Position numbers and translations under genes: made by a program | Source of the DNA: Blastochloris sp. | Lineage (GTDB): Bacteria > Verrucomicrobiota > Verrucomicrobiia > Methylacidiphilales > JAAUTS01 | Assembly: GCA_012031345.1 (NCBI GenBank) | Contig: JAAUTS010000001.1 | Span: forward strand, 1 to 60,949 | Reading direction: 5' to 3' | Length of the DNA: 60,949 nt | In this document: positions 1-60,949 of the stretch, piece after piece | Layout of the letters: every line of letters starts with the position of its first letter | How positions within the stretch are numbered: position 1 is the first letter of the stretch | The notes under the pieces: model-generated | Told to the model about the DNA's origin: nothing | Database searches by the model: none | The model's input: the letters and a program-made list of their open reading frames with translations, nothing else

Positions 1-916
1 TTCCAGACACCAGCAAACGGGATCTTCCTTCACCGGCAAGCTGCCGAATCGGAAAATACCGCCACGGCCCCTTCGCTTTCCGGCGATTCCTTTTGCATCA
101 ACTCACTAACGACACCAGCCAGCATGTCGTTGTAGAAACTTTCACCCAAGGTGTGATCGAAGTGGATGCCGAGTCGGTCGTAAATGGTTTGAATCTCGAC
201 TTTGGAAAGGTCGATGAACCTTTGCCAGAGAGCGCGGTTTTCGGGATCGCCCTGTTGAAGTTTAAGCAACTCATGACGGGCCTCCTGCAGGGTGGCTTCG
301 TTGGTTTTACTTTCTTCCTGAACGGACTTGTAGAGGGACTCGAGATGGGCGAAAGGATCGCGGGCCAATTCCTCTGCCTGCCCCGCACGTTTGTAGCCCA
401 GAATCACCATGCCGAACTGTGTGCCCCAATCTCCCAGATGATTGTCCGTGATGACCTGATGTCCCAAACTTTTCAGAACACGGGCCAGGCTCTCGCCCAG
501 GATACTGCTGCGGATGTGTCCGACGTGCATTTGTTTGGCGACGTTAGGGGAGCTGAAGTCCAATAGCACCTTGAGGGGTTCGGCCACGGGACGCAGTCCC
601 AGTCTTGGGTCCCGGCGTAGATCCTCCAAGGTCGAGACGATGACTTCAGGGCGGAAGCTGAAGTTCACAAAGCCCGGACCGGCGATTTGTGGCGGGAGCA
701 GCTCGGGGTCTTGCTGGAAGGCATCAACGATTTGTTGGGCGAGCTGACGCGGGTTTTGTTGTAGAGCTTTGGCAGAGACCATGGCCCAGTTGGTTTGAAA
801 CTGGCCGAAGCGTTCATCCTGACAGGCGCTGACGCTGGCGGGCTTGGTGGCGGGAAATTCCGTCCGGTCCAGGCCTGGAGTTTGTTTTCCAGTCGTTGGA
901 GCAGGGAGGTGGTCAT
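1..916 (-). CDS. argS: arginyl-tRNA synthetase, N-terminal ~300 codons; 3' end leaves the window; frame interrupted
   Basis: ORF 30..782 has the class-I HIGH motif (MHVGHIRS). In-frame upstream of its listed Met it reads DERFGQFQTNWAM, an ArgRS N-domain signature. A plausible N-terminus MTTSLLQRLENKLQAW (ATG at 916, 8 nt after the ptsN-like stop) lies in another frame, implying an indel near 840-860. The frame also closes at 30. Confidence 0.85.
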
Positions 917-923
917 GGTGGGG

Positions 924-1382
924 TCAGAGGGCTTCTTTGAAGAGCTTTTGCAGCTCAGCGTGTTCCTGGACATCCTTCAATTTTTGTTTCATGCCGGGTC
1001 GGCTGAGAAACTTCCCAACATGTGCCAGGGTGCGGAGATGAGCACCGTAATCATGGCTGGGAACGAGGATGACAAAGAAAACGTGAACAGGTTGATGATC
1101 CGGGGCGGCGTAGGGGATGCCTTCTTTGGATCGGGCGAGGATGACGACCGAGCCGGGCAGGCCGGGAATGCTAGCGTGGGGCAGAGCCAGTCCTTCCCCG
1201 ATGCCTGTGCTGAGTTTTTGCTCACGGGCGATGAGAGCATCGAGGGTGTTTTTTCTGAGGTCCGGGGGAAGCAATTGTTTGTCCACCAGAAACTGAACCG
1301 TTTCCTCAAAGACCTCGGTGGAGGTTTTACCTTTGAGATCGGAGAGAATCAGGGGATGTAAAAAAAATTCCGTCAAAGGCAT
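924..1382 (-). CDS. ptsN: PTS EIIA(Ntr)-type regulatory protein (PtsN-like)
   Basis: 152 aa. EIIA-2 type phospho-His context GEGLALPHASIPG. Typical size. Confidence 0.7.
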   Translation of the reverse strand: MPLTEFFLHPLILSDLKGKTSTEVFEETVQFLVDKQLLPPDLRKNTLDALIAREQKLSTGIGEGLALPHASIPGLPGSVVILARSKEGIPYAAPDHQPVHVFFVILVPSHDYGAHLRTLAHVGKFLSRPGMKQKLKDVQEHAELQKLFKEAL

Positions 1383-1406
1383 GGTGCAGGAGGAAGTTGG
1401 TGGTTG

Positions 1407-2060
1407 CTACGGATGGAACGTAGCGGACGCCATGGATTTGACAAGCTGGACCAAGGAAAAATAATCTTCACGACAATAGTGGGCCAGTTGTTGCAGAGTT
1501 TGACTCAGGGGTAGGGGACGCAACCAGAGCCAGAGCAGACTTTGAATGATGAGCAGGTTGAGAACAAGAATCAGGATGAAGGAGAAAAAGTAACCCTGAC
1601 TTTCAAAATCAGGTTGCCTCGTTTTCAGCAGCGTGATGGTGTGACAGAGATGAAAGCCCCAGCTTGCCCCCCATATTAAGAGGAAAGCCCAATTGTAGTG
1701 TTGCCACTCGGGTTGAAAGAGCAGCAACAGGGCCCAGCCCAAACCGATCACCATGGGGTAGAAAGGAACAAAGTAGGGGGAGAGTGCAATCAGAACGGAG
1801 TTGCGGTCGCTGACCACATGGCCGCCCTGCGAGCTGACTTTGAATCCCGAGACACGACCCCCACTCAAAAGCACGGCCATGGCGTGGGTGGTTTCGTGAC
1901 CCAGCACATAGAACCAGTTTCCACGGGGCAGGCAAAGATAGGCAAAGGCACAAGTGGAAAAGCCCAAGGCGAAGGTCAGGCATTGCGCCCAGATTCCGTC
2001 ACCGTGGAGCGAAGACTGCTGGATCAGGAACCAGGCAAAGCGTCCCAGACTGTAAATCAT
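1407..2060 (-). CDS. M50B-like integral membrane metallopeptidase family protein
   Basis: 217 aa, multiple hydrophobic spans. HExxH motif in a membrane context (LGHETTHAMAVLLSGGRV...SQGGH), as in Peptidase_M50B. Confidence 0.55.
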   Translation of the reverse strand: MIYSLGRFAWFLIQQSSLHGDGIWAQCLTFALGFSTCAFAYLCLPRGNWFYVLGHETTHAMAVLLSGGRVSGFKVSSQGGHVVSDRNSVLIALSPYFVPFYPMVIGLGWALLLLFQPEWQHYNWAFLLIWGASWGFHLCHTITLLKTRQPDFESQGYFFSFILILVLNLLIIQSLLWLWLRPLPLSQTLQQLAHYCREDYFSLVQLVKSMASATFHP

Positions 2061-2148
2061 GGGAGCGAGGACCAGGGCAATTAGGAATTTTAAAAAACTT
2101 TCACCGCTTGACTTTATTTCAGCTCTTGCAATTCTCTTCAGCTACATT

Positions 2149-2403
2149 ATGGCAAATACGAAATCAGCTGCTAAACAAGCACGAGTCAGCCTTCGGCGCA
2201 AGACCCTTAACAAGGCGACCAAAACCAAGATCAAGGACGTGAGCAAGGAGTTCAAATCCCTGGTTGCTTCCGGAGACAAAGCCGGTGCGGCCAAGCTTCT
2301 CGGCAAAGTTCAATCCGAACTGGATAAAGGTGCCAAGAAAAACACCATTCATCCCAACAAAGCCTCACGCCTCAAAGCTCAGGCGGCTCGTTTGGTTAAA
2401 TAA
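2149..2403 (+). CDS. rpsT: 30S ribosomal protein S20
   Basis: 84 aa from the internal ATG at 2149. MANTKSAAKQARVSLRRKTLNKA... is a typical S20 N-terminus; basic and alpha-helical. Confidence 0.9.
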   Translation: MANTKSAAKQARVSLRRKTLNKATKTKIKDVSKEFKSLVASGDKAGAAKLLGKVQSELDKGAKKNTIHPNKASRLKAQAARLVK

Positions 2404-2440
2404 CCTTTCTCTCCCAGAACTTTTTAGACAGCCTCTAAGG

Positions 2441-2509
2441 ACCGGAGCTAAAACCCGGTGCTATTCAACGGAGCCCGATTTGGCTCCCGGCACCCAGCTC
2501 CGGTTTTTA
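2441..2509. terminator. bidirectional stem-loop between convergent rpsT and the 2507..2881 gene
   Basis: Outer arms accggagct (2441-2449) and agctccggt (2496-2504) enclose the inner hairpin ggagcc-N6-ggctcc (2470-2487). A T-run follows at 2504-2508. Confidence 0.5.
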
Positions 2510-2881
2510 GTCCCTGCTCATTTTCTCGTCCTGGGTCTCGGCCTCTTCGTGGCGACTGGGAGAGGCCAAAAACCAGCAACTGGCTGAGATCAATACCACG
2601 ATCCCAACAACAGCGCCGAACCAGAGCCAGGTGTTGATCTGGCCGACGTTCACCAGGTAAAGCAGCGGCAGAGTGATGCAGAGCAGAACAACAAAAAGTG
2701 CGACCCAGGCGGAGCGGTGGCCAAAATTCAGGGTCCATCCGAACCAGGGGTTTCTTTTCGGCACGATAAATCGGGGATCCTCCTGGCAGTGGTAGAAGTT
2801 GAAATAGAACCTCCAATGTCGAGGCTCTTTCCACAAACGCTCCAAAGTTCCATGGGGCAACCTTTTCATAATACTTCGCAC
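2507..2881 (-). CDS. small membrane protein, DUF5808-like
   Basis: 124 aa. Motif DPRFIVPKRNPWFGWTLNFGH is followed by two hydrophobic helices. Confidence 0.45.
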   Translation of the reverse strand: MRSIMKRLPHGTLERLWKEPRHWRFYFNFYHCQEDPRFIVPKRNPWFGWTLNFGHRSAWVALFVVLLCITLPLLYLVNVGQINTWLWFGAVVGIVVLISASCWFLASPSRHEEAETQDEKMSRD

Positions 2882-2918
2882 AATATATGTTATATCAAGT
2901 TACGTAAGAAATTGGTGC

Positions 2919-3509
2919 TTAAGCGTTTGTCTTAAGATATGAGATCATCTGTTCCATCGCCCGTGCCCGGTGGCTGATCCGGTGTTTGATCTCCCCACCG
3001 AGTTCAGCGAAGGATTCCTGATATCCTTCCGGCACAAACAAGGGATCGTAACCAAAGCCAGCCTTGCCGCTTGGCTGGCGGGTGATGCGTCCTCGCACCT
3101 TGCCCTGAAAACTCACCAGCAACTCCGAGTCCCGCGCCAGACTCAGCACACAGACAAACTGTGCACCTCGTCGATCCTCTTCCACGGGTTCCATTTTTTG
3201 CAGCAGCAGTTGATTGTTTTTTGGGTCATCGGCGGGTTCCCCGGCAAATCTCGCGGAATAGACCCCCGGTGCTCCAGCCAAGGCATCGACCTCCAGGCCC
3301 GAGTCATCCGCCAATACCAAACCAGCAAAGTGCGCCGAGCATTCCCGTGCTTTCTTGACCGAATTCTCCTCAAAAGTCGCTCCGTCCTCGATCACCTCCG
3401 GCAAATGCGGTAGATCCGACGCACTGAGAACCTGCCAGTCCGAACCCAGGATTTCCCTGAATTCCCTCACCTTCCCCAGGTTCCGTGTTGCGATCAAAAG
3501 TGATTTCAT
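2919..3509 (-). CDS. rdgB: non-canonical purine NTP pyrophosphatase (RdgB/HAM1)
   Basis: 196 aa. IATRNLGKVREF...DDSGLEVDALAGAPGVYSARFAG...FGYDPLF are family signatures. Confidence 0.9.
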   Translation of the reverse strand: MKSLLIATRNLGKVREFREILGSDWQVLSASDLPHLPEVIEDGATFEENSVKKARECSAHFAGLVLADDSGLEVDALAGAPGVYSARFAGEPADDPKNNQLLLQKMEPVEEDRRGAQFVCVLSLARDSELLVSFQGKVRGRITRQPSGKAGFGYDPLFVPEGYQESFAELGGEIKHRISHRARAMEQMISYLKTNA

Positions 3510-3620
3510 AACTTGCGCGACCTGCTCTTCGTCTTCAACAAATGATGGACAGGAAGGGGGCCGATGCCTAGCTTTCTTCTTTTAGACAAGCATTTTACAT
3601 CCCTCTGATCCCATCCAATC

Positions 3621-4799
3621 ATGTCCTTTCAACCTCTCGGTCTTAGCGATCCCATCATCCACGCCGTTCAACGTCTTCGTTACATCGAGCCCTCTCCCAT
3701 TCAGACCCAGGCCACGCCGATCCTGCTCGAAGGTAAAGACCTCATCGCTTCCGCCCAAACAGGCACGGGCAAAACCGCTGCCTTCACCCTGCCCATCCTC
3801 TCCAGACTGGCAGCACATCAACCCAAGACGCGCTGCCTCATTCTCGAACCAACCCGCGAACTCGCCGCTCAAGTCGTCGAGTGTCTGGAAGACTACACTT
3901 TTTTCACCGATCTCAGCTTTTGTCTGGTGCATGGCGGTGTGGGATACGGCACCCAAAATGAAAAGTTGGCCAAGCGTCCCGACATCGTGGTGGCCACGCC
4001 AGGTCGGCTTCTCGATCATCTGGAAAACAAAACGCTGAGCCTCTCCGACATCGAGTATCTGGTTCTGGACGAGGCGGACCGCATGTTGGACATGGGTTTT
4101 CTGCCGGACGTGAGCCGCATCATCCGCCAATGCCCGACGGAAAATCGTCAGACCATGCTCTTCTCCGCCACCATCCCTCCTCGGCTCCAGACCTTGGTCG
4201 GCTGGGCCATGAAAACTCCCGAAACCCTCAGCATCGGTCGCAGTGCCACTCCCGCAGAAACCGTGCGCCATGTTCTCTATCCAGTGGCCGCCGATCAAAA
4301 GTTTGAGCTGCTTTTGGCCATTCTGGAAAATCTGCACTACGAAAGCATCATCGTCTTCACCCGCACCAAAATGGGTGCGGACCGCATCTCCGGCACTCTC
4401 GAGCAGGCCGGACACAAAGTGGTCACCATCCACTCAGACCGCTCTCAAGCCGAACGCACCCAATCCCTGGCCTCATTCAAGGACGGCAGCGTAGAAGTGC
4501 TGGTGGCCACCGACATCGCCTCCCGCGGTCTGGATATTGACGATGTGACCCATGTCATCAATTACGACATCCCCGAGAATCCCGAGGACTATGTTCATCG
4601 CATCGGACGCACGGGCCGGGCCAGTCGCAAGGGAGATGCCCTGACCATCTTTACCGCAGCGGAACTTGAGTTGGTGCAGTCCATTGAGCGTTTGATTGGT
4701 GTGGAAATCGAGCGGGTCAAGTTGGACCACTTCCCCTACGTTTACACCACGCTTCTCGATCCAAAGGCCGCCAGCCGTCGCAAGCCCCGGCGTCGCTAA
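3621..4799 (+). CDS. DEAD-box ATP-dependent RNA helicase
   Basis: 392 aa. Q-motif region, AQTGTGKT (motif I), VLDEADRMLDMGF (DEAD), SAT and HRIGRTGRA (motif VI). Confidence 0.9.
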   Translation: MSFQPLGLSDPIIHAVQRLRYIEPSPIQTQATPILLEGKDLIASAQTGTGKTAAFTLPILSRLAAHQPKTRCLILEPTRELAAQVVECLEDYTFFTDLSFCLVHGGVGYGTQNEKLAKRPDIVVATPGRLLDHLENKTLSLSDIEYLVLDEADRMLDMGFLPDVSRIIRQCPTENRQTMLFSATIPPRLQTLVGWAMKTPETLSIGRSATPAETVRHVLYPVAADQKFELLLAILENLHYESIIVFTRTKMGADRISGTLEQAGHKVVTIHSDRSQAERTQSLASFKDGSVEVLVATDIASRGLDIDDVTHVINYDIPENPEDYVHRIGRTGRASRKGDALTIFTAAELELVQSIERLIGVEIERVKLDHFPYVYTTLLDPKAASRRKPRRR

Positions 4800-4911
4800 A
4801 TTTGAGTTAGTTAACCGCGCTGCCCTAGTGAGACTCCTGTGCGGTCTCGGCTCAATACTCTCTTCCCTCACCTCCAACGCTACACTTGAAAAAATCCGGC
4901 TTGGTTTCCGG

Positions 4912-5241
4912 TTAAGCTCCTATGGCCAGCCAATGGAAGGACACGGAATAAACCAGACTTTCCCGCCAAGTGGAAATTTGAGCTCGGAAACCTTCCGGCT
5001 GAACCTGCACCACCTGCAATACCAAACGCGAGGAATGACGTTGATCCATATCAAATCCCGTCAACCCAAGCTGGACTAGGGGCACGGAGGCGAAACTTTC
5101 CGAAAAGGCAACATCCACCCAAAAACAACGCCGGTCTCCCCCATCAACTGCTGCCACATCCGCCAAAGCCCAACCCTCGGTCAATACTCCCACGCAGACC
5201 GAACCCGAAAGACTTTTCCAAGGAATGTAGGATGTGTTCAT
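4912..5241 (-). CDS. H-type lectin domain protein
   Basis: 109 aa. ...FSESFASVPLVQLGLTGFDMD...GFRAQISTW...VSFHWLAIG matches the H_lectin pattern. No signal peptide. Last gene of the 9905->4912 gene string. Confidence 0.55.
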   Translation of the reverse strand: MNTSYIPWKSLSGSVCVGVLTEGWALADVAAVDGGDRRCFWVDVAFSESFASVPLVQLGLTGFDMDQRHSSRLVLQVVQVQPEGFRAQISTWRESLVYSVSFHWLAIGA

Positions 5242-5290
5242 AAGTTTTATTTCAAAGTAATGTATGAAAGCATCAACTCAAATCAGTCTG

Positions 5291-5830
5291 CTAATATGCA
5301 TGCAGTTGGCTGATAATCAACCACTGGATAAACCCAAGAACTGCCATGTAGCTCAAACGCTTCCACCAGGGAAGATTAGATCGGAAAGCAGGGGCCAGCA
5401 TTAGCAAGAATAGTACAAACAGAGAATAAACGGGCAAATTCTCTGTATGGGCTGCATTAGTCAGTGTTTTCTCAAAAATAAGGTAAATCACCAGACTTGC
5501 CATACTCCAAAATGAGAGCAGGGCAACATGTAGTTGCACCTTTTTAGTCGAAGATAGAATAATAACTGTCACCAAAGCTACCACGATGACAAGCAGAATG
5601 AAAAAGGATGAAAATTGCTTATAAAAAGCTTCTTTAACCAAACCTAAAATAACGAAACTTTTTAATACATTCAACAGGCAGAGCACAAGACCATGCCAGT
5701 TATCCTGGGATCGTGTGTCACTATCTTCTGGAAAAGGATTTAGGGTTAAAATCCTGGTGTAGTCTTCGAGAAGACCCTTGAAAAAAACCTGCCAATCAAT
5801 CTTTGACATTGAGTTTGAAGAAATAGACAT
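5291..5830 (-). CDS. multi-pass membrane protein, unknown function
   Basis: About 179 aa from the ATG at 5830, with about 5 hydrophobic helices. Overlaps the 3' end of the upstream gene, suggesting translational coupling. Confidence 0.5.
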   Translation of the reverse strand: MSISSNSMSKIDWQVFFKGLLEDYTRILTLNPFPEDSDTRSQDNWHGLVLCLLNVLKSFVILGLVKEAFYKQFSSFFILLVIVVALVTVIILSSTKKVQLHVALLSFWSMASLVIYLIFEKTLTNAAHTENLPVYSLFVLFLLMLAPAFRSNLPWWKRLSYMAVLGFIQWLIISQLHAY

Positions 5831-6539
5831 ATGGTTTTTGTTTAAGCTCGGGACCATAAGCACAGTGAATTTCCAAAGGCTTCCCAGATTCAATGTTTAG
5901 GCTGAACCTCACCCACGAAGGCTTTGTGCGTAGAGATTTAAGATACAGGATTCTTTCCGTGCCGGGTTTTTGATCTCTTAATTGATGGAGGGCCCGGTTC
6001 AGAGTGGAAAAGGAATCTGGATCAGGGGCTAACACCGAGTGCTGCCAAAATTCCAACCTATGCCAACGAATCCATGGAGACTCATTCTTTAGAGAACTAC
6101 TACTGTGAATACTCCGATAGTTATCCACTGTTATTTTATCGTCATGTGGCAATGTAAGCGCCTTAAGATCCGCACCATCCTCTTTTTGAACATTGTTTCT
6201 GAACAGCACCAGCGGCCTGCCTTCTTGAAAGGTGCGGACGAAAACCACCTGACGGGCAACACCCGTGCTTGGTGGAACAGCCCAATAGAGTGATGTTGCG
6301 CCATGCTGACGCCTGATTTTCGCTGACCCTTGGTCCTCCAGTAAAATCCACTCGCGTTTTGGAGAATCGTTATCAACAACTATTGACGATGGAATGGCAA
6401 GTTTGAACACATCCTCCTGCCTGGGATGATCTCCCGGCTTGGCTAGGACAGGTGAAACAAATGCCCATAGACCAAGCAGTTGAAACATTCTCGCAATGTT
6501 CTTCTTCCGAACTTTCATGATATCCAATGACCCGAGCAT
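5796..6539 (-). CDS. secreted protein, unknown function
   Basis: The ATG at 6539 overlaps the stop of the hydrolase gene (TGATG). N-terminal signal-like segment KKNIARMFQLLGLWAFVSPVLA. Confidence 0.5.
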   Translation of the reverse strand: MLGSLDIMKVRKKNIARMFQLLGLWAFVSPVLAKPGDHPRQEDVFKLAIPSSIVVDNDSPKREWILLEDQGSAKIRRQHGATSLYWAVPPSTGVARQVVFVRTFQEGRPLVLFRNNVQKEDGADLKALTLPHDDKITVDNYRSIHSSSSLKNESPWIRWHRLEFWQHSVLAPDPDSFSTLNRALHQLRDQKPGTERILYLKSLRTKPSWVRFSLNIESGKPLEIHCAYGPELKQKPYVYFFKLNVKD

Positions 6540-8020
6540 CAATACCTGATTATGTTGAAAACATCGGCTGAAGGAAGACGCAGGAGCGTAATGTCAACCA
6601 CCGTGGTGCGATGGACTTGCAACAAGCCTTCCAACGCTGAACCGCTTAGAGTGTAACGCACTGGAAGATAGGCAATATCTTCTGTCTCCGGCTCCGTCGC
6701 GCTGATCTCCAAGGTACATTCCCTGACCTGGGATAATTTTGAAACCCAGGTTCCAGCCGATTTTTCAAACTGAGCCAGCCTCAAGTAAAAACAGATGCAC
6801 CCCGGAGTATGCTGGTTGACATGCTTGTCTTCAAACAACTCACGAATGGGCAGAGAGTCTGGTTGATTGACAGGTGCATCGAAAAAAACGTCGAAATGCT
6901 TGACTGGTCTTCCATCCTGATCCCGAATTCGGAAAATCACCTGGGCATGGGGATCATATTGGTTCCGGGGATCCTCCGCCCAAGGCGTCCAACCAGGAGC
7001 CTGTTCTTTGACAACCCGGTCATGACTCTCCCTGGTTGTGTCGTGAAACATTTGGACCAAAGCCCGGTAGGATTGCATGTCGTTTCTGGCAATTGAAAGT
7101 GCCTTAACCAAGAGCGGCAGGACTGAACTCTTGGTTTTACTGCCTGACACAACACCCATGTCTTCACCTCCGTGGGAGCAGAGGTAGGGAATGGCAAAAG
7201 GGATTTCTGATAATCCATTCTTGCCGTTGGAAATGTTGTTGGTCACCACGTAAACACCATCGACGTGTCCCACCCGGTTTTGAAACGAACCCTTGATGCT
7301 TTTGACCTCAGACCAAGGCATCAATGCCTTGTCAGGATCGGGAGTAATCTGGATGTAATTCCAATTCAAGTTTCCGGCGGCAACCCGAACCACACCGTCA
7401 CTGCCGTCTTCTTTGCAATATCTGATCGGATATTCATAAGCCGCAGGATTTGCCTGAGTGCCAATGATGCAATATTCGTGGATATGATAATCTTCCAGCA
7501 TCCGGTTATGCGCAAAGAGAAAGTGCCGGTGGAGGTCCAAGGTTTTTGAGGAGCCAAGTTCCAACTCACCCAAAATTTGCACACCCGGTTCCGCACCATT
7601 CTGAAGAAGGTAACGCCCCCAGCGTGCCATTTGACCTTTGCCGATATGTGCCAACCCACTGCCAAAATTGGCTCCGGCCAGGTGAATCAGGTTGATAATT
7701 GGGGATGGTTTGGGGCTGAAAAGACGAATCCAATTGCGAATCACCAGGGCACCTGTGCTGTGGACAATCACATGAAATCCTGACATCAAAAGATGTGGCT
7801 TGGATATGTGAAGAGCGCGATTTAGTGCCCGCGAGACATCGTCAAGAGTGATCCCATCTTCCATGGATATCCAGCGACTGAGATCTATTTCCTCAATCTG
7901 TGCCCCCATCTTTTGCTGCAAATCAGAAGCAAGGTCTCCGTAAATGTTTTTGATCTGGTCATAGTTCGAATCGTGGCTTTCCGCACTATAACCGTGAATC
8001 AGAAGGATGGGAGGTTTCAT
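6539..8020 (-). CDS. alpha/beta-hydrolase (lipase/esterase-type) with ~250-aa uncharacterised C-terminal domain
   Basis: 493 aa. PILLIHGYS oxyanion region, nucleophile elbow VHSTGA, candidate Asp (GSDGVVRV) and His (CSHGG). No signal peptide. Confidence 0.65.
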   Translation of the reverse strand: MKPPILLIHGYSAESHDSNYDQIKNIYGDLASDLQQKMGAQIEEIDLSRWISMEDGITLDDVSRALNRALHISKPHLLMSGFHVIVHSTGALVIRNWIRLFSPKPSPIINLIHLAGANFGSGLAHIGKGQMARWGRYLLQNGAEPGVQILGELELGSSKTLDLHRHFLFAHNRMLEDYHIHEYCIIGTQANPAAYEYPIRYCKEDGSDGVVRVAAGNLNWNYIQITPDPDKALMPWSEVKSIKGSFQNRVGHVDGVYVVTNNISNGKNGLSEIPFAIPYLCSHGGEDMGVVSGSKTKSSVLPLLVKALSIARNDMQSYRALVQMFHDTTRESHDRVVKEQAPGWTPWAEDPRNQYDPHAQVIFRIRDQDGRPVKHFDVFFDAPVNQPDSLPIRELFEDKHVNQHTPGCICFYLRLAQFEKSAGTWVSKLSQVRECTLEISATEPETEDIAYLPVRYTLSGSALEGLLQVHRTTVVDITLLRLPSADVFNIIRY

Positions 8021-8035
8021 AAATTACTTTCGCTA

Positions 8036-8823
8036 TTATTTTGCCAGGACATTCTTGATAAATTTGTCAGTTTCTATAGCCAACTTTTCAAAACCTTTAC
8101 GGTTCGGATGGATTTCGTCATTCCAATCTCCATCTTCAAGCGTTCCCCTCAAGTTCAAGTGATAAAATTTTGGGCAATCCCGCTGAAGACTGGCCAGCAT
8201 ATCGTTGAATTCATCAATCAGAATCCTGGCAATCTCACGCTGCAAAGCTGCATCACGGATTCCACGAGCCTCCATGACGGGCTTCAGCCATGGACCCATG
8301 ATTTTGAAACCAGCGATGCTCGGCCCCACGCTGCTGGGAATGACATAGTCATAACCATGGGCGATCACAGGCAGATTTTCGTTAACTCGGGAAATCGCAC
8401 GGATAAATTTGATATAAGCCTCCTCAATTCGCTTTAATTCTAAGGCAAGGCGGTTCTGGTCAATCAAAGCCTTGGCTTTCATGCCGGATTTGTACGGCTT
8501 GGGAATAAGGTAGGGCAAAGGATCCCCCAGCAAGTCATTCCCCCCCGCGCTGAACAATACCGCAGACCATTTTTGCGCCCGTATTTTTTCAATGCCTTGA
8601 GGTAATCTCCGCTCTCCACAATCGGCACTGCCTCATCCCCCGATTTCTGCAGCATCAAAGTGGCGTAGTTGAAATCCTCAAAGAGCCAGTCCGCCATATT
8701 TTTGAAAAGTGGAAAGTCAAACCACGAATCGCCTTCCACCAAAAGTCTTGGCCAGGTCGGATGTTTTTTGATCGTTCTTAAAAAGATGGCTGGCCTGGTA
8801 ACACTGGATGTGCGTTGGGTCAT
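8036..8823 (-). CDS. SGNH/GDSL-family hydrolase (frame break near 8560-8590)
   Basis: Block I LLVEGDSWFDFP (ORF 8479..8823), block II FSAGGNDLLG and block V DEIHPN (ORF 8036..8557). The two ORFs overlap in a region with A/C/T homopolymers. Confidence 0.7.
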
Positions 8824-8859
8824 ATGATAATTTTCTGGTTAAATTGATGACCGCGCCAC

Positions 8860-9264
8860 TTATTCGATGCGGATCACTGTTACTGATATTCTGCCTTTGT
8901 TGTTGAAGTAAAATCCCGAGACGTCATTGACAAAACACATGAGTTCACCGGAATGATTCGCCTTATAATCCCTTCTGGCTGAGCCAATGGTAAACGCCGT
9001 TGTCATTTTGAAGTTCTGCGTTCCCATCAGGCAAAACCACTTGTCCGAAGGTGCGCGGCGCAGCCATTCGGTCAATGTCATCAGGATATTTACGGAATCA
9101 AAACCGTCCGGAGTGCAGGGAATGGAGGCGTCACTCAAGTCTTCGAGCACCTCCGTTCTGAACTCATAAATACCACCTTGCTCGATCAAGAGTCCTGATG
9201 GGTTCCATTTTTTTTCCGCCCAAACATCAAAACTATAATTCTCGGCGGGCATGAGAGTTGTCAT
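8860..9264 (-). CDS. PA-IL/LecA-like lectin-fold protein
   Basis: 134 aa. The C-terminus ELMCFVNDVSGFYFNNKGRISVTVI parallels LecA [23 protein letters not shown] (recalled from memory). Its ATG overlaps the upstream stop (ATGA). Confidence 0.55.
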   Translation of the reverse strand: MTTLMPAENYSFDVWAEKKWNPSGLLIEQGGIYEFRTEVLEDLSDASIPCTPDGFDSVNILMTLTEWLRRAPSDKWFCLMGTQNFKMTTAFTIGSARRDYKANHSGELMCFVNDVSGFYFNNKGRISVTVIRIE

Positions 9265-9905
9265 ATCCTGATACCACGAACCGCAAATGGAACTTTAGGG
9301 ACTCCGGTCATACTCAGGGTGTTGTCATTAAGCCAATTGTAGTTGAGACCAGCGTCCATCGTATGACCCGCGTTTTGCAACGCGAGTCTGGCCGTCAGGT
9401 TGCCTTCGTGTTTGAAGTGGGCCGTGAATTGGGTTGCATAAAACGATTCGAGCACAAGCAGATCATTATCAATCCAACGCCACTTGTTTTTGTCGGTTTC
9501 TCTGAGATTCAACAATGCCTGGTGAATTTCGTGGTGAATGAACCCCTTGGTAAAACATCTGGAGGTGATGCCTGTGATCTCAATGCCAAAGGAAAATTCT
9601 GAAGTCAAAGCAGAGGTGATCGAAAGACCATACTCGGGAAGACCTCCTGTGATTTCAAATTTGCTTTTGTCCGAAACATTTAACTTGAGTGCATTTGCGG
9701 CACCGAGCGCACTGGCGCAATCAGCCTCGGTTACGCCATCTGCAATCTCCCAAGCATAACCTTCAACATGCTTGAATCTGGGATCGGACAGCCACCACTC
9801 CACTTCCAACAGGGCTCCAGGAATCAATCTTTCCGTGGGTGCTGGTATCAAATACGCACCATAACGTTGTCTCATCTCATACGCAACTTTGGTCAATCCA
9901 GCCAT
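9261..9905 (-). CDS. gasdermin N-terminal-domain-like protein (candidate pore former), no C-terminal tail
   Basis: Start chosen at the ATG at 9905, which has GAGGAGG 5 nt upstream; the track ORF extends to 9989. 214 aa, beta-rich. By eye: LIPAPTERLIPGALL, amphipathic Gly/Ser/Thr strands (FEITGGLPEYGLSITSALTSEFSFGIEITGI), DLLVLESFYATQFTAHFKHEG and TLSMTGVPKVPFAVRGIRI follow the order of gasdermin-N elements. Confidence 0.4.
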   Translation of the reverse strand: MAGLTKVAYEMRQRYGAYLIPAPTERLIPGALLEVEWWLSDPRFKHVEGYAWEIADGVTEADCASALGAANALKLNVSDKSKFEITGGLPEYGLSITSALTSEFSFGIEITGITSRCFTKGFIHHEIHQALLNLRETDKNKWRWIDNDLLVLESFYATQFTAHFKHEGNLTARLALQNAGHTMDAGLNYNWLNDNTLSMTGVPKVPFAVRGIRI

Positions 9906-10031
9906 GAACGCCTCCTCATTATTTTGGTTTTGTAGATATTTCCCATGTCTACTTGACTTTTTGATAGGCATTCTTTGAACTTCAGGCAATTAGGGCTGAT
10001 TCTCTAGTTCACACCTTTGTCACAATAATTT

Positions 10032-10655
10032 ATGAAAAAGACACGGCTACAAATTGTGGATGATCATCCGGCCATACATGTTGCTTTGAGCCACATTATG
10101 GATGCGGCCCAGTATCATCTTGCGGCCTCAGCGTATTGCGCCACAGAAGCAGTGGCTCAATACAAGACCATCCCCATAGATGCGGTCGTGCTGGATCTGT
10201 CACTTCCTAGACATAAAGGTGAAACTGTAATCGATTTTCACCGAAGAAACAAAACCAATGTGCCCATCCTGATCTTTACCGGTTACTGCGATGCCTCGAG
10301 ATTGAGGCAATGCATGAAAAAGGTGCTCTTGGTTTGGTTCTAAAACTTTCACCCGTTGATGAAATCAAACTGGCCCTGGACTTTGTTGCCCGCCAAAGAA
10401 GGCCTTATGTTTCCCCGGCCTTTCGTCCCATGCTTCAAACAATAACAACCGAGGATCAGCACCCGGTTTTGACTCCCAGGGAAAATGAAGTGATTCGATG
10501 CATTGCCCAAAGCATGAGCAACAAAGAAAACCGCCCGCCTTCTGGGTTTGAGCGAAAGCACGGTTAAAATTCACCGCTCCAATCTGATGAGAAAGCTGAA
10601 ACTCCACGACACAGCCGCCGTCACCCGCCACGCTTTGAATCTTGGACTGATTTAA
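10032..10655 (+). CDS. NarL/LuxR-family response regulator (two frame breaks, ~10320 and ~10540)
   Basis: Receiver domain (IVDDHP...VVLDLSLP...) in ORF 10032..10343. The LuxR HTH LTPRENEVIRCIAQSMSNKE... continues in a third frame as ...TVKIHRSNLMRKLKLHDTAAVTRHALNLGLI, stop at 10653-10655. Both breaks lie at A-runs. Confidence 0.75.
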
Positions 10656-10664
10656 GCTGATTTC

Positions 10665-12505
10665 TCAAGGATTGACGGCCTTGATCGAGTCAATGCGAAC
10701 CTGCCGGACATCGCCACTTTCCAGGGGCAGCTCCACGGTGTCGCCCACCTTCTTCTGCTGCAAAGCCTGACCCACCGCAGTGAGGTAAGCCACGATGCCC
10801 TTTTCCGGCGCGGAATCCCAAGCTCCCATGATTTGGTAGCTGAGTTTTTCCGAGGTCTTGAGGTCAGTCAATTCCACCGTGGTGCCGATGTTGACCAGTG
10901 ACGTGTCGGCTCCCTTGAAGTCGGTTCCTTGGGCGCGCAGCAACATGCTTTCCAGCTCCGCCCGGCGACGCATAATGACGCTCTGCATTTCCTTGGCTGC
11001 CTTGAACTCGCTGTTTTCGCGCAGATCGCCGTAGGAACGGGCCACCGCGATGTCCTTGGTGTTCTGGGGAATTTTGTTTTGGATGATGTCCTGCAACTCT
11101 TCCTTGCGCTTCTCCAAACTTTCCCAGGAGACGACCAGAGTGCTGAGATCCTTCTCTTTGTCCTTGGAAGAGGAGCCGCCGATGATCATTTCCTGCACAA
11201 AGGGGTAGAGCTTGACCAGGGCCGCCAGCACGGAACGCTTGTCAAGTTCATCAAAAATCGGACTGAGCATGATGGCCCGGGTGACATCCCGGACCTCATC
11301 GTTGCCCGCACTTTTCAACATCTCGGCAATGAGTTCTTTGCGCGTGACGAAAAGATCCTGGAGCCGCCCGGAACGCTTGCTGCCTTCCAACTGATCCAGT
11401 TCCAACACGGAAAGAATGGCGTAAAGGAGTTGAACGTTGAACAGTTTCTTGATGTCAGGATCCTTCGACTTGCAGATCCAGATGAGGAACTCGAAATGCA
11501 GGTTGCGCTCCCGGATCAAACGTTCGATGGCCGCGATGATCTCTTCCTTGCGTCCGTCCTTCTCGAAGAATCGATGATGACCTCTGCCACCCGTCCGTTG
11601 GCCATGGGCAGGATTTGCATGGTGAAGGTGGGCCAGTTGACGCCGTAGATGGCAGCGGCGCGGCCCACGGCCTTGCCCTGCTTGGAGGCGGTCAGGTTGT
11701 TGATCAGGTTAACCAACTGCTTGGGTTCACGGGGCAAAAGTTTGGTCGTGGCATTGGCCGGAATCTTGGCCTCCAACTTGGCCGCTTCAATCAACTCATC
11801 CCGCATGATGGCCAATTCCACCGCCGAGACCAATTGGGAGCTGGGAACTTTGGAGAGGGTCTCGTCAATATCCGCCACCAGGGTTTCCACCAGGGAGGCG
11901 TCTCCCAGATCTTTGGAATGCTTCAGGGTCTCTTCCAGAGCGGCCAGCTTGGCCTTGGGACCGATCACCTTGGAAACCGAAGCCACCGCCTCGGCTCCCA
12001 GATCCGGCGGAGCTTCGTGCAGGATGATGGTTTCAGAACGTTTGGTTGGCAGGGTGAAGTGTCCGTCTTTCTTCACCGCACGCTTGGCCGCGTCCCACCA
12101 CTTTTTCCAATCCGCCTTCGATACGACCGAAGGGCAGAGCACCGCCTCGATGCGATCAGGCGAAGCCGCAGGCTGGAGGCTCTTCACCACGGAACGCATC
12201 GTAGCCAGAGGATCGGTGGCCGCCTCTTTTTTGACCGCGTCCAAATCGCTCAATTTGCGGCTCTCAATGTGATCGTCTTCCAAAAGCAGCAGCGAACTGG
12301 CGGAGTATTCAAAATCCATGGGGTGTCCGGGTTTGCCGGGAAAATCAATCAGCAAACGCTTGGAGACAAAATCCCGCTCCACAATGCGTCCGGTGCCCCA
12401 GCTGCGGTGAAAGCAGCACTTTCCGGGGAGAAGTTGATCTAATTTTTGCGCCAAGTGAAGAGGCAACCGTTCTGTGTCAACCAACTGTTGTAAATCGCTA
12501 TCCAT
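10665..12505 (-). CDS. large GreA/GreB-domain protein (~613 aa; frame break near 11535)
   Basis: The C-terminal ~150 aa are GreA-like (ARSYGDLRENSEFKAAKE...IGTTVEL...). ORFs 11516..12505 and 10665..11519 join as ...VAEVIID/FFEKDGRKEEIIAAIERLIRERN if one base is restored in gattcttcgag. Confidence 0.65.
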
Positions 12506-12622
12506 CGTTTATGAGGATTACAGGTGAATAAACCACAATGCAACGGGAAAGCGCATATTTCTTAACGGCTCCCCTCGCTTCCCTCTTTCTATGAGCCTCC
12601 AACTCTGGTTGACTTCCCCCTC

Positions 12623-13539
12623 ATGAACAAGCAAGCAAGCCCCTTGCAGGGCTCCCAAGTGATCCTGGCCGACCGTTGGCAGGAGTATCAGCTTCTGGAT
12701 ACGGGCGACGGCATGAAGCTCGAACGCTGGGGTGATGTGGTCTTGGTGCGACCCGATCCCCAGATCATCTGGCCCCGCCAGGCCCGTGCGGATTGGGAGA
12801 CTTGGGATGGTTATTATCATCGCAGCGAGTCCGGTGGTGGTTCCTGGGAGTTTCGTCGCAAACTTCCCGAATCCTGGACCCTGGACTACGGGACATTGCG
12901 TTTTAAAATCCGACCCACGGATTTCAAACATACGGGACTCTTCCCCGAGCAAGCGGCCAACTGGGATTGGTGTTCACAACTGATCCGTCGCGCCAAAACC
13001 CAAAACCCGCAACGTGAGATTCAAGTCCTGAACCTCTTCGGCTACACAGGTGCCGCCACCCTGGCCTGTGCCGCCGCAGGCGCCGCCGTTTGTCACGTGG
13101 ACGCCTCAAAAGGCATGGTGCAGTGGTGCCGGGAAAATGCAGCCCTCTGCGGTCTCTCCTCATCCCCCATCCGTTACATCACGGAGGATTGTCTGAAATT
13201 TGTTCATCGTGAAATCAAGCGGGGCCGGAAGTATGACGCCATCATCATGGATCCCCCCACTTACGGGCGGGGTAGTTCGGGGGAAATCTGGAAGCTGGAA
13301 GTTCATTTGTGGCAACTACTTCAGGATTGTCAGGCCATCCTCAGTGCGGAACCCCTCTTTTCCTGATCAACAGTTATACTAACAAACTCTCCCCTCTGAC
13401 CCTGGCCAATCTACTTTCTGATCTCTTCCCCCACTCCCGAGGCACCATCCAAGTCTCCGAACTGGGTCTCCCCAGTCAGCGCAACCTCAAAATCCTGCCC
13501 TGCGGCATCCTCGGACGTTGGGAACATCAAATGGATTAG
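12623..13539 (+). CDS. class I SAM-dependent (RlmI/RlmK-like) methyltransferase (frame break ~13360)
   Basis: VLNLFGYTGAATLACA (motif I) and IIMDPPTYGRG (motif IV). The C-terminus continues in ORF 13309..13539. Confidence 0.7.
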
Positions 13540-13600
13540 TCGTGGGAGCATTTGTCAGAGAGCACTCGACCCGATTTGTTTTTTAGCCTACACACTATAC

Positions 13601-14381
13601 ATGCCGATTCTGATCCTGAGCCTTATCCTGCTCCTGCCCGTCCTGCCAGCCTTGGCCTCTGAAGAGGGCGATTACTTTGGCAAAACCGAAAGTTCACAGA
13701 GTGCGCTCATCGGCATCCTCTATGATCTCAAGCAAAACGCAATCACGACAGAAAACCAGCGAAACTCCCAAAAGTTATTTAACCGTATTGGGACGCTTTT
13801 TGGACCAAAGTTGGGATGAATCGGTCCTGAACAAGTATTACCGGGTAACGAGAGCTCTCTACACCACTCAGCTTTGGATCCCCAAGATTCGGGCGGAATC
13901 CGCTCCGAAAGCCTTCGGCGCCTCCAGCACCGTTGAACCCCGCATGTGGATGGTTCATTACAAGGGACAAGTTTCCGCCCCGGAGGATGGCACTTATCGC
14001 TTTGTCGGAATCGCCGACAACATCCTAGCCGTGGCCGTCAATTCCAAGACCGTGCTGGTGGCTTACATCAAAGACTCCAAAGTGCCCTGTGCTTGGACGA
14101 CTGAAAACAAAAACGGGCTCAATGATGCTTATGTCCCGGTGTCTTTTTCAGCGTTCAATGGTGATTGGATTGAGTTGAAGAAAAATCAACCCTTCGACTT
14201 GGATATCATCACCGGAGAACGCCCAGGAGGGGCATTCTATTCTTTCCTGATGGTGGAAAAAAAGGGACAAGTTTATCCCAAACACTCCTCGGGCAAAACG
14301 CTCCTACCACCCTTCCAAGTAGCTCCTCAAACTCTGCCTAAGCCATTCGTAGCGGGCAAAATATGGAAAGCGGAGCAGTAA
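13601..14381 (+). CDS. secreted PA14-like domain protein (frame break ~13720-13790)
   Basis: Signal peptide MPILILSLILLLPVLPALA. PA14-like core WMVHYKGQVSAPEDGTYRFVGIADNILAVAVNSK. Confidence 0.6.
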
Positions 14382-14419
14382 AAGTCAGCGGGAATATAAC
14401 ACACCAGCAAAGTCGAGCC

Positions 14420-15201
14420 TTAAGCTGCTTCCGAACTCATGGCGGGACGTCCTAACAGCTTGGTGCGGACGGAGGCGATGGCGTAGTCGCGATTCAGTTT
14501 GGCAATAAAATCCGCGCTGATTCCTTTGGGACAAACCGCTTCGCAGGCATAGGTGTTGCTGCAGTTCCCGAAGCCTTCCTTGTCCATCTGCTCCACCATA
14601 TTCAGGACACGGACATCTTTTCCGTGCGACCCTGGGGCAGACTGTTGAGATGCGCCGCTTTGGCTGAAACAAAAAGCATGGCGGAGGAGTTTTTGCAGGC
14701 AGCTACGCAGGCGCCACAACCGATGCAGGCCGCCGCATCCATGGCCGTGTCCGCACTATCCTTGCTGACCAGGATGGCGTTGGCGTCGGGAGCCGACCCC
14801 GTGGAAACCGAGATGAAGCCTCCCCGTTGAATGATCCGATCAAAGGAAGAACGGTCGATGATGAGATCCCGCAGGACCGGAAAGGCACGGGAACGGAAAG
14901 GCTCCACTGTGATCACGTCGCCGTCCTGGAAACTTCTCATGTAGGTCTGGCAACTGGCCACTTTGTTTTCCGGACCATGCGGCTCGCCATCAATCATGAG
15001 ACTGCAACTGCCGCAGATTCCCTCACGACAATCATGTTCAAAGGCGATGGGCTCCTTCCCGCTGAGGGTCAGGTCTTCGTTCACCACATCCAACATCTCC
15101 AAAAACGACATGTTGGGGTTGAGATCGCGCGCCTCATACTCCTCGAAACAACCTTCAACCTTGGTGGAGGCTTGTCTCCAGACTCTAAGTTTGACATTCA
15201 T
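14420..15201 (-). CDS. sdhB: succinate dehydrogenase/fumarate reductase iron-sulfur subunit (frame break ~14620-14700)
   Basis: 2Fe-2[10 protein letters not shown], 4Fe-4[12 protein letters not shown] and C-terminal [15 protein letters not shown] split over ORFs 14602..15201 and 14420..14719. Confidence 0.85.
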
Positions 15202-17114
15202 TACTTGTAGCTCCTCTGCGACATCTGCACTTCCTCATACACCAGGGGCTCCTGGTGAAGTTTCGGACCGCTTCCATTTCCATATTCCCAAGCGGATACA
15301 AAAGCGAAGCGGTCATCGTGACGCAAAGCCTCTCCTTCCTCCGTTTGGTGCTCGGTCCTGAAATGACCCCCACAGGATTCTTCACGCTCCAGCGCGTCCC
15401 GGCAAACCAGTTCTCCCAGCTCCAGGAAATCCGCCACACGACCCGCTTTTTCCAGGGATTGATTGATCTCCTCGCCATCGCCGGGAACGTTGACATTGCT
15501 CCAAAATTCCTCGCGCAGGGCAGGGATCAGTTCCAGTGCCTTCTGCAATCCGGCCTTGTCGCGCGCCATGCCGCAGTAATCCCACATGATTTTACCCAGT
15601 TCCTTGTGGAAAGAGTTGACCGTGCGTTTTCCATTGATGCCCAGCATGGTCCCGAGCTTGTCCCGGCTTTCCTTTTCCGTGCTGGTGAATTCGCTCTGCG
15701 TGGTGCTCGGCCTTTTTTCTTTGGTCGCAGCCAGGTAGTTATTGATGGTGTAAGGCAGAACAAAATAACCATCCGCCAAGCCCTGCATCAATGCGCTGGC
15801 ACCGAGTCGGTTCGCCCCGTGGTCCGAGAAGTTGGCTTCTCCAATCACAAACAATCCGGGCAGGTTGTCATCAAGTCGTAGTCCACCCAGAGTCCCCCCC
15901 ATGGTGTAATGGATGGCGGGATAAATCCGCATGGGTTGCTCGTAGGCATTTTCTCCGGTGATCTCTTTGTAAATGTCAAATAGGTTGCCGTAACGTTCCT
16001 CAATCTTGTGCTGACCGAGGCGTTGGATGGAATCCGCAAAGTCCAGATAGACGCCCAACCCCCCCGGCCCCACTCCTCGGCCTTCATCACAGACTTCCTT
16101 GGCCGAACGCGATGAAATGTCGCGCGGGGCGAGGTTGCCGTAACTGGGATATTTCCGTTCCAGAAAGTAGTCGCGATCTTCTTCCTTGATGGAGGAAGGG
16201 GTCTTGCCCGTGTCCTCCTTCTTCTTCGGCACCCAGACTCTGCCATCGTTACGCAGTGACTCGGACATGAGGGTGAGTTTGGATTGGTAATCGCCGGACA
16301 CCGGGATGCAGGTCGGGTGAATCTGGGTGTAACAAGGGTTGGCCAGATAAGCACCGCGCTTGTGTGCCCGCCAGATGGCCGTGGCATTCGAGAGGCGTCC
16401 GTAGGTGGAAAGATACCAGAGATTGCCATAACCTCCGGTGGCCAGAACCACGGCGTCTGCGGCAAAGGTCTTGATCTCACCCGTGGCCAGATTACGGGTC
16501 ACGATGCCTTTGGCATGACCATTGACTGTCACTAAATCCAGCATCTCATGGCGCAAATAAGATTCCACCGCGCCCAAACCAATCTGACGGCTCAAAGCTT
16601 GGTAAGCTCCCAACAAAAGTTGCTGACCCGTCTGCCCGCGTGCGTAGAAGGTGCGGGAGACCTGCGCTCCTCCGAAGGAACGGTTGTCCAACATGCCGCC
16701 GTATTCACGGGCAAAAGGAACGCCTTGAGCTGCACATTGGTCGATGATGTTTACGCTGACTTGCGCCAGGCGATAAACGTTGGCTTCGCGGGCGCGAAAA
16801 TCACCACCCTTGATCGTGTCGTAGAACAGGCGGTGGATGCTGTCGCCATCATTCCGGTAATTCTTGGCCGCATTGATCCCGCCCTGAGCGGCCACGCTGT
16901 GAGCCCGGCGCGGGCTGTCGTGGTAGGAAAATGATTTAACCTTGTAACCCAGCTCCGCCAAGGAAGCTGCGGCTGAAGCTCCGGCGAGTCCCGTGCCCAC
17001 CACGATGACTTCAAACTTACGCTTGTTGTTGGGTGCGACCAGCTTGGAGCCAGCCTTGTAGTTGTCCCATTTGTTGGCCAGTGGCCCCGTAGGAATGTTG
17101 GAATTGAGTGCCAT
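15201..17114 (-). CDS. sdhA: succinate dehydrogenase/fumarate reductase flavoprotein subunit
   Basis: About 637 aa. FAD-binding [29 protein letters not shown] and catalytic-region motifs. The ATG at 17114 sits just after the sdhC stop. Confidence 0.9.
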
Positions 17115-17116
17115 GC

Positions 17117-17800
17117 TTATTCGATCCATTTGAAGAGAACGGCCGTGGGAACCACTGCCATACCTGCGAAAATCACCAGAGCCAGACCCAGGGAAGCCCT
17201 GTCTAAAAATACGGCGGAACGAGCATTCCTAAAACCCAGGGACTGAAACATGCTGGAGATCCCGTGGCTCAAGTGCCAGCTCAGAAGCCCGACTGAGGCA
17301 ATGTAGAAGAGGGAAATCCAGGGATTGCTGAATCCTTCAATTACCATGGTGTACACATCATAACGCTGCTGCTCATCTTTGGGCAGCACATGAGCATTGT
17401 ATTCCACACCGATCACTCCGGCGGTAAAGTGGAGAATGTGAAAAACAATGAACGCCAGAACAATCGTTCCGCTGATAATCATGGTGCGTGAGGCCCAGGA
17501 AGAGAGGCTCTTCTCCTTGACGTAGTTTTGCCCGCGCGCCTTGCGGTTGTCGATCACCAGAGAGATGGCCGCGCCGAGGTGCAGCACCACCATGGCCAGC
17601 AAAGCCAGACGGAAGGCCCAAAGAACTTCAGCCGAACTTTTCAAAAGCTTGGCGTAAGCGTTTAAAGTGTCTTGCCCGATGAATATCTGCAGGTTCCCCA
17701 GCATGTGGATAATGGTGAATCCCACCAGGCCGAAACCCGTGATCCCCATGATGTATTTCCGGCCCAGGGAAGAGGTGAAAATTTGGGTGAGTGCGGTCAT
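17117..17800 (-). CDS. sdhC: succinate dehydrogenase cytochrome b subunit (b558-type)
   Basis: 227 aa, 5 TM helices with conserved His residues. Immediately upstream of sdhA and sdhB. Confidence 0.75.
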
Positions 17801-17908
17801 AATTGGACTAGTAAATCGTGCTGATGGTTGAGGTCTTTGGAGAAAGTATTTTCTTTGCGCTAAGAAGTCAAAACAGGAGAGTTGCTTTTCGTCAATTATA
17901 AGTATCCA

Positions 17909-18586
17909 CTATTTTCTTAAACAGTCCGCTAATACGTCGCGCAAATCCCGTCCCGGTCTGTCCACCAGACGAATCCCCCAGCCCGCTGACCTCGCGCCCT
18001 CTTCATCAAATCTCGGCTCATCCCCCACCAGGATGGCCTGGGAAGCCTCTATTTTAAAGCGTTCCATGGCGATTTGAAAAATTCCAAGATGCGGCTTCTC
18101 CACTCCCACTTCACTTGAAATCACACAGTCCTCAAAATAATCCATCAACTCCAAACCGCTGAGAATTGATCTCAGTCTTCGATCCCAGTTGGATAACACT
18201 CCGAGGCGATAACCCCTCTGCCTCAATTCACTCAAACATCCTTCCACTTCGGGAAAAATTTTCCAAATCCCAGGCCGCGCAAAATACCCGTAGAGTTCTT
18301 CGAAATAATCATTGAAGGGAAAAGCTTCCGGTCTCGGATGCTGCGACCACGCCTCAAGCACCAGCGATCTCCACCATCCCTTGTCATCCTTGATTCTGTT
18401 TCCAGCCACCGGATCCCGCGGCTCAAGTGATTTCCATGCCCTTTTGAATCCCTCCTGTAGAATCAAAGCATCCGCCCTCAAACCGTAATGCCAAGCCATC
18501 TCGGCATAATAGTAGCCCACAGGTTGAGCCAAACGAATCAAGGTCCCACCCACATCGAAAAAAATAACCTGATTCATCTTATCCAT
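17909..18586 (-). CDS. HAD-superfamily hydrolase (REG-2-like subfamily)
   Basis: Motif I-like VIFFDVGGTL, LGVLSNWD and VGDEPRFDEEGA. Confidence 0.65.
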   Translation of the reverse strand: MDKMNQVIFFDVGGTLIRLAQPVGYYYAEMAWHYGLRADALILQEGFKRAWKSLEPRDPVAGNRIKDDKGWWRSLVLEAWSQHPRPEAFPFNDYFEELYGYFARPGIWKIFPEVEGCLSELRQRGYRLGVLSNWDRRLRSILSGLELMDYFEDCVISSEVGVEKPHLGIFQIAMERFKIEASQAILVGDEPRFDEEGARSAGWGIRLVDRPGRDLRDVLADCLRK

Positions 18587-19868
18587 TGAGCCTCAGTTCA
18601 TGCGGATGATTCTTGAGCAGAGCAAGCACTTCCCCGATTAGATAGAGCGAGCCCAGGATCAACGTACTCTTCCCGCTCAAGCGGGCCTGCGCCAACGCTT
18701 CGTTCAGGTCCGTAAATTGCCGGGTTTCCGAGCGCACAAACGCCGTCGCTAATTGCGCGGTTCCCACGCTACGGGGTGTGGCTACGGGAACCAACAGAAC
18801 CAGGCTCTCGCAGGGATCGAGAAGTTGCCCCATGGCTGCCAGCTCCTTTTCTTGGACACATCCGAAAACGATCTGTTCCGGTGGCCGACCAAAACCAGGC
18901 TCGCCAGGACGCCAGCACTCCTTCGATACCTTGGACATTGTGGGCACCGTCCAAAACCCAAGGTGGCTCCCAACTCAACACCTGAAAGCGTCCCGGCCAG
19001 CTTGCCTCGGCCAAACCACGCTCTTTTGCCTCCTCCGTAATCTTCCAACCCCGCTCACCTAACAGCTCCGCCGTCGCTAAAGCCAGCCGTGCATTCCCCG
19101 CTTGATAGATCCCCAGCAGACCCAAATTCCACTCTCGCCCCTGCGACTCAATCTTCAGCGCGGCTGCATCGCCACTCCTCACACATTGGATACCCTTCTC
19201 GGCCCTTGAAACCACACGCACCTCACAGTCCAATTCCCCGGCACGATTCGCAAAAACCCGACTCACACCCTCATCTGTAAATTCTTCCCACAGCACCGGC
19301 ACCCCTTTCTTCAAGATGCCCGCTTTCTCCGTCGCAATTTTCTCCAGCGTGTCCCCCAGATACTCCATATGATCCCAGCCAATCCCCGTAATCACACAAC
19401 ACTCCGGCTCCACCACATTGGTCGCGTCCAGCCTCCCCCCCAAACCCGTTTCCCAGACCACCAAGTCCACCTGCTTTTCCACAAAATGCAGCAGCGCCAT
19501 ACCCGTCATCACTTCAAAAAAGACGCATCTTTCAGCTCCGGACTCGATTCCACCAAAACCCGGATTCTTGTCGTGTGTCGTAGGATCTCCTCCCGCGTGA
19601 TCGCCTCCGTTCCCACCCGGATTCTTTCGCCCACTTCGATCAGGTGCGGCGAGGTGTAAAGACCGGTCCGATACCCGGAGGCCCGCAGAATGGATTCCAA
19701 AAACGCGGAGGTCGATCCCTTCCCATTGGTCCCCGCAAGATGAACAAACTTCAGTTGCTTCTCAGGATTTCCCAGTTTAGCGCAGAGACCGCGCATCGTC
19801 TCCAAGCCCAACCTGATCCCGAAGCGATGCAGGTTGAACAGATACCCAACACACTGCTCGTAGGTCAC
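18579..19868 (-). CDS. folC: bifunctional folylpolyglutamate synthase/dihydrofolate synthase (two frame breaks, ~19510 and ~18800-18950)
   Basis: P-loop HLAGTNGKGST; ...WETGLGGRLDATNV...DGAHN...; the Mur-ligase C-terminal segment GSLYLIGEVL is in the third ORF. Confidence 0.85.
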
Positions 19869-19883
19869 GCAAGTCAGGGCGCC

Positions 19884-20734
19884 TTATTTCGCGCCGAAAT
19901 ACCGCAGGATCTTGACCAGGGTGGCCTTCATTTCCCTGCGATGAACGATGTGGTCGATCAGGCCATGATCCAACAGAAACTCCGAGGTTTGAAATCCCTT
20001 GGGCAATTCCTGCTGCGTCGTCTCCTTGATCACCCGCGCCCCGGCAAAACCAATCATCGCCTTCGGTTCCGCACGATGACCACTCCCCAGCGAACGCAAA
20101 CTCGCCATCACCCCGGCCATGGTCGGATTGGTCAGCACTGAAATAAAAGGCTGCCGCTTCTCCGCCAAACGGGCCAGGGCGCCACTGGTCTTGGCCATTT
20201 GCATCAGGCTGAACATCCCCTCATACATCCGTGCTCCACCCGAGGCAGAAAAAACAATCACGGGCCGCTTTTCCTTCACCCCACGCTCAATTGCCCGCGT
20301 GATCTTCTCCCCACCACCGAACCCATGCTCCCTCCCAAAAAATTAAAATCCATCGCCGCCAACGAAACACGTATCCCGTCCATCTCCCCCCAACCACTCG
20401 TCACCGCGTCGGTCAGCCCAGTTTTCTTTTTATAATTTTTTAGCCGATCCGGGTAACTGGTCACCCCGGTGAACTTCAAAATATCCACTGAAGACAGGGA
20501 GGCATCCAACTCCTCAAAGCCGTTCTCATCACACACACTCAAGAGCCGACTCCAGGCACTGATCGTCATGTGATGCTCGCACTTGCCACACACCATCAGG
20601 TTGTCTTCCAGTTCCTTGTTGAACAGAACCTCCCCGCAGGAAGGACACTTGGTCCAGAGCCCCTCGGGAATCTCCTTCTTCTTGGTGCGGGAGGGAAGTT
20701 TGCCTAGATTTTGTGGTTTGGGAAAAACTGCCAT
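19884..20734 (-). CDS. accD: acetyl-CoA carboxylase carboxyltransferase beta subunit (frame break ~20290-20300 in a G-run)
   Basis: Zn ribbon CPSCGEVLF...CGKCEHH; [11 protein letters not shown] then, in another frame, [28 protein letters not shown]. Confidence 0.9.
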
Positions 20735-20774
20735 AAAGGTAAGTGAGTGAGAAAGGATGGTCCGGCTTGCCGCA

Positions 20775-21440
20775 TCAACCCCGAGCCACGGTTAGCACGG
20801 CCAAGTGCTCCGCTCCGGCCTGGTGAAGGACTTGGGCACAGGCATCAACCGTGGCTCCCGTGGTAAAGACATCATCAATGATTAGCAGCCTGCGCCCCTT
20901 CAGGTCAAACCCACTCTTCACGCAGAAAGCTCCCTTCTGATTCCGTAAACGCTCGCTGCGCCTTAGCTTGGCCTGGGTCTCCGTCTTTTTCACCCGCTCC
21001 AAGACCTTCCAAACCGACAAACCCCGTCGCCTGCCCAGCATTCTGGCCAGTTCCTCCGCCTGATTGAATTCCCGCTCCCGTTTCCGCAGCGGATATAAAG
21101 GCACCGGAACCAAAGCATCCCAGCTTTCCTCCGCATAAAATCGTTCAAAGCCCTCCTCCAACCAGGACGTCAATTGCGGCAAATGATGAAACTCCTTGTT
21201 GTATTTGAATTCGTGGATCAACTCCCGCACCGCTCCCTCCGCCCGATACGCCGCCCGCGCCCGACTGATATGCCAGCGACGCCCCGCACAGTTGCTGCAT
21301 CGGAAGATCTCCGGCATCTCCCCCTCGTAAGGCTCTCCGCACCGTTCACACCAGCGATCTCCCAGCCCGGACATCATTCCCGGCAACTCCGCCACCGGAA
21401 ACAACACATCCCAAAGCCCTTTTTTCCACTCTCTCATCAT
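20775..21440 (-). CDS. comF: ComF-family phosphoribosyltransferase-domain protein
   Basis: Start at the ATG at 21440 (ATGA overlap with the upstream stop). Cys-rich N-terminus CERCG...CSNC and PRT motif LLIIDDVFTTGAT. The 110-aa Gly/Val-rich upstream extension of the track ORF overlaps the CPBP gene and was discarded. Confidence 0.75.
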   Translation of the reverse strand: MMREWKKGLWDVLFPVAELPGMMSGLGDRWCERCGEPYEGEMPEIFRCSNCAGRRWHISRARAAYRAEGAVRELIHEFKYNKEFHHLPQLTSWLEEGFERFYAEESWDALVPVPLYPLRKREREFNQAEELARMLGRRRGLSVWKVLERVKKTETQAKLRRSERLRNQKGAFCVKSGFDLKGRRLLIIDDVFTTGATVDACAQVLHQAGAEHLAVLTVARG

Positions 21441-22309
21441 CCCGCCTTCCCTCCGCTTTTTCCCCAGCCAGGCCACAACACCATCAGCAACATTGCCAAC
21501 AACAACAACTCCGCCGACAAACCGGACAACACATCCGCCTGAAACCACCAGGACCCTGCGCCTCCGCGCCACTCCGTTACGTGATTGAGACTTTTCAACC
21601 CCATAACCCAACCCATGTGCAGCCCCATACAACCCCACAGATGTCCCTGACGATAAACCAGCGCGCACAACACTCCCCCCACCAACAACAGCGTCACCCA
21701 CCTCAAGGCTAACATCTCCAGATTTCCCAACTCCATCAACATCCCTCCCCAGGCTTCCCATCCCGTCCACCAGACCACTTCACCCGGCGGATTTTCCGCC
21801 TTGAGATAGTGTGTCGTGGCAAAAAAGAGACAAGTTACCCCACCCACCCACCAGGCTTTGCCCGGCCACATCCTCAGCAAAACTAAAAAAAAGAGGCCCC
21901 GGAAAAGAATCTCCTCCAACACCGCCACCGCTCCCGCACTGGCAAAAAATTCTACAAACTGACCCAACTCCCCAGTCCCCTTCCATTCCCGTTGCCCCAT
22001 CCACATCTGCATCAGAAACAAAAGACCCACCGATAACACACCCCAGCCCATCCACCGTAACCACTCCTTCGGAAGTTGCCCCCGATCCCTCAGCCCTAGC
22101 TCCGACCAGCTCCGGATCCCCCAATATCGCGCCAGAGGCCAAAGCAAAAGCAAGGCCGTCACCATCAACACCCGGTTGAACACCCGACGAAAAGGCTCTT
22201 CCCCAGGAAAAAATCCGTCCCAAACCCAAAAAGCCCAAGGTGCCACCACCGCACTAAGCAACACAATCCCCCCAAAATAAAACAAGATCCCCAACAACAC
22301 ACGACGCAT
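21437..22309 (-). CDS. CPBP (CAAX) family intramembrane glutamic protease
   Basis: 290 aa polytopic. EEILFRG motif, then FATTHY and later His motifs. Confidence 0.8.
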   Translation of the reverse strand: MRRVLLGILFYFGGIVLLSAVVAPWAFWVWDGFFPGEEPFRRVFNRVLMVTALLLLWPLARYWGIRSWSELGLRDRGQLPKEWLRWMGWGVLSVGLLFLMQMWMGQREWKGTGELGQFVEFFASAGAVAVLEEILFRGLFFLVLLRMWPGKAWWVGGVTCLFFATTHYLKAENPPGEVVWWTGWEAWGGMLMELGNLEMLALRWVTLLLVGGVLCALVYRQGHLWGCMGLHMGWVMGLKSLNHVTEWRGGAGSWWFQADVLSGLSAELLLLAMLLMVLWPGWGKSGGKAG

Positions 22310-22358
22310 AGACTCATCTTTGAGGAATTCCCCACTCAGAGCAATCCTTTCCCCCCAT

Positions 22359-22411
22359 CCCCTATATCAAGAGGGGCAGAAAGGGCCGAAGGCCTGCTTC
22401 CGGGTGTGTTT
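22359..22411 (+). repeat. structured intergenic repeat, family 1, copy a
   Basis: cccctatatcaagaggggcagaaagggccgaaggcctgcttccgggtgtgttt. Contains hairpin CCCCT-N8-AGGGG and a small ggcc-loop-ggcc hairpin. Near-identical copies at 24558, 40562 and 40771. Confidence 0.8.
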
Positions 22412-22548
22412 CCCCGCTAGGACGATTTTTAAGGCAGAAATAAGTTTTCAGTTTTTAGTGTTCAGTTTTCAGCAACTAGAAACCCGAAACCCGTAACTTA
22501 GCTTCCCCCCCACTTAATTCGTTCTTGCCTCACCCCGCCCTCCCCACG

Positions 22549-23561
22549 ATGATGTTTCCAGTGCAAACTGTGGCTCCTGCTTCCAAAACCCAAGACCGAC
22601 TTGTGAAACCTCTTCCCCCCCTCGAATTCGAAAACCCATCATCGAATTGGAAAAGATGTTGGCCGAACTCAAGGACCATTCCGACGAACATCAAATGGAT
22701 TTCGACTCGGAAGTCGCCCGCCTCAACCAAAAAATCGAGGAAACCCGCACCCGCATTTATCAAAACCTGACCCCTTGGCAGCGGGTCCAAATCGTCCGCC
22801 ACACGCAGCGCCCTTACACCCTCGACTACATTTCCCGCATCTTCACCGACTTCATCGAACTGCATGGTGACCGCGCCTACGGCAACGACAAAGCCCTTAT
22901 CGGTGGCTTGGCCCGGCTCGACGAGCAGCCCGTCATGATTCTCGGCCACCAAAAAGGCCGCAACACCAAGGAAAATCTCATGCGCAACTTCGGCTGTGCC
23001 CACCCGGAAGGTTACCGTAAAGCCCTCCGTCTCATGCGCCTCGCCCATAAATTCCAGATCCCCATCATCGCCTTCATCGACACCCCCGGTGCCTATCCCG
23101 GCGTCGCGGCGGAAGAACGGCAAATCGCCGAAGCCATCGCCGTCAACATTCGCGAAATGTTCAACTTTGAAGTTCCCATCCTCGCCGTTGTTATCGGGGA
23201 AGGTGGCAGCGGCGGGGCCCTCGGCATCGGAGTCGCCGACCGCGTTCTTATTCTCGAAAACGCCTACTACTCCGTTATCTCCCCGGAGGGCTGCGCTGCC
23301 GTCCTTTGGAAAGACCGCGCCTTCGCCCCCCAAGCCGCCGCCGCCCTCAAGATGTCCGCCCCCGACCTTCTCGACGCCAAATTGGTTGATGAAATCATCC
23401 CCGAGCCCCAGGGCGGTGCCCACCACGACTGGGAACTCTCCGCCCAAAACGTCAAAAAAGCCCTGCTCAAAAATCTAGCTCCCCTCCTCAAACTCAGCTC
23501 CAGCAGCCTCCTCGACAAACGCTACGACCGTTACCGCGCCTACGGCATGTTTACCGAATAA
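22549..23561 (+). CDS. accA: acetyl-CoA carboxylase carboxyltransferase alpha subunit (frame break ~22630)
   Basis: N-terminus ...LEFENP (ORF 22525..22770) joins IIELEKMLAELK... (ORF 22647..23561). FIDTPGAYPG and VIGEGGSGGALG motifs. Confidence 0.9.
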
Positions 23562-23582
23562 GCAACCTCCCAACTTCTCTAT

Positions 23583-23640
23583 TTCGAGATCAAAGATTCG
23601 AGATCAGAAATTAGAAATTCCCCCTTCCCCGCACAACTGC
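23583..23640 (+). repeat. low-complexity intergenic repeat, family 2, copy 1
   Basis: ttcgagatcaaagattcgagatcagaaattagaaattccc..ccccgcacaactgc. Related copy at 50172..50212. Confidence 0.6.
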
Positions 23641-23652
23641 TAGTCTTCACTT

Positions 23653-24013
23653 ATGACTAACGAAGCCTCCGCCCAATTCGATCTCATGCTCAGCCAACAA
23701 CCTCGTCGCGAGGAACTCGACACCCGCGACGCCGGTGCGAACCCCTTCAAAACAGTGGTTGATCCCCTCATGCGTTATCCGACTCAAAAGGCCTTTTGAA
23801 CTCATCGACAACCACGACAACTCCCTCGAAAGCTACATTTCCTCCGGACAACTAAGCCTTGAGTCCTACAAGGAATACATAGAACTCTTCGCCCGTTGCC
23901 TCCGCGAAACCATGGAAACCAAAGAAGGAGTCTCCTACCTGCTCAAATCCTGTGGCTTCGATTGTCCAGCCGATCAAATCAATCTACAGCCGGACTGGCG
24001 TTGGAAGGAATGA
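23653..24013 (+). CDS. hypothetical protein (probable frame break in a T-run near 23785)
   Basis: ATG at 23653 (MTNEASAQFDLML...PTQKAF) joins ELIDNHDNSLESY... of ORF 23735..24013 if one T is removed from tttt. Its stop overlaps the next start (ATGA). Confidence 0.4.
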
Positions 24014-24536
24014 AGCCTCACTCTGCTTCATCTCAAAGCTCATTTCGCCCGCTGCTTGGAATCCTGGGATTCGTCCTCCTGGGATTCGTCCTCCTGGGAT
24101 GTCTTGTTCAGATCTCCGTCGGCCAGATCCACGCTGGCTCCGACCAGTTGAACCAAGCGGCACTGCCCGTCATCGAACTCAAAGTAGGCCAGCACCTACT
24201 CAAGGTGGAAGTCGCCTCCACTCCCCAATCCATGGCCCGAGGTCTTATGTTCCGACGCAGCCTTCCCCCGGACCAAGGCATGTTGTTTGTCTTCCCCTTG
24301 GAACACCAAGCCAGTTTCTGGATGAAAAACACCAGCATCCCTCTCTCCATTGCCTACCTCGACAAAGAAGGCACCATCCTCGAAATCCATCCCTTGATTC
24401 CCTTTCGGGAAGAAGCCGTTCAAAGCAAAAGCAACAAAGTTCTCTACGCCCTCGAAGTGAACCGTGACTGGTTCAGCACCCGCCAAATCACCCCGGCACC
24501 AAAATCCAGGGTCTTCCTCTTCCAACTCGAAACTAG
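24010..24536 (+). CDS. DUF192-family protein (frame break ~24490 in a C-run)
   Basis: TM/signal segment, then ARGLMFRRSLPPDQGMLFVFP...FWMKNTSIPLSIAYLD...ALEV, typical of DUF192. After the correction the C-terminus reads ITPGTKIQGLPLPTRN, stop at 24534-24536. The track ORF otherwise runs on into a repeat. Confidence 0.65.
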
Positions 24537-24557
24537 AAACCCGGAACTTCCCCCCCA

Positions 24558-24611
24558 CCCTCCCATCCATCAAGAGGGGCAGAGAGCCTTCAGCCCGCTT
24601 CCGGGTGTGTT
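24558..24611 (+). repeat. structured intergenic repeat, family 1, copy b
   Basis: ...catccatcaagaggggcagagagccttcagcccgcttccgggtgtgtt. Confidence 0.75.
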
Positions 24612-24727
24612 CCGCTTCCTTATTCAAAACCCGCAAGTAGTCCTACTTGGTTTCGGATCCGCATCAGAAAATTCGATTGGCTGTGATACTTGCTTATTTC
24701 TCAGTGTGGAGTATTTTTTATTGGCGT

Positions 24728-24871
24728 ATGAAAAAACTCCTATTCTCAGTGTTGGCGGTAGCCCTGTTCGGAACCTTGTCCTTGTCTTCCCTTCAAGCTG
24801 AAGGCGGCTGCGGTAGCTGCAAAGGCGATAAAAAAGAGGGAACCAAGAAGGAAGAGCCGAAGAAGAGCTAA
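24728..24871 (+). CDS. small secreted Lys-rich peptide (47 aa)
   Basis: MKKLLFSVLAVALFGTLSLSSLQA / EGGCGSCKGDKKEGTKKEEPKKS. Signal peptide plus a CxxC-containing charged tail, followed by a strong terminator. Confidence 0.5.
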   Translation: MKKLLFSVLAVALFGTLSLSSLQAEGGCGSCKGDKKEGTKKEEPKKS

Positions 24872-24890
24872 TCCTCCACACCTATCTAAA

Positions 24891-24920
24891 AACACCTGCT
24901 TTCGGGCAGGTGTTTTTTTT
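24891..24920 (+). terminator. rho-independent terminator
   Basis: Stem cacctgc (24893-24899) / gcaggtg (24906-24912), followed by T8. Confidence 0.8.
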
Positions 24921-25070
24921 GCTTTTTTCTTTTCCGGGCGGAACACAAGTCACGATTTTACGGTCACGGCCTGCTTGTCTTCATAAGTTCTTTTTCCACT
25001 GATATGAGCCCAGCTTAATCATTAATAATTCTAATTTACAAAAATTAGATCATTAGATACTCTTTTCGTC

Positions 25071-28701
<3,631 letters not shown>

Positions 28702-28702
<1 letters not shown>

Positions 28703-29706
28703 TGAACGCAGAACCTGATCTCAGCACAACGTATCTGGGCCTCGAACTCAAGAACCCCATCATCGTCGGAGCCGGACCTCTGGGAGACTGCCGGGAAACC
28801 GTCATCGCCCTGGAGCAGGCAGGTGCCGCCGCGTTGGTCATGCACTCTTTGTTTGAGGAACAACTCCATCTTGAAATGAGTGGCCGCGAAGCTCATCTCG
28901 AGGCCCATGGTGAGTCCTTCGGGGAAGCTACTTCCTACTTCCCCGCCGCCTACGAATACACCTTCAAACCGGAGCGCTATCTCGAACACCTGCGTTGGTT
29001 GAAAAAAAGTGTGGGCATCCCCATCATCGCCTCACTCAATGGCACAACGCCGGGGGGCTGGACTCTTTACGCGGAAATGTTGCAGGACGCGGGAGCGGAT
29101 GCCTTGGAGTTGAATTTTTATTATCCCGCCATTCGAGTGGATGAATCCGCCGCTGAAGTGGAGAAGGTTCTGCTCGACACCATCACCGATGTTCGCAGCG
29201 TGATTTCCCTGCCCCTGGCGGTGAAACTTTCCCCCTTCTATACCTCGCTGGGTCATGTGGCGCGTCGCGCGGTCAGTGCCGGGGCGGACGGGCTTGTCCT
29301 CTTCAACCGCTTTTATCAGCCCGACATCGATCCTGAAAAAATGGAAACGGTGTCCACCCTGAGATTATCCAGTTCGAATGATTTGTTGCTGCGTCTGCGC
29401 TGGTTGGCGGCCCTGCGGGACAAAGTGGATGCCAGCCTGGCCTGCACGGGAGGGATTCATCAACCCATTGATGTCATCAAGTCCGTGTTGGCCGGGGCCG
29501 ATGCCGTGCAGGTGGTTTCTTCCCTGCTGAAACATGGGCCGGAGCATATTGAGATTCTGTTGAAAAAAATCCGTTCCTGGTTTCAGGAGCATTATTACGA
29601 TTCCGTTCATCAACTGAAAGGTGCCATGAGCATGAGGCACTGCCCGGAACCTGCGGCCTACGAAAGAGGCAACTACTTGAAAATTGTTCAGGGCTGGAAA
29701 ATCTGA
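28702..29706 (+). CDS. dihydroorotate dehydrogenase-like TIM-barrel flavoprotein
   Basis: 334 aa. LGLELKNPIIVGAGPL...IASLNG...LELNFY...KLSPF...NRF... is a PyrD-family pattern. Its start overlaps the PFOR stop (TAATG). Confidence 0.7.
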
Positions 29707-29730
29707 GAGCACCGTCCTTACCGGGAAACT

Positions 29731-31631
29731 TCAGGGTTTTTCCGGAAGGATCTTGGCCACCAGACGATGGATGCCTTCCTTGGCGTATTCACTGGGAGGA
29801 TACTGATTTTGAGCCTTCAGATACCAGGAAAGGCTGGACCCGGTCAGACCCTTCTCTTCCAATTGCTGAGCGGTTCGCACTGACTTCACAAAGTCCGCCG
29901 CCTGGGTGGTCAGTTCAGCTCTCACCTGATTCAACTTCATGTCCGAGGGATACTTGATTGCCACCTTATCCACGTTTTCCCAGGCCCCGGCGTTGTCCCC
30001 ATCTTGGCCGCCTCGGTCGAACGGATGATGCTGCTTTCGATCACCTGCATTTCTTCCAGAATAGATTTTAATTTTTCCTGACGATCCGGGTAGTTGGCTG
30101 AAGCCACAATATAGCGGACACGGTTTTCAAAAATTTCCCGGTGATTTTTCTGACTGATCAGACGGTCAAGATCGACCAAAGCCTGTTGTTGTTGATCCGC
30201 CTGATTGAAGATGGTGGAGGAAAGTTCGGAAAGTCTCGGGTTCCGGGGCCAGAGATCGGCGGCGGACTTCAATACGGACTCAAACTCCGTGCGATCCCCG
30301 TTGATGGCGGCAGTGCGTGCCTTGTCCAGCAGCATGGCACTGATGGTCCGGGCGGTTTGAATGGCGGCCAGAGGTTTGGCCGTGTCAAAGTCCTGGGCCA
30401 GCTTTTGCAGATCTGCCACCAAGGTGTCCGCCTTTTCATAATCTTTGACTTCCAGAGCGGAGAGAAGTTGGTTCGACTTTTGGGCAAAGCCCAGGGAAAG
30501 TCGCTTGCGCTCGCGGGGTAGGGTGCGGATCTCGAGCAGATTTTCCCCTACGGCAAAGGCTTCCGCCAGACGGTCGCTGGCCGAGGCCATTTCTTTTTTC
30601 TCCACCAAAAAGTTATAGGCTTCCACCCCTTCGCGCACGTCCTTGATCGCCTCACGGGCCAAAGATTCCAGGATGCCCAAGGTCGGAGGCACCCCGGCAT
30701 ACTTGCCAATGGCCTGCTCCGCTTCCGAACCCACTTTTAATTTGGTGTCGCCATCCCCGAAGAGTTGACGATAAAACGCGGTGCCAAGCAGCACATGGTC
30801 GAAACGGCGCTGCATGAAAAGCTGTAGGATGAGGGCTTGAAATTCAATTTTGCTCTGAATCTCCGAGACTTCACGTTTGACCTGGTTGGCTTTCATCATG
30901 GCCTCCACTTCGGCCAGACGGGTCATGTAAGGCTGCATGCGTATCTGCCTTTTCATTTGTTGCTGTTGGGTCCACTCGGCCAAGGCTTTTTCATCCTTGG
31001 GAGGTTGATTACCCAACTCCAGGCCTCCCACACTTTGTTGGGCGTTCCAACTGATTTGGTCCCGTTGTTTCTGCAAATCCTGGGAGGCCAGATAAAGGGC
31101 CTGATCCGATTTCTGTGCGGACCAAACATTATACACGGCGGAAGCCAGGGAATCGCAGAGGTTGGCATCCACACTGAAACCCGAGGCTTGAGGAAGAAGA
31201 GACCAGGCTTTGTTGACATCGGGCCGGGTCGTTTTGGCCGGGTCAAGCAACTCGTTCATTTTATTCAAAACTTCTTTATAAGCTTTGGCCGATTCTTCAG
31301 GTTCCTCGGGCGAATTCAGATACTTTTCAAAGCGGGCCCGGAAAATGCGGTTGTCCTTGATATTCCATAACTTTCCATCCCAGGAAACCACCTCCGAAGA
31401 GGGATCCAGGAAAGGAAGATCCCTGCCCAGCGTCTGGGAGGAGTCCACGCCGGGAGTGGTTGGAGTCGGGTTGGCCGCAGGGGAAGTCGTGCCGGGAGGT
31501 TTGGCGTCTGCCGAGACCTTCACCTCACTCAAAGGCTTGGTCACTTGATCGATGGCTTGTTCCAGCCGTTGGGACCAAAGTACAGGCAGCACTCCACCGA
31601 GATAAAGAATCAGAAATAAAAATTTTCTCAT
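29731..31631 (-). CDS. secreted helical/coiled-coil protein, unknown function (frame break ~29960)
   Basis: Signal peptide MRKFLFLILYLGGVLPVLWS. ORFs 29937..31631 and 29731..29973 overlap and appear to be one gene. Confidence 0.5.
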
Positions 31632-32032
31632 GATTTTCTCAGCTCCAAAACCTTCAGAATTCCATCGTGACGGACTTCCACCTTCATGGCGTAGCGTTGT
31701 CCTTTTTGCAGGTTGACCTCACCCAACTCCACCGGAATCAGGACGCCGACGAACTCCTTGTTACCTTTGCTGTTCTGAATCTCGATAGAGAAAAGTCTTC
31801 CCTCCACCGCAGACCAGGCCAGAGCGGATTGGATGGTGCCGTCGAGTTTATAAACATTCCCGCGCAGATTGTCGGAGTTCTCCAGGTAAGAACCCAGATC
31901 GAGGGGTTGAAGTGTGCGGTAGGGATCCTGCAAGTTGGAAAAAATCCAATAACCCAACCCGGCCACGCCCAAGGTCAGCAAGGTTAATAGAACCAACCAA
32001 AGTGGTTTGGGTTTGGAGTTGGCTCGACGCAT
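31628..32032 (-). CDS. membrane-anchored protein, unknown function
   Basis: 134 aa with an N-terminal TM helix. Its stop overlaps the downstream start (ATGA). Confidence 0.5.
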   Translation of the reverse strand: MRRANSKPKPLWLVLLTLLTLGVAGLGYWIFSNLQDPYRTLQPLDLGSYLENSDNLRGNVYKLDGTIQSALAWSAVEGRLFSIEIQNSKGNKEFVGVLIPVELGEVNLQKGQRYAMKVEVRHDGILKVLELRKS

Positions 32033-32083
32033 CTTCTCAAGATAGGAAAGAGTCCGTCAGAGGCAATGAGAAATGGTGCCGGT

Positions 32084-33805
32084 TCAGCTTTGACTGTTCC
32101 ATTGGCTGCGATAACACCCAAAAACGGCCAACAAGACCGCAACCACCATGTGCATCCCCAGCAACCAAAGGCAGACCTGTTGACCGGAGAGTGGAGTCTG
32201 GGTCAAGGTTACGGCCACATCATAGAGCCGGGTGGTTTTCATCGTTTGCAACATCCCCGACCAACCCCAATAAGCCGCCACCAAGGGTCGGATCAGTTCA
32301 CCCAAAGAACTTGGCAGTGCCAAAACCGCACCGGAGAGAGGAAGTTGGAAACCCACCAGATAAATCGACATGAGCGAAGCCTGCTCCACGCTGCGACTCC
32401 AGGCGGAGATGGCAAAACAACTGGTGGTGATGGCTCCATTCACCAGCGCAAGCGTGATGAATTGCATAAGAAACGGACCGGGAAAATGACAGACACTTTT
32501 CACAAAAAGAGTCATCCAGAAAGATTGCACCACCACCAGAAATGCGAGAAAGGTCAGTTTGCTGGCGACGTAAGGCAGCGTGCTGACGCCCGCCAGTTTT
32601 TCCTTTTCCCAAATCATGCGCTCAGAAGCCGCCTCCCGGGAACCATTGTTGGCTCCCATCAAGGCCAGGAGAATCACCTCAAACATAATCAAGCCTGAGA
32701 CCAGAGTCCCGACCTGACTCATTTGCAGACTGTAGGCCAGCTGTTCCTGCACGATGGCCAGAACATCCGTCTGAATCTCCAAAGTCATGTTGCGAATCTC
32801 AGGCAGGCCCTTGTATCCAAACAAAACCACCAGCCCAGGGAAAGTCAGCAGGAGTAAAAATTGCAAAATCCATTGTCCCCGTTCGCGTAAAAAAAGACGC
32901 CAACGCCTCCTCACCAAAATCCCGTAAGTCAACAACCAGGCCAGAGGGCCCAGCGCCGAAGGCTGGGAGGCCAACTCCGAACTCTTCTCCTCATGCCCCG
33001 CTTCCGGTTCCTGCGGCAACCCTTGAAGCTCCAAGCCCTGACGATACCTCGCATCCCAAACCTCCGCCTCCTGATGCGCCAGCGCGCTGAAGATGTCATC
33101 CCGATTTTCCACCTCAAAATAATGAAGCAGTTCCTCCGGTGATCCTTGGAAAGCCACCACCCCGTCATACATCACGGTCACACTGTCATAATAAGCCACA
33201 TGACGGAGACTGTGCGTGACATGGAGGATGCAGCGTCCCTCCTGTCTGGCCAGGTGATGCAACAATCCCACAATTTCATCCTCCGACTTTGGATCGAGTC
33301 CACTGGTCACCTCATCGCAGAGGAGCAGATCCGGGTTGCTGACCAGTTCAATAGCCAGAGCCAGTCGTCGCCGTTGTCCGCCGGACAACACACGCGCACG
33401 GCGCTGGGCGATTTCGCGGAGCCCGGCCATCTCCAGCACCTGTTCCACCCGTTGGCTCCGATCGGCATGGGATTTCGTGGAGAGACGTAGAGCGGCGGCA
33501 TCGGAAATGATTTCTGCCACACTCAGGTCTTCGTGAAAAATGCTGAATTGTGGCACATAACCGAGTTCGTGGGCCCGCAAATCCGAACCCGCCTCGGCCA
33601 GGTTCCGCCCCCGCCAAAATAATTCCCCGGCCTGATGTTCCAGGATGCCGCTCACGGCCTTGAGCAGGGAACTTTTACCACAACCGGAGGGTCCGATGAT
33701 CGCCCCCAGATGACCCTGGGGATATTGAAGCGACACCCCTTTTAAGAGCGCGGGAAGCATGGGGCGATCCGGGATTCCCACTTCCACTTGGTTGAGTATC
33801 AACAT
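32084..33805 (-). CDS. ABC transporter, fused ATPase-permease (ABC-2/ABCG-like)
   Basis: Start at the ATG at 33805. Walker A GPSGCGKSS, signature LSGGQRRR, Walker B LLLCDEVTSGLD, then a ~6-TM C-terminal half. Confidence 0.85.
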   Translation of the reverse strand: MLILNQVEVGIPDRPMLPALLKGVSLQYPQGHLGAIIGPSGCGKSSLLKAVSGILEHQAGELFWRGRNLAEAGSDLRAHELGYVPQFSIFHEDLSVAEIISDAAALRLSTKSHADRSQRVEQVLEMAGLREIAQRRARVLSGGQRRRLALAIELVSNPDLLLCDEVTSGLDPKSEDEIVGLLHHLARQEGRCILHVTHSLRHVAYYDSVTVMYDGVVAFQGSPEELLHYFEVENRDDIFSALAHQEAEVWDARYRQGLELQGLPQEPEAGHEEKSSELASQPSALGPLAWLLTYGILVRRRWRLFLRERGQWILQFLLLLTFPGLVVLFGYKGLPEIRNMTLEIQTDVLAIVQEQLAYSLQMSQVGTLVSGLIMFEVILLALMGANNGSREAASERMIWEKEKLAGVSTLPYVASKLTFLAFLVVVQSFWMTLFVKSVCHFPGPFLMQFITLALVNGAITTSCFAISAWSRSVEQASLMSIYLVGFQLPLSGAVLALPSSLGELIRPLVAAYWGWSGMLQTMKTTRLYDVAVTLTQTPLSGQQVCLWLLGMHMVVAVLLAVFGCYRSQWNSQS

Positions 33806-33815
33806 GCGCGTTATG

Positions 33816-34916
33816 TCATTCACGGGACAGATGCACCGTCTGGGTTGGGAAGGCAAAAGATAATCCGGCCGCATCAAATCGTTCCTTGATCATGAAGTTG
33901 GCCCGATTGAGCAAATCATTCAGTTCCTCCTCATTCCGATACCGGGTCCAAACGTAAGCCTCCAGATCCAGGGAAAAACTGCCCAGACGACGAAACACCA
34001 CTTGCGCATTCCCCGCCGGCTCCAATTCCTGACAAATCGAGTAAAGAAGATCCCGCGCTTTTTTCATCTCATCCGCAGTGGTTTCATAAACCAGTCCAAG
34101 TTCGAATTTGATGCGATGCTGACGATTCGGCCGGCCTTGGGCGTCCCTTTCTCTGGAAAAATTACGGATCTGTTTATCGACCAAATCCTTGTTCGGAATG
34201 TTGATCACCTCACCGTGGATCGATTGCAAAGCCACACTGCGGAGGCCGCGTTTGATGACAAAGCCATCGTATTCCGCGAAGCTGATGCGATCCCCCTGTC
34301 GGAACAGGCGGTCTGCCAGGATTTCCAGACCACCAATGATGTTTCCAATGGTGTTCTGGGCCGCGAGGGCCACAGCCGCACCCAGAAAACTCAAACCCGT
34401 GATGAGAGGCAACACCTTGACGCCGAAGTTATCCAATAAAAAAATACCCACGATGCCGAGAAAAAGTACTTTGAACAAACGCCCCAGCGTCAGGCAGAGG
34501 TGGTCATCAATTTCCTCCCCGGAAGCGAAGAGTCGGCCAAAGACTGTCTTGACCACCACATCAATCAACTTCCAACCCATCACCACAATCATGATCAGAT
34601 ACAGGGCGGGAATCAGACTGTTCTTCCAGGTCCAAAGCCAGGCTGGCATGTTTTTGAAAACATCCAGGGCAATGTTGAGGAAGTACAGGAAAACCAGGGC
34701 CGGCAGCAGATAGTTCAGAATCCCGGCAATTTCATCCACCGGGATCAAGGTCTTTTTCGATTCTTTGGATCGCCCCACTACAAACCGGCGCACCAAAAGT
34801 CTCACGAAAAAAGCCGCCAGAAAACCCGCACCCACCAGGCATAAAAAGGTCACCCCCTCTTGTCCCCCGGTTTGATTTCGCAGGAATTCCATCAACTCTT
34901 GCCACTTCAGATTCAT
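33816..34916 (-). CDS. MscS-family mechanosensitive channel
   Basis: 366 aa. TM helices, then ...AQNTIGNIIGGLEILADRLFRQGDRI... and a beta-domain. Confidence 0.8.
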   Translation of the reverse strand: MNLKWQELMEFLRNQTGGQEGVTFLCLVGAGFLAAFFVRLLVRRFVVGRSKESKKTLIPVDEIAGILNYLLPALVFLYFLNIALDVFKNMPAWLWTWKNSLIPALYLIMIVVMGWKLIDVVVKTVFGRLFASGEEIDDHLCLTLGRLFKVLFLGIVGIFLLDNFGVKVLPLITGLSFLGAAVALAAQNTIGNIIGGLEILADRLFRQGDRISFAEYDGFVIKRGLRSVALQSIHGEVINIPNKDLVDKQIRNFSRERDAQGRPNRQHRIKFELGLVYETTADEMKKARDLLYSICQELEPAGNAQVVFRRLGSFSLDLEAYVWTRYRNEEELNDLLNRANFMIKERFDAAGLSFAFPTQTVHLSRE

Positions 34917-34936
34917 GGATAAATTTCTGACACGTT

Positions 34937-36118
34937 TTAGATCTTAACCTTGACCCAGGAACGGCGTCGGGACGATGTCTCAATGGCGTCCAGCACACAC
35001 TGGTTACGGTAACCATCCTCAAAGGTTGGCTGCACCGATTGACCTTTTTTAAACGCGTGAATGAAGTCCACGATCGTATGCACAAAGGTGTGTTCATATC
35101 CAATGATGTGCCCCGGCGGCCACCACTGACCCGCGTAGGGATGGACGGATTCCGTGACCAAAATATCCCGGAACCCCTGGGCATCAGAGGCGTCCCGATT
35201 ATTAAAAAACTTCAGACGATTCATGTCCTCAAAGTCGAATAGAAGGGAACCTTGGGAGCCATTGATTTCGATTTGTATGCCATTCTTTCTACCCAGGGCA
35301 AAACGGCTCGCCTCAAGATTCAGCAGCGCCCCGTTCTGGAATCGTCCAATGGCCAACACCGCGTCATCCACCGTCACCTCCCCCATGGGCTGGCTGCGCT
35401 TCTTTCCCTTCGCCGCCTTGCTCATGCGTCCTGCTTCCGCTCCAGTCAGGGGTCGTTGTTTGATAAAGGTCTCCATTAACCCGCACACCTCATCAATTTC
35501 TCCTATCAAATATCGTCCCAGATCAATGATGTGGGCATTGATATCGCCATGAGTTCCGCTTCCGGCCAGCTTTCCCTGCAAACGCCAGACCAGTGGGAAA
35601 GAAGGATCGACAATCCAGTCCTGTAGGTAGCGGGCACGGTAATGATAAATCTTTCCCAAATCCCCGCGCTCAATCATACGCCGCGCCTGGGCCATTGCGG
35701 GAATGCGGCGATAATTATGACAGACCATGTTGACCACGCCGGACTTCAGCACGGCATCCCGCATGACCTTGGCTTCCTTTAAATTCAAAGCCAGAGGTTT
35801 TTCGCAGAGGATGGCCTTGCCCTGCTTGGCCGCTGCCAGGGCGATTTCTGCATGGGTGTCATTGGCCGTGCTGATATCCACCACATCGATCTCGGGATTC
35901 TCCACCACCTTGCGCCAGTCCGTCTCGGTGTGGGCCCAGCCCAATTGCTCCGCTGCCGTCTGCACGCCCTGCAGATCGCGACCGCAGAGAGTGTGTAACT
36001 CCGGTTGATAGGGCAGATCAAAGAAATGTCCGGCCTGACGCCAGGCATTGCTATGGGTTCGACCCATGAATTTATAACCGATTAATCCAATTCTGAGGGG
36101 CTTGATTTTTTTGGGCAT
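34937..36118 (-). CDS. Gfo/Idh/MocA-family oxidoreductase
   Basis: 393 aa. N-terminal Rossmann LRIGLIGYKFMG and EKPLA motif. Confidence 0.8.
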   Translation of the reverse strand: MPKKIKPLRIGLIGYKFMGRTHSNAWRQAGHFFDLPYQPELHTLCGRDLQGVQTAAEQLGWAHTETDWRKVVENPEIDVVDISTANDTHAEIALAAAKQGKAILCEKPLALNLKEAKVMRDAVLKSGVVNMVCHNYRRIPAMAQARRMIERGDLGKIYHYRARYLQDWIVDPSFPLVWRLQGKLAGSGTHGDINAHIIDLGRYLIGEIDEVCGLMETFIKQRPLTGAEAGRMSKAAKGKKRSQPMGEVTVDDAVLAIGRFQNGALLNLEASRFALGRKNGIQIEINGSQGSLLFDFEDMNRLKFFNNRDASDAQGFRDILVTESVHPYAGQWWPPGHIIGYEHTFVHTIVDFIHAFKKGQSVQPTFEDGYRNQCVLDAIETSSRRRSWVKVKI

Positions 36119-36158
36119 AAGAATGTTGATGCGTTTTTTTCGATGCGCTCCTGGCTCT

Positions 36159-37668
36159 TCAGGGGATCAACTTCAAGGTTAGGAAACGTTTCACGCCTCC
36201 CTGATTCACCCTCAGGCTGACCATACTCTGATTCTGCAAGCTCTGTCGCAAGGCTTCAAATTCTTTCACACTCGGGACCGCACGACCGTTGATTTCCAAA
36301 AGCTCCACCCCCGGTTCAATCAAGGTCGAAGCCATCACCACGCGATAATCAATCCCGCTGATTAAGACACTCGGAGTGGAAGGGGTGGACAAGTCCAACC
36401 TTCTCGTAGGTGCCGCCAGCTCCACCACATTCAGTCCGTCCAAAGGAGACCGGGCACCCCGGACGGACGCACCCTGGGAAGGCATGATCTCGCTGCTTTG
36501 CGACAGCAATTGCGAAGGATGGCTGGTCGGACGCAACCCAAGTTCCATGCTCTGGGCACCGCGCAGCAGTTGGATGTTTAACAACTTTCCCACCGGAGAA
36601 GAACCGGCCACAAGTCGGAACTGAGCGGGATTGATGATTTTTTGCTCCGCCACCTGAGTGATCACATCCCCCGGACGAACTCCCGCCTGCTCAGCCGGGC
36701 CACCCTCCAACACATCCGCCACCAAGGCCCCGCCACTTGTTTTCAAGCCATGAATGCGGGCCCATTCCGCCGTCACAGCCTGCACGTGCACCCCCAGATA
36801 AGACCGCTCGATCGCTTTACCCTGGGCCAACTGTTCACTGACTTTTTTAAGCTGACTCGCACTCACCACCACGTCCTCACCCTGTCCCTCGTAAACCCGT
36901 GCGGATTGCTGCGCCAACATACCCACCGCCTGCCCTTCCAGATTGACCGCCAACCACCCGGAGCGTTGCACCGGGGAGCCCGAGTCCACAAAAAAGGTGC
37001 GGGCAAAAAAACCTTCATCCATGGCCTGCAACGAACGCTCCCTTGAACTGACAATACCCCGGGTGACCCTGCCATTCATTTCCGAGTCGGTCCCGACCAA
37101 AAGCAGATGTTCCCCCAGACTCAGGCTCGCACTGTCCCCCCACTGAATCGGACGCGTCCCAGACAGGGGTATTTTCAACACTGCCAAGTTGGTTCCCACA
37201 TCAACCGCCATGATTTCCGCCTGATAAGTCGCTCCATCCCAGGTGCGGACCGAAAGGGACAAGGCGGACAACAGCACATCCAGCGGAGCCAGAATCACGC
37301 CCTGATCGTTTAAAAAAAAGCCCGTCGCCTCCCTTTCCTGGCTGATGCCCAATTCCGCATAATAATCAGCAATCTTCCCCGTTCTGAGAGAGCAAGGCAT
37401 CCTCCTCCCTGCCTCCGATCGAACGTAAATGCACCAGGCTGGGAATGATCGAAACGGATAAATCCTCATACCTTTTGCTCATGGTCTTGAGCGGATTCAA
37501 ATCCTGCCCTAACAAAATCGACCCCTGCACTCCCGCAACCCTGGCACCGTTCCTCCCCTGCTCTTCCTTGCTGGAAAAATGAAAATCACCTTGATCCAAC
37601 GAAGCCAACCAAAAGGTCAGTCCGCTGATCAGCGTCAATAAAATCAAAACCCCGATAAGCCGTTTCAT
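36159..37668 (-). CDS. HtrA/DegP-like protein with PDZ region and an apparently degenerate catalytic triad (frame break ~37380-37440)
   Basis: Signal/TM N-terminus in ORF 37366..37668. The trypsin-like core has GTNLAVLKIP (Asn where Asp is expected), ILAPLDV where TNxHV is expected, and VDSGSPV (Ser kept). PDZ-like segments follow. Confidence 0.6.
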
Positions 37669-37678
37669 AACTCAGGCA

Positions 37679-38605
37679 TTAACCGACATGCCAACCCGTT
37701 TGGCGAGAGAATAGATCATGCCTTCCCCTTGTCCGCTTCCGGCACCAAAACCGCAGGGCAGACGTGTGAACGGTGAAGATCACCGGCACCTGGCCATGCA
37801 ATTCCCCGTCCACCTCCACCGGCACCACTTGGTTGGCCGATACCTTGATCCGTTTCGATTTCAGATACGTCACGTCCTTGAAACGTGTATGGCTCCCACT
37901 GACAATTCCCTGAAAATAGCGGATCAGATCCAGGTGGGTCAGATTTTTGAACACACAAATATCCAACAAACCATCCCCCATCTCCGCATCCGGGAAGAAA
38001 TGGAAAGGTCCGCCGTAAAATCGGCCATTCCCCACCAACATGAAACTACCCTGGATGGTTCGATGCCCCTCCGCCTCCACGGTCAGAATCGGAGGTTTCA
38101 GAGAAGCCAGTTGTGCCGCAGTCACCACATAACTCAGGGGTCCCAGCGCATTTTTAAAATTACGATCCGTGTTCTGCACGGTCTGGGCATCAAACCCCAC
38201 CCCGGCCAGTTGCACAAAATACCTTCCGTTGGCCTCCGGTAAATCCAGATGCCGCACAAAACCACGACGGATGATCTCAATCGCCTTCTCCAATTTCGAG
38301 GGAATCCCCAGTTCCATGGCAAAGACATTGACCGTCCCCACGGGCAAGAGCCCCAAGGCGGAACGACTCCCCGCCATGCCGTTCACCACCTCGTTGATCG
38401 TGCCATCCCCACCCGCAGCGATGATGATGTCATCCCCCCGTGCGGCCGCTTGTTTGGCCAGATCGCAGGCATGTCCGGCCCGTTTTGTCGTCAACAAATC
38501 CGCTTCGGGAAACAAATCCTGCAACTTACGGATCAGAAATTGGGCGCGTTCTCCCTTGGCAGCAGGGTTTAAAATGATAGTAATGGCAGGCTTTGAAGGA
38601 ATCAT
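37679..38605 (-). CDS. diacylglycerol/lipid kinase family protein (YegS-like)
   Basis: Start at the ATG at 38605, which avoids overlap with the divergent gene. IILNPAAKG and IIAAGGDGTINEVVNG. Confidence 0.8.
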   Translation of the reverse strand: MIPSKPAITIILNPAAKGERAQFLIRKLQDLFPEADLLTTKRAGHACDLAKQAAARGDDIIIAAGGDGTINEVVNGMAGSRSALGLLPVGTVNVFAMELGIPSKLEKAIEIIRRGFVRHLDLPEANGRYFVQLAGVGFDAQTVQNTDRNFKNALGPLSYVVTAAQLASLKPPILTVEAEGHRTIQGSFMLVGNGRFYGGPFHFFPDAEMGDGLLDICVFKNLTHLDLIRYFQGIVSGSHTRFKDVTYLKSKRIKVSANQVVPVEVDGELHGQVPVIFTVHTSALRFWCRKRTRGRHDLFSRQTGWHVG

Positions 38606-38611
38606 GGTCGA

Positions 38612-39960
38612 ATGAATAGGGTTAAACGCTTGCTGCTGGGTCTGACATTGGTCCTGGCACTCGGAATTCTGGGTGCCTTGGGCTGGATTCACTATTACCT
38701 AAACAGCCCGCGTATGAGCGAGAAGATTCGCCTCATCGTTTCGCAGCGCTTCGACACTCGCCTCGAATTCAACCGCCTGCACATCAATCTTTTCTCCGGC
38801 ATGGAAATCGGACAATCCCGTCTCCTCACCTCCGAAGAAAAAGGCCGGGAGTGGGCCTCTCTCGATCAGGCCCTCTTGGAATACTCCCCCCCTCAGCCTT
38901 CTCAAAAACACCGTCGAAATCAACACCATCCGCCTCAACGAACCCCAGATTCACTTTGAGCAATATCCCGACGGACGCTGGCGTCTCCCCGGCAAAGCCA
39001 CGGAAGAAGCCCGCCAGATGACCCTCAAAACCGGTATCTTCCGCTTCAACATCCTGCTCAAAAAATTTCTCCTGAACGAGGGTAAGGTCCGCGTCTCGAA
39101 TGCCGCCAAGGAAATCCTCTTCGCCGCCGAGGGCGTCAACGTGCTCGGCGAACTTCAACTCCTCAATCATCTCAACGATGCCAAGGGCACCCTCTCCATC
39201 CGCCAACTTCAACTCGGCTCCAAACTCCACTTCACCGACACCCGTTCCCCCTTCGAGTTTGCCGACTCCGTTCTCAAGCTCAATGAACTCAAGGGACACG
39301 TGCATGGAGGCACCTACGAAGGCGCCGCCCAACTCAACACAGGCGTCGGCGGTCCCGGCTTCCTCCTGAATTTATCGCTGCGGGAAGTTGATCTGGCCAG
39401 TCTCCTCCCTGATCTCTCCAGCGGGAACAACCTTCTCCAGGGCCTGCTCCAACTTCAGGTCCAGCTCGCAGGCGATCTCAATCAACCTCTCCTCATGCAA
39501 GGCACAGGCTCCATGCAAATCGGACGCGCCCGCCTCACCGGCATCCCCGCCCTCGACAAACTCGGCACCATGCTCAAACTCCCTCAAATTCGCGAAACCG
39601 AATTTGAATCCATCCAAGGTAACTACAAAGTGGCCGATCAACGAGTCACCTTCTATGAACTCGAAGCCAAATCCCCCGACCTGCAAATGACCGGCAGCGG
39701 CTTCCTCGGCTTTGACCGCAAACTCGACATGGATGTTCTTCTCATCCTTTCCGCCAAGCTCGCCGCTCAAATCCCCCCGGAAGCCCCAGGCTCGCTTTTC
39801 CTCCGGTGAAAACGGCACCCGCAGCATCACCTTTAAACTCAGCGGCAGCCTCGATGCCCCGGTCAGCAACCTGGGGGAAAAACTTGCCCTGCCCGAAACC
39901 CCCATTAATCCCGACGCCCAAGCCTCCCTGCCCGGCACCCCGGAACTTTTCTCCCCTTGA
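38612..39960 (+). CDS. AsmA-family-like envelope protein (two frame breaks, ~38880 and ~39790)
   Basis: N-terminal TM. The C-terminal pattern ...YKVADQRVTFYELEAKSPDLQMTGSGFLGFDRKLDMDVLL... is typical of AsmA C-terminal regions. Three overlapping ORFs. Confidence 0.55.
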
Positions 39961-40542
39961 AACATTCCAGCCACACAGGAAAAGTCCGGGTCACCACCGG
40001 CAGCGCCGGCGGACTCTGGCTCAAAAGTGCCCAAGACCTTCAGCTCCCGCCCCACTCAGGACAGGGTCAAACAAGCCATCTTCTCCAGCCTCGGTTCTCG
40101 TGTCCCGGCCAGTCGGGTGCTCGACCTCTACGCAGGCACAGGCTCACTCGGCATCGAAGCCCTCAGTCGCGGTGCCGCCGCCGCCTGCTTCGTGGAAAAA
40201 GACCGCACCCACGCTGCCATGATTCTCGAAAACCTTAACTATTGTCGCCTGAAAGGTGAAGTCATCACCCGCAGCGTGGAAATGTTTCTCCAATCCGACA
40301 CCCACCCCCTCTACGACATCATCCTGGCCGACCCCCCCTACACCAAGGGACCGCACAACCTGTCCAACGACCCCGTCATCGTCGCCCTCCGCAATTGGAT
40401 CCATCCTGAAGGTCTCCTCGTCTGGGAACACGACCACCGCAATCGCTGGGAGCCCAGCCCCCACTGGACCCTCCTAAAAACCGCCGATTACGGCGAATCC
40501 TCCGTCAGCTACCTCCGTCCCCACGCTGAAACCTCAGATTAG
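39957..40542 (+). CDS. rsmD: 16S rRNA (guanine966-N2)-methyltransferase (frame break ~40025)
   Basis: RPTQDRVKQAIFSSLG, LDLYAGTGSLGIEALSRGA and ILADPPY. Confidence 0.85.
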
Positions 40543-40561
40543 TTTTCAGTAATTAGCCCCT

Positions 40562-40615
40562 CCCCTATATCAAGAGGGGCAGAAAGGGCCGCAGTCCCAC
40601 TTCCGGGTGTGTTTT
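40562..40615 (+). repeat. structured intergenic repeat, family 1, copy c1
   Basis: cccctatatcaagaggggcagaaagggccgcagtcccacttccgggtgtgttt. Confidence 0.8.
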
Positions 40616-40770
40616 TCCCACACTCGAAACCCGTAACTCGTAACTCGAAACCCCTCCCCCCTCGCCCGCTTCCGGGTGTATGTTTTTTCTTCGCTCAAAA
40701 ACTGACAACTGAACACTGACCACTGAAAACTCCCCTCTTTCCTCCCTTCGAAACTCGAAACCTTCTTCGT

Positions 40771-40824
40771 CCCCTATATCAAGAGGGGCAGAAAGGCCTT
40801 CAGGCCGCTTCCGGGTGTGTTTTC
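40771..40824 (+). repeat. structured intergenic repeat, family 1, copy c2
   Basis: cccctatatcaagaggggcagaaaggccttcaggccgcttccgggtgtgtttt. A 3'-half-only copy lies at 40664-40688. Confidence 0.8.
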
Positions 40825-40867
40825 TTTTTTCAGCAACTAGAAACTCTCCCCCCCCTCCCCATCCAAC

Positions 40868-40955
40868 AGAGACCTCACCACCAGCCCTGGCCGATTCAGC
40901 ACATGCGTATAAATCATCGTGGTTGAAACATCCGCATGGCCCAGCAACTCCGAGC
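40868..40955 (-). pseudogene. remnant of a second integrase 3' end
   Basis: The reverse strand reads [25 protein letters not shown]. By eye it is mostly identical at the nucleotide level over roughly 75 nt to the true intI 3' end at about 41010-41085. No upstream coding continuation. Confidence 0.7.
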
Positions 40956-40990
40956 GCAGCGACCCCGAACCCTTTCGGGGCTGCACCTCC

Positions 40991-42354
40991 TTAACTATCG
41001 AGGGGAGAGCCCACCACCAGACCCGGCCTGTTCAAAACATGCGTATAGATCATGGTCGTGGACACATCCGCATGGCCCAGCAACTCTTGCACCGTCCGAA
41101 TATCCGCCCCGCTCTCCAACAAATGCGTCGCAAAGCTGTGCCGCAAGGTATGCGGTGTCACCGTCTTCAACAGACCCGCCTTGCGCGCCGCCTGCTTGAC
41201 CGTTCGTTGCAAATAAACCTCATGCACATGATGCCGTCTGAGCTTTCCACTGCGTGGATCTTCCGCCACCTGCTTGGAGGGAAACAAAAACTGCCAACCC
41301 GGCTCCTTGGAATAACCACCAAACTTTCTTTCCATCCCATCCGGCAGAACTGTTTCCCCCAACCCCTGAGCCAGATCCTGCTGATGTAAGGTCAGCACCT
41401 TGGCTATCTGATCCCGGACTTTGTCCGTCACCGAACGCGGCAACGGTGCCACCCTGTCTTTTCCGCCCTTGCCCTGCCGGATCGTCAACACCCCGCGCTC
41501 CAAATCCACATCCTTCAAGCGCAGACGCACACACTCCAACAACCTCATGCCCGACCCATAAAGCAACTCCACCATCAACTTCAGCACACCGCCCTCCTCC
41601 ATCCCCGCCAACAACGCCCTCACCTCCGCTTTGGTCAACACCACCGGCACCTTGCGCCGCTGTTGCGCCCGTTGCACTCCCTCCAGTAAGCCGAACTCCT
41701 TGCGCAAAACTTCTTTAAAAACAAACAACAACGCATTAAATGCCTGATTCTGCGTCGCGGAAGAAATCTTCCTCTTAATCGCCAGATAACTCAAAAACGC
41801 TTTCCCGTCCTCACCACTAAGACTTTCCCGGTTCTGGGGCTGGGCAAAAATCAGGAAACGCTTCGCCCATTCCACATAGGTTTGCTCCGTGCGATAGGAA
41901 TATTGCCGGGACCTGACTGCCTTTTTGATTTCCTCCAGAAAAGGAAAATACCGCTCCGGCAACTCTCCCGCATCACTCCGACCTGCCCAGACCGATTCAT
42001 CCAGAACCAGATCAGGCCGGTTCAAGGGCCGCTGCGTCATCGCCTCCTGCGGCCAGACCGGATTCCAAGGCTGCGCCCATGGCGCCGGATATATCTGCTG
42101 ATAGACCATCTTCAACGCCGCATCGGCCTGTTCAAGCTGCCAGTGATGGCGACCTTCACTAACCAACCATCCGTAAAAAGCTCGACATCGCTTAGCTCGG
42201 CCTGATAGAAACGCTTAGGTGCAATGAATTTCCCGAACTTCATGACCCAGGCGGAGCGAAACCCCCATTCTCCGGGTTTCACGCCCTGCTTTTCCCAAAG
42301 CTGGTTCAAACGCTCGAAAAAGCTTTCCCCGTCTTTTCTTCCTGATTCAATCAT
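40991..42354 (-). CDS. intI: integron integrase with N-terminal extension (frame break ~42112-42170)
   Basis: Tyrosine-recombinase catalytic residues (R in [25 protein letters not shown]). IntI-specific insertion [24 protein letters not shown]...[14 protein letters not shown] 42112..42408 (start taken at the ATG at 42354) continues the same protein: ...ELFTDGWLV / SEGRHHWQ. Confidence 0.85.
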
Positions 42355-42431
42355 CAATAGAGTCCTTACCTCGAGAAATAGCGACAAAACGACCCAAAAA
42401 CCAGACAAAAAGTTGGCATTATCGATTTCGG

Positions 42432-42484
42432 CAACTGGTTGCCTATTGCAAAAATCCCAACTAGTTGTCTAATATACGTTCGAT
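42432..42484 (+). other. attI region (candidate)
   Basis: Two 12-bp CAACTnGTTGnC boxes (42432-42443, 42458-42469) are followed by the core GTTCGAT (42478-42484), 7 nt before the first cassette ATG. Confidence 0.55.
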
Positions 42485-42490
42485 CAAAAT

Positions 42491-42976
42491 ATGAACAAAG
42501 AAGAGTTCAATAACCTATTTTGCGAGTGCGTGGCTCATTCGAAGTCATTTGCGCAGACAATGGTTACAGAGAAACTTTCCCCCATTGATTCATTCTATTT
42601 GGCGACAGCCCTTCACGATTCCATTGTTTTAGGACCTTTTAGCACAGCAAAAACAACCGATATTTTATATGGTGATGGCAGTTTCCCCAGATGGGTGGAT
42701 ATTAGTGTTTTAGACAGTGAGGAAGCATCAACAGTTTTTTATCTGACCCATTCAGAAGACAGAACAAGAGAGGTCGAGAAAACAACATATTTTGCGAGGG
42801 GCCAAGGCCCCTTCGGAATCAAATCTCCCATACTTCCAAAAGACTGGAGGGATGTTGAGACTTCAGGGCGATTCAGTCTGAAAGAAACAAAAAATAAACA
42901 GAAAATCGAACCAGGCGGTTCAGCCAACCGCGGTAACGCGCTTGGTTTTAGGCACACTCATTCCCGCGGTTGCTGA
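42491..42976 (+). CDS. cassette 1 hypothetical protein
   Basis: 161-aa ORF. The stop TGA lies in the L' box (gcTGAc) of attC1. Confidence 0.5.
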   Translation: MNKEEFNNLFCECVAHSKSFAQTMVTEKLSPIDSFYLATALHDSIVLGPFSTAKTTDILYGDGSFPRWVDISVLDSEEASTVFYLTHSEDRTREVEKTTYFARGQGPFGIKSPILPKDWRDVETSGRFSLKETKNKQKIEPGGSANRGNALGFRHTHSRGC

Positions 42977-42991
42977 CCGCGGACGTTCGGA
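42905..42991 (+). repeat. attC 1
   Basis: atcgaac-caggcggt-tcagccaac ... gttgctga-ccgcggac-gttcgga. Confidence 0.8.
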
Positions 42992-43000
42992 AATGAAAAT

Positions 43001-43354
43001 ATGAAACCCGTCGTCGTGAAAATACCGGTCGAGCGAATCCATGATTGGGATACTTTCCACACGGTCTTTGCCGAGATTCTTGGTTTTCCTAAGTTTTATG
43101 GTCGGAACATGAATGCATGGATTGATTGCATGACTTCTGTCGACTGCCCCGAAGATGGGATGTCGGAAGTGCATGGAACCAAGGAAGCAGGCATGATATT
43201 GGATTTGGGAGTCTGCACGGAATTCGCAAGGCGTTGCCCTCAGCAGTATGAGGCCATTCTAGACTCTGTTGGCTTCGTCAACCACCGCAGGATGGAAGCG
43301 GGAGAGGAACCCGTTCTATCTTTATCCTTCTGGAATGCACAACCACTTAAATAG
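43001..43354 (+). CDS. cassette 2: barstar-like ribonuclease-inhibitor family protein
   Basis: 117 aa. ...IHDWDTFHTVFAEILGFPKFYGRNMNAWIDCMT... parallels barstar ...[20 protein letters not shown] (recalled from memory). Confidence 0.55.
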   Translation: MKPVVVKIPVERIHDWDTFHTVFAEILGFPKFYGRNMNAWIDCMTSVDCPEDGMSEVHGTKEAGMILDLGVCTEFARRCPQQYEAILDSVGFVNHRRMEAGEEPVLSLSFWNAQPLK

Positions 43355-43360
43355 AACAAA

Positions 43361-43472
43361 TCCGAACCATGCCGTCCAGCCAACCCCTACCCGCGTCACG
43401 TCTCCTGCTCTCGCTTCGCTCGTTGGCAGGAGCCGCGCCACGGGCAGGGGTGGCTGACGGCGGACGTTCGGG
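43361..43472 (+). repeat. attC 2 (long class)
   Basis: tccgaac...cagccaac...ctcctgctctcgcttcgctcgttggcaggag...ggctgacggcggacgttcggg. Confidence 0.8.
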
Positions 43473-43478
43473 AAACAA

Positions 43479-43736
43479 ATGAGTATTATTCCTTTCTTTT
43501 CCGGGTTAATAGCTAGTGCAATTTCATTTACTTTGCTTTACAAGCGTTTCTTTGGAACAGAAAATGACTTTTGGGAATGTGTATTTTATGCATTCAAACC
43601 AGATTTCTTTTCTTGGATGGACAAGGATTTACAAAAAGATTACGGAAAATCATTAAAATTGGGATTTTTCCTTGCTATTGTATTCGGAGCGGGATTTCTT
43701 ACGTATTTAATTGTTGAAGCTAATATTTATGAATAA
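43479..43736 (+). CDS. cassette 3: small membrane protein
   Basis: 85 aa with two hydrophobic helices. Confidence 0.5.
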   Translation: MSIIPFFSGLIASAISFTLLYKRFFGTENDFWECVFYAFKPDFFSWMDKDLQKDYGKSLKLGFFLAIVFGAGFLTYLIVEANIYE

Positions 43737-43740
43737 AAAA

Positions 43741-43812
43741 TCCGAACCATGTGGTGCAGCCAAGCCCCTTTCGCCTTCGGCTTCAGTGGCTGGCTGACCA
43801 CAGACGTTCGGT
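43741..43812 (+). repeat. attC 3 (short class)
   Basis: tccgaaccatgtggtgcagccaag...ggctggctgaccacagacgttcggt. Confidence 0.8.
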
Positions 43813-43817
43813 AGAAA

Positions 43818-44258
43818 ATGAAATCTCGCGTCATCATTATAGGTCTACTCTTAGCACTCATAGGCTTGGCATGGGCAATATGGCCACGGGGCTACAGCGA
43901 GTTAGTCATCACCGATTTCTCCAGGCCAGCTCACCTCTCCGCGCACGCGCCTCTGCTTCCCTTCAGACAAGGTCTAATGTATGTCGTGATTGAAGGAAAG
44001 ATCGAAGGAAAAGGGAAATTATTGGTTTATGAGAACTCCTCAGTCGAACCCGAAACGATTCCCATTTTTGGTCCACGGGTTTATTATATATCTGGCGGTG
44101 CAGAAAATTGGTCGGATAGTGTCAGAGTTACTTTTGTGCCAGAAACCATACGGACAGGAACAATTTCGATCAGGCTCTACTGTGGTGCCTACCCAAAACC
44201 CATAGACAGAAATACCGAACAAGGTGGTGCAGCCAACCTCGCTCCGCTCGGCGGCTGA
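43818..44258 (+). CDS. cassette 4: N-terminally anchored/secreted protein
   Basis: 146 aa with an N-terminal hydrophobic helix. The stop TGA lies in the attC4 L' box. Confidence 0.5.
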   Translation: MKSRVIIIGLLLALIGLAWAIWPRGYSELVITDFSRPAHLSAHAPLLPFRQGLMYVVIEGKIEGKGKLLVYENSSVEPETIPIFGPRVYYISGGAENWSDSVRVTFVPETIRTGTISIRLYCGAYPKPIDRNTEQGGAANLAPLGG

Positions 44259-44273
44259 CCACGGACGTTCGGG
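44214..44273 (+). repeat. attC 4 (short class)
   Basis: accgaacaaggtggtgcagccaac...ggcggctgaccacggacgttcggg. Confidence 0.8.
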
Positions 44274-44281
44274 ATAAAGAT

Positions 44282-44608
44282 ATGACCATCCAAGAAAACA
44301 AAGATAAGTTCGATAATTTGCAGATGGAGCTTCTCTACCAGCATGGCGAGACGATCAAAAGGAATTTAGAGAGCCTGAACCTTCCCGCAGACAAGGTCAA
44401 AGAATTAACCGGATCTATGCTTTTCGACATTGCCTGCATCAGCGATGGATCGACCGTTATGAAGACACCTGACGGCGATCCTATACAACCTATCTTAATG
44501 TTTAGTGATGGAGAGGGTTCCGAAGACTTGATTCATGCAGGCGGAGGTCTTGGATGCATGAATATGCATTTGGAGTCGTTGATGACATTTTTGAATCCTA
44601 AAATATAA
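44282..44608 (+). CDS. cassette 5 hypothetical protein
   Basis: 108-aa ORF starting 9 nt after attC4. Confidence 0.5.
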   Translation: MTIQENKDKFDNLQMELLYQHGETIKRNLESLNLPADKVKELTGSMLFDIACISDGSTVMKTPDGDPIQPILMFSDGEGSEDLIHAGGGLGCMNMHLESLMTFLNPKI

Positions 44609-44720
44609 CCCGAACCAGGCGGTGCACCCAACGCTCACCCGCGTCACGCCTCGTGCTTGTCGCTTTGCTCCGGCACGAGTCGCGCCACGGGCGAGGCGTG
44701 GGTGACCGCGGACGTTCCCT
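44609..44720 (+). repeat. attC 5 (long class)
   Basis: cccgaaccaggcggtgcacccaac...cgcgccacgggcgagg...ggtgaccgcggacgttccct. Confidence 0.75.
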
Positions 44721-44728
44721 GAAAATAT

Positions 44729-45226
44729 ATGCCCCTTCCTCCTGATTCCATCTTTGAGCTCTCCAAAGCTATCTGGACAGAAGAGGATTTCGACCAGATG
44801 GGTTGGCATGACGCCACCGTCCATGCACTGGCATTCTCGACCGATACTTTCGAGCTGCTACTCGACATTGACTATATTTATGCATGGGTTGACCCAAAAC
44901 CTCCCGAAGAGCATTTTAATTTCTGGATCTCACCCTGCACCCTTGTTTTCTCAAATGTTTATGACTTCAGCGCCTCCATAGAATTGAGTCAAGGACTTGA
45001 AGTCAGCGACCTCTCACGGGTAGATGAGACAAAACCCAGAAACTCCGACTACATAAAAAGAGAAAAAGAATGGAAATGGATTTTTGATTGCCAACAGGGA
45101 GAGCTTTCCTTTCGTTCCGTTGGCTTTCAGCAAATTACAAGAAAAATGCCGACCCGAGGTAAAAGACAAAGTTTTTCTTGGGAGGAGAGAGGTAACCCTT
45201 GCTTCGATCGAAGCGCATACAAATAA
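44729..45226 (+). CDS. cassette 6 hypothetical protein
   Basis: 165-aa acidic ORF. No family recognised. Confidence 0.5.
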   Translation: MPLPPDSIFELSKAIWTEEDFDQMGWHDATVHALAFSTDTFELLLDIDYIYAWVDPKPPEEHFNFWISPCTLVFSNVYDFSASIELSQGLEVSDLSRVDETKPRNSDYIKREKEWKWIFDCQQGELSFRSVGFQQITRKMPTRGKRQSFSWEERGNPCFDRSAYK

Positions 45227-45229
45227 AAA

Positions 45230-45299
45230 AGCGAACCAGTCGGTTGACCCAATCCCTACAGCCTTCGGCTTCCGGGGATTGGTCACGCGGACGTTCGGC
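45230..45299 (+). repeat. attC 6 (short class)
   Basis: agcgaaccagtcggttgacccaat...attggtcacgcggacgttcggc. Confidence 0.8.
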
Positions 45300-45440
45300 A
45301 AAAGAAATGCAGCGCATCTCATGCAGATTATTTTCCATGAAAACCTATGCGTTGAAATTGATCAGTTTCGTCCACCCATTCACGGCAATCGTCGCAGGCA
45401 CACGGAGGCCATGGGAGCGTCTCGCGCTCCGCAGGAAATT

Positions 45441-45551
45441 GCCGAACCATGTCATTGAGCGAACGTGCCGAATGCTCCGGTTTTGTAATATCAATCACTC
45501 GCAACTCCCTTCTGGTCATGCTCGGCACGCCGCTCATGACTAACGTTAGAC
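45441..45551 (+). repeat. attC 7 (divergent sequence, same architecture)
   Basis: gccgaaccatgtcattgagcgaac...ccgctcatgactaacgttagac. Closes a 252-bp cassette (45295-45546) with no convincing ORF. Confidence 0.65.
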
Positions 45552-45556
45552 AGAAT

Positions 45557-46039
45557 ATGAAGACATACCATGTAGCCGTATCAGCCGAAGCATATGCGGC
45601 GGCCTCTTTTGCCCGCGCAGGCTATGAAGTTTCGGTTCAGTATGGAGCAAACCAGCCAGGCTATGACCTTGTGGCTGTGAAAGACTCAAGAATACTAAAA
45701 GTCAGTGTTAAAGGATCGCAGGACGGCGGATGGGCGCTACTTGCAAAATATAAAAAGGGAAGAAATTGGATTGAAACCGCCAAAGAGTGGCTAACCAACC
45801 AACCTGAAGAGGTCGTGATGTTTTTTGTTCAGTTTAAGGACGTTGAGTTCGCCTCTCCTCCAAGGATGTATTTAGCCAGGGCAAAAGAGGTGGCGGACCA
45901 CCTCCTTAAGGGAAGAAGCGGAAACGTTTCAACCTGCCTTCTTGAAAATTATTCCTATAAGAAGGGAGTCGGAAAGGGAACGACTGACAAGATGCCAGAT
46001 TCTTGGATTTGTTCTGAGAAAAGAATAAATCAAGTCTAA
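45557..46039 (+). CDS. cassette 8: possible PD-(D/E)XK-fold nuclease-like protein
   Basis: 160 aa from the ATG at 45557. SAEAYAAASFARAGYEV...GYDLVAVKDSRILKVSVKGS resembles an E...D...xK arrangement. Weak. Confidence 0.35.
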   Translation: MKTYHVAVSAEAYAAASFARAGYEVSVQYGANQPGYDLVAVKDSRILKVSVKGSQDGGWALLAKYKKGRNWIETAKEWLTNQPEEVVMFFVQFKDVEFASPPRMYLARAKEVADHLLKGRSGNVSTCLLENYSYKKGVGKGTTDKMPDSWICSEKRINQV

Positions 46040-46093
46040 CCATGCCAGTCAGCCAACGCGCGAAACGCGCGTGGCTGCTGGCCGACGTTCGCT
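46034..46093 (+). repeat. attC 8 (short class)
   Basis: gtctaaccatgccagtcagccaac...gtggctgctggccgacgttcgct. The ORF stop TAA lies inside R''. Confidence 0.8.
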
Positions 46094-46102
46094 GAAAATA
46101 CC

Positions 46103-46750
46103 ATGTTCAATAAAGTTTTTGATTGGTTGTATCACTATGCCTCATTTTTGCCCGGTATTGGTCTAACCATAGGATATATTGGAGCAGTTCTGTCAGAGCC
46201 TACCAGAACAGCAACATTTGTTGACCATGTGGCACACTATGAAGAACAGGAAATTGGCATTATTCCAAAATGGCATCATGAAACAAAGCCCCCAAGAGGC
46301 TTTAGTCCTGTAATAGTTATGCAGCCAAAATTAGATTCTGACGGACAGCCTGTTATACGAGAATCTCAACGAACCGTTAAAGGAAAGGGAGTTCCAACGG
46401 TTTATATAAAAGAAAAGAAAGAAATCTTTGTTTCAGAACTAAGTGAAGATAAATATACAATACGACGTATCCGCTCTGTTGGGTATCTTGTTGAGAGGGA
46501 CGAGAAATTTGTTATTAGCAGCCCGCGGCTAATGACAAAAGAAGAATTGGAAAATACTCCCAAAGGGGGGATTCGCGTGCATTATTTACCCAACATCCAT
46601 AAACGTTCTACCGGAGTGTATGAAGTGTATCACGATGTTTCATGGGACGTGAAATTTGACCCAAATTCTGTTTCGATATGGTTCGCCATTGCTGGAACAG
46701 TTTCTGGAGTCCTAATTTTTCATCTTAGGCCGATGTTTACCCAAAAATAA
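46103..46750 (+). CDS. cassette 9: membrane protein with N- and C-terminal TM helices
   Basis: 215-aa ORF. No family recognised. Confidence 0.5.
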   Translation: MFNKVFDWLYHYASFLPGIGLTIGYIGAVLSEPTRTATFVDHVAHYEEQEIGIIPKWHHETKPPRGFSPVIVMQPKLDSDGQPVIRESQRTVKGKGVPTVYIKEKKEIFVSELSEDKYTIRRIRSVGYLVERDEKFVISSPRLMTKEELENTPKGGIRVHYLPNIHKRSTGVYEVYHDVSWDVKFDPNSVSIWFAIAGTVSGVLIFHLRPMFTQK

Positions 46751-46760
46751 CATGATGAAT

Positions 46761-46881
46761 AGCGAACCATGCCGTCCACCCAACACCTACCCGTCCGGCG
46801 GCTGCCGGACCTCCTGCTCTCGCTTCGCTCGTTGGCACGAGTCGCGCCACGGGCAGGTGTGGTTGACGGCGGACGTTTTAA
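46761..46881 (+). repeat. attC 9 (long class)
   Basis: agcgaaccatgccgtccacccaac...ctcctgctctcgcttcgctcgttggcacgag...ggttgacggcggacgttttaa. Confidence 0.8.
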
Positions 46882-46925
46882 AACACTGACTCGACAAATT
46901 GAACCCTCTTTCTAGTATATCTATT

Positions 46926-47165
46926 ATGATTAAGCCTCTTTCCGAAGTCACACGCGACGCCATGGAACTCTCTGTGGATCAGCGCCTTAGCCTCGTCAGA
47001 ACTATTCTTGGCACCACAGAGTCCCACCCGGCTCCTACACACGAAGTCGATCAGGCGTGGGAGGATGAAATCGCAGATAGAATTCAGGCCGTCCAGTCTG
47101 GTCAGGCTACTGGCCGCAAGTGGGACGAAATTTTGAAGGACATCGACAGCCAATTATCCGCATGA
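46926..47165 (+). CDS. cassette 10: addiction-module antitoxin (Unstab_antitox-like)
   Basis: About 79 aa. ...AMELSVDQRLSLVRTIL...VDQAWEDEIADRIQAVQSG is the typical 'putative addiction module component' pattern. Its stop overlaps the toxin start (ATGA). Confidence 0.65.
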   Translation: MIKPLSEVTRDAMELSVDQRLSLVRTILGTTESHPAPTHEVDQAWEDEIADRIQAVQSGQATGRKWDEILKDIDSQLSA

Positions 47166-47455
47166 ACCACACGGTTCTCGATGAAGCGGAAAAAGAGGTC
47201 AACGACGCCATTCTCTACTACGAGGATAAACAGGAGGGCTTGGGAGTCCGTTTTAGGGATGAGGCCGATGAGTATATTCGATGGATTTTGAAGAATCCGG
47301 AAGTTCCCAGAATAAGGAGATTAGGATACAGGCGAGTCAATTTCGACGTATTTCCCTACTACATTCCATATATCATTCATGAAAATCACATTTGGATTCT
47401 CGCATTTGCCCACGCCAGCAGGAAACCGAATTATTGGATTAAAAGAAAGCCATAA
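47162..47455 (+). CDS. cassette 10: ParE/RelE-superfamily toxin
   Basis: 97 aa. ...EAEKEVNDAILYYEDK...FPYYIPYIIHENHIWILAFAHASRKPNYW is the plasmid-stabilisation toxin pattern. Confidence 0.65.
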   Translation: MNHTVLDEAEKEVNDAILYYEDKQEGLGVRFRDEADEYIRWILKNPEVPRIRRLGYRRVNFDVFPYYIPYIIHENHIWILAFAHASRKPNYWIKRKP

Positions 47456-47519
47456 CGAACAAGATCATAGAGGCAACGCCCATCCTGCGGATGGCCGCAC
47501 CTCATGATCGACGTTCGCT
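47454..47519 (+). repeat. attC 10 (short class)
   Basis: aacgaacaagatcatagaggcaac...gccgcacctcatgatcgacgttcgct. Confidence 0.75.
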
Positions 47520-47525
47520 GAATAT

Positions 47526-47891
47526 ATGACTCAGGCACGAGTTAAACCCGAACTTCCAGATCCTTGGCCCTTTGATCAGGCCCCGAATTGCGCCGTTTTC
47601 ACTACGACTCAGATCATCCGTGAGGGCCAGCCCATAACCCACGTATATCACGATCTAGACGATCACGGGTGGCAGTTTCATTATCCCAGAGCGAAGTCGG
47701 ATTCATATGCCATAATCGTAGCTCTGAAAGAAATGTATTTCCATGACCCTACCGTAGTCGAAGTTGCAGATATTCCCCCGGGTGGCGAGCAGTTCGAGCA
47801 GGTGTTGGGATGCCTTGGAAGCGAGAAGAAAACAAATAAAATACGAACCATGCCGTGCAGCCAACCCCTACCCGTCCGGCGGCTGCCGTGA
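47526..47891 (+). CDS. cassette 11: hypothetical, possibly DUF2185/immunity-like
   Basis: 121 aa. CAVFTTTQIIREGQPITHVYHDLDDHGWQF resembles DUF2185-type immunity proteins. The last ~15 codons are encoded by the truncated attC. Confidence 0.3.
   Translation: MTQARVKPELPDPWPFDQAPNCAVFTTTQIIREGQPITHVYHDLDDHGWQFHYPRAKSDSYAIIVALKEMYFHDPTVVEVADIPPGGEQFEQVLGCLGSEKKTNKIRTMPCSQPLPVRRLP
47842..47888 (+). repeat. attC 11, 5' half only (truncated)
   Basis: tacgaaccatgccgtgcagccaacccctacccgtccggcggctgccg matches the first ~45 nt of attC9/attC2, then diverges. No L'/R' follows. Confidence 0.6.
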
Positions 47892-47963
47892 GTCACCTTG
47901 CACATTGGGGCAAAAAAGACGCTTGTATCGATGCGTGTTCTGTAATACGTTGGTTAAATCGAT

Positions 47964-48170
47964 ATGGAAACCGTGACTGTCTCTCCTAAATTTCAGGTTG
48001 TCATCCCGCTAAGTATCCGGAAGGAACTCGATCTGCAGCCGGGCACGAAGCTGCATGTCTTCCGACATGATGACCGGGTCGAGTTCATGCCGATTAGACG
48101 GACGAAGGGAATGCGTGGATTTCTCAAGGGTATCGATACCTCCATCGAACGAGAGGACGATCGTCTGTGA
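47964..48170 (+). CDS. vapB: AbrB/SpoVT-fold antitoxin (VapB-like)
   Basis: 68 aa. VSPKFQVVIPLSIRKELDLQPGTKLHV is a swapped-hairpin barrel motif. GTGA overlap with the PIN gene. Confidence 0.7.
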   Translation: METVTVSPKFQVVIPLSIRKELDLQPGTKLHVFRHDDRVEFMPIRRTKGMRGFLKGIDTSIEREDDRL

Positions 48171-48529
48171 ACGTCGTAGATTCTTCAGCTTGGCTTGAGT
48201 ATCTTGCTGATACGGATCGGGCTGATTTGTTCGCAGAAGCAATAGAAGATGCGGAGACCCTGATAGTGCCAAGCGTCTGCATTTATGAGGTGTACAAGAA
48301 GGTTTTGCGAGAGCGAGGAGAAGACTCAGCAAATCAGGTTTTCAGTTCGATGAGCCTCGGCCGGGTGGTCGATCTGGACTCCTCTTTGGCACTCGAAGCT
48401 GCTCGTCACAAACTGCCATTGGCCGATAGTATCATCTTTGCTACTTCCTTACGGTTCGAGGCGACATTGTGGACTCAGGATAGTCATTTCGAGAACATCG
48501 AGGGGGTTCGCTATTTCCCGAAACAATAA
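48167..48529 (+). CDS. vapC: PIN-domain toxin (VapC-like)
   Basis: 120 aa. Acidic residues in VVDSSAW, IYEV, LADSII and TQDSHF. Confidence 0.75.
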   Translation: MNVVDSSAWLEYLADTDRADLFAEAIEDAETLIVPSVCIYEVYKKVLRERGEDSANQVFSSMSLGRVVDLDSSLALEAARHKLPLADSIIFATSLRFEATLWTQDSHFENIEGVRYFPKQ

Positions 48530-48533
48530 TAAG

Positions 48534-48607
48534 CCCCAACGAAGCGATCACCTAACACCTCACCGTGTCACGCCACAGCGAGTAGTAGGTGATCGCGGAC
48601 GTTGAAG
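48534..48607 (+). repeat. attC 12 (short class, closest to the RYYYAAC/GTTRRRY consensus)
   Basis: ccccaacgaagcgatcacctaac...gtaggtgatcgcggacgttgaag. Confidence 0.75.
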
Positions 48608-48610
48608 AAA

Positions 48611-49366
48611 ATGAATTCCAAGCTCATAGCTGTATCTGCTGTCTTTGCGATCGTGACAATCGCTGAGGCACGCGAGCCGGAAGAATGGTGGTCTAGGCAA
48701 CGCGGGATCACTGAAGGTATTCTCGTTGAAGGCTCAGTGTCTCCTGACAAGAAGTATGCGCTCTTTGAGTTTCACAAGTGGGAGGGACAGACATCCGACA
48801 GTGCCACTACTGCGACGGGTGTCGGCATAGCCCCCGCAGACCGCTCCAAACTGTTATTCATCATTGATTCCAGAACCAAGTGGATGACCGACAAGAAGGT
48901 TACCTCGTTCCTCACCTTCAAATGGAATGACGATTCTACACTACTGGCCACGCACGATTCTGGCGCGAAGCACAGCAAGTTGAACATTTATCGGATACCC
49001 AATTCAGGTTCCGCAGTGTCGCTGGAAGTTCCTGATCTGCTTACGATTGCCACGAAGAAGCTCGGCATTCCGACTTCTACAGTATCCTCCTCCGGTCAGA
49101 CACCCATAAGGTGGCGGACACCCCATGTTCTTGAGGTATCCGTTGGAGTGAACACGCTCAAAGGCAAGTTGACCACCATAGTGCCATTACACATCGATGC
49201 AGAAGGCAAAGTTTCGACACAGTGGAGCAAACCAAGAATGCGAACAGGGGCTGTGCACCCAACGCTCACCCGTCCGGCATCTGCCGCACCTCCTGCTCTC
49301 GCTTCGCTCCCGGCACGGACCGCGCCACGGGCAGGTGTAGATGATCGAGGACTCGGTAAAAAATAA
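48611..49366 (+). CDS. cassette 13: secreted protein; C-terminal ~40 codons read through attC13
   Basis: Signal peptide MNSKLIAVSAVFAIVTIAEA. The frame stays open through the degenerate attC up to 49366. Confidence 0.45.
   Translation: MNSKLIAVSAVFAIVTIAEAREPEEWWSRQRGITEGILVEGSVSPDKKYALFEFHKWEGQTSDSATTATGVGIAPADRSKLLFIIDSRTKWMTDKKVTSFLTFKWNDDSTLLATHDSGAKHSKLNIYRIPNSGSAVSLEVPDLLTIATKKLGIPTSTVSSSGQTPIRWRTPHVLEVSVGVNTLKGKLTTIVPLHIDAEGKVSTQWSKPRMRTGAVHPTLTRPASAAPPALASLPARTAPRAGVDDRGLGKK
49239..49357 (+). repeat. attC 13 (long class, degenerate R')
   Basis: The 5' half and central block match attC5/9. The 3' end reads gaggACTCGGt where ggACGTTCGG is expected (GT missing), and the L' side pairs poorly. 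Confidence 0.55.
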
Positions 49367-49367
49367 C

Positions 49368-49607
49368 ATGACCAAATATTTCATAGTAGGGACGATATTG
49401 TTTTTTGGTTCCATCTGGAGCCTGTATTCGACACTTTACTATGGTTGGTTGACTTCCACTCCGCTCAAAGAAGGATATTTTCAAATTTATCAGAGATCAG
49501 CGATATTCTGGTTTTGGACGTTTATTGGCTTAGTCATTCTCGTGATTGCCTGTTTTATCCGCACCATCATATTATACAGAAAACAAAAAAACGAACCACT
49601 CCGTTGA
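49368..49607 (+). CDS. cassette 14: small membrane protein
   Basis: 79 aa with two to three hydrophobic helices. The stop lies in the truncated attC. Confidence 0.5.
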   Translation: MTKYFIVGTILFFGSIWSLYSTLYYGWLTSTPLKEGYFQIYQRSAIFWFWTFIGLVILVIACFIRTIILYRKQKNEPLR

Positions 49608-49630
49608 CCCAATCCCCCTACAGCCTCCGA
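49590..49630 (+). repeat. attC 14, 5' half only (truncated)
   Basis: aacgaaccactccgttgacccaatccccctacagcctccg matches the 5' half of attC6. The 3' half is absent. Confidence 0.55.
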
Positions 49631-49640
49631 CAGAAAATAC

Positions 49641-49997
49641 ATGATTACTCGCCATATTGTAATGTGGATTTGCATTTTGTGTGTAGGTTTCATGAATTTT
49701 TGTCTATGCATGTTAGCCTACTGGGTAACAAATCTTTATATGCATGTTTTAGGAGATAAGGAGTTGCCCTTAATTTCCACATATTTTTGTCCTCCGTCGA
49801 CAGTGCCCTATTTCATTATACCTATTGGGGTCGCGATACTGGGTCTTTGCGTTACGCTATTCAGACGGCAACACCAGGAGTATCCTATTTTCGTATCACT
49901 TGTTGCCGTTTCATGCTCTCTAGCCTTCGTCAGCCTTTTTCTTTTTGCGGTTGCCTTGCCACTTTTACCTATGGGAATAAGTCGAATAACGCCATAA
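49641..49997 (+). CDS. cassette 15: polytopic membrane protein
   Basis: 118 aa with about 4 hydrophobic helices. Confidence 0.5.
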   Translation: MITRHIVMWICILCVGFMNFCLCMLAYWVTNLYMHVLGDKELPLISTYFCPPSTVPYFIIPIGVAILGLCVTLFRRQHQEYPIFVSLVAVSCSLAFVSLFLFAVALPLLPMGISRITP

Positions 49998-50003
49998 AGA
50001 AAA

Positions 50004-50063
50004 GTCGAACCAGATCGTCTAGTCAACCCCACTACACGGACTGGCTGATGATTAACGTTGATA
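50004..50063 (+). repeat. attC 15 (short class, weaker pairing); last site of the array
   Basis: gtcgaaccagatcgtctagtcaac...ctggctgatgattaacgttgata. Confidence 0.6.
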
Positions 50064-50171
50064 TGGCATACAAAGAAGAAAATAAGAATCTTGGTTTCCA
50101 AGTCCTACGCGACCTATGCGCCTCCCGACCATACCCCAGTCGGGATCAACGACCCGGGTGAACCCTCCCCA

Positions 50172-50212
50172 TTCGAAATCAGAGATTAGAAATTTTCCAA
50201 CCCCGCAACTAC
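50172..50212 (+). repeat. low-complexity intergenic repeat, family 2, copy 2
   Basis: ttcgaaatcagagattagaaattttccaaccccgcaactac. Compare 23583..23640. Confidence 0.6.
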
Positions 50213-50399
50213 CCAACTCCGGCGACAGCCGTTCTGATCGGAACCCTTTTTTAGTCCAGGTTGAGTGAGAATTTTTTTGGATTTATCGTGATCGCTGATG
50301 ACAGCCAATGACTGATAATGTGGCACGTAGCCCAATACCGTTAGAACTCACCCGCCATAGAATACTCAGATCTCTCCACTCGCGACTTTAGCTTTAAAA

Positions 50400-50951
50400 A
50401 TGATACCAGGCAGTACACAGGTAGGTTTTGAGGCAACCTTGCTTCGTCCGGCAAAACAAGACGCGGAGGTCTCATGGCTTTTTGTGATTTTGCCCAGGGA
50501 GATCAGTGAAAAGCTTCCGCGACGTGGTAAAACCACGGTGACGGGCAGGATCCATACCTGCCCATTTCAAGCCACTCTCGATCCCGATGGCCAGCTCAGT
50601 CACTGGCTTAAAATTGATAAAAAGTTGCAGATCAAGGCAGGCCTCAAGGCCGGGGATAGAGTGTTCCTGGAAATCACACCCCTCCAGGAAGAACCTGAAC
50701 CCGAAGTGCCGGAGGATTTTCTGAAGGCCCTCCAGTTGAACTCCAAAGCCCTGAATGTATGGAATGAAACGACAACGGTGGCGCGATTGGATTGGGTTCA
50801 CTGGATCACTTCAGCAAAACAAGAGAAGACCCGCCTCAAAAGAATCCAGGATGCCAGTGAGATGTTGGCTGCCGGGAAGAAGCGGGTTTGTTGTTTTGAC
50901 CCTTCCGGATTTTATAGCAAGGTCTTCCGTGCACCGGAGGCCGCCCAATAA
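50400..50951 (+). CDS. DUF1905 + YdeI/OmpD-associated domain protein
   Basis: 183 aa. N-terminal beta-barrel-like FEATLLRP...WLFVILP..., C-terminal ...DFLKALQLNSKALNVWNETTTVARLDWVHWITSAKQEKTRLKRI... Confidence 0.6.
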   Translation: MIPGSTQVGFEATLLRPAKQDAEVSWLFVILPREISEKLPRRGKTTVTGRIHTCPFQATLDPDGQLSHWLKIDKKLQIKAGLKAGDRVFLEITPLQEEPEPEVPEDFLKALQLNSKALNVWNETTTVARLDWVHWITSAKQEKTRLKRIQDASEMLAAGKKRVCCFDPSGFYSKVFRAPEAAQ

Positions 50952-50958
50952 GAACCGT

Positions 50959-51510
50959 TCAAATCATCCCGAGCTTCATCTTGCCCACTTCCGTAATCAT
51001 GTTCTGATTCCAAGGCGGGTCCCAAACCAGAAAGACTTCAGCCTCACTCACTCCGGGCACGGTGCTGACCTTGCTCTTGGCGTCGGCTTGAATGGTGGGT
51101 CCCATGCCGCAACCAGGCGCGGTCAGAGTCATTTTCACCTCCACCCGGCGGGTCCCGTCCTCCTTGTCCGTCATGGCCATATCATAAACCAGTCCCAGAT
51201 CCACAATGTTGACCGGAATCTCCGGGTCATAAACCGTTTTGAGTCTTTCCCACAAAAGTTTTTCCGTGGCGGCGGCATCCAGGACTTCGCCCGCCACATG
51301 CTCGGATTCCTCAACCTTTTCCTTGCCCAGGGCGTCCGCATCAACCGCCTCCACCCGGGCCATGCCCAAATCACAAACGATGGTGTAAGAACCCCCCAAA
51401 GATTGAGTAATGCCGACCTCAGTCCCGGCAGGAATGAGGATTTTTTCGCCACTTGGAATTCGGGTGGCGTGGCAGTCGCGGCTTAATTTGATGGGATCGT
51501 GAAGGCTCAT
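50959..51510 (-). CDS. sufT: Fe-S assembly protein SufT-like (DUF59/MIP18 C-terminal domain)
   Basis: 183 aa. ...LKTVYDPEIPVNIVDLGLVY...VKMTLTAPGCGMG.... Last gene of the suf string. Confidence 0.75.
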   Translation of the reverse strand: MSLHDPIKLSRDCHATRIPSGEKILIPAGTEVGITQSLGGSYTIVCDLGMARVEAVDADALGKEKVEESEHVAGEVLDAAATEKLLWERLKTVYDPEIPVNIVDLGLVYDMAMTDKEDGTRRVEVKMTLTAPGCGMGPTIQADAKSKVSTVPGVSEAEVFLVWDPPWNQNMITEVGKMKLGMI

Positions 51511-51534
51511 GGGAGGCTTGGGTTGATTGCTAAA

Positions 51535-52028
51535 CTAGGCTGGATTGCCCGGCTTGAGAAAGGTGATTTTGGGTTTGTGCGAGCTTTGTTCCTGGAGTTT
51601 TCCGAGCAGATGATCCTGATTCTGCACCATGGGATCCAGCTTGCTTCCGGCTTGGTTCGCCGTGCCCAGAGCCTGCTTCAAAGCTTCCTCAACCAGACTT
51701 GCGCAATGAATTTTCATGGGAGGCAAGGGACCCAGCGGGGCCGACAACTCCGCGCCACTGAGATGACGGGCCTCCTCGAGAGTTTTGCCCTGAAGCATTT
51801 CCGTGGCCAGGCTGGCCACGGCGATGGCGGTCTCGCAGCCAAAGGATTGGAATGAGGCCTGATCGATGACCTGACCGGATTCGCCCTGTTTAAATTTCAG
51901 CCAGATCCGCAACATGTCGCCACAACCGGGCTGCCCGCCGTGCCCACGGCATCGGCATCCTTCAGTTCACCCATGTTGATGGGTTTGCTCAGGGTCTCCG
52001 CGATTTTGGTTTCCAAAGATTCCGTCAT
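51535..52028 (-). CDS. IscU/SufU/NifU-N-like Fe-S scaffold (frame break ~51920-51950)
   Basis: ...GCGDMLRIWLKF...SFQSFGCETAIAVASL...PMKIHCASLVEEAL (three scaffold Cys). The N-terminus MTESLETKIAETLSKP... is in another frame. Confidence 0.7.
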
Positions 52029-52060
52029 AATCAGTTTCTCATGATTGAAAGGTTTAACCC

Positions 52061-52624
52061 TCACTCCACCACATAGCGTGGCATGGCCGGGTCAATCTGC
52101 AAGGCCCAGGCATCCTGCCCCCCTTCCAGGCAACGCACCTGGGGGAAGCCGTGACCCACAAAGTAAGAGGCAGCATCCAAAACTTGTTGCCCGCGATGAT
52201 CATAAAACACCAGCAAGCCCTGCTTGTCCTGCTCCGACTTCCATTGGCTCATGAGTTCCTGGTCAAAACGAAGTGCCCCAGGCAGCCGGACCGCTTCAAA
52301 TTCCTCCTTCGATCTCACATCCACCAAGGTCAGAGCCCTTCCCGCATCCATCCAGCCTTTCAATTCTGTGGGAGAAACCAACAGCTTTCTTTCTTCTTCA
52401 TAACCTGCCCGCAAAATTTCGATGACCTGTTCCGGGTTCAAGTTTTCGTTACGATGACAAACCTCCGCCAGTGTCTCTTCGGGACGGAATCCACAACTGC
52501 TGCAACCTCCGATGTGAAAATGACGAAACAAAGTCCGACGCGCTCCCGGCAACTGCTCTTGCAATGCCTGCATGGTGATCTCAGGGCTGAGTTGGGGGGA
52601 GGTCATATCGACTAAACTCAACAT
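52061..52624 (-). CDS. DUF1858 (redox-disulfide-like) + rhodanese-homology domain protein
   Basis: N-terminal HIGGCSSCGF...ETLAEVC. The C-terminal rhodanese fold reads LVDVRSKEEFE...VFYDHRGQQ...GGQDAW, with Asp where the catalytic Cys is expected. Confidence 0.6.
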   Translation of the reverse strand: MLSLVDMTSPQLSPEITMQALQEQLPGARRTLFRHFHIGGCSSCGFRPEETLAEVCHRNENLNPEQVIEILRAGYEEERKLLVSPTELKGWMDAGRALTLVDVRSKEEFEAVRLPGALRFDQELMSQWKSEQDKQGLLVFYDHRGQQVLDAASYFVGHGFPQVRCLEGGQDAWALQIDPAMPRYVVE

Positions 52625-52663
52625 AGCGTGACTCCCGCAGGAGGCACGGCGGAAAAAATTTCC

Positions 52664-54042
52664 TTATTTGGTGCCTTGAAGACTGCGGACGTCGGTTTCA
52701 TCAATCGATTCCGCATCAGACTTGCTCAGTTGAATGTGTCGGGAACGATCAAACTTACGCTCAATCACGCTGCGAATGCCGTCATTGATCTCGGCATGAC
52801 CGAAGCGCTCCAGCACTTCCTCACAAAAGCCCAGTCCGATCAAATATTTGGCCAGAGCCGGAGTGATACCGCGAGCCTGCATGTAAAAAAGTTCGTCCCG
52901 ATCGATCTGTCCCGTGGTCGCTCCATGGGTGCATTTGACATCGTCATTTTCGATTTCCAAGCCGGGCATGGAGTCTGCCTCGGCCTCGGGATTGAGCAGA
53001 AGGTTGCGGTTCTTTTGGTAGGCATCAGTCTGACGCGCCCCGTGCTCCACCTTGATCAGACCTTTGAAGATGGTTTTGGAACGATGATTGAGAGTGTTCT
53101 TGAAAAGAAGATCGCTCCAGGTGTGCGGGGCCTTGTGATCCTGCAGGGTGCGTTGGTCGAACTGTTGCCGATCATGTGCCGTGGTCAAAGCCAGCATTTC
53201 ACTGCGGGCACCACTGCCCAGAAGCTGGGAATGGGTCTCGACCCGTGCGTAGCTGCCGCCCATGTTAACGTGGAAAACTTTGCTGGAAGCATCCTGATGA
53301 ACCGAAGTGGCACCGAGCTGCAAGGAGAGACTTTGCTCACTCCAAAGTTGCAGGGCCAGATAATCCAAAGAGGCCCCACGCGCGGCCACCAAATCGTTGA
53401 CGGAACAGGCAAAGGCAGGTTCTTCATCCAGACTGCGGAAGCTTTCCATGACCAGCACGCGGCTGTTCTCCTCCGCGACAACCAGCGTGTGTGGAAACAC
53501 GGCCGTGTGACGACCGGAAACACTGTGTTGGATGAGGAAAGGTTTCTCGATGATGACGTTTTTCGGCACGTAAAGAAGCACTCCGGCCCGACAGTAGGCC
53601 TCATGCAGGGCGGCAAATTTCTCCGAACCCAAGCGGCTGGCCGTGGCCATGAAATGTTTTTCCACCAATTCAGGATGCTGCTGGCGGGCGGTGGCCAGGT
53701 TCTCCCAAATCACACCCTGTTTGCTCAAGCTTTCAGGCAGGGACTGAAAGGCGATGACCGCATCATTAAAAAAACGGCTGAGGCTGTGTGCGGCACCGCG
53801 TTCTGGGCCAATCGAAGCGCTTCTTCTTTCTCGCCGCCATCCAGATCCGACTCCAACAAAGCCTGATAGGGTTCCAAATCCAACAATCCCACATTGGCAA
53901 AACGCCAGTCCTCATCCTTGCGCTTGGGCATGGGAAGGCTTTGATAACGTTTCCACGCCTCCAATTGACGGGAGGCGAGTTTGGGCTCAGTCGAGAGGAA
54001 TTCCCCCGAAGGACCGCTGACCAATAAATGACCTGGATTCAT
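52664..54042 (-). CDS. sufD: Fe-S cluster assembly protein SufD (frame break ~53730-53760)
   Basis: SufBD beta-helix region ...NTLNHRSKTIFKGLIKVEHGARQTDAYQKNRNLLL...DDVKCTHGATTGQID.... The N-terminal piece is in ORF 53725..54153. The start at 54042 is tentative. Confidence 0.8.
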
Positions 54043-54174
54043 GTGACGTGAAGGTGCTTGCCTGTGCAGGATGGTGTCGGGTGGCGGATTGCATGTCATG
54101 AGCTTAGGCGGCGGAATTTGGATCGCTTGAATCCCCCCCCGCCCCAGGCTCACTCCTGCCAGGACCGGGACGGA

Positions 54175-54408
54175 TCAGTTTCCGTCGTTCCCGATGGCTT
54201 CCACCGGGCAACCTTCCATGGCTTCCCTGCAAAGAGCTTCTTCCTCTTCGCTCTCAGGCTGCTTGAAGACGAAGGAATGTCCGCCATCGTCATTGCGGGT
54301 GAAGTTGGCGGGAGCAGTTTCACGGCACAAATCGCAGTCGATGCATTGATTGTCCACGTAGAATTTGCCGCCGATGTTGTCGGGGTATTTATTTGCGATG
54401 TCTGCCAT
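54175..54408 (-). CDS. small ferredoxin (single-cluster, Fer4_13-like)
   Basis: 77 aa. YVDNQCIDCDLCRETAP...EGCPVEAI. Confidence 0.8.
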   Translation of the reverse strand: MADIANKYPDNIGGKFYVDNQCIDCDLCRETAPANFTRNDDGGHSFVFKQPESEEEEALCREAMEGCPVEAIGNDGN

Positions 54409-54441
54409 AGAATATAATTAAGCTGAGGTTAAGCGAAAAAG

Positions 54442-55846
54442 TTAGCCAACCGATCCTTCCATTTCAAGATCGATCAAACGTTTTAATTCCACGCTGTATT
54501 CCATGGGAATTGATTGACCAGATCGTTGACAAATCCATTGACACTCAGGCTCATCGCTTGGGCTTCGGTCAAGCCACGCTGCTGCATGTAGAAGATCTGC
54601 TCCGCACTGACCTTACTCACACTGGCCTCGTGCTGCACGGAGTTCTCCTCACCCCGCACTGTGATGGCCGGGTAGGTGTCGGTGCGCGACTCGGAGTTGA
54701 TGAGCAGCGCGTCGCATTCCGTGTTGTTTTGCAACCCTTGAGGTGGCGTGGGATGTGAACCAGCCCACGGTAAGAGGAGCGACCTTTTCCGATGCTGATG
54801 CTCTTGGAAACGATGTTGCTGGTGGTTTCATCCGCCGCGTGGATCATCTTGGCCCCGGTGTCCTGATGCTGACCGTTGTTGGCCAGAGCGATGCTGATGA
54901 CCTCTCCACGGGCCTTGCGACCTTTGAGAATGACGCCGGGATATTTCATGGTCAGGCGGGAACCGATGTTGCAATCAATCCACTTCACTTCCGCCTCTTC
55001 CATGGCCAGGGCACGCTTGGTGACCAAATTGAAGACATTCGCGCTCCAGTTCTGCACGGTGATGTATTGCATCTTGGCGCCTTTCAAGGCGACCAGCTCA
55101 ACCACAGCACTATGCAGAGTGGCAGTCTCAAATTTAGGCGCCGTGCAGCCCTCCATGTAGGTAACTTCCGAGCCTTCGTCGGCGATGATCAGAGTGCGCT
55201 CAAATTGACCGAAGTTTTCCGCATTGATTCTGAAATAGGCTTGCAGGGGGTGCTTCACTTTGACCCCCTTGGGCACGTAGATGAAGCTGCCACCGCTGAA
55301 TACAGCACTGTTCAACGCCGCATATTTGTTGTCCGCCGTGGGAATGACCTTACCGAACCAGGGCCGGAAGATTTCCGGATATTTATCCAGACCTTCCTTA
55401 CTGCCGACAAAGATAACGCCTTGATCCGAGAGTGCTTCCTTCATGTTGGAATAGGCCGCCTCACTGTCGAACTGCGCCTCCACTCCGGCCAGGAATTTGC
55501 GTTCCTTCTCAGGAATTCCCAGACGCTCAAAGGTCCGCTTCACATCCTCCGGCACTTCTTCCCAGGTCCGTTTGGCCGTTTGGTCCTTGGCCAGATAGTA
55601 ACGGATGTTGTCGTAATGAATGTTTTCCAAGTCCTTGCTGGCCCAATGGGTCGGGTTGGGTTTGCTGCGAAAAACCTCCAAAGCTTTGAGGCGGAATTCC
55701 CTCACCCATTGCGGATCTTTTTTGACATCGGCAATGTAATTGACCACTTCCTCACTCAAGCCATACCCGGCATCGTAGGCGTAGTCCTCCGGGTAGGAAA
55801 AATTTCCAGAATCAATGTCCAGGTCCAGATCAGGTTTGGTGTTCAT
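54442..55846 (-). CDS. sufB: Fe-S cluster assembly protein SufB (frame breaks ~54720 and ~54505)
   Basis: Typical SufB throughout (…[26 protein letters not shown]…[21 protein letters not shown]…). After correction the C-terminus reads [21 protein letters not shown], stop at 54442-54444. Confidence 0.9.
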
Positions 55847-55881
55847 ATTATATTATCAATGTAGCCGGATTTTGTGATGTC

Positions 55882-56640
55882 TCAAACCGCAGCCGTTTCC
55901 TCTTTTAAAAGCCAATCGTAGCCTTTTTCCTCCAACTCCAAAGCCAGACTCTTGTCTCCGGTCCGGATGATGCGCCCATCTGCCATCACATGCACCACGT
56001 CCGGGACGATGTGATTGAGGAGGCGTTGGTAGTGGGTGATGACCAGCATCCCGATCTGGGGGCCGCGCAGTTTGTTGACGCCTTCCGATACAATACGCAG
56101 GGCATCGATGTCCAAACCGCTGTCGGTTTCATCCAGAACCGCATAGGAAGGTTCCAACATCGACATCTGTAAAATTTCACAACGCTTTTTTTCACCGCCG
56201 GAAAAGCCATCATTGACCGCCCGGGCCGTGAAGCTGCGGTTCATCTCGAGCGAATCCATTTTGGCGTAGAGCTTTTGGTAATATTCCACCGCATCCATTT
56301 CCTCGCCTTCAGGCAAGCGGGCCTGCAAGGCTGCCCGGATGAAGTTGGCGATGGTGACCCCTGGGATCTCGCTGGGATATTGAAAAGCCAAAAATAGACC
56401 CAGACGCGCCCGCACATCGGCCTCCAACTCCAGAATGTTTTGCCCATCCAAAAGAACCTCCCCCTCCGTCACCTCATAATCCGGATGGCCTGCCATCACC
56501 TTGGCCAGCGTGCTCTTACCCGAACCATTGGGTCCCATGATGGCGTGAACCTGTCCTTTTTGGATGCTGAGATTCAGACCTTTCAGGATCTCACGACCTT
56601 CGATGTTTGCGTGTAAGTTCTTAATTTCCAATGAATTCAT
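55882..56640 (-). CDS. sufC: Fe-S cluster assembly ATPase SufC
   Basis: Start at the ATG at 56640. [28 protein letters not shown] and ITHYQRLL. Confidence 0.9.
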
Positions 56641-56839
56641 GACGGAACTATAGACGAACGAGACGCGGACGCAAAAGGAAAAGAATCGCGTCGATAAGCC
56701 CTCATATAAAAGAAAAACTAATAGATTCAGGCAGGGGAGATACTGCCCGGCGTCCACGCAAAAATGATTTCTTACCTTAATCGCAGGATCGTTGGGGTGA
56801 ACATTGCTTTTTCAGCAGACCACACTACCTGTCTCCTTT

Positions 56840-58365
56840 ATGCACGCTTTCTGGATTCTCGGCGACCAACTCTCCCCTACTCATCCTGCTCTGAAGTTGG
56901 CGAAGTCGGACGACATCTTCCTCCTTCTGGAATCCTCCCACCGCGCCGGGAAGCTTCGCTACCACCAACATAAGCTGGTGCTCCTCTACTCCGCCATGCG
57001 CCACTACGCCGAGGAACTCCGTCAGCAGGGATTCCGCGTTCATTACCATGCTTTGGAAGATGGCCCCCAGGACTACTTGAAATCCCTGCAAGCCTTCGTC
57101 CAGGAATTCCAACCGGAATCCATCACCGTCATGCAACCCAACGAATGGGCCATGCAGGAGGCTTTACCCGCTCTTTCCAAAAAAATCAAAACCCCCATCC
57201 AGCTCCTGCCCAGCAACCAGTTTCTGGTCTCGCGTGACGATTTCCAACGCTGGGCTTCCGGCAAAAAAAGCCTGCTCATGGCCTCGCATTATCAAACCCA
57301 GCGCCGTCGCCTGAACATCCTGATCGACGAGCAAGGCGAACCGGAAGGAGGCCAATGGAGCTACGACAGCGAGAACCGGGAGGGAGCCAAAAGTTTTGCC
57401 CGTCAATCCCCCAGCCGTCCCCCCGCTGCCCCGGCCCCAACACGACGCCATCACACGCAGCGTGATCAAGACCGTCAAAAAACTTTTCCCCGAACATCCC
57501 GGTCAGGCCGAAACTTTCTGGCTGCCGGTGACACGCCGGGAGTCGCTCGTCTGGTTGGAACATTTCATCACCCATAAACTAGGCAACTTCGGTCCCTACG
57601 AAGACGCCATGATCGACGCCGAGCCCGTGCTTTTCCACTCCGTGCTTTCACCCATGTTGAATCTCGGTCTGCTCAGCCCCATGGAATGTGTCAACGCCGC
57701 GCTCAAAGCCTATCATGAAAAGAAAGCGCCCCTGGCCTCGGTCGAAGGCTTCATCCGCCAAATCATCGGCTGGAGGGAATTTATCCACGGCATCTACTGG
57801 TTGAAAATGCCCGGCTATCTGGATTCCAACGCCCTGCAAGCCGAGCGTCCCCTGCCCTCCTGGATTTACTCCGGGGAGACCGACCTGAATTGCCTGCGCC
57901 AATGCATCACCCAGGCCCGCGAGACCGGTTACAACCATCATATTCAGCGCCTGATGGTTTTGGGTAATTTCTTCATCCTCAGCGGCTGCCAACCCCGCGC
58001 CGTGGTGGATTGGTATCTCGAAATGTACGTGGACGCCTACGACTGGGTCATGCAACCCAATGTCCTCGGCATGGTGCTCTACGCGGATGGCGGCCTCTTC
58101 GCCACCAAACCTTACATCGCGGGCAGTGGTTACATCTCACGCATGAGCAATTATTGCGACTCCTGCCGCTACCAACCCGAGCTCGAAAACCGGGCCCCAG
58201 GCCTGCCCTTTCAATTCCCTGTATTGGAACTTCATCAGCCAACATGCCGGACTCATCAAAAAAAATCCACGCATGGGCATGATGCTCCGAACTTGGGAAA
58301 AAAAATCCCCAGCCGACAAGAAAACCGTCATCGAGTCCGCGCAAAAGTTCCTTGCCCAGCTCTGA
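56840..58365 (+). CDS. cryptochrome/photolyase-family protein, FeS-BCP ((6-4) photolyase PhrB/CryB-like) (at least 3 frame breaks)
   Basis: N-terminus FWILGDQL...HQHKLVLL.... The C-terminal Cys motif SNYCDSCRY...ACPFNSLYWNFI is only recovered by frame switching at ~57390, ~58200 and the A-runs at ~58260-58305. Stop at 58363-58365. Confidence 0.7.
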
Positions 58366-58438
58366 AGATCAGCGCACCCAACTAAAATCACCAATTCAAC
58401 CATCCTTCCCGCACAAGAGACGCAATCTCATTAATGTG

Positions 58439-58466
58439 TTGACATGATGAGAATTTGTCTCATTAT
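58439..58466 (+). promoter_or_regulatory. candidate sigma70-like promoter with embedded inverted repeat
   Basis: TTGACA (58439-58444) - N16 - CATTAT (58461-58466). TGAGA-N5-TCTCA (58448-58462) lies in the spacer. Confidence 0.3.
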
Positions 58467-58473
58467 GCGATCC

Positions 58474-60653
58474 ATGAACGCATCTTATTGCCATCGGATT
58501 GTAACCTTTTCTTTAAAACCTTTGTTCCTGGCCTCCGCCTTGTTGAGTGCTCCCCTGCTTCTTCTCGCTGCCGAGACCAACCCCGAGGCCAGTTCCAGCG
58601 CCGCCAAGGCAAAACTGAACCAACCCGCCCTCGTCTCAAATGAGACTTTACCCGAGGTTCTCGTGCAGGCCCCTGGCACTGCTGCTGAGTTAAATTATCT
58701 GCCACCAACTCAGGGAACTCAGATTTTGCGGGAAAAAAAACAACACTGACTCGTTTGGAAGAATTACCTCAAATTCAAAACAACAATTACAGGCAGTTGT
58801 TTGCCAAAACTCCCGGCCTTCTTGTCTCCGAACAAACCAATGCCAGCCAAATCAACATGAACTATCGCGGTATTGGCGATCCTCACGAAGCTGAACAACT
58901 CCTCAATCTCAAGGACGGCATTCCCCAATCTGCCGATTGGTTCGGCTACTCCACCCTCTACGCTCTACCCCCAGCGGAAAGCATCGAGCGCGTCGAGGTC
59001 GTCCGCGGCGGCTCGTCCCTCCTCTATGGCCCCCAGCCCGGCCCGGTTGTCAACTACGTCACCAAACGTCCCCCCCTCGACAAAAAAATCACCGGCAGCA
59101 CCCAACACATCGTCGGATCGGACGGCCTCTACACCTCCTACAACAACGTGGGCGGAACGGTGGATCGGGTTGGTTATTCCCTGACCTACTACCACAAGCA
59201 ACAAGATGGAACACGGGATAATGCCGACAGCACCGTCAACGGTGGAAATATCCAGATTGCCCTGGACGCTGATAAATCCACGCGCTGGTTTCTGGACATC
59301 AACGTCTATGACTCGGAAAGCGGCGAGCCCGGTCGCCTGAGCGCGGGACAATACAGCGTCAGCCGCGATACGGTGACGACACCGAACGACCGCCTCTTCA
59401 TCCAGCGCCATTCCGGTTCCCTCACGGTTGAACACGATATCTCATCCGACACCCTGCTTGTGACCAAAGCCTGGGCGGGTTATCAGGAACGCAAAAGCCG
59501 CCGCCCCGGTGCCACCAACAACGCCACGATCGACACGCGCGAGTTTCAATTCGGCGGCGTCGATGCGCGCATCCTGCACAACTACGAATGGTTCGAGAAC
59601 AAACATGTGTTGACCGGAGGCTTCACCGTTTACTCTGCGGACAATCCACGCAACCGGGAAGTTGCGACCGGGAACCCCTTGGCCACCTCGGGCACGGAAG
59701 TATTCGACTTGGATAACAGCACCAACTACGGCGCCTATTTTATTGAAAACAAATTCACCTTCGACCGCCTCAGCATCGTCCCGTCGCTGCGCGTGGAGAA
59801 TATTGCGGTCAGCGTCAAAGAAAACCTCAGCAACCAAGCCCGTGGCGCGCAAGAAGCGGACTACCTGCAAGTGGTTCCCCTCGTCGGATTGGGCCTGGAA
59901 TACGATCTGGGACAACAAAACGCCGTCTATGCCAACCTTTCTCAAGGCTACCGCCCTCAGACCTACGACGCCCTGCTCAACCCCACCTCCGCTGGACTGC
60001 CCAACAGTAATCTGGAGGAATCCGAGACCTGGACCTACGAATTCGGTTTCCGTGGCCAACCCACCACGTGGTTCAGCTATGACACCTCGTTGTTCTACAC
60101 CGACTACGATAACTACTTCGAGACCACGGGAGCAGGAATCACCACCGTCACCACCAACTCCGGTCGCGCCATCTTCAAGGGTTGGGAAGCGGCACTGGAA
60201 ATGAACTTCATCGGCCTCTACGACAGCCTGGCCCATTCCGATCTTTCCCGACGCATCGGCACCCTAAGTGCCTACTCCAACCTCAGTCTGCTCTCCGCTG
60301 AATTTGTGGCAGGAGCCAATGAAGGACGTGAACCCGGTTACGCCCCGGAATATGCCTATAAGACAGGTCTGATTTATCGTTATGAGGACAAAGTCAAGCT
60401 GGCCCTGCTCGGGACCATGTTCGGCAACCACGACTGGCGTGACAGCAACGTGGCCGCCAACGGTGTTGACGAAATCCCCGCCTATGGAGTCTGGGATCTG
60501 ACCGCGGAAGTGGCGGTCTATCGTGACTACGTCAAACTCCTGGGAGGCATCAACAACCTCTTTGACGAGGACTACTTCTCCCGGGTCAGAACCGACGGCA
60601 TCGAACCCGCAGCTCGCCGCAACTTCTACGTTGGCGTCAACCTGTCATTCTAA
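58474..60653 (+). CDS. TonB-dependent outer-membrane receptor (frame break ~58735-58750 in an A-run)
   Basis: Signal peptide in ORF 58444..58749. Plug (…RVEVVRGGSSLLYGPQPGP…), a 22-strand barrel and a C-terminal …FYVGVNLSF. Confidence 0.85.
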
Positions 60654-60667
60654 AAAACTCAGAGACT

Positions 60668-60697
60668 GGCTGTAGCCATGCCCTACAGCCGGTTTCA
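60668..60697 (+). terminator. possible terminator hairpin after the TonB-dependent receptor gene
   Basis: ggctgtag (60668-60675) / ctacagcc (60683-60690), then a weak T-tract. Confidence 0.35.
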
Positions 60698-60949
60698 TTC
60701 CTTCATCACCTCAAGTCGGAAGAAAACTCCTGGATCCGCACGGAAGGCTCGGGAAAAAAGCCTCGATCTCAAACTGAGTCCCGAGTTTCACCATCTAAGA
60801 AGACACTGATTTAACCGCCAAGACGCGATGACCGCTAAGAAAGAAAAATAAATTCCTCTGTAAAAAACCCGGCTTTCTTCGCGATCTTTGTGTCTTTGCG
60901 GTTTGATTGCCTTTAATCAGCGGTTCCCTAATCCAGAACCACATCTCAT

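Follow-up and report, generated by a model that had tools for sequence, protein, structure and literature searches.

Bacterial gasdermins (bGSDMs) have an adjacent protease in 43 of 50 cases, and a locus in which a gasdermin-like gene is packed together with genes for lipases and lectin-like proteins instead raises the question of what controls such a protein and what it does. We addressed this question for a stretch of DNA of 60,949 nucleotides (hereafter the window), for which an initial annotation had described a seven-gene operon that pairs a gasdermin-N-like protein with lipase-type hydrolases and lectin folds and lacks a protease.

The gene island and its regulator

The seven tightly packed, co-directional ORFs (g1–g7) occupy positions 4912–9905 on the minus strand, and together with a divergent LuxR-type regulator they make up a low-GC island (positions 5000–10500; ~47% GC versus 55%, or 40–50% versus 53–59% in the flanks). 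This gene island is foreign. Its flanks are housekeeping genes, that is, a DEAD-box helicase (3621–4799) and a GreA-like gene (10665–11519), and not a defence island. Inside the island, the GC content varies from 40% at g6 to ~49% at g4. ORF analysis recovered all seven packed minus-strand ORFs and all of the junctions given in the initial annotation: the g1 stop overlaps the g2 start (ATGA, 9261–9264), the g4 stop overlaps the g5 start (TGATG, 6537–6541), g5 and g6 overlap at 5796–5830, and the remaining spacings are 36 nt (g2–g3), 15 nt (g3–g4), and 49 nt (g6–g7). On their coding strand, no terminator was detected inside the operon. Domain profile searches found no peptidase domain in the seven ORFs or the flanks, and the window encodes no protease. 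In a PADLOC search (PADLOC-DB v2, E ≤ 0.1), none of the eight ORF pieces matched any family.

The divergent regulator (10032–10655, plus strand) matches Response_reg (E 6.7e-13) and a fragment of GerE, and lies in a region of 46% GC (10000–10499) inside the island. Its assignment as a LuxR/NarL-type response regulator is supported by these domain matches, but as given the ORF is broken by two frameshifts in the assembly. A further frameshift splits g3, as described below. Because housekeeping genes elsewhere in the window (PFOR and DPRP) are also split, the frameshifts in g3 and in the regulator probably reflect indel errors of the assembly and not pseudogenes. The intergenic region between g1 and the regulator (9906–10031, 126 bp), where divergent promoters would lie, yielded neither a convincing sigma-70 consensus nor a convincing operator repeat.

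The gasdermin-like protein g1 and its family

The first gene, g1 (9261–9905, minus strand), encodes a protein of 214 aa. Its start is most likely the ATG at 9905, to judge from a GAGGAGG Shine-Dalgarno sequence 5 nt upstream and from the homolog alignments, which begin there; initiation farther upstream, at the in-frame ATG at 9971, would lengthen the protein to 236 aa. The AF2 model (pLDDT 89.7, pTM 0.86) predicts the fold of a gasdermin N-terminal domain with its twisted beta-sheet core. When this model was compared with the PDB using Foldseek, ranks 1–14 were occupied by gasdermins only, with 7n52 as the best match (E 4.8e-6). The bacterial gasdermins 7n52, 7n51, and 7n50 matched with E values of 5e-6 to 5e-5 and TMq of 0.48–0.56, and the TrichoGSDM pore (8jyw) was also among the significant matches (E 8e-4), whereas the match to RCD-1 was weak (8jyy, E 0.6). 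TMq was ~0.5 to inactive gasdermin forms versus 0.33–0.42 to pore forms. Two long amphipathic strands in the model, residues 104–118 and 148–166, are as expected for membrane hairpins. We infer that g1 forms pores.

Sequence comparisons point in the same direction. The g1 family comprises ~80 clusters, which are metagenomic, and the two best matches of its profile among PDB sequences are full-length matches to bGSDM (8sl0/7n51) of marginal significance (hmmsearch, E 0.047); in a profile comparison with hhalign, the family aligned with residues 14–219 of the Vitiosangium bGSDM (86%, E 5e-6). None of 41 family members matched a Pfam gasdermin model, and g1 did not match the PADLOC bGSDM model. 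Johnson et al. reportedly took an HHsearch probability >0.8 to Pfam PF04598 as their criterion of gasdermin homology. The initial reading of the first gene as gasdermin-N-like is borne out by predicted structure and, with a marginal sequence signal, by profile comparison.

The family differs from its bacterial relatives in what is missing around the core. The profile alignment stops at residue 219 of the 266 in bGSDM, and in most of the 41 members the protein ends 3–4 residues past the last core strand (up to ~15 in a few); a C-terminal inhibitory peptide was not found in any of them, and g1 is not switchable by tail removal. None of the 41 has a cysteine among its first seven residues. The only cysteines of g1 are at positions 63 and 117, and the family has no conserved cysteine capable of a TrichoGSDM-like disulfide. 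The bGSDMs of Runella, Vitiosangium, and Bradyrhizobium (Johnson et al. 2022, 2024) resemble g1 in core fold, size class, cytoplasmic location without a signal peptide, and occurrence on mobile or accessory DNA; however, they carry a C-terminal inhibitory peptide that is removed by cleavage, a palmitoylated N-terminal cysteine (C3/C4), and a caspase-like, trypsin-like, or subtilisin-like protease as partner, whereas the g1 family ends at the last core strand, lacks that cysteine, and has lipases and a PA-IL-like domain as partners. Fungal RCD-1 and TrichoGSDM of Trichoplax are closer to g1 in being tail-less, that is, in consisting of the pore-forming domain only, and in their cleavage-independent activation, but they are eukaryotic and, according to Li et al. 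(2024, as cited in PMC13475620), are triggered by heteromer formation and by disulfide reduction, respectively, with neither using lipases.

Lipases and lectin-like proteins encoded with g1

The products of g1–g4 have no hydrophobic N-terminus, in agreement with the earlier statement that the first four genes lack signal peptides. Among them, g4 (6539–8020, minus strand; 493 aa) is, by sequence profile and modelled structure, a full-length PlaB-type phospholipase A. The sole PDB match of the A1 profile was PlaB (6zth, E 2e-51), the alignment of g4 with PlaB spans both domains (5–230 and 277–490) at ~23% identity, and Foldseek matched g4 to 6zti/6zth with E 3e-32 and a full-length TM of 0.71–0.76. 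As in PlaB, an N-terminal alpha/beta-hydrolase is followed by a C-terminal bilobed beta-sandwich. The initial annotation correctly took the VHSTG nucleophile motif as the mark of an alpha/beta hydrolase, but its "large unknown C-terminal domain" is rejected, being the known C-terminal domain of the characterized PlaB family. The triad Ser88 (VHSTG)/Asp208/His283, which is invariant in 28 homologs, aligns with PlaB S85, D203 (Asn in the crystallized mutant), and H251, and Tyr195, which is F or Y across the family, and Tyr201 (Tyr in 27 of the 28) align with PlaB Y190/Y196, which stack the nicotinamide (doi 10.1101/2020.09.01.246603). PlaB of Legionella pneumophila and PaPlaB of Pseudomonas aeruginosa thus have in common with g4 the two domains, the HSTG motif, the triad, and the lack of a leader. 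The genomic setting differs. We found 746 g4 homologs, mostly ~50% identical, and plaB-type genes elsewhere normally stand alone with lineage-specific neighbors such as a PIG-L deacetylase or an SSF symporter, whereas g4 shares its operon with a gene for a gasdermin-like protein. In 80 PlaB loci, a homolog of g1, g3, g5, g6, or g7 was never found beside the PlaB-type gene and a g2-like ORF was found once (L026), and the seven-gene set is not a conserved unit.

The second hydrolase, g3 (8036–8823, minus strand), falls into two ORF pieces (8479–8823 and 8036–8557), as the reading frame shifts by 1 nt at 8570–8574, an A5 run. Addition of one A restores a 262-aa SGNH/GDSL-like protein with the motifs GDSW (Ser33), SAGGND, and DEIHP, and SGNH blocks I (GDS), II (G), III (GxND), and V (DxxH) are all present only in this repaired form; in the sequence as given, the SGNH hydrolase of the initial annotation is not a single ORF. 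The repaired protein scores 28.1 bits against Pfam Lipase_GDSL_2 (E 3.5e-6), below the cut-off of 32.9.

Two products resemble lectins to different degrees. The leaderless g2 protein (8860–9264, minus strand; 134 aa), predicted to be a beta-sandwich, is weakly PA-IL/LecA-like. As a single sequence it scores 16.4 bits against Pfam PA-IL PF07828 (cut-off 22.5, E 0.0097), a sub-threshold match confined to its C-terminal 30 residues, but a three-sequence profile matched structures of the PA-IL family only (PllA, E 5e-4; LecA, E 0.14–0.33; ~50 residues). In the loop NDxxGxYxNNxG, N113, D114, Y119, N121, N122, and G124 are invariant. For g7 (4912–5241, minus strand; 109 aa, leaderless), the sequence assignment as an H-type lectin is solid (Pfam H_lectin PF09458, E 5.9e-18, 65.2 bits, cut-off 24; Helix pomatia agglutinin 2ccv, E 7e-11). 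Between them, g5 (5796–6539, minus strand) has an N-terminus that resembles a signal peptide when read from the ATG at 6518, and it did not match Pfam, NCBIfam, or PADLOC, and g6 (5291–5830, minus strand), which has the lowest GC content of the island, encodes a small polytopic membrane protein with ~4 TM-like segments and without a family match in domain profile searches. The initial calls of a secreted protein, a polytopic membrane protein, and an H-type lectin all agree with these results.

Genome context analysis of g1 homologs revealed leaderless lipases of four different families adjoining them in 4 of 13 informative contexts. An LCAT/PGAP1-like hydrolase is encoded 60 nt upstream of the g1 homolog in L084–87, and a Tle1-like phospholipase 17 nt downstream in L094 (Pfam E 1e-74), while in L101/102 the gene for a DUF900 alpha/beta hydrolase follows the g1 homolog after 2 nt (E 1.7e-36); none of these lipase partners has a signal peptide. 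The part common to L084 and L085 is only 2,088 bp long (97.9% identity) and corresponds exactly to the lipase and the g1 homolog, with unrelated flanks, so that by sequence comparison the pair behaves as a mobile two-gene cassette. Moreover, the L094 lipase carries at its C-terminus a domain homologous to g2 (E 6.6e-11). These independent loci, the mobile cassette, and the g2–lipase fusion support a linkage of g1-family proteins to leaderless cytoplasmic lipases, as the initial pairing had suggested. Several family members have no lipase neighbor, and the g1 homologs of L092/93 stand alone. Genes resembling cysteine peptidases adjoin g1 homologs in two loci only, L099 (Peptidase_C25-like, 37 bits) and L174 (Peptidase_C1-like, 24 bits); given such variable partners, some family members may still be protease-controlled. 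No homologs of g3, g5, g6, or g7 were found near the g1 or PlaB homologs examined, and a polytopic membrane protein follows the lipase–g1 pair in several related loci. The L099 locus adjoins a contractile injection system, and L101 adjoins genes for giant proteins, a cell-wall amidase, and a C39 peptidase. Defence-type genes occur near three lipase-paired loci, namely a retron type VI RT near L101 and weak ZacA/B-like and mad8/JetC-like matches near L084 and L094.

Possible roles of the island

The reading of the island that we favor, with about even credence, is a cassette for membrane attack that needs no protease and has g1–g4 as its core; we propose for it the following trigger, feed-forward steps, and role. 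The gasdermin-fold pore-former g1 would be co-expressed with the leaderless SGNH hydrolase, the PlaB-type phospholipase A, and the PA-IL-like g2; the divergent response regulator would keep the operon low or silent, and g1 would rest as a soluble monomer. After induction or another trigger, the lipases would act on the inner membrane and yield lysophospholipids and fatty acids; this action, contact of g1 with the g2 domain, or both would allow g1 to insert and oligomerize. The lipases or lectins may, as the initial annotation suggested, replace the protease/sensor arm. The pore would collapse the membrane potential and leak NAD(H), upon which, by analogy to Legionella PlaB, inhibitory PlaB tetramers would dissociate and phospholipid breakdown would turn into feed-forward lysis. 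The producer would die or lyse, to the benefit of abortive infection, with leaderless lipases and lectins released incidentally; g5–g7 would be co-transcribed accessories to which we assign no role.

Several observations count against such a cassette. The TM-scores to bGSDM are moderate (~0.5) and the sequence signal is marginal; a lipase is present in only the 4 of 13 contexts, two genes separate g1 from PlaB in the window, and no g1-family gene adjoins the PlaB homologs of 80 other genomes. As given, g3 and the regulator are frameshifted, the flanks are housekeeping genes, and lectin folds and a secreted protein are more in keeping with a function directed outward than with a suicide switch confined to the cytoplasm. 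The combination of a tail-less gasdermin with lipases hints at an undescribed bacterial control of self-inflicted membrane rupture. In an extended form that we consider unlikely, the pore would be gated by lipid chemistry and not by a protease: phospholipases recruited by a PA-IL-like domain would license insertion by remodeling the inner membrane, and the NAD(H) leak would free PlaB from its autoinhibition as a tetramer. Leaderless PlaB-type phospholipases and cytoplasmic lectins would then have in this pore their long-sought exit route.

The outward-directed function finds expression in a somewhat unlikely alternative, holin-like release resembling "type 10 secretion", in which a sacrificed subpopulation would free, through the gasdermin-like pore, a leaderless cargo directed against other cells and not against phage. 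The cargo would consist of the PlaB phospholipase, the SGNH hydrolase, the PA-IL-like protein, and the H-type lectin, with lectins targeting lipases to foreign glycans. Of the seven products, four or five lack a leader though their families act extracellularly, cell-surface sugars are the ligands of PA-IL and H-type lectins, and a dedicated response regulator is typical of regulated virulence or competition. The injection system near L099, the neighbors of L101, the membership of the L094 partner in the T6SS Tle1 toxin family, and the lack of PADLOC matches in the window fit as well, as does the surface exposure of Legionella PlaB, whose export route is not known (doi 10.1101/2020.09.01.246603). 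Release would, however, require a breach of wall and outer membrane, for which no endolysin or spanin is present; nor is there a recognizable immunity gene, the sugar binding of g2 is putative, and defence genes lie near three related loci. We know of no bacterial gasdermin that is used for secretion.

Two further readings remain. That the island is a mosaic in which only g1 and g2, perhaps with a lipase, form a unit and PlaB and g5–g7 were independently acquired would account for the stand-alone PlaB homologs with lineage-specific neighbors in 80 genomes, for the absence of g3, g5, g6, and g7 homologs from the related loci, and for the differences in internal GC; we consider it quite improbable, as the overlapping junctions and spacings of ≤49 nt speak for joint transcription and coupled translation of all seven genes, no internal terminators were found, and lipase adjacency is recurrent in the g1 family. 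Very improbable in our view is that g1 forms no pores and its gasdermin fold serves to bind lipids in partnership with cytoplasmic lipases, whose chaperone, inhibitor, or membrane-targeting subunit it would be, holding them inactive or steering them to particular phospholipids. Tight adjacency to lipases of four families, a compact resting-state model nearer to inactive than to pore conformers, and a family that lacks tail, palmitoyl-Cys, and protease yet is presumably tolerated by cells would suit such a partner, but several members have no lipase neighbor and the long amphipathic strands look like membrane hairpins. All characterized gasdermin-fold proteins are, to our knowledge, pore-formers.

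A membrane-attack cassette of the proposed kind would have counterparts among known systems. Gasdermins and phospholipases are interchangeable death effectors in bacterial CARD-NLR systems (Wein et al., PMC10312443), and CARD-NLR/protease-effector abortive-infection systems likewise deploy membrane-directed effectors of gasdermin or lipase type (Evans et al., PMC12642450); however, there a sensor NTPase and a protease license one effector, whereas in the operon studied here two effector types are encoded together, and neither a protease nor an NTPase. The L094 lipase has a bona fide catalytic domain of T6SS Tle1-type effectors (DUF2235), but neither T6SS genes nor a periplasmic Tli immunity protein are encoded nearby, and its C-terminus carries the g2 (PA-IL-like) domain; in the window, PlaB and SGNH enzymes stand in place of Tle1.

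The g1 protein and its family

The minus-strand gene g1 (9261-9905) is the first of seven packed ORFs (g1-g7) and had been described in the initial annotation as encoding a gasdermin-N-like protein. Searched as a single sequence, g1 had no match in Pfam, NCBIfam, PADLOC, or the PDB, and a word-indexed protein search returned g1 itself alone. Its family emerged when 1.84 billion cluster representatives were searched exhaustively with HMMER; 82 proteins matched at E <= 1e-3, mostly 201-232 aa long and metagenome-derived. A hand-made degenerate DNA pattern for g1 retrieved 79 stretches from metagenome contigs, 3 of them true family members. A tblastn search of plasmids and phages with g1 gave zero matches, and Foldseek against viral structures found none. 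Because the family is missed by Pfam, NCBIfam, PADLOC, and word-indexed search, library-based searches likely overlook modules of this type. Three distant relatives (P0203, P0205, and P0208) bear the precomputed Pfam accession PF26164.1, and part of the wider family may therefore already be catalogued under PF26164.

An AlphaFold2 model of g1 was built from an alignment of 41 family sequences (mean pLDDT 89.7, pTM 0.86). In a Foldseek search of the PDB with this model, ranks 1-14 were all gasdermins, headed by the bacterial gasdermins (bGSDMs) of Runella, Vitiosangium, and Bradyrhizobium (E 4.8e-6 to 5e-5, TMq 0.48-0.56) and followed by TrichoGSDM, GSDMD, GSDME, and GSDMB entries; the model resembles their inactive conformers more closely than their pore conformers. 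The two best matches of the g1-family profile among PDB sequences were Vitiosangium bGSDM, over the full length (E 0.047), and hhalign aligned the family with a segment of the same protein at 86% probability (E 5e-6). The gasdermin-fold assignment is thus supported by two independent lines, the predicted structure and profile comparison, the sequence signal alone being marginal, and the structural check proposed with the initial annotation upheld its call, a bGSDM being the best match.

To our knowledge, every characterized bacterial gasdermin is silenced by a C-terminal peptide together with a palmitoyl group and is freed by an adjacent protease. The bGSDMs have a short C-terminal inhibitory peptide and conserved palmitoylated Cys3/Cys4, and 43 of 50 have a neighboring protease (Johnson et al., doi 10.1101/2021.06.07.447441). 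In contrast, most members of the g1 family stop 3-4 residues past the last core beta-strand (motif VPFAVRG), which aligns with position 219 in the Vitiosangium protein of 266 aa. Cysteine is present within the first seven residues in 0 of the 41 aligned members, and none is conserved at any position. Unlike the usual bGSDM context, the window's operon and its flanks contain no peptidase domain detectable in domain searches, as the initial annotation had stated for the operon. Because these three defining features are missing, we do not class g1 as a bGSDM and instead place the family in a putative new branch of the gasdermin fold that is bacterial and tail-less. Its architecture is similar to that of RCD-1 and TrichoGSDM, which are eukaryotic and cleavage-independent (PMC13475620).

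Partner genes and their recurrence in other genomes

Downstream of g1, the gene g4 (6539-8020) had been read as an alpha/beta hydrolase with a large C-terminal domain of unknown type, a description that has to be replaced, as g4 matches a PlaB phospholipase over both domains. The g4 family comprises 746 homologs from many phyla, mostly ~50% identical, and its profile has a single match among PDB sequences, Legionella PlaB (E 2e-51). An AF2 model of g4 superimposes on 6zti/6zth with TM 0.71-0.76 (E 3e-32), and Ser88 (in VHSTG), Asp208, and His283 occupy the positions of the PlaB triad and are invariant across the family. PlaB is leaderless and outer-membrane associated, with an unknown export route, and inside the cell it is inhibited via NAD(H)-mediated tetramerization (doi 10.1101/2020.09.01.246603). 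The two nicotinamide-stacking tyrosines of PlaB correspond to conserved aromatic residues in g4.

The other partners vary in how clearly they can be assigned. The LecA/PA-IL-like call for g2 (8860-9264) is weak with the single sequence, but a profile of g2 and two homologs matches PA-IL-family lectins and nothing else (PllA, E 5e-4); this profile has no match in viral contigs. g3 (8036-8823) is SGNH-like by motifs, with a sub-threshold Pfam score, and g7 (4912-5241) is a clear H-type lectin, as originally proposed. The predicted secretion of the g5 product (5796-6539) and the polytopic nature of g6 (5291-5830) also hold, given a signal-peptide-like N-terminus and ~4 TM segments, respectively; neither protein matched a family in the domain libraries.

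The seven genes do not form a conserved unit. tblastn and the g1-family HMM identified no g1, g3, g5, g6, or g7 near the PlaB homologs of 80 genomes, and no homologs of g3 or g5-g7 were found around g1 homologs. Only 1 of the 80 PlaB loci has another window gene: in a Phycisphaerae MAG (L026, 10001-11973) the PlaB homolog and a 145-aa ORF that resembles g2 (PA-IL-like) converge, which suggests a PlaB/g2 link independent of the gasdermin-like gene. Otherwise the partners of PlaB reflect lineage-specific synteny alone (PIG-L deacetylase, SSF symporter) and are unrelated to the g1-g7 operon. At L017 and ~28 other Verrucomicrobiae/Chthoniobacterales loci, genes for an 834-aa PIG-L (GlcNAc-PI de-N-acetylase-like) protein and then a sodium:solute symporter come after the PlaB homolog, an order that is probably clade-specific synteny.

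A smaller core does recur, consisting of g1 homologs with lipases and the g2 domain. Among 13 informative g1-family contexts, 4 include a lipase-type alpha/beta hydrolase in the gene string, and these represent four Pfam families: PlaB (g4) in the window, an LCAT/PGAP1-like lipase 60 nt upstream of the g1 homolog at L084-87, a Tle1-like (DUF2235) lipase 17 nt downstream at L094 (E 1e-74), and a DUF900 hydrolase 2 nt downstream at L101/102 (E 1.7e-36). None of these lipase partners has a signal peptide. Chance immediate adjacency to any alpha/beta hydrolase is, as a rough estimate, a few percent per locus, and against this background estimate from general knowledge the three independent non-window lipase cases in ~12 contexts are unlikely to be coincidental.

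Two further observations tie these genes together. L084 (8572-10657) and L085 (8570-10657) have 2,088 bp in common (97.9% identity) and nothing else, and this segment consists exactly of the LCAT/PGAP1-like lipase gene and the g1 homolog. Its flanks are unrelated, with ZacA/ZacB-like genes in one context and metal efflux and RtcB/RtcR genes in the other; the lipase and the g1 homolog therefore move as a cassette, within which no mobility gene is recognizable. At L094 (8001-10209), where the g1 homolog/lipase pair lies between two tyrosine integrases, homology to g2 of the window extends over the C-terminal 160 residues of the Tle1-like lipase (29% identity, E 6.6e-11). Across two unrelated loci, this domain fusion connects g1 and the g2 domain with a lipase. 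Further copies of the g2 domain were found neither in the lipase partners of L085 and L101 nor in ~180 loci.

A polytopic membrane protein is frequently encoded 3' of the g1-homolog/lipase pair, comparable to g6 in the window. Some of the remaining g1-family genes stand alone, and two contexts have cysteine-peptidase-like neighbors (C25 in L099, C1 in L174). At L099/L100 (1-10181, Bacteroidetes MAG GCA_016192075.1), a distant 204-aa family member has a Peptidase_C25-like (clan CD) protein after it and directly adjoins a gene cluster for a contractile injection system (sheath, tube, gp19, VgrG-like); the arrangement may serve the injection system as a device for lysis or release under protease control. 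At L101 (8001-14751), two giant ORFs (~2,060-2,080 aa, no Pfam match) precede the g1-family gene, the DUF900 hydrolase gene, and a gene for a 415-aa polytopic membrane protein; ~3 kb further, past an amidase and a C39-like peptidase, are genes for an HTH protein and a retron type VI reverse transcriptase.

Possible mechanism and biological role

Since the g1 family keeps the pore-forming fold and has lost the peptide, the palmitoylated cysteines, and the protease, its control must differ from that of bGSDMs, and its recurrent association with leaderless phospholipases suggests lipid- or partner-dependent activation as an alternative. From the folds and families, the gene packing, the loss of the canonical control elements, and the links that recur through gene neighborhood and fusion, we infer a protease-independent gasdermin-phospholipase membrane-attack cassette, to which we give an even chance of being correct. 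In such a cassette g1 would be soluble in the resting state, and the trigger for its insertion would come from the partner lipases and/or the g2 domain. The resulting pore would dissipate the membrane potential and let NAD(H) leak, and in a feed-forward step the loss of NAD(H) would relieve the autoinhibition of PlaB, leading to phospholipid breakdown and lysis.

Two roles are compatible with such a cassette. Gasdermins and phospholipases are established, interchangeable death effectors in bacterial CARD-NLR systems (PMC10312443), and by this analogy a cell-death or abortive-infection role is favored. Lipase-paired g1 relatives lie near a retron type VI reverse transcriptase (L101, E 4e-68), near weak ZacA/ZacB-like matches (L084), and near weak mad8 and JetC/LmuB-like matches and two integrases (L094). 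PADLOC recognized nothing in the window, and the operon is flanked by housekeeping genes. Further features suit a lytic-release function at least as well: the lectins are leaderless, g5 is a predicted secreted protein, a dedicated regulator is present, the partner at L094 is of the Tle1 type, and one relative lies beside a contractile injection system. Two other candidates were rejected. A role in immunity to lipase toxins, like that of Tli, does not fit g1, which lacks both a signal peptide and a lipobox and adopts the gasdermin fold. An acylation switch, in which a palmitoyl-thioesterase acts on a palmitoylated gasdermin, was prompted by a weak Palm_thioest match of g4 and is ruled out by the PlaB type of g4 and by the absence of a conserved cysteine in the g1 family.

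The families of PlaB, the H-type lectins, and the SGNH hydrolases were known before, and novelty lies in the putative tail-less gasdermin branch with its lipase coupling. In the literature covered, which leaves many subscription-only papers outside, searches turned up neither gasdermins in lipase/phospholipase operons nor a tail-less or cleavage-independent bacterial gasdermin. If the proposed mechanism is true, two classes of membrane-death effectors would cooperate and not substitute for one another, and cleavage-independent gasdermin activation, with a fungus and a placozoan as its known examples so far, would extend to bacteria. The g1-lipase coupling could also bear on how PlaB-type phospholipases exit the cytoplasm.

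Gene packing, genomic island, and sequence quality

Our ORF reading of the window gave seven minus-strand ORFs running in one direction over 4912-9905, with the same junctions as annotated initially: an ATGA overlap of g1 and g2 (9261-9264), gaps of 36 nt between g2 and g3 and 15 nt between g3 and g4, a TGATG overlap of g4 and g5 (6537-6541), overlapping g5 and g6 ORFs (5796-5830), and a gap of 49 nt between g6 and g7. The start of g1 is most likely the ATG at 9905; GAGGAGG precedes it, and homolog alignments begin there. A LuxR/NarL-type response regulator (10032-10655) is divergent from g1. The GC content is 40-50% over ~5000-10500, regulator included, and 53-59% in the flanks, and the block is bordered by housekeeping genes for a DEAD-box helicase and a GreA-like factor. 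Given its low GC and its housekeeping neighbors on both sides, the block is a predicted horizontally acquired island; scans for promoters, terminators, and repeats across it gave nothing informative.

Two genes of the island are broken in the assembly. The reading frame of g3 shifts by 1 nt within an A5 run (8570-8574), so that the SGNH hydrolase is not a single ORF as first read, but adding one A restores a 262-aa protein carrying the expected GDSW, SAGGND, and DEIHP motifs. The regulator is present as described, with its frame broken twice, at ~10300 and ~10525. Decay into pseudogenes is disfavored: the housekeeping gene for pyruvate:ferredoxin oxidoreductase (PFOR, 25291-28702) is split by frameshifting into at least two pieces and the photolyase-related DPRP gene (56804-58385) into two. 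Because these are split in the same manner, assembly indel errors are more likely than gene decay for g3 and the regulator. The assembly appears indel-prone, which bears on every pseudogene call within the window.

The protein with a GreA/GreB domain (10665-11519) is unusual in carrying ~125 additional N-terminal residues that match no Pfam family, and its gene overlaps the stop codon of a 329-aa ORF upstream by 4 nt. Another low-GC island (42400-50000, 47-49% GC) has many small plus-strand ORFs, among them a Barstar-family immunity protein (43001-43354, E 5e-12) directly after a 161-aa ORF without a family and a PD-(D/E)XK-like ORF (45449-46039); by its gene content, it looks like a toxin/immunity-type array.

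Follow-up and report, generated by a model that had tools for sequence, protein, structure and literature searches.

The island described here lies within a 60,949-nucleotide stretch of DNA, which we refer to as the window. Its core is a tight six-gene operon in which a gasdermin homolog is encoded first, followed by a PA-IL-like lectin, an SGNH hydrolase, a PlaB-type phospholipase A, a secreted protein, and a membrane protein, and the operon is divergent from a gene coding for a NarL/LuxR-type response regulator (Table 1). The GC content of the island is 0.46–0.49 as compared with 0.53–0.56 in the flanks, where housekeeping genes (DEAD-box helicase, Ham1, and GreA) are situated. No peptidase domain was found in the island (5291–10655) with Pfam, several of the neighbors being outside known families; PADLOC returned no match to the island proteins, and there is no Rfam match in the window.

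Table 1. Features of the island, with positions in the window
Feature	Position	Strand	Basis or remark
Tail-less gasdermin homolog, 214 aa	9261..9905	-	ATG 9905, stop TGA 9263-9261
GGAGG ribosome-binding site, 5 nt 5' of ATG 9905	9911..9915	-	read from sequence
ATGA stop/start overlap of gasdermin homolog and lectin-like ORF	9261..9264	-	read from sequence
Candidate membrane-inserting beta-hairpin 1, residues ~73-112	9570..9689	-	conserved hydrophobic/polar alternation
Candidate hairpin 2, residues ~153-192	9330..9449	-	conserved amphipathic period-2 stretch
PA-IL (LecA)-like protein, 134 aa, leaderless, sub-threshold similarity	8860..9264	-	Pfam, PDB, BLASTP
SGNH/GDSL hydrolase, leaderless	8036..8823	-	one frameshift in A5/A6 run, ~8574-8589
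PlaB-type phospholipase A, 493 aa, leaderless, alpha/beta-hydrolase domain and PlaB C-terminal domain	6539..8020	-	phmmer
Secreted protein, no known family, candidate immunity/accessory	5796..6542	-	probable ATG 6518, Sec-type signal peptide
Multi-pass membrane protein, last gene of operon	5291..5893	-	hydropathy maximum 3.12, several hydrophobic segments
NarL/LuxR-type response regulator (receiver and GerE HTH), divergent	10032..10655	+	homopolymer frameshifts

The gasdermin-like ORF ends on the minus strand in ...GVPKVPFAVRGIRI, with TGA at 9263–9261, and reading of 9261–9905 confirms the C-terminus VPFAVRGIRI that an earlier inspection of the letters had given (the sequence-only reading). 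As also claimed there, its stop overlaps the start of the 134-residue lectin-like ORF (8860–9264), the ATG of which is at 9264–9262 within an ATGA at 9264–9261, and the junction (9255–9275) contains no homopolymer. The start at ATG 9905 is backed both by the GGAGG at 9915–9911 and by the N-termini of the homologs, 58 of 66 of which begin at the same column.

Assignment of the second gene as LecA-like stands in part. There is weak similarity to Pseudomonas aeruginosa LecA, with pairwise BLASTP against LecA giving E 3e-5 over 93 columns, but the match to Pfam PA-IL (PF07828) is below threshold (E 0.0097, 16.4 bits where 22.5 are required) and spans residues 102–132 only, and that to LecA in the PDB has E 1.5. 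The motif NDVSGFYFNNKGRISV pairs with the LecA C-terminal signature (NDV.G.Y.NN.G..SV), and the D and NN of NDV.G.Y.NN align at positions that we take to be Ca2+ ligands. The protein resembles LecA too in its length of about 130 residues and in being leaderless, with neither a signal peptide nor a TM segment, but differs in that the LecA segment containing His50/Gln53 falls into a gap of the alignment, and galactose specificity is therefore unsupported. A word-indexed search found no homologs of the lectin-like protein, and the AF2 model computed from the single sequence is unusable (pLDDT 38).

The two lipases are also without export signals. In the SGNH gene, blocks I, II/III, and V (GDS, G, GxND, DxxH) are present as GDSW, GGND, and DEIHP, which a single homopolymer frameshift has spread over two frames, and the C-terminal part matches Pfam Lipase_GDSL_2 with E 4e-4, which is below the cut-off on this fragment. 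The 493-residue protein matches both domains of Legionella pneumophila PlaB (PDB 6zth, phmmer E 1.3e-33) with residues 5–230 and 277–490 aligned, the Ser (HSTG), Asp, and His triad positions conserved, and, as in PlaB, no signal peptide, although about 30% of the sequence is unaligned. The secreted protein begins with MKVRKKNIARMFQLLGLWAFVSPVLA/KP and has no match in Pfam, NCBIfam, PHROGs, or the PDB; its longest ORF (from TTG 6542) has a 4-nt overlap with the PlaB-like stop, and from ATG 6518 the gap is about 20 nt. The membrane protein has no Pfam match, and the two ORFs that make up the response regulator match Response_reg (E 7e-13) and GerE (E 3.5e-3) in Pfam, with junctions at A-runs.

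Evidence for a divergent gasdermin homolog

The gasdermin-like protein escapes the usual searches. Single-sequence queries with the 214 residues (Pfam, PADLOC, NCBIfam, phmmer against the PDB, and a word-indexed homolog search) gave no match, a genome scan with this one protein as query found no relative, and only exhaustive phmmer recovered the family. ORF 9261–9905 is not recognized by the curated gasdermin and bGSDM models of Pfam, PADLOC, and NCBIfam, and members of the family are therefore annotated merely as 'hypothetical protein'. However, a profile of 67 members (A1) matches the Vitiosangium bGSDM in the PDB (8sl0 and 7n51, E 7e-7 and 1e-6), with profile positions 11–215 paired with chain residues 13–220 over the whole length of the domain, and with VPFAVRGxxI paired with LVFGFKCFEI at residues 211–220 of 266. 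The AF2 model has a pLDDT of 88.9 and a pTM of 0.85, and its best 14 Foldseek matches in the PDB are gasdermins only, with TMq values of 0.49–0.60, a probability of 1.00 for the best six, and structural-alignment identities of 10–13%. Mammalian gasdermins (GSDME and GSDMB) are reached by structure only, at Foldseek E-values of 1e-3 to 4e-2.

Judged by profile and predicted fold, ORF 9261–9905 is thus a genuine, albeit very divergent, bacterial gasdermin homolog, which bears out the sequence-only reading in this respect; AF2 and Foldseek give a gasdermin fold rather than another one. That reading also placed the end of the ORF at the last strand of the N-domain, which holds against residues 211–220 of the bGSDM, although the by-eye register with GSDMD was not reproduced: alignment of the family with human GSDMD residues 1–275 by hhalign gave E 0.11 and a different register.

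Hydropathy averaged over the 67 members has a period-2 power of 1.3–1.6 at residues ~73–112 and 1.0–1.9 at residues ~153–192, compared with 0–0.6 across most of the N-terminal half. These two segments probably correspond to the membrane hairpins of gasdermins, and the first overlaps the region of lowest pLDDT (61–73 at residues 71–100). From homology at about 13% structural-alignment identity we infer that the product forms pores.

The missing C-terminal tail is a feature of the clade

The family includes at least 83 homologous clusters at 50% identity, with proteins of ~200–230 residues and with Verrucomicrobiae and Bacteroidetes MAGs among the sources. The homologs end where the window protein does: 45 of the 66 that were aligned stop at exactly its column and the longest overhang is 11 residues, phmmer matches end both at query residues 208–214 and at their own C-termini, and one homolog (P0013) has the identical C-terminus VPFAVRGIRI. 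The clade C-terminus is 3–4 residues past the conserved VPFAVRG strand, and the alignment ends at residue 220 of the Vitiosangium bGSDM, 17 residues ahead of its cleavage site (the cleaved form being 237 and the full-length protein 266 residues). The inhibitory peptide of that protein is 29 residues long, and those of described bacterial gasdermins are 17–67 residues (PMC13475620). Both the C-terminal autoinhibitory peptide and the cleavage loop are absent from the window protein and family-wide. The clade protein is therefore the pore-forming domain alone and its tail-lessness is authentic, as had been surmised for the window protein, and no conserved extra segment emerges at the ends of the homologs.

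In the window protein, Cys first occurs at residue 63. A Cys within the first eight residues is present in just one of 67 members, and conservation of a Cys column reaches 14 of 67 at most. A disulfide restraint of the TrichoGSDM type was accordingly rejected, since no Cys column is conserved among the 67 members. The clade, which was previously undescribed, is by nature without three features of known bGSDMs, namely the inhibitory tail, the lipid-anchored cysteine, and the activating protease. Canonical bGSDMs are toxic when truncated (Johnson et al.), which supports the earlier claim that a tail-less gasdermin needs another restraint, and since the inhibitory tail is missing a different restraint is required.

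Genomic neighborhoods of the relatives

Related genes were compared in 17 independent contexts, comprising the window and 16 others (28 related loci). In none of the 17 was a protease seen beside the gasdermin by Pfam labels or scans, and neighbors without a known family could be novel proteases or inhibitors. No partner is conserved across all loci. Envelope hydrolases adjoin the gasdermin in four of the 17 contexts. In the window these are the SGNH and PlaB-like enzymes; at L016 an SGNH gene has a stop that overlaps the start of the gasdermin gene, and 8 nt downstream is a gene for a DUF5675-SH3-lysozyme protein; at L003–L006 a 593-residue protein with lysozyme and PG_binding_1 domains is encoded directly upstream; and at L008–L010 an LCAT/PGAP1-like lipase gene is in the same position. 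None of these adjoining hydrolases has a signal peptide or TM segment. All-versus-all BLASTP of the neighbors identified the lysozyme domain of L003–L006 and L016 as the only common partner, with 48% identity between the two (E 1e-45) whereas the accompanying gasdermins share just 27%. The window PlaB-like lipase was also considered as a homolog of the LCAT-like lipase encoded beside P0014, which was rejected (BLASTP E 1.4, with likeness at the nucleophile elbow only); the two belong to a common broad class and are not orthologs.

Regulators likewise adjoin the gasdermin in four of the 17 contexts. Besides the Response_reg-GerE protein of the window, a regulator of the same type is encoded 160 bp upstream at L026–L028 together with a LytTR protein, a sigma-54 activator is beside the gasdermin at L014/L015, and ECF sigma factors are at L013. 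In about nine of the 17 contexts the gasdermin relative is alone amid unrelated genes; no partner is therefore obligatory, and the association with hydrolases may be partly due to chance.

A phage origin of the family is unsupported, with IMG/VR scans, Foldseek against BFVD, and PHROGs all negative. Since the family is missing from these phage collections, we do not consider it to be a phage holin substitute.

Discussion

To our knowledge, every bacterial gasdermin described to date is a latent suicide effector that is freed when a neighboring protease cuts off a short inhibitory tail, and we know of cleavage-independent gasdermins in Trichoplax and fungi only. The clade described here, without the tail, the lipid anchor, or the protease, indicates that cleavage-independent gasdermins are also found in bacteria, and leads one to ask what keeps a naked pore-forming domain harmless. 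In common with the bGSDMs of Runella, Vitiosangium, and Bradyrhizobium (PDB 7n50–52, 8sl0) are a homologous pore-forming domain matched over its full length, with the best structural matches (TM 0.5–0.6) being to the inactive state, a similar size, and candidate hairpins in corresponding regions. The window clade differs in having no cleavage loop or inhibitory peptide, no palmitoylatable N-terminal Cys, and no adjoining caspase-like, S8, or other protease, and in being missed by Pfam and PADLOC models. TrichoGSDM (8jyv/8jyw) and Neurospora RCD-1 (8jyy/8jyz), both among the Foldseek matches, similarly have no part other than the pore-forming domain, and their activation involves no cleavage (PMC13475620). 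However, both are eukaryotic, and TrichoGSDM is restrained by an intermolecular disulfide for which the window clade has no conserved Cys, whereas RCD-1 needs two allelic partners and no paralog pair was seen for the window clade.

The gasdermin heads an operon of membrane-attacking enzymes without signal peptides, and it may therefore be their release or lysis pore rather than a protease-triggered suicide switch. In this model the activity of the gasdermin would be set by expression and concentration instead of proteolysis; induction of the operon would lead to its oligomerization in the cytoplasmic membrane of the producer, and the pore, or the ensuing lysis, would allow exit of the co-translated leaderless lectin and lipases. 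PlaB prototypes are leaderless and surface-exposed by an export route that is not known (10.1101/2020.09.01.246603), LecA-type lectins are mostly cytoplasmic and are freed upon lysis (PMC4463410), and there is precedent in the holin-type release of leaderless toxins and enzymes (PMC10847048, PMC10109510, PMC12150058). We favor this explanation as a whole, a tail-less gasdermin clade with an expression-gated, cleavage-independent pore that releases or assists leaderless enzymes, but only tentatively, as somewhat short of an even chance. It is weakened by the toxicity of truncated canonical bGSDMs, in view of which a constitutively tail-less form would need some restraint, by the many relatives without such partners, and by two relatives in surroundings like those of defense islands (TIR-SLOG; SLATT/TIR/transposases), which speak for an immune role. 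Its structural part, the tail-less clade, is very probable, whereas a release or lysis function taken alone is doubtful to a degree that still leaves it a real possibility; we infer both that function and the mode of gating. The generalization that the widespread clade is the protease-independent membrane-breaching part of cassettes through which leaderless lipases, lectins, and muramidases are set free by release or lysis, under transcriptional control by two-component, sigma-54, or ECF regulators, is speculative and on balance rather unlikely.

Recurrence beside leaderless lysozymes and lipases suggests the hypothesis that gasdermin pores act in protein release or bacteriolysis, beyond immunity. 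If so, the system could be a gasdermin-based counterpart of holins and the T10SS that parallels, in prokaryotes, the unconventional secretion mediated by GSDMD, in which leaderless cytokines are released, and it could suggest an export route for PlaB-type phospholipases. The likeness to holin/endolysin-derived release (type 10 secretion, TcdE, bacteriocin release proteins) is in a membrane-breacher encoded with leaderless cargo, in the leaderless muramidases encoded with relatives at L003 and L016, and in expression-level control, which for the window clade is a proposal. The membrane component differs from a small helical holin in that it is predicted to be soluble, to have the gasdermin fold, and to form a beta-pore; there is also no spanin, and the family is absent from phage collections.

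Two other accounts of the missing tail have been suggested, both in the sequence-only reading. One is that an indel created a false stop and that the gasdermin is in reality either fused to the lectin or equipped with a normal tail. Some grounds for this are provided by the SGNH gene and the response regulator, both of which are frameshifted at homopolymers within 1.5 kb. The stop, however, is in a homopolymer-free region and its position is kept across the family, P0013 included, and no lectin-like C-domain is fused to a gasdermin in any of the 83+46 relatives; sequencing error at the gasdermin stop is therefore excluded, and this account is hardly conceivable. The other is that the ATGA-coupled lectin-fold protein is a stoichiometric, antitoxin-like trans-inhibitor that substitutes for the C-terminal peptide. 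The need for some restraint is genuine and the overlap implies coupled translation, although four-nucleotide overlaps with unrelated partners are also present at L009 and L016. The lectin-like partner is found at the window locus only, with tblastn giving no match in the 28 related loci and thus no counterpart in the 16 other independent contexts, and what follows the gasdermin gene differs from locus to locus, being a gene for a TM protein, for a methyltransferase, or for a lysozyme, or nothing at all. Dependence of the family on the lectin-like protein can therefore be dismissed, and we regard this proposal as very improbable, although the two proteins may conceivably interact at the window locus alone.

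There are also alternatives for the function. The protein could be a cleavage-independent anti-phage or abortive-infection effector, intrinsically inactive until infection, sensed through a nucleotide signal, an alteration of membrane or lipids, or a partner protein, triggers cell death, with the lipases as co-effectors. Canonical bGSDMs are defense effectors, some CARD-NLR systems have a phospholipase as effector in place of a gasdermin (PMC13236601), and a few relatives have suggestive surroundings: that at L007 follows a TIR-SLOG protein, that at L003 is in an island with SLATT_1, DUF4231, TIR, and transposases, and that at L017 has DruA and a transposase 4–5 kb away. We nonetheless consider this fairly unlikely, as sensor, NTPase, TIR, and protease are all missing from the window island, which is also negative in PADLOC, most contexts are outside defense islands, and the lysozyme and PG-binding partners, together with the candidate periplasmic immunity-like gene, better suit release or antagonism. 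Antagonism in which the gasdermin is itself the cargo, perforating prey or host membranes with the lectin as a targeting component and with the lipases, while the membrane of the producer is spared, would be in accord with the union of a lectin-like protein, two lipases, and a pore-former in one operon, with PlaB being a hemolytic virulence factor (10.1101/2020.09.01.246603), with downstream secreted and membrane proteins that could be immunity factors, and with a family without a self-directed protease switch. However, no component has a secretion signal, there is no secretion-system gene within the island, the producer's membrane must be breached regardless, and known bGSDMs are not selective for lipids in a way that would protect self membranes (PMC10153256), such that an exported toxin seems quite unlikely. 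Finally, the gasdermin fold could have lost pore formation and have a non-lytic job, such as lipid or membrane binding or as a scaffold for the neighboring enzymes, and both the 10–13% identity to solved gasdermins and the missing tail, Cys, and protease could signal a lost death function. This is disfavored, and to us distinctly improbable, because the amphipathic pattern is costly to keep without membrane insertion, and strict alternation is retained in both hairpin regions across 67 diverse members.

Gasdermin identity

The evidence firmly places the protein among the gasdermins, as a divergent member of a bacterial clade of its own that is naturally without a C-terminal inhibitory peptide (tail), cysteine or protease. 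Single-sequence searches with the 214-residue protein gave no match in Pfam, PADLOC, NCBIfam, the PDB (phmmer) or a word-indexed homologue search. When phmmer was run exhaustively over 1.84 billion cluster representatives, 83 relatives passed the cut-off of E<=1e-3 and 43 reached E<=1e-10; nearly all have 200-232 residues, and 67 of the 83 were built into a family profile (A1). A1 has just two significant PDB matches, both to the Vitiosangium bacterial gasdermin (bGSDM; 8sl0_A, E 7e-7; 7n51_A, E 1e-6), whose residues 13-220 align to profile positions 11-215. The AlphaFold2 model from the A1 alignment is confident (pLDDT 88.9, pTM 0.85), and its top 14 Foldseek matches in the PDB are all gasdermins, led by Runella 7n52, Vitiosangium 7n51 and Bradyrhizobium 7n50 (E 1e-6 to 5e-5, probability 1.00, TMq 0.49-0.60) and continuing with Trichoplax GSDM, GSDME, the bGSDM pore and GSDMB; RCD-1 lies further down the list. 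Profile and fold thus uphold the gasdermin call of the sequence-only reading, and the predicted structure speaks against a non-gasdermin fold. Its claim that the ORF stops at the last strand holds against the Vitiosangium bGSDM, where VPFAVRGIRI pairs with LVFGFKCFEI in the final aligned strand, but not against human GSDMD, for which the residue-level alignment was not reproduced by sequence (hhalign E 0.11, in another register). Family-averaged hydropathy alternates strictly between hydrophobic and polar at residues about 73-112 and 153-192, as is expected of segments refolding into membrane hairpins; the former stretch coincides with the region that the model predicts with least confidence.

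Absence of the tail

The start codon is preceded by GGAGG at a distance of 5 nt, and the ORF ends in GVPKVPFAVRGIRI and a stop that shares three bases, as ATGA, with the lectin-like ATG (9264-9262). Read directly from the sequence, this end and overlap are as previously described. The absent tail is a real, family-wide property: the C-terminus falls in the query's last column in 45 of 66 aligned homologues and within two residues of it in 57, relative P0013 has the same VPFAVRGIRI ending, and the longest extension is 11 residues, with no conserved extra C-terminal segment seen.

Described bGSDMs have tails of 17-67 residues (PMC13475620) and become toxic when truncated at the cleavage site (Johnson et al. 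preprint); in that of Vitiosangium a 29-residue C-terminal domain is cut away from a 237-residue active fragment, and toxicity hinges on the palmitoylation of a cysteine at the N-terminus (PMC10153256). The new clade ends at the equivalent of residue 220, and therefore lacks cleavage loop and inhibitory peptide, and it lacks the N-terminal cysteine: a Cys among residues 1-8 occurs in only one of 67 members, and the alignment has no conserved Cys column. In the open-access literature we found no account of a bacterial gasdermin lacking this peptide, nor of a link between gasdermins and lysozymes or lipases; N-domain-only gasdermins are known from Trichoplax and Neurospora (PMC13475620).

Operon and neighbourhoods

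The gasdermin gene heads six tightly packed genes with gaps of at most 36 nt or overlaps, in an island of GC 0.46-0.49 (0.53-0.56 around it) flanked by housekeeping genes: GreA bounds it on one side, a DEAD-box helicase together with Ham1 on the other.

Features of the operon and of related loci
Feature	Location	Strand	Remarks
Gasdermin homologue	9261-9905	minus	ATG 9905 to TGA 9263-9261; 214 aa; first operon gene
Lectin-like ORF	8860-9264	minus	134 aa; ATGA-coupled to gasdermin homologue
SGNH hydrolase	8036-8823	minus	one homopolymer frameshift
PlaB-like protein	6539-8020	minus	493 aa
Sec signal peptide protein	5796-6542	minus	probable start ATG 6518
Multi-pass membrane protein	5291-5893	minus	last operon gene
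NarL/LuxR-type response regulator	10032-10655	plus	divergent; broken at A-runs
Lysozyme-like + PG_binding_1 protein	L003 3921-5702		593 aa, leaderless; directly upstream of 219-aa subfamily (L003-L006)
DUF5675-SH3-Phage_lysozyme protein (SH3_3)	L016 3536-5101		521 aa, leaderless; 8 nt downstream of relative P0009
SGNH hydrolase	L016		529 aa; stop overlaps gasdermin homologue's start
LCAT/PGAP1-like lipase	P0014 loci (L008-L010)		directly upstream of gasdermin homologue
Response_reg-GerE protein	L026-L028		160 bp upstream of gasdermin homologue; regulator class as in window
Sigma-54 activator	L014/L015		neighbour
ECF sigma factors	L013		neighbours

Legionella phospholipase A PlaB (PDB 6zth) has a full-length homologue in the 493-residue protein (E 1.3e-33), in which both domains align and the positions of Ser (HSTG), Asp and His are kept; we note this relative of a virulence phospholipase in an environmental-looking genome. 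No signal peptide or TM segment is seen in the lectin-like, SGNH or PlaB-like proteins. By analogy with lipase effector-immunity pairs, the signal-peptide and multi-TM proteins encoded after the lipase genes may be immunity proteins.

The LecA-like label of the 134-residue protein is plausible from sequence. The Pfam PA-IL/LecA match (E 0.0097) is under the gathering score and covers the C-terminal 30 residues alone, the PDB LecA match has E 1.5, and pairwise BLASTP against LecA gives E 3e-5 over 93 columns. The signature NDV.G.Y.NN.G..SV, which presumably includes LecA's Asp and Asn-Asn calcium ligands, is retained, and LecA's stretch with His50/Gln53 lies opposite an alignment gap. A structure predicted from the single sequence was unusable (pLDDT 38).

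Sixteen further independent contexts carry relatives, and none shows a possible activator peptidase; across them the sole peptidase label is Peptidase_S74, weakly matched by two T9SS-type proteins at a distance of about 1.8 kb (L026). The lysozyme domain is the only neighbour family common to distant loci, the two examples being 48% identical over 216 residues (E 1e-45) and their gasdermin partners only about 27%. In L026-L028 (Bacteroidetes-type subfamily, P0119) a LytTR-domain protein lies downstream, then two T9SS-tailed proteins of about 680 residues. In about half of contexts, including one Verrucomicrobiae MAG, the gene stands alone amid unrelated genes, and the family was not found in IMG/VR (three scans), BFVD or PHROGs. 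A TIR-SLOG protein (L007 3-2246) adjoins one relative, and another sits in an island with SLATT_1, DUF4231, TIR and Tn3/DDE transposases (L003 8087-11196); both are defence-island-like. Downstream of P0004 a short, truncated or frameshifted ORF (L002 769-1017) starts MRFLHLSDLHFH, which we take to be a metallophosphoesterase-like motif.

Possible functions

We tentatively favour a pore controlled by expression and not by cleavage: gating by expression would replace proteolysis, the pore would open the producer's inner membrane, and leaderless proteins translated from the same operon would escape through the breach. We favour release because the operon follows a logic like that of type 10 secretion derived from holin/endolysin, of toxin release of the TcdE type and of genes for bacteriocin release (PMC10847048, PMC10109510, PMC12150058), because PlaB prototypes are surface-exposed yet without export signal or known export route (10.1101/2020.09.01.246603), because LecA-type lectins are largely cytoplasmic and set free on lysis (PMC4463410), and because leaderless muramidases, as a holin-like partner would need, stand beside two other subfamilies and candidate immunity proteins (secreted, membrane) follow the lipase genes.

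The alternatives follow, the weightiest first. A defence effector that acts without cleavage is unlikely; the L003 and L007 settings look like conflict-system neighbourhoods, and the window's island holds no protease, integrase or recognised defence gene. An exported toxin directed at foreign membranes is quite unlikely, and a non-pore role improbable. The sequence-only reading suggested that the lectin-like protein might restrain the gasdermin in trans, which we regard as very doubtful: tblastn finds it in none of 28 related loci, so a conserved lectin inhibitor is not supported, and 4-nt overlaps with unrelated partners (a 379-aa TM protein, L009 8654-8657; the SGNH hydrolase, L016 2872-2875) argue that such coupling is common in the family and not lectin-specific. 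An artefact is scarcely credible. The suggestion that an indel had split one fusion protein is likewise unsupported, as relatives share the stop position, none of the 83+46 retrieved has a C-terminal fusion to any domain, and no homopolymer lies at the junction (9255-9275). Homopolymer indels do occur nearby: the SGNH gene, otherwise intact, changes frame at an A5/A6 run near 8574-8589, so that GDSW is read in a different frame from GGND and DEIHP, and the regulator has single-base A-run frameshifts at about 10317 and about 10527. This pattern is typical of long-read indel errors, and ORF calls elsewhere in the window therefore need caution.

Other features of the window

A second low-GC block at about 42000-50000 (0.46-0.50 against about 0.55) was probably also acquired horizontally, and GC skew is unusually strongly negative (-0.27 to -0.38) over several kb at about 18000-24000 and 38000-42000.

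Follow-up and report, generated by a model that had tools for sequence, protein, structure and literature searches.

The window analysed here, the whole 60,949-nt (61-kb) stretch of DNA, is an entire metagenomic contig that shows traces of error-prone sequencing, and it almost certainly carries a complete chromosomal integron of an uncultured Verrucomicrobiota bacterium. The integron is ordinary in kind, with the textbook set of an integrase gene (intI), an attI site and 15 cassettes, which lie co-oriented on the + strand after attI, run to 50063 and are divergent from intI. The identity of the integrase (IntI), the structure of the attC sites, their covariation and equivalence to class 1 sites, the attI junction and the footprint of cassette insertion are directly supported. 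A chromosomal location is supported by the housekeeping genes on both sides (rsmD, AsmA-like, DAGK, suf and sdhA genes flank the integron). A preliminary description had placed the element between rsmD and the suf cluster; these flanks stand, but a YdeI/OmdA-family gene (50400-50951) also separates the last attC from the suf genes, and ~450 bp of repeats and an intI relic separate rsmD from intI. The intI end of the locus consists of the following features.

40850..40950, - strand: relic of a second, diverged intI 3' end, 40 nt downstream of the resident intI stop
40991..42354, - strand: intI, integron integrase, ~454 codons if a 1-nt frame break is repaired
42420..42484, + strand: attI region, two boxes and then the core
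42433-42444: attI box CAACTGGTTGCC
42459-42470: attI box CAACTAGTTGTC
42478-42484: GTTCGAT of the attI core TCTAATATAC G/TTCGAT, crossover between 42478 and 42479

The recombinase is of the IntI type, as had been proposed. It passes the NCBIfam model TIGR02249 "integron integrase" (418.6 bits, cutoff 265) and fails the XerC, XerD and XerA models (152-188 bits, cutoffs 220-335). It contains the Pfam domains Phage_int_SAM_4 and Phage_integrase, and its best relative of solved structure is VchIntIA (2A3V), to residues 5-317 of which its residues 76-389 align without large gaps (E 7e-83), with the additional IntI-specific domain covered and the catalytic R, K, HxxR, H and Y visible. A Foldseek search with the 75% identical homologue P0003 likewise returned 2A3V as top match, at 46% identity. 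The IntI-specific stretch LPDGMERKF... lies at residues 272-312 (nt ~41231-41353), where it had been reported. The extent of the gene needs correction, however. The ORF listed previously, 40991-42166 on the - strand, is present and encodes 391 aa of a tyrosine recombinase, including the complete core of a canonical IntI, but the gene is longer and starts at 42354, and tblastn with 75-76% identical homologues of 453 aa shows its frame broken by 1 nt at the A5 run 42175-42179. As written, intI is thus two ORFs, the other of which (42112-42354) encodes the N-terminal 60 aa of IntI and an out-of-frame tail.

IntI also has an extra N-terminal domain of ~130 aa, as does its whole clade. This domain duplicates the SAM-like core-binding domain, and the integrase belongs to a little-noticed IntI subfamily with a duplicated N-terminal domain. 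The closest homologues (68-76% identical) come from Verrucomicrobiota (Chthoniobacterales, Methylacidiphilales and Terrimicrobiaceae), and in the metagenomic contigs L081, L082 and L084 such homologues adjoin attC arrays. The duplicated domain, the frame break and the second intI relic were absent from the preliminary description.

Of the 15 attC sites, 12 are intact, whereas C11, C13 and C14 are degenerate. The intact sites are imperfect palindromes of 59-121 nt that start with nnCGAAC (twice nnnYAAC) and end in ACGTT(CG), and they are heterogeneous, with a mean column identity of 48%. The octamer GACGTTCG occurs seven times on the + strand of the window, each time inside the array, and never on the - strand of the 61 kb. 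In bottom-strand DNA folds, an unpaired spacer separates the R stem from an L stem that carries single-base bulges, and the loop is variable; the bottom strand is the more stable fold in 10 of the 12 intact sites. The bulges lie at fixed distances from the 3' end (22 and 15-16), the base at 22 being T in 7/12 sites, with one further T at 21. Base pairing extends to 85.9% of cells versus 22-44% in slid controls, and compensatory changes occur in 14 of 22 pairs, a value reached by none of 500 shuffles; in the L stem they occur in 13 of 16 pairs.

Two covariance models connect these sites to those of class 1 integrons. R1 was built from the window attC sites only, and R2 from seven class 1 attC sites only (including aadA1, aac(3)-Ia, aac(6')-Ib and dfrA14, from plasmids R751, p1658/97 and pWP2-W18-ESBL-06_2). 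R1 picks up aadA1, aac(3)-Ia, aac(6')-Ib, dfrA14 and two more class 1 sites, and nothing but those attC sites at E<0.01. In the reverse test, which is not fully independent because the class 1 alignment for R2 was fitted with R1's structure, the R2 matches with E<=1 in the 61 kb are exactly the 12 intact window sites, all on the + strand and with borders as drawn, in keeping with the integron interpretation offered previously. The bulged bases of the window sites occupy the same model positions as in the aadA1 attC. In 80 diverse intI loci, R1 gave 31 matches in 18 loci, 29 of them upstream of intI on the opposite strand, and it matched the arrays of the close relatives L082 (6 sites), L084 and L081; in 48 kb of related chromosome without intI, it gave zero. 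Past C15, neither R1 nor R2 finds an attC site, which makes C15 the array's last, and the degenerate C13 is missed by both. The cassettes are as follows.

42479..42985, + strand: cassette 1; ORF 42491-42976 (161 aa), product without family match; attC C1 42905-42991 (87 nt), R1 74 bits (by construction), R2 34.3 bits, E 4e-6, bottom-strand fold -24.5 kcal/mol
42986..43466, + strand: cassette 2; ORF 43001-43354 (117 aa), barstar (Pfam Barstar E 4.9e-12); attC C2 43361-43472 (112 nt, long type), R2 47.9 bits, fold -43.2 kcal/mol, bulged T and G
43467..43806, + strand: cassette 3; ORF 43479-43736 (85 aa), hydrophobic; attC C3 43741-43812, R2 51 bits, E 3e-10
43807..44267, + strand: cassette 4; ORF 43818-44258 (146 aa), N-terminal hydrophobic segment; attC C4 44214-44273, R2 43.4 bits
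44268..44714, + strand: cassette 5; ORF 44282-44608 (108 aa); attC C5 44609-44720, long type, R' GTTCCCT, R2 26.1 bits, E 5e-4
44715..45293, + strand: cassette 6; ORF 44729-45226 (165 aa); attC C6 45230-45299, single-bulge variant, R2 15.5 bits, E 0.23
45294..45545, + strand: cassette 7; 147 nt of cargo without a convincing ORF; attC C7 45441-45551, R' GTTAGAC, R2 23.9 bits, E 0.0017
45546..46087, + strand: cassette 8; ORF 45557-46039 (160 aa), weakly PD-(D/E)XK / YraN-like (PDDEXK_5 E 2e-5, just under the Pfam cutoff; YraN E 6e-4, far under cutoff); attC C8 46034-46093, R'' GTCTAAC, R2 33.3 bits
46088..46875, + strand: cassette 9; ORF 46103-46750 (215 aa); attC C9 46761-46881 (121 nt), long type, R' GTTTTAA, R2 24.5 bits, E 0.0012
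46876..47513, + strand: cassette 10, toxin-antitoxin; antitoxin 46899/46926-47165 (Pfam Unstab_antitox E 8e-11), ParE/RelE-like toxin 47162-47455 (tblastn match to a ParE_toxin gene of L084); attC C10 47454-47519, R2 22.7 bits
47514..47949, + strand: cassette 11; ORF 47526-47891 (121 aa); attC remnant C11 47842-47894, left half only of a long-type site, R1 just 17.5 bits, alignment with C2/C5/C9 ending after GGCTGCCG; R' possibly GTTGGTT at 47949-47955
47950..48601, + strand: cassette 12, toxin-antitoxin; VapB-like 47964-48170 (MazE/AbrB fold, Pfam MazE_antitoxin E 2e-6), VapC PIN toxin 48167-48529 (PIN E 2e-13); attC C12 48534-48607, R'' CCCCAAC, R' GTTGAAG, R2 17 bits, E 0.097, fold -20.5 kcal/mol
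48602..49352, + strand: cassette 13; ORF 48611-49366 (~251 aa), signal-peptide-like N-terminus, running into C13; degenerate attC C13 49239-~49352, full-length, long type, R' lost by mutation (GGACTCGG in place of GGACGTT)
49353..49640, + strand: cassette 14; ORF 49368-49607 (79 aa), membrane; attC remnant C14 49590-~49640, only the left half left, homologous to C6
49641..50063, + strand: cassette 15; ORF 49641-49997 (118 aa), membrane; attC C15 50004-50063, R' GTTGATA, R1 43.6 bits, R2 18.3 bits, E 0.046

The divergent, co-oriented array of ORFs with attC palindromes thus agrees with the preliminary description in its 15 units, strand and coordinates. The further claim that every unit is an ORF followed by an attC is accurate for the 12 intact sites but not for the defective C11, C13 and C14, nor for the cargo of cassette 7. 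The ORFs mostly start 8-15 nt past the crossover, and cassettes 10 and 12 have two genes each. Nearly all cargo had been called unrecognisable, and most of it indeed remains without family assignment, the identified products being barstar, the PD-(D/E)XK-like protein, ParE with its antitoxin, and VapBC. Homologues of cargo in the other loci fetched are limited to the ParE-type toxin.

The attI site, described before as a GTTCGAT core with two boxes, was located at 42433-42484, and its GTTCGAT complements, base for base, the R'' box in the first cassette's attC. Upstream of intI in the relatives L082/L083, L084 and L081, the core YCYAATATAC/GTTCG and the box GGTTGCCTATTGCA occur again. Along the array, each attC has an R'' box whose sequence is complementary to the R' box at the 5' junction of that cassette. 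All seven positions match (7/7) in seven of cassettes 1 to 9, among them the attI GTTCGAT/C1 pair and the exact pair GTTAGAC/GTCTAAC of C7 and C8, a pattern with a frequency of 5 of 100000 in a permutation test; in cassettes 10-13 the complementarity is no longer present. It is the footprint of circular-cassette insertion. To judge by sequence, the proximal nine cassettes look recombination-competent; three of the distal six have no working attC left and are now fixed.

From the established integron mechanism, we infer how the element may be active at present. IntI, a tyrosine recombinase with the additional IntI-specific domain, would bind attC sites as folded single-stranded bottom-strand hairpins, and recombination between two attC sites would excise a cassette as a circle. 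The circle would then be re-inserted at the double-stranded attI beside intI, with the R box cut between its G and TT. The mostly promoterless cassette ORFs are presumably read from a promoter (Pc) in the intI/attI region, and, given a promoter at that end, array order would set their expression; a promoter search gave no signal above chance. The ParE-type and VapBC toxin-antitoxin cassettes probably stabilise the array, and roles for the remaining cargo would likewise be those expected of integron cassettes.

The frame break raises the question of whether the integron is instead a fossil or in decay. A genuine break would mean that no full-length enzyme is made, and the array would be a frozen relic that is losing attC sites from its distal end. 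We consider this unlikely, although several observations are in its favor. The break cuts the first 60 residues of IntI off from the rest, C11, C13 and C14 among the last five attC sites are defective, and R''/R' complementarity is gone from cassettes 10-13. The neighbouring relic, a 101-nt direct repeat 78% identical to 40986-41086 that also appears as a tblastn HSP and differs from resident intI by 12 synonymous and 3 non-synonymous changes in 31 codons, shows earlier destruction of an intI at this locus, and intI pseudogenes beside arrays have precedent (PMC4889954). However, the AsmA-like gene is broken into three frames with switches at homopolymer runs C7 and C6, and the PFOR and DPRP photolyase-related genes are each split, with homopolymer runs in the overlap regions. 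These broken genes point to assembly indel errors and, because they include other housekeeping genes of the window, the intI break is most likely a homopolymer sequencing error. Moreover, no stop codon interrupts the remainder of intI, its identity to intact homologues is 75-76%, the canonical core is complete, the closest N-terminal homologue has a single reading frame across the break position, and the nine proximal cassettes are pristine.

It is scarcely conceivable that the locus is not an integron at all but a Xer-like or phage-type recombinase lying by chance beside REP-like elements or terminators. Other dispersed hairpin repeats do exist in this genome, such as CCCCTATATCAAGAGGGGCAGAAAGG at 22359, 40562 and 40771. 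But the recombinase passes the IntI model and scores far under the Xer cutoffs; the palindromes are recovered by a model of class 1 sites only, with bulges at the aadA1 positions, they are confined to the array and to one strand, and the R''/R' footprint is not expected of REP elements or terminators. This reading is rejected as far as sequence analysis goes. A chimeric assembly, in which an integron from a plasmid or a different organism ended up fused to a Verrucomicrobiota chromosome, also seems very improbable. The array is lower in GC than the flanks (41-52% versus 52-61%), the window is a single metagenomic contig of error-prone appearance, and in the nearest available relatives there is no integron after rsmD, the site being empty. 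Yet low GC is usual for integron cassettes, the GC of intI (53-58%) is similar to that of the flanks, the closest IntI homologues belong to the same phylum as the flanks, and the repeat at 22359 is present twice between rsmD and intI, which ties the border to the host genome.

The element has the same parts and geometry as class 1 integrons (IntI1/attI1/attC; R751, p1658/97), with intI divergent from attI and a co-oriented array. The attC architecture is the same, including the two bulged positions, and R1 and R2 each find the other set; the additional domain and the catalytic residues are common to both integrases. IntI here is just 44.7% identical to IntI1, however, scores below the cutoff of the class 1 equivalog model (294 versus 435 bits) and has the extra N-terminal domain. 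The R box is CGAAC/GTTCG here, whereas that of class 1 sites is GTTRRRY, and the element is chromosomal, in Verrucomicrobiota, and without Tn402 tni genes, a 3' conserved segment or resistance genes.

With the Vibrio cholerae superintegron (VchIntIA, VCR), whose integrase is the closest solved structure, it shares a chromosomal site, mostly unassigned small-protein cargo and toxin-antitoxin cassettes, but the superintegron has one homogeneous repeat family in contrast to the heterogeneous sites here. Of the earlier label "sedentary chromosomal", the second word stands by the housekeeping flanks; the first is not established, because there are only 15 cassettes, where Cury et al. call integrons sedentary at more than 19 (PMC4889954), and because the site is integron-free in the nearest available relatives. 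Were the break real, the element would be heading to the state of intI-pseudogene integrons or of CALIN, attC clusters without integrase; the distal attC decay is compatible with this, but intI is essentially intact and its break probably a sequencing error. The locus, cassette content and insertion site are not in common with L081, L082 and L084. Outside the Proteobacteria, IntegronFinder has found integrons in Verrucomicrobia among other phyla (Cury et al. 2016; PMC4889954), and the integron described here is the same kind of element in the same phylum.

A complete chromosomal integron, classical in kind, occupies the region 40991-50063. It consists of a recombinase gene on the minus strand, an intergenic attI stretch, and fifteen co-oriented units of 252-788 bp, all of which lie on the plus strand and diverge from intI. 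The preliminary description had reported about 15 cassettes of co-oriented short ORFs, divergent from an integrase gene and placed between rsmD and the suf genes, and had interpreted them as an integron. The integrase, attC sites, attI and array support both the finding and its interpretation, with the addition that a YdeI/OmdA-family gene also precedes the suf genes.

Features of the integron, in window coordinates
40850-40950, minus strand, intI 3'-end relic of 101 nt, forty nt downstream of the resident intI stop
40991-42166, minus strand, intI core ORF, 391 aa, Pfam Phage_int_SAM_4 and Phage_integrase
42478-42484, plus strand, attI junction, where the intergenic stretch ends ...TCTAATATAC GTTCGAT
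42905-42991, plus strand, complete attC of cassette 1
43361-43472, plus strand, complete attC of cassette 2
43741-43812, plus strand, complete attC of cassette 3
44214-44273, plus strand, complete attC of cassette 4
44609-44720, plus strand, complete attC of cassette 5
45230-45299, plus strand, complete attC of cassette 6
45441-45551, plus strand, complete attC of cassette 7
46034-46093, plus strand, complete attC of cassette 8
46761-46881, plus strand, complete attC of cassette 9
47454-47519, plus strand, complete attC of cassette 10
48534-48607, plus strand, complete attC of cassette 12
50004-50063, plus strand, complete attC of cassette 15

The 391-aa ORF passes the NCBIfam model TIGR02249, "integron integrase," at 418.6 bits against a cutoff of 265. 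Its residues 76-389 align with residues 5-317 of VchIntIA (PDB 2A3V) with an E value of 7e-83 and no large gaps, and this alignment runs equally without large gaps through the IntI-specific additional domain around patch III (ORF residues ~272-312). The tyrosine-recombinase catalytic R, K, HxxR, H, and Y are all visible in it, and the ORF holds a complete canonical IntI core. The model score and the VchIntIA alignment bear out the IntI-specific insertion (LPDGMERKF...) that had been read in the recombinase. Against the models of Xer recombinases, named beforehand as an example of what would overturn the integron reading, the ORF scores 152-188 bits, all under cutoffs of 220-335 (XerD, 158.9 versus 329.6; XerC, 151.6 versus 335.15; XerA, 187.9 versus 220).

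Among the 12 complete attC sites in the window, structure is conserved and sequence is not. Folding the bottom strand of each site as single-stranded DNA, proposed earlier as a check, gives an R'/R'' stem at the ends, then 3-4 unpaired nt as a spacer, an L stem with single-base bulges, and a variable loop; in 10 of the 12 the bottom strand is more stable than the top. The bulges keep fixed distances from the 3' end, at 22 (T in 7 of the 12 sites, another T at 21) and at 15-16. In a MAFFT alignment of the window sites (A2; mean column identity, 48%) on which the structure was drawn by hand, 85.9% of cells pair; with the partners shifted by 1-3 columns, the share is 22-44%. Compensatory changes occur at 14 of 22 pairs and, within the L stem, at 13 of 16; none of 500 shuffles reached the observed covariation values. 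Across the whole window, the motif GACGTTCG has seven plus-strand copies, each at one of these attC sites, and no copy on the minus strand.

A covariance model built from these 12 sites (R1) was run on three class 1 integrons (plasmids R751, p1658/97, and pWP2-W18-ESBL-06_2; 37 kb). Its matches at E<0.01 belong to aadA1 (32.7 bits), dfrA14, aac(3)-Ia, and aac(6')-Ib, with two further attC sites; all lie on the strand opposite intI1, and the rest of the 37 kb gave no match at this threshold. In the aadA1 alignment, the two unpaired positions of R1 coincide with a C and an A, whose bottom-strand complements are the classical extrahelical G and T. Conversely, a model from seven class 1 attC sites (R2), whose alignment was fitted with the R1 structure, returned 12 matches at E<=1 on the whole window with filters off; these are the 12 complete sites, all plus-strand and with matching borders, and nine of them reach E<0.01. 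The preliminary description had staked the integron on recognition of these sites by an attC covariance model, and the reciprocal models do recognise each other's sites. Searched with Rfam at gathering thresholds, the window contains no family that reaches its gathering score, and a generic inverted-repeat finder recovered few attC sites because of the bulges.

We also applied R1 to 80 unrelated integron loci, chosen by IntI similarity only (43-55% identical among the matches listed) and used as a diverse test set that spans Proteobacteria, Acidobacteriota, Chloroflexota, Verrucomicrobiota, and others. It found 31 sites in 18 of the 80 loci, and 29 of these sites are located upstream of, and on the strand opposite to, intI. 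In loci that carry close relatives of the window IntI, the matches number six for L082 and one apiece for L084 and L081, all in this same arrangement. Related Verrucomicrobiota chromosomal DNA that lacks intI (48 kb) gave nothing below E 0.23. Two of the compared loci stand out in their own right. In L019, from a Candidatus Acidiferrales metagenome-assembled genome (MAG), the attC-like matches (2748-2835 and 7680-7752, plus strand) lie downstream of intI (647-1588, plus strand) on the same strand, an "inverted integrase" layout unlike all other matched loci. L044, a 1.38-Mb Verrucomicrobiae MAG contig, has 13 or more highly regular attC sites of ~123 nt (1708-9436, minus strand) upstream of its intI and is a promising candidate for a large sedentary Verrucomicrobiota integron.

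The boundaries between the cassettes carry a record of how they were acquired. IntI cuts the R' box between G and TT. Thus, a cassette in an array begins with the TTnnnn part of its own R', and its 3' R'' should therefore complement that part and not the adjacent R'. The reverse-complemented R'' matches the preceding R' at 7/7 positions in seven of the nine proximal cassettes; the attI GTTCGAT, for example, goes with the ATCGAAC of the first attC, and the odd GTTAGAC of the seventh goes with the GTCTAAC of the eighth. Mean R''/R' identity is 6.2 with the preceding site versus 5.0 with the adjacent (own) site, and only 5 of 100000 permutations did as well. This pattern is the footprint of cassettes inserted as circles. 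The same complementarity to the first R'' box fixes the position of attI, so that the first cassette starts at 42479. Two boxes, CAACTGGTTGCC and CAACTAGTTGTC, precede the GTTCGAT core, and the core YCYAATATAC|GTTCG with an upstream box, GGTTGCCTATTGCA, recurs before intI in the relatives L082/L083, L084, and L081. The stretch is thus a candidate attI at the intI-proximal end, with its putative crossover at G|TT, as the earlier reading of a core preceded by two boxes had it.

The nine proximal cassettes are pristine, and the distal array is decaying. The R''/R' match is gone in cassettes 10-13, and of the five most distal attC sites three are damaged by truncation or mutation: those of cassettes 11 (47842-47960 region) and 14 (49590-49640) are left halves only, and that of cassette 13 (49239-49352) is a full-length site of the long type with a mutated R', in which GGACTCGG replaces GGACGTT. 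This decay is limited to the distal half, around and after both toxin-antitoxin cassettes. Neither R1 nor R2 found a further attC beyond 50063 or elsewhere in the window.

Cargo of the cassettes
Cassette 2, barstar-family protein, orphan
Cassette 7, no convincing ORF
Cassette 8, weak PD-(D/E)XK/YraN-like protein (nuclease-like)
Cassette 10, Unstab_antitox antitoxin and ParE/RelE-like toxin
Cassette 12, MazE/AbrB-fold antitoxin and PIN (VapC) toxin
Other cassettes, small proteins, several hydrophobic (by eye from translations), without a Pfam, NCBIfam, or PADLOC match

The cargo had been described as nearly all unrecognisable. This holds for most of it, for which PADLOC and NCBIfam gave no function, but not for the barstar, the PD-(D/E)XK/YraN-like protein, or the two toxin-antitoxin pairs. 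The ORFs start 8-15 nt past the crossover, behind an A-rich leader, and the array has a GC content of 41-52% versus 52-61% in the flanks. No convincing ORF lies in the 147 nt of cargo of cassette 7 (45294-45440). The cassette may lack one by nature, perhaps with a regulatory or RNA-coding role, or an indel error may have damaged it. In the search for a Pc promoter that would drive the array, a scan for sigma-70 consensus promoters and terminators gave no more matches than in shuffled sequence, and this consensus may not suit the phylum. Two overlapping sigma-70-like matches from the same scan, overall not above chance, lie directly upstream of the cassette 10 antitoxin (46891-46927), which fits toxin-antitoxin cassettes having their own promoter.

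The integrase gene as written is shorter than those of most homologues, which are 440-470 aa. The first 60 residues of the homologues are encoded in the window at 42175-42354, in a different frame from the 391-aa ORF, and the frame switches exactly at the A5 run 42175-42179. A gene broken in this way is easily reported as a pseudogene; a programmed -1 frameshift or transcriptional slippage at what is, in the sense of intI, a T5 run would likewise account for a switch at that point. Intact IntI homologues read DVE[AG]FY at the break position in one frame, and the closest N-terminal homologue also crosses it in a single frame. Moreover, other genes of the window are broken: the AsmA-like gene is spread over three frames that switch at a C7 and a C6 run (38885-38892 and 39772-39778), and both PFOR and a DPRP photolyase-related gene are divided between overlapping ORFs, with homopolymer runs in the overlaps (27251-27447 and 57396-57577). 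In intI and in the AsmA-like gene the break could be placed at a homopolymer run; for the other two genes the ORF overlaps are known. We therefore dropped pseudogenisation and set aside frameshifting and slippage; the intI break is most likely an assembly indel, probably from a sequencing error in a homopolymer. The contig has the look of an error-prone (long-read?) assembly, and broken genes in it should thus not be taken as pseudogenes without a check of the reads.

A second, diverged intI has left a trace at this site. The relic downstream of the resident gene is 78% identical to it in DNA, with 12 synonymous and 3 non-synonymous differences in 31 codons. Because almost all of these differences are synonymous, the relic derives from a diverged intI allele that was once under selection, implying that the integron platform was earlier replaced or rearranged here or that an earlier integron was present. 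Between the intI stop and the relic lies a perfect hairpin, CCCCGAA-AGGG-TTCGGGG (40963-40980), whose arms resemble attC R''/R' boxes (CCCGAAC / GTTCGGG) and which could be a terminator. A 26-nt hairpin repeat, CCCCTATATCAAGAGGGGCAGAAAGG, is dispersed in three exact copies (22359-22384, 40562-40587, and 40771-40796; none in 100 shuffles), two of which sit between rsmD and intI within a longer repeat of ~60-70 nt (40561-40623 and 40770-40831).

The cargo had been described as typical of sedentary chromosomal integrons; for this integron, the word chromosomal stands, and the word sedentary cannot be applied by operational criteria. Upstream lie a DAG kinase gene, the AsmA-like gene, and rsmD, and downstream, after the YdeI/OmdA-family gene, come suf genes (SufT-like, NifU-like, rhodanese, SufD, SufB). 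The SdhA of the contig is 81% identical to Methylacidiphilales-named proteins and 75-78% to Verrucomicrobiales/-ae proteins, and the closest IntI homologues (68-76% identical) likewise come from Verrucomicrobiota MAGs. The nearest available relatives (RsmD 67-71% identical) retain the DAGK-AsmA-rsmD order; with housekeeping genes on both sides, this synteny makes the element chromosomal. In the same relatives intI is absent downstream of rsmD, where the DNA differs, and homologous integrases occupy other chromosomal contexts. Operationally, a sedentary integron has >19 attC sites or is present in all genomes of a species (Cury et al. 2016, PMC4889954). With 12 intact and 3 degenerate sites, and no integron at this site in the nearest relatives, the present one cannot be called sedentary by these criteria. 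In the relatives' loci L085-L087, the DNA right after rsmD varies from genome to genome (in L085, 8263-8637 is a DUF772 transposase fragment), and the site resembles a variable spot or a breakpoint of synteny.

Integrons have already been reported in Verrucomicrobiota (Cury et al. 2016, PMC4889954). This one adds a well-delimited example from a phylum in which few have been examined in detail, with cleanly bounded cassettes, 15 in number and of almost wholly unrecognised function, and a candidate attI that is conserved; it is useful for cataloguing and, as an integron, not surprising.

The integrase itself may be of greater interest. The window IntI and its clade have an extra N-terminal region of ~130 aa (41950-42354, minus strand, in the window). 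In the AlphaFold (AF2) model of a 75% identical homologue (mean pLDDT, 84), helices 12-23, 27-44, 54-66, and 71-88 of this region mirror helices 134-149, 154-171, 181-193, and 199-216 of the canonical SAM-like domain, and profile-profile comparison of the two regions with hhalign gives a probability of 96.4% (E 1e-9, 81 columns). On this predicted structure, the extra four-helix domain duplicates the SAM-like core-binding domain within the protein. The long form (~420-490 aa) predominates among the 120 closest database relatives and occurs in Verrucomicrobiota, Planctomycetota, Desulfobacterota, Gammaproteobacteria, and other groups; a search of representatives with a 60-residue N-terminal fragment returned five fragments and is too insensitive to gauge the spread of the domain. 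We found no description of a long IntI subfamily with a duplicated N-terminal domain in the papers searched.

To our knowledge, all mechanistic understanding of integron recombination comes from short (~320-340 aa) integrases. Given that the relatives are mostly of the long form, the duplicated domain could matter more than the integron itself, and it might be the one feature that repays experimental work. A tentative and rather doubtful proposal is that the duplicate acts as a second DNA-binding module through which these integrons gain a further step of recognition. The extra domain might bind the conserved accessory boxes in attI, in the way that lambda Int uses its arm-binding domain on its arm sites, or it might hold a second strand of the folded attC. 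Either role, if true, would mean a mechanism of recombination or regulation unlike the IntI1/VchIntIA paradigm.

Compared with class 1 integrons, the window attC sites are alike in structure, and models from either set find the other set. The integron differs from the mobile classes 1-5, whose IntI1-5 are borne on transposons or plasmids: its integrase is 44.7% identical to IntI1 and scores below the class 1 equivalog NF011946 (294 bits; cutoff, 435), its flanks are housekeeping genes, and it has no tni genes.
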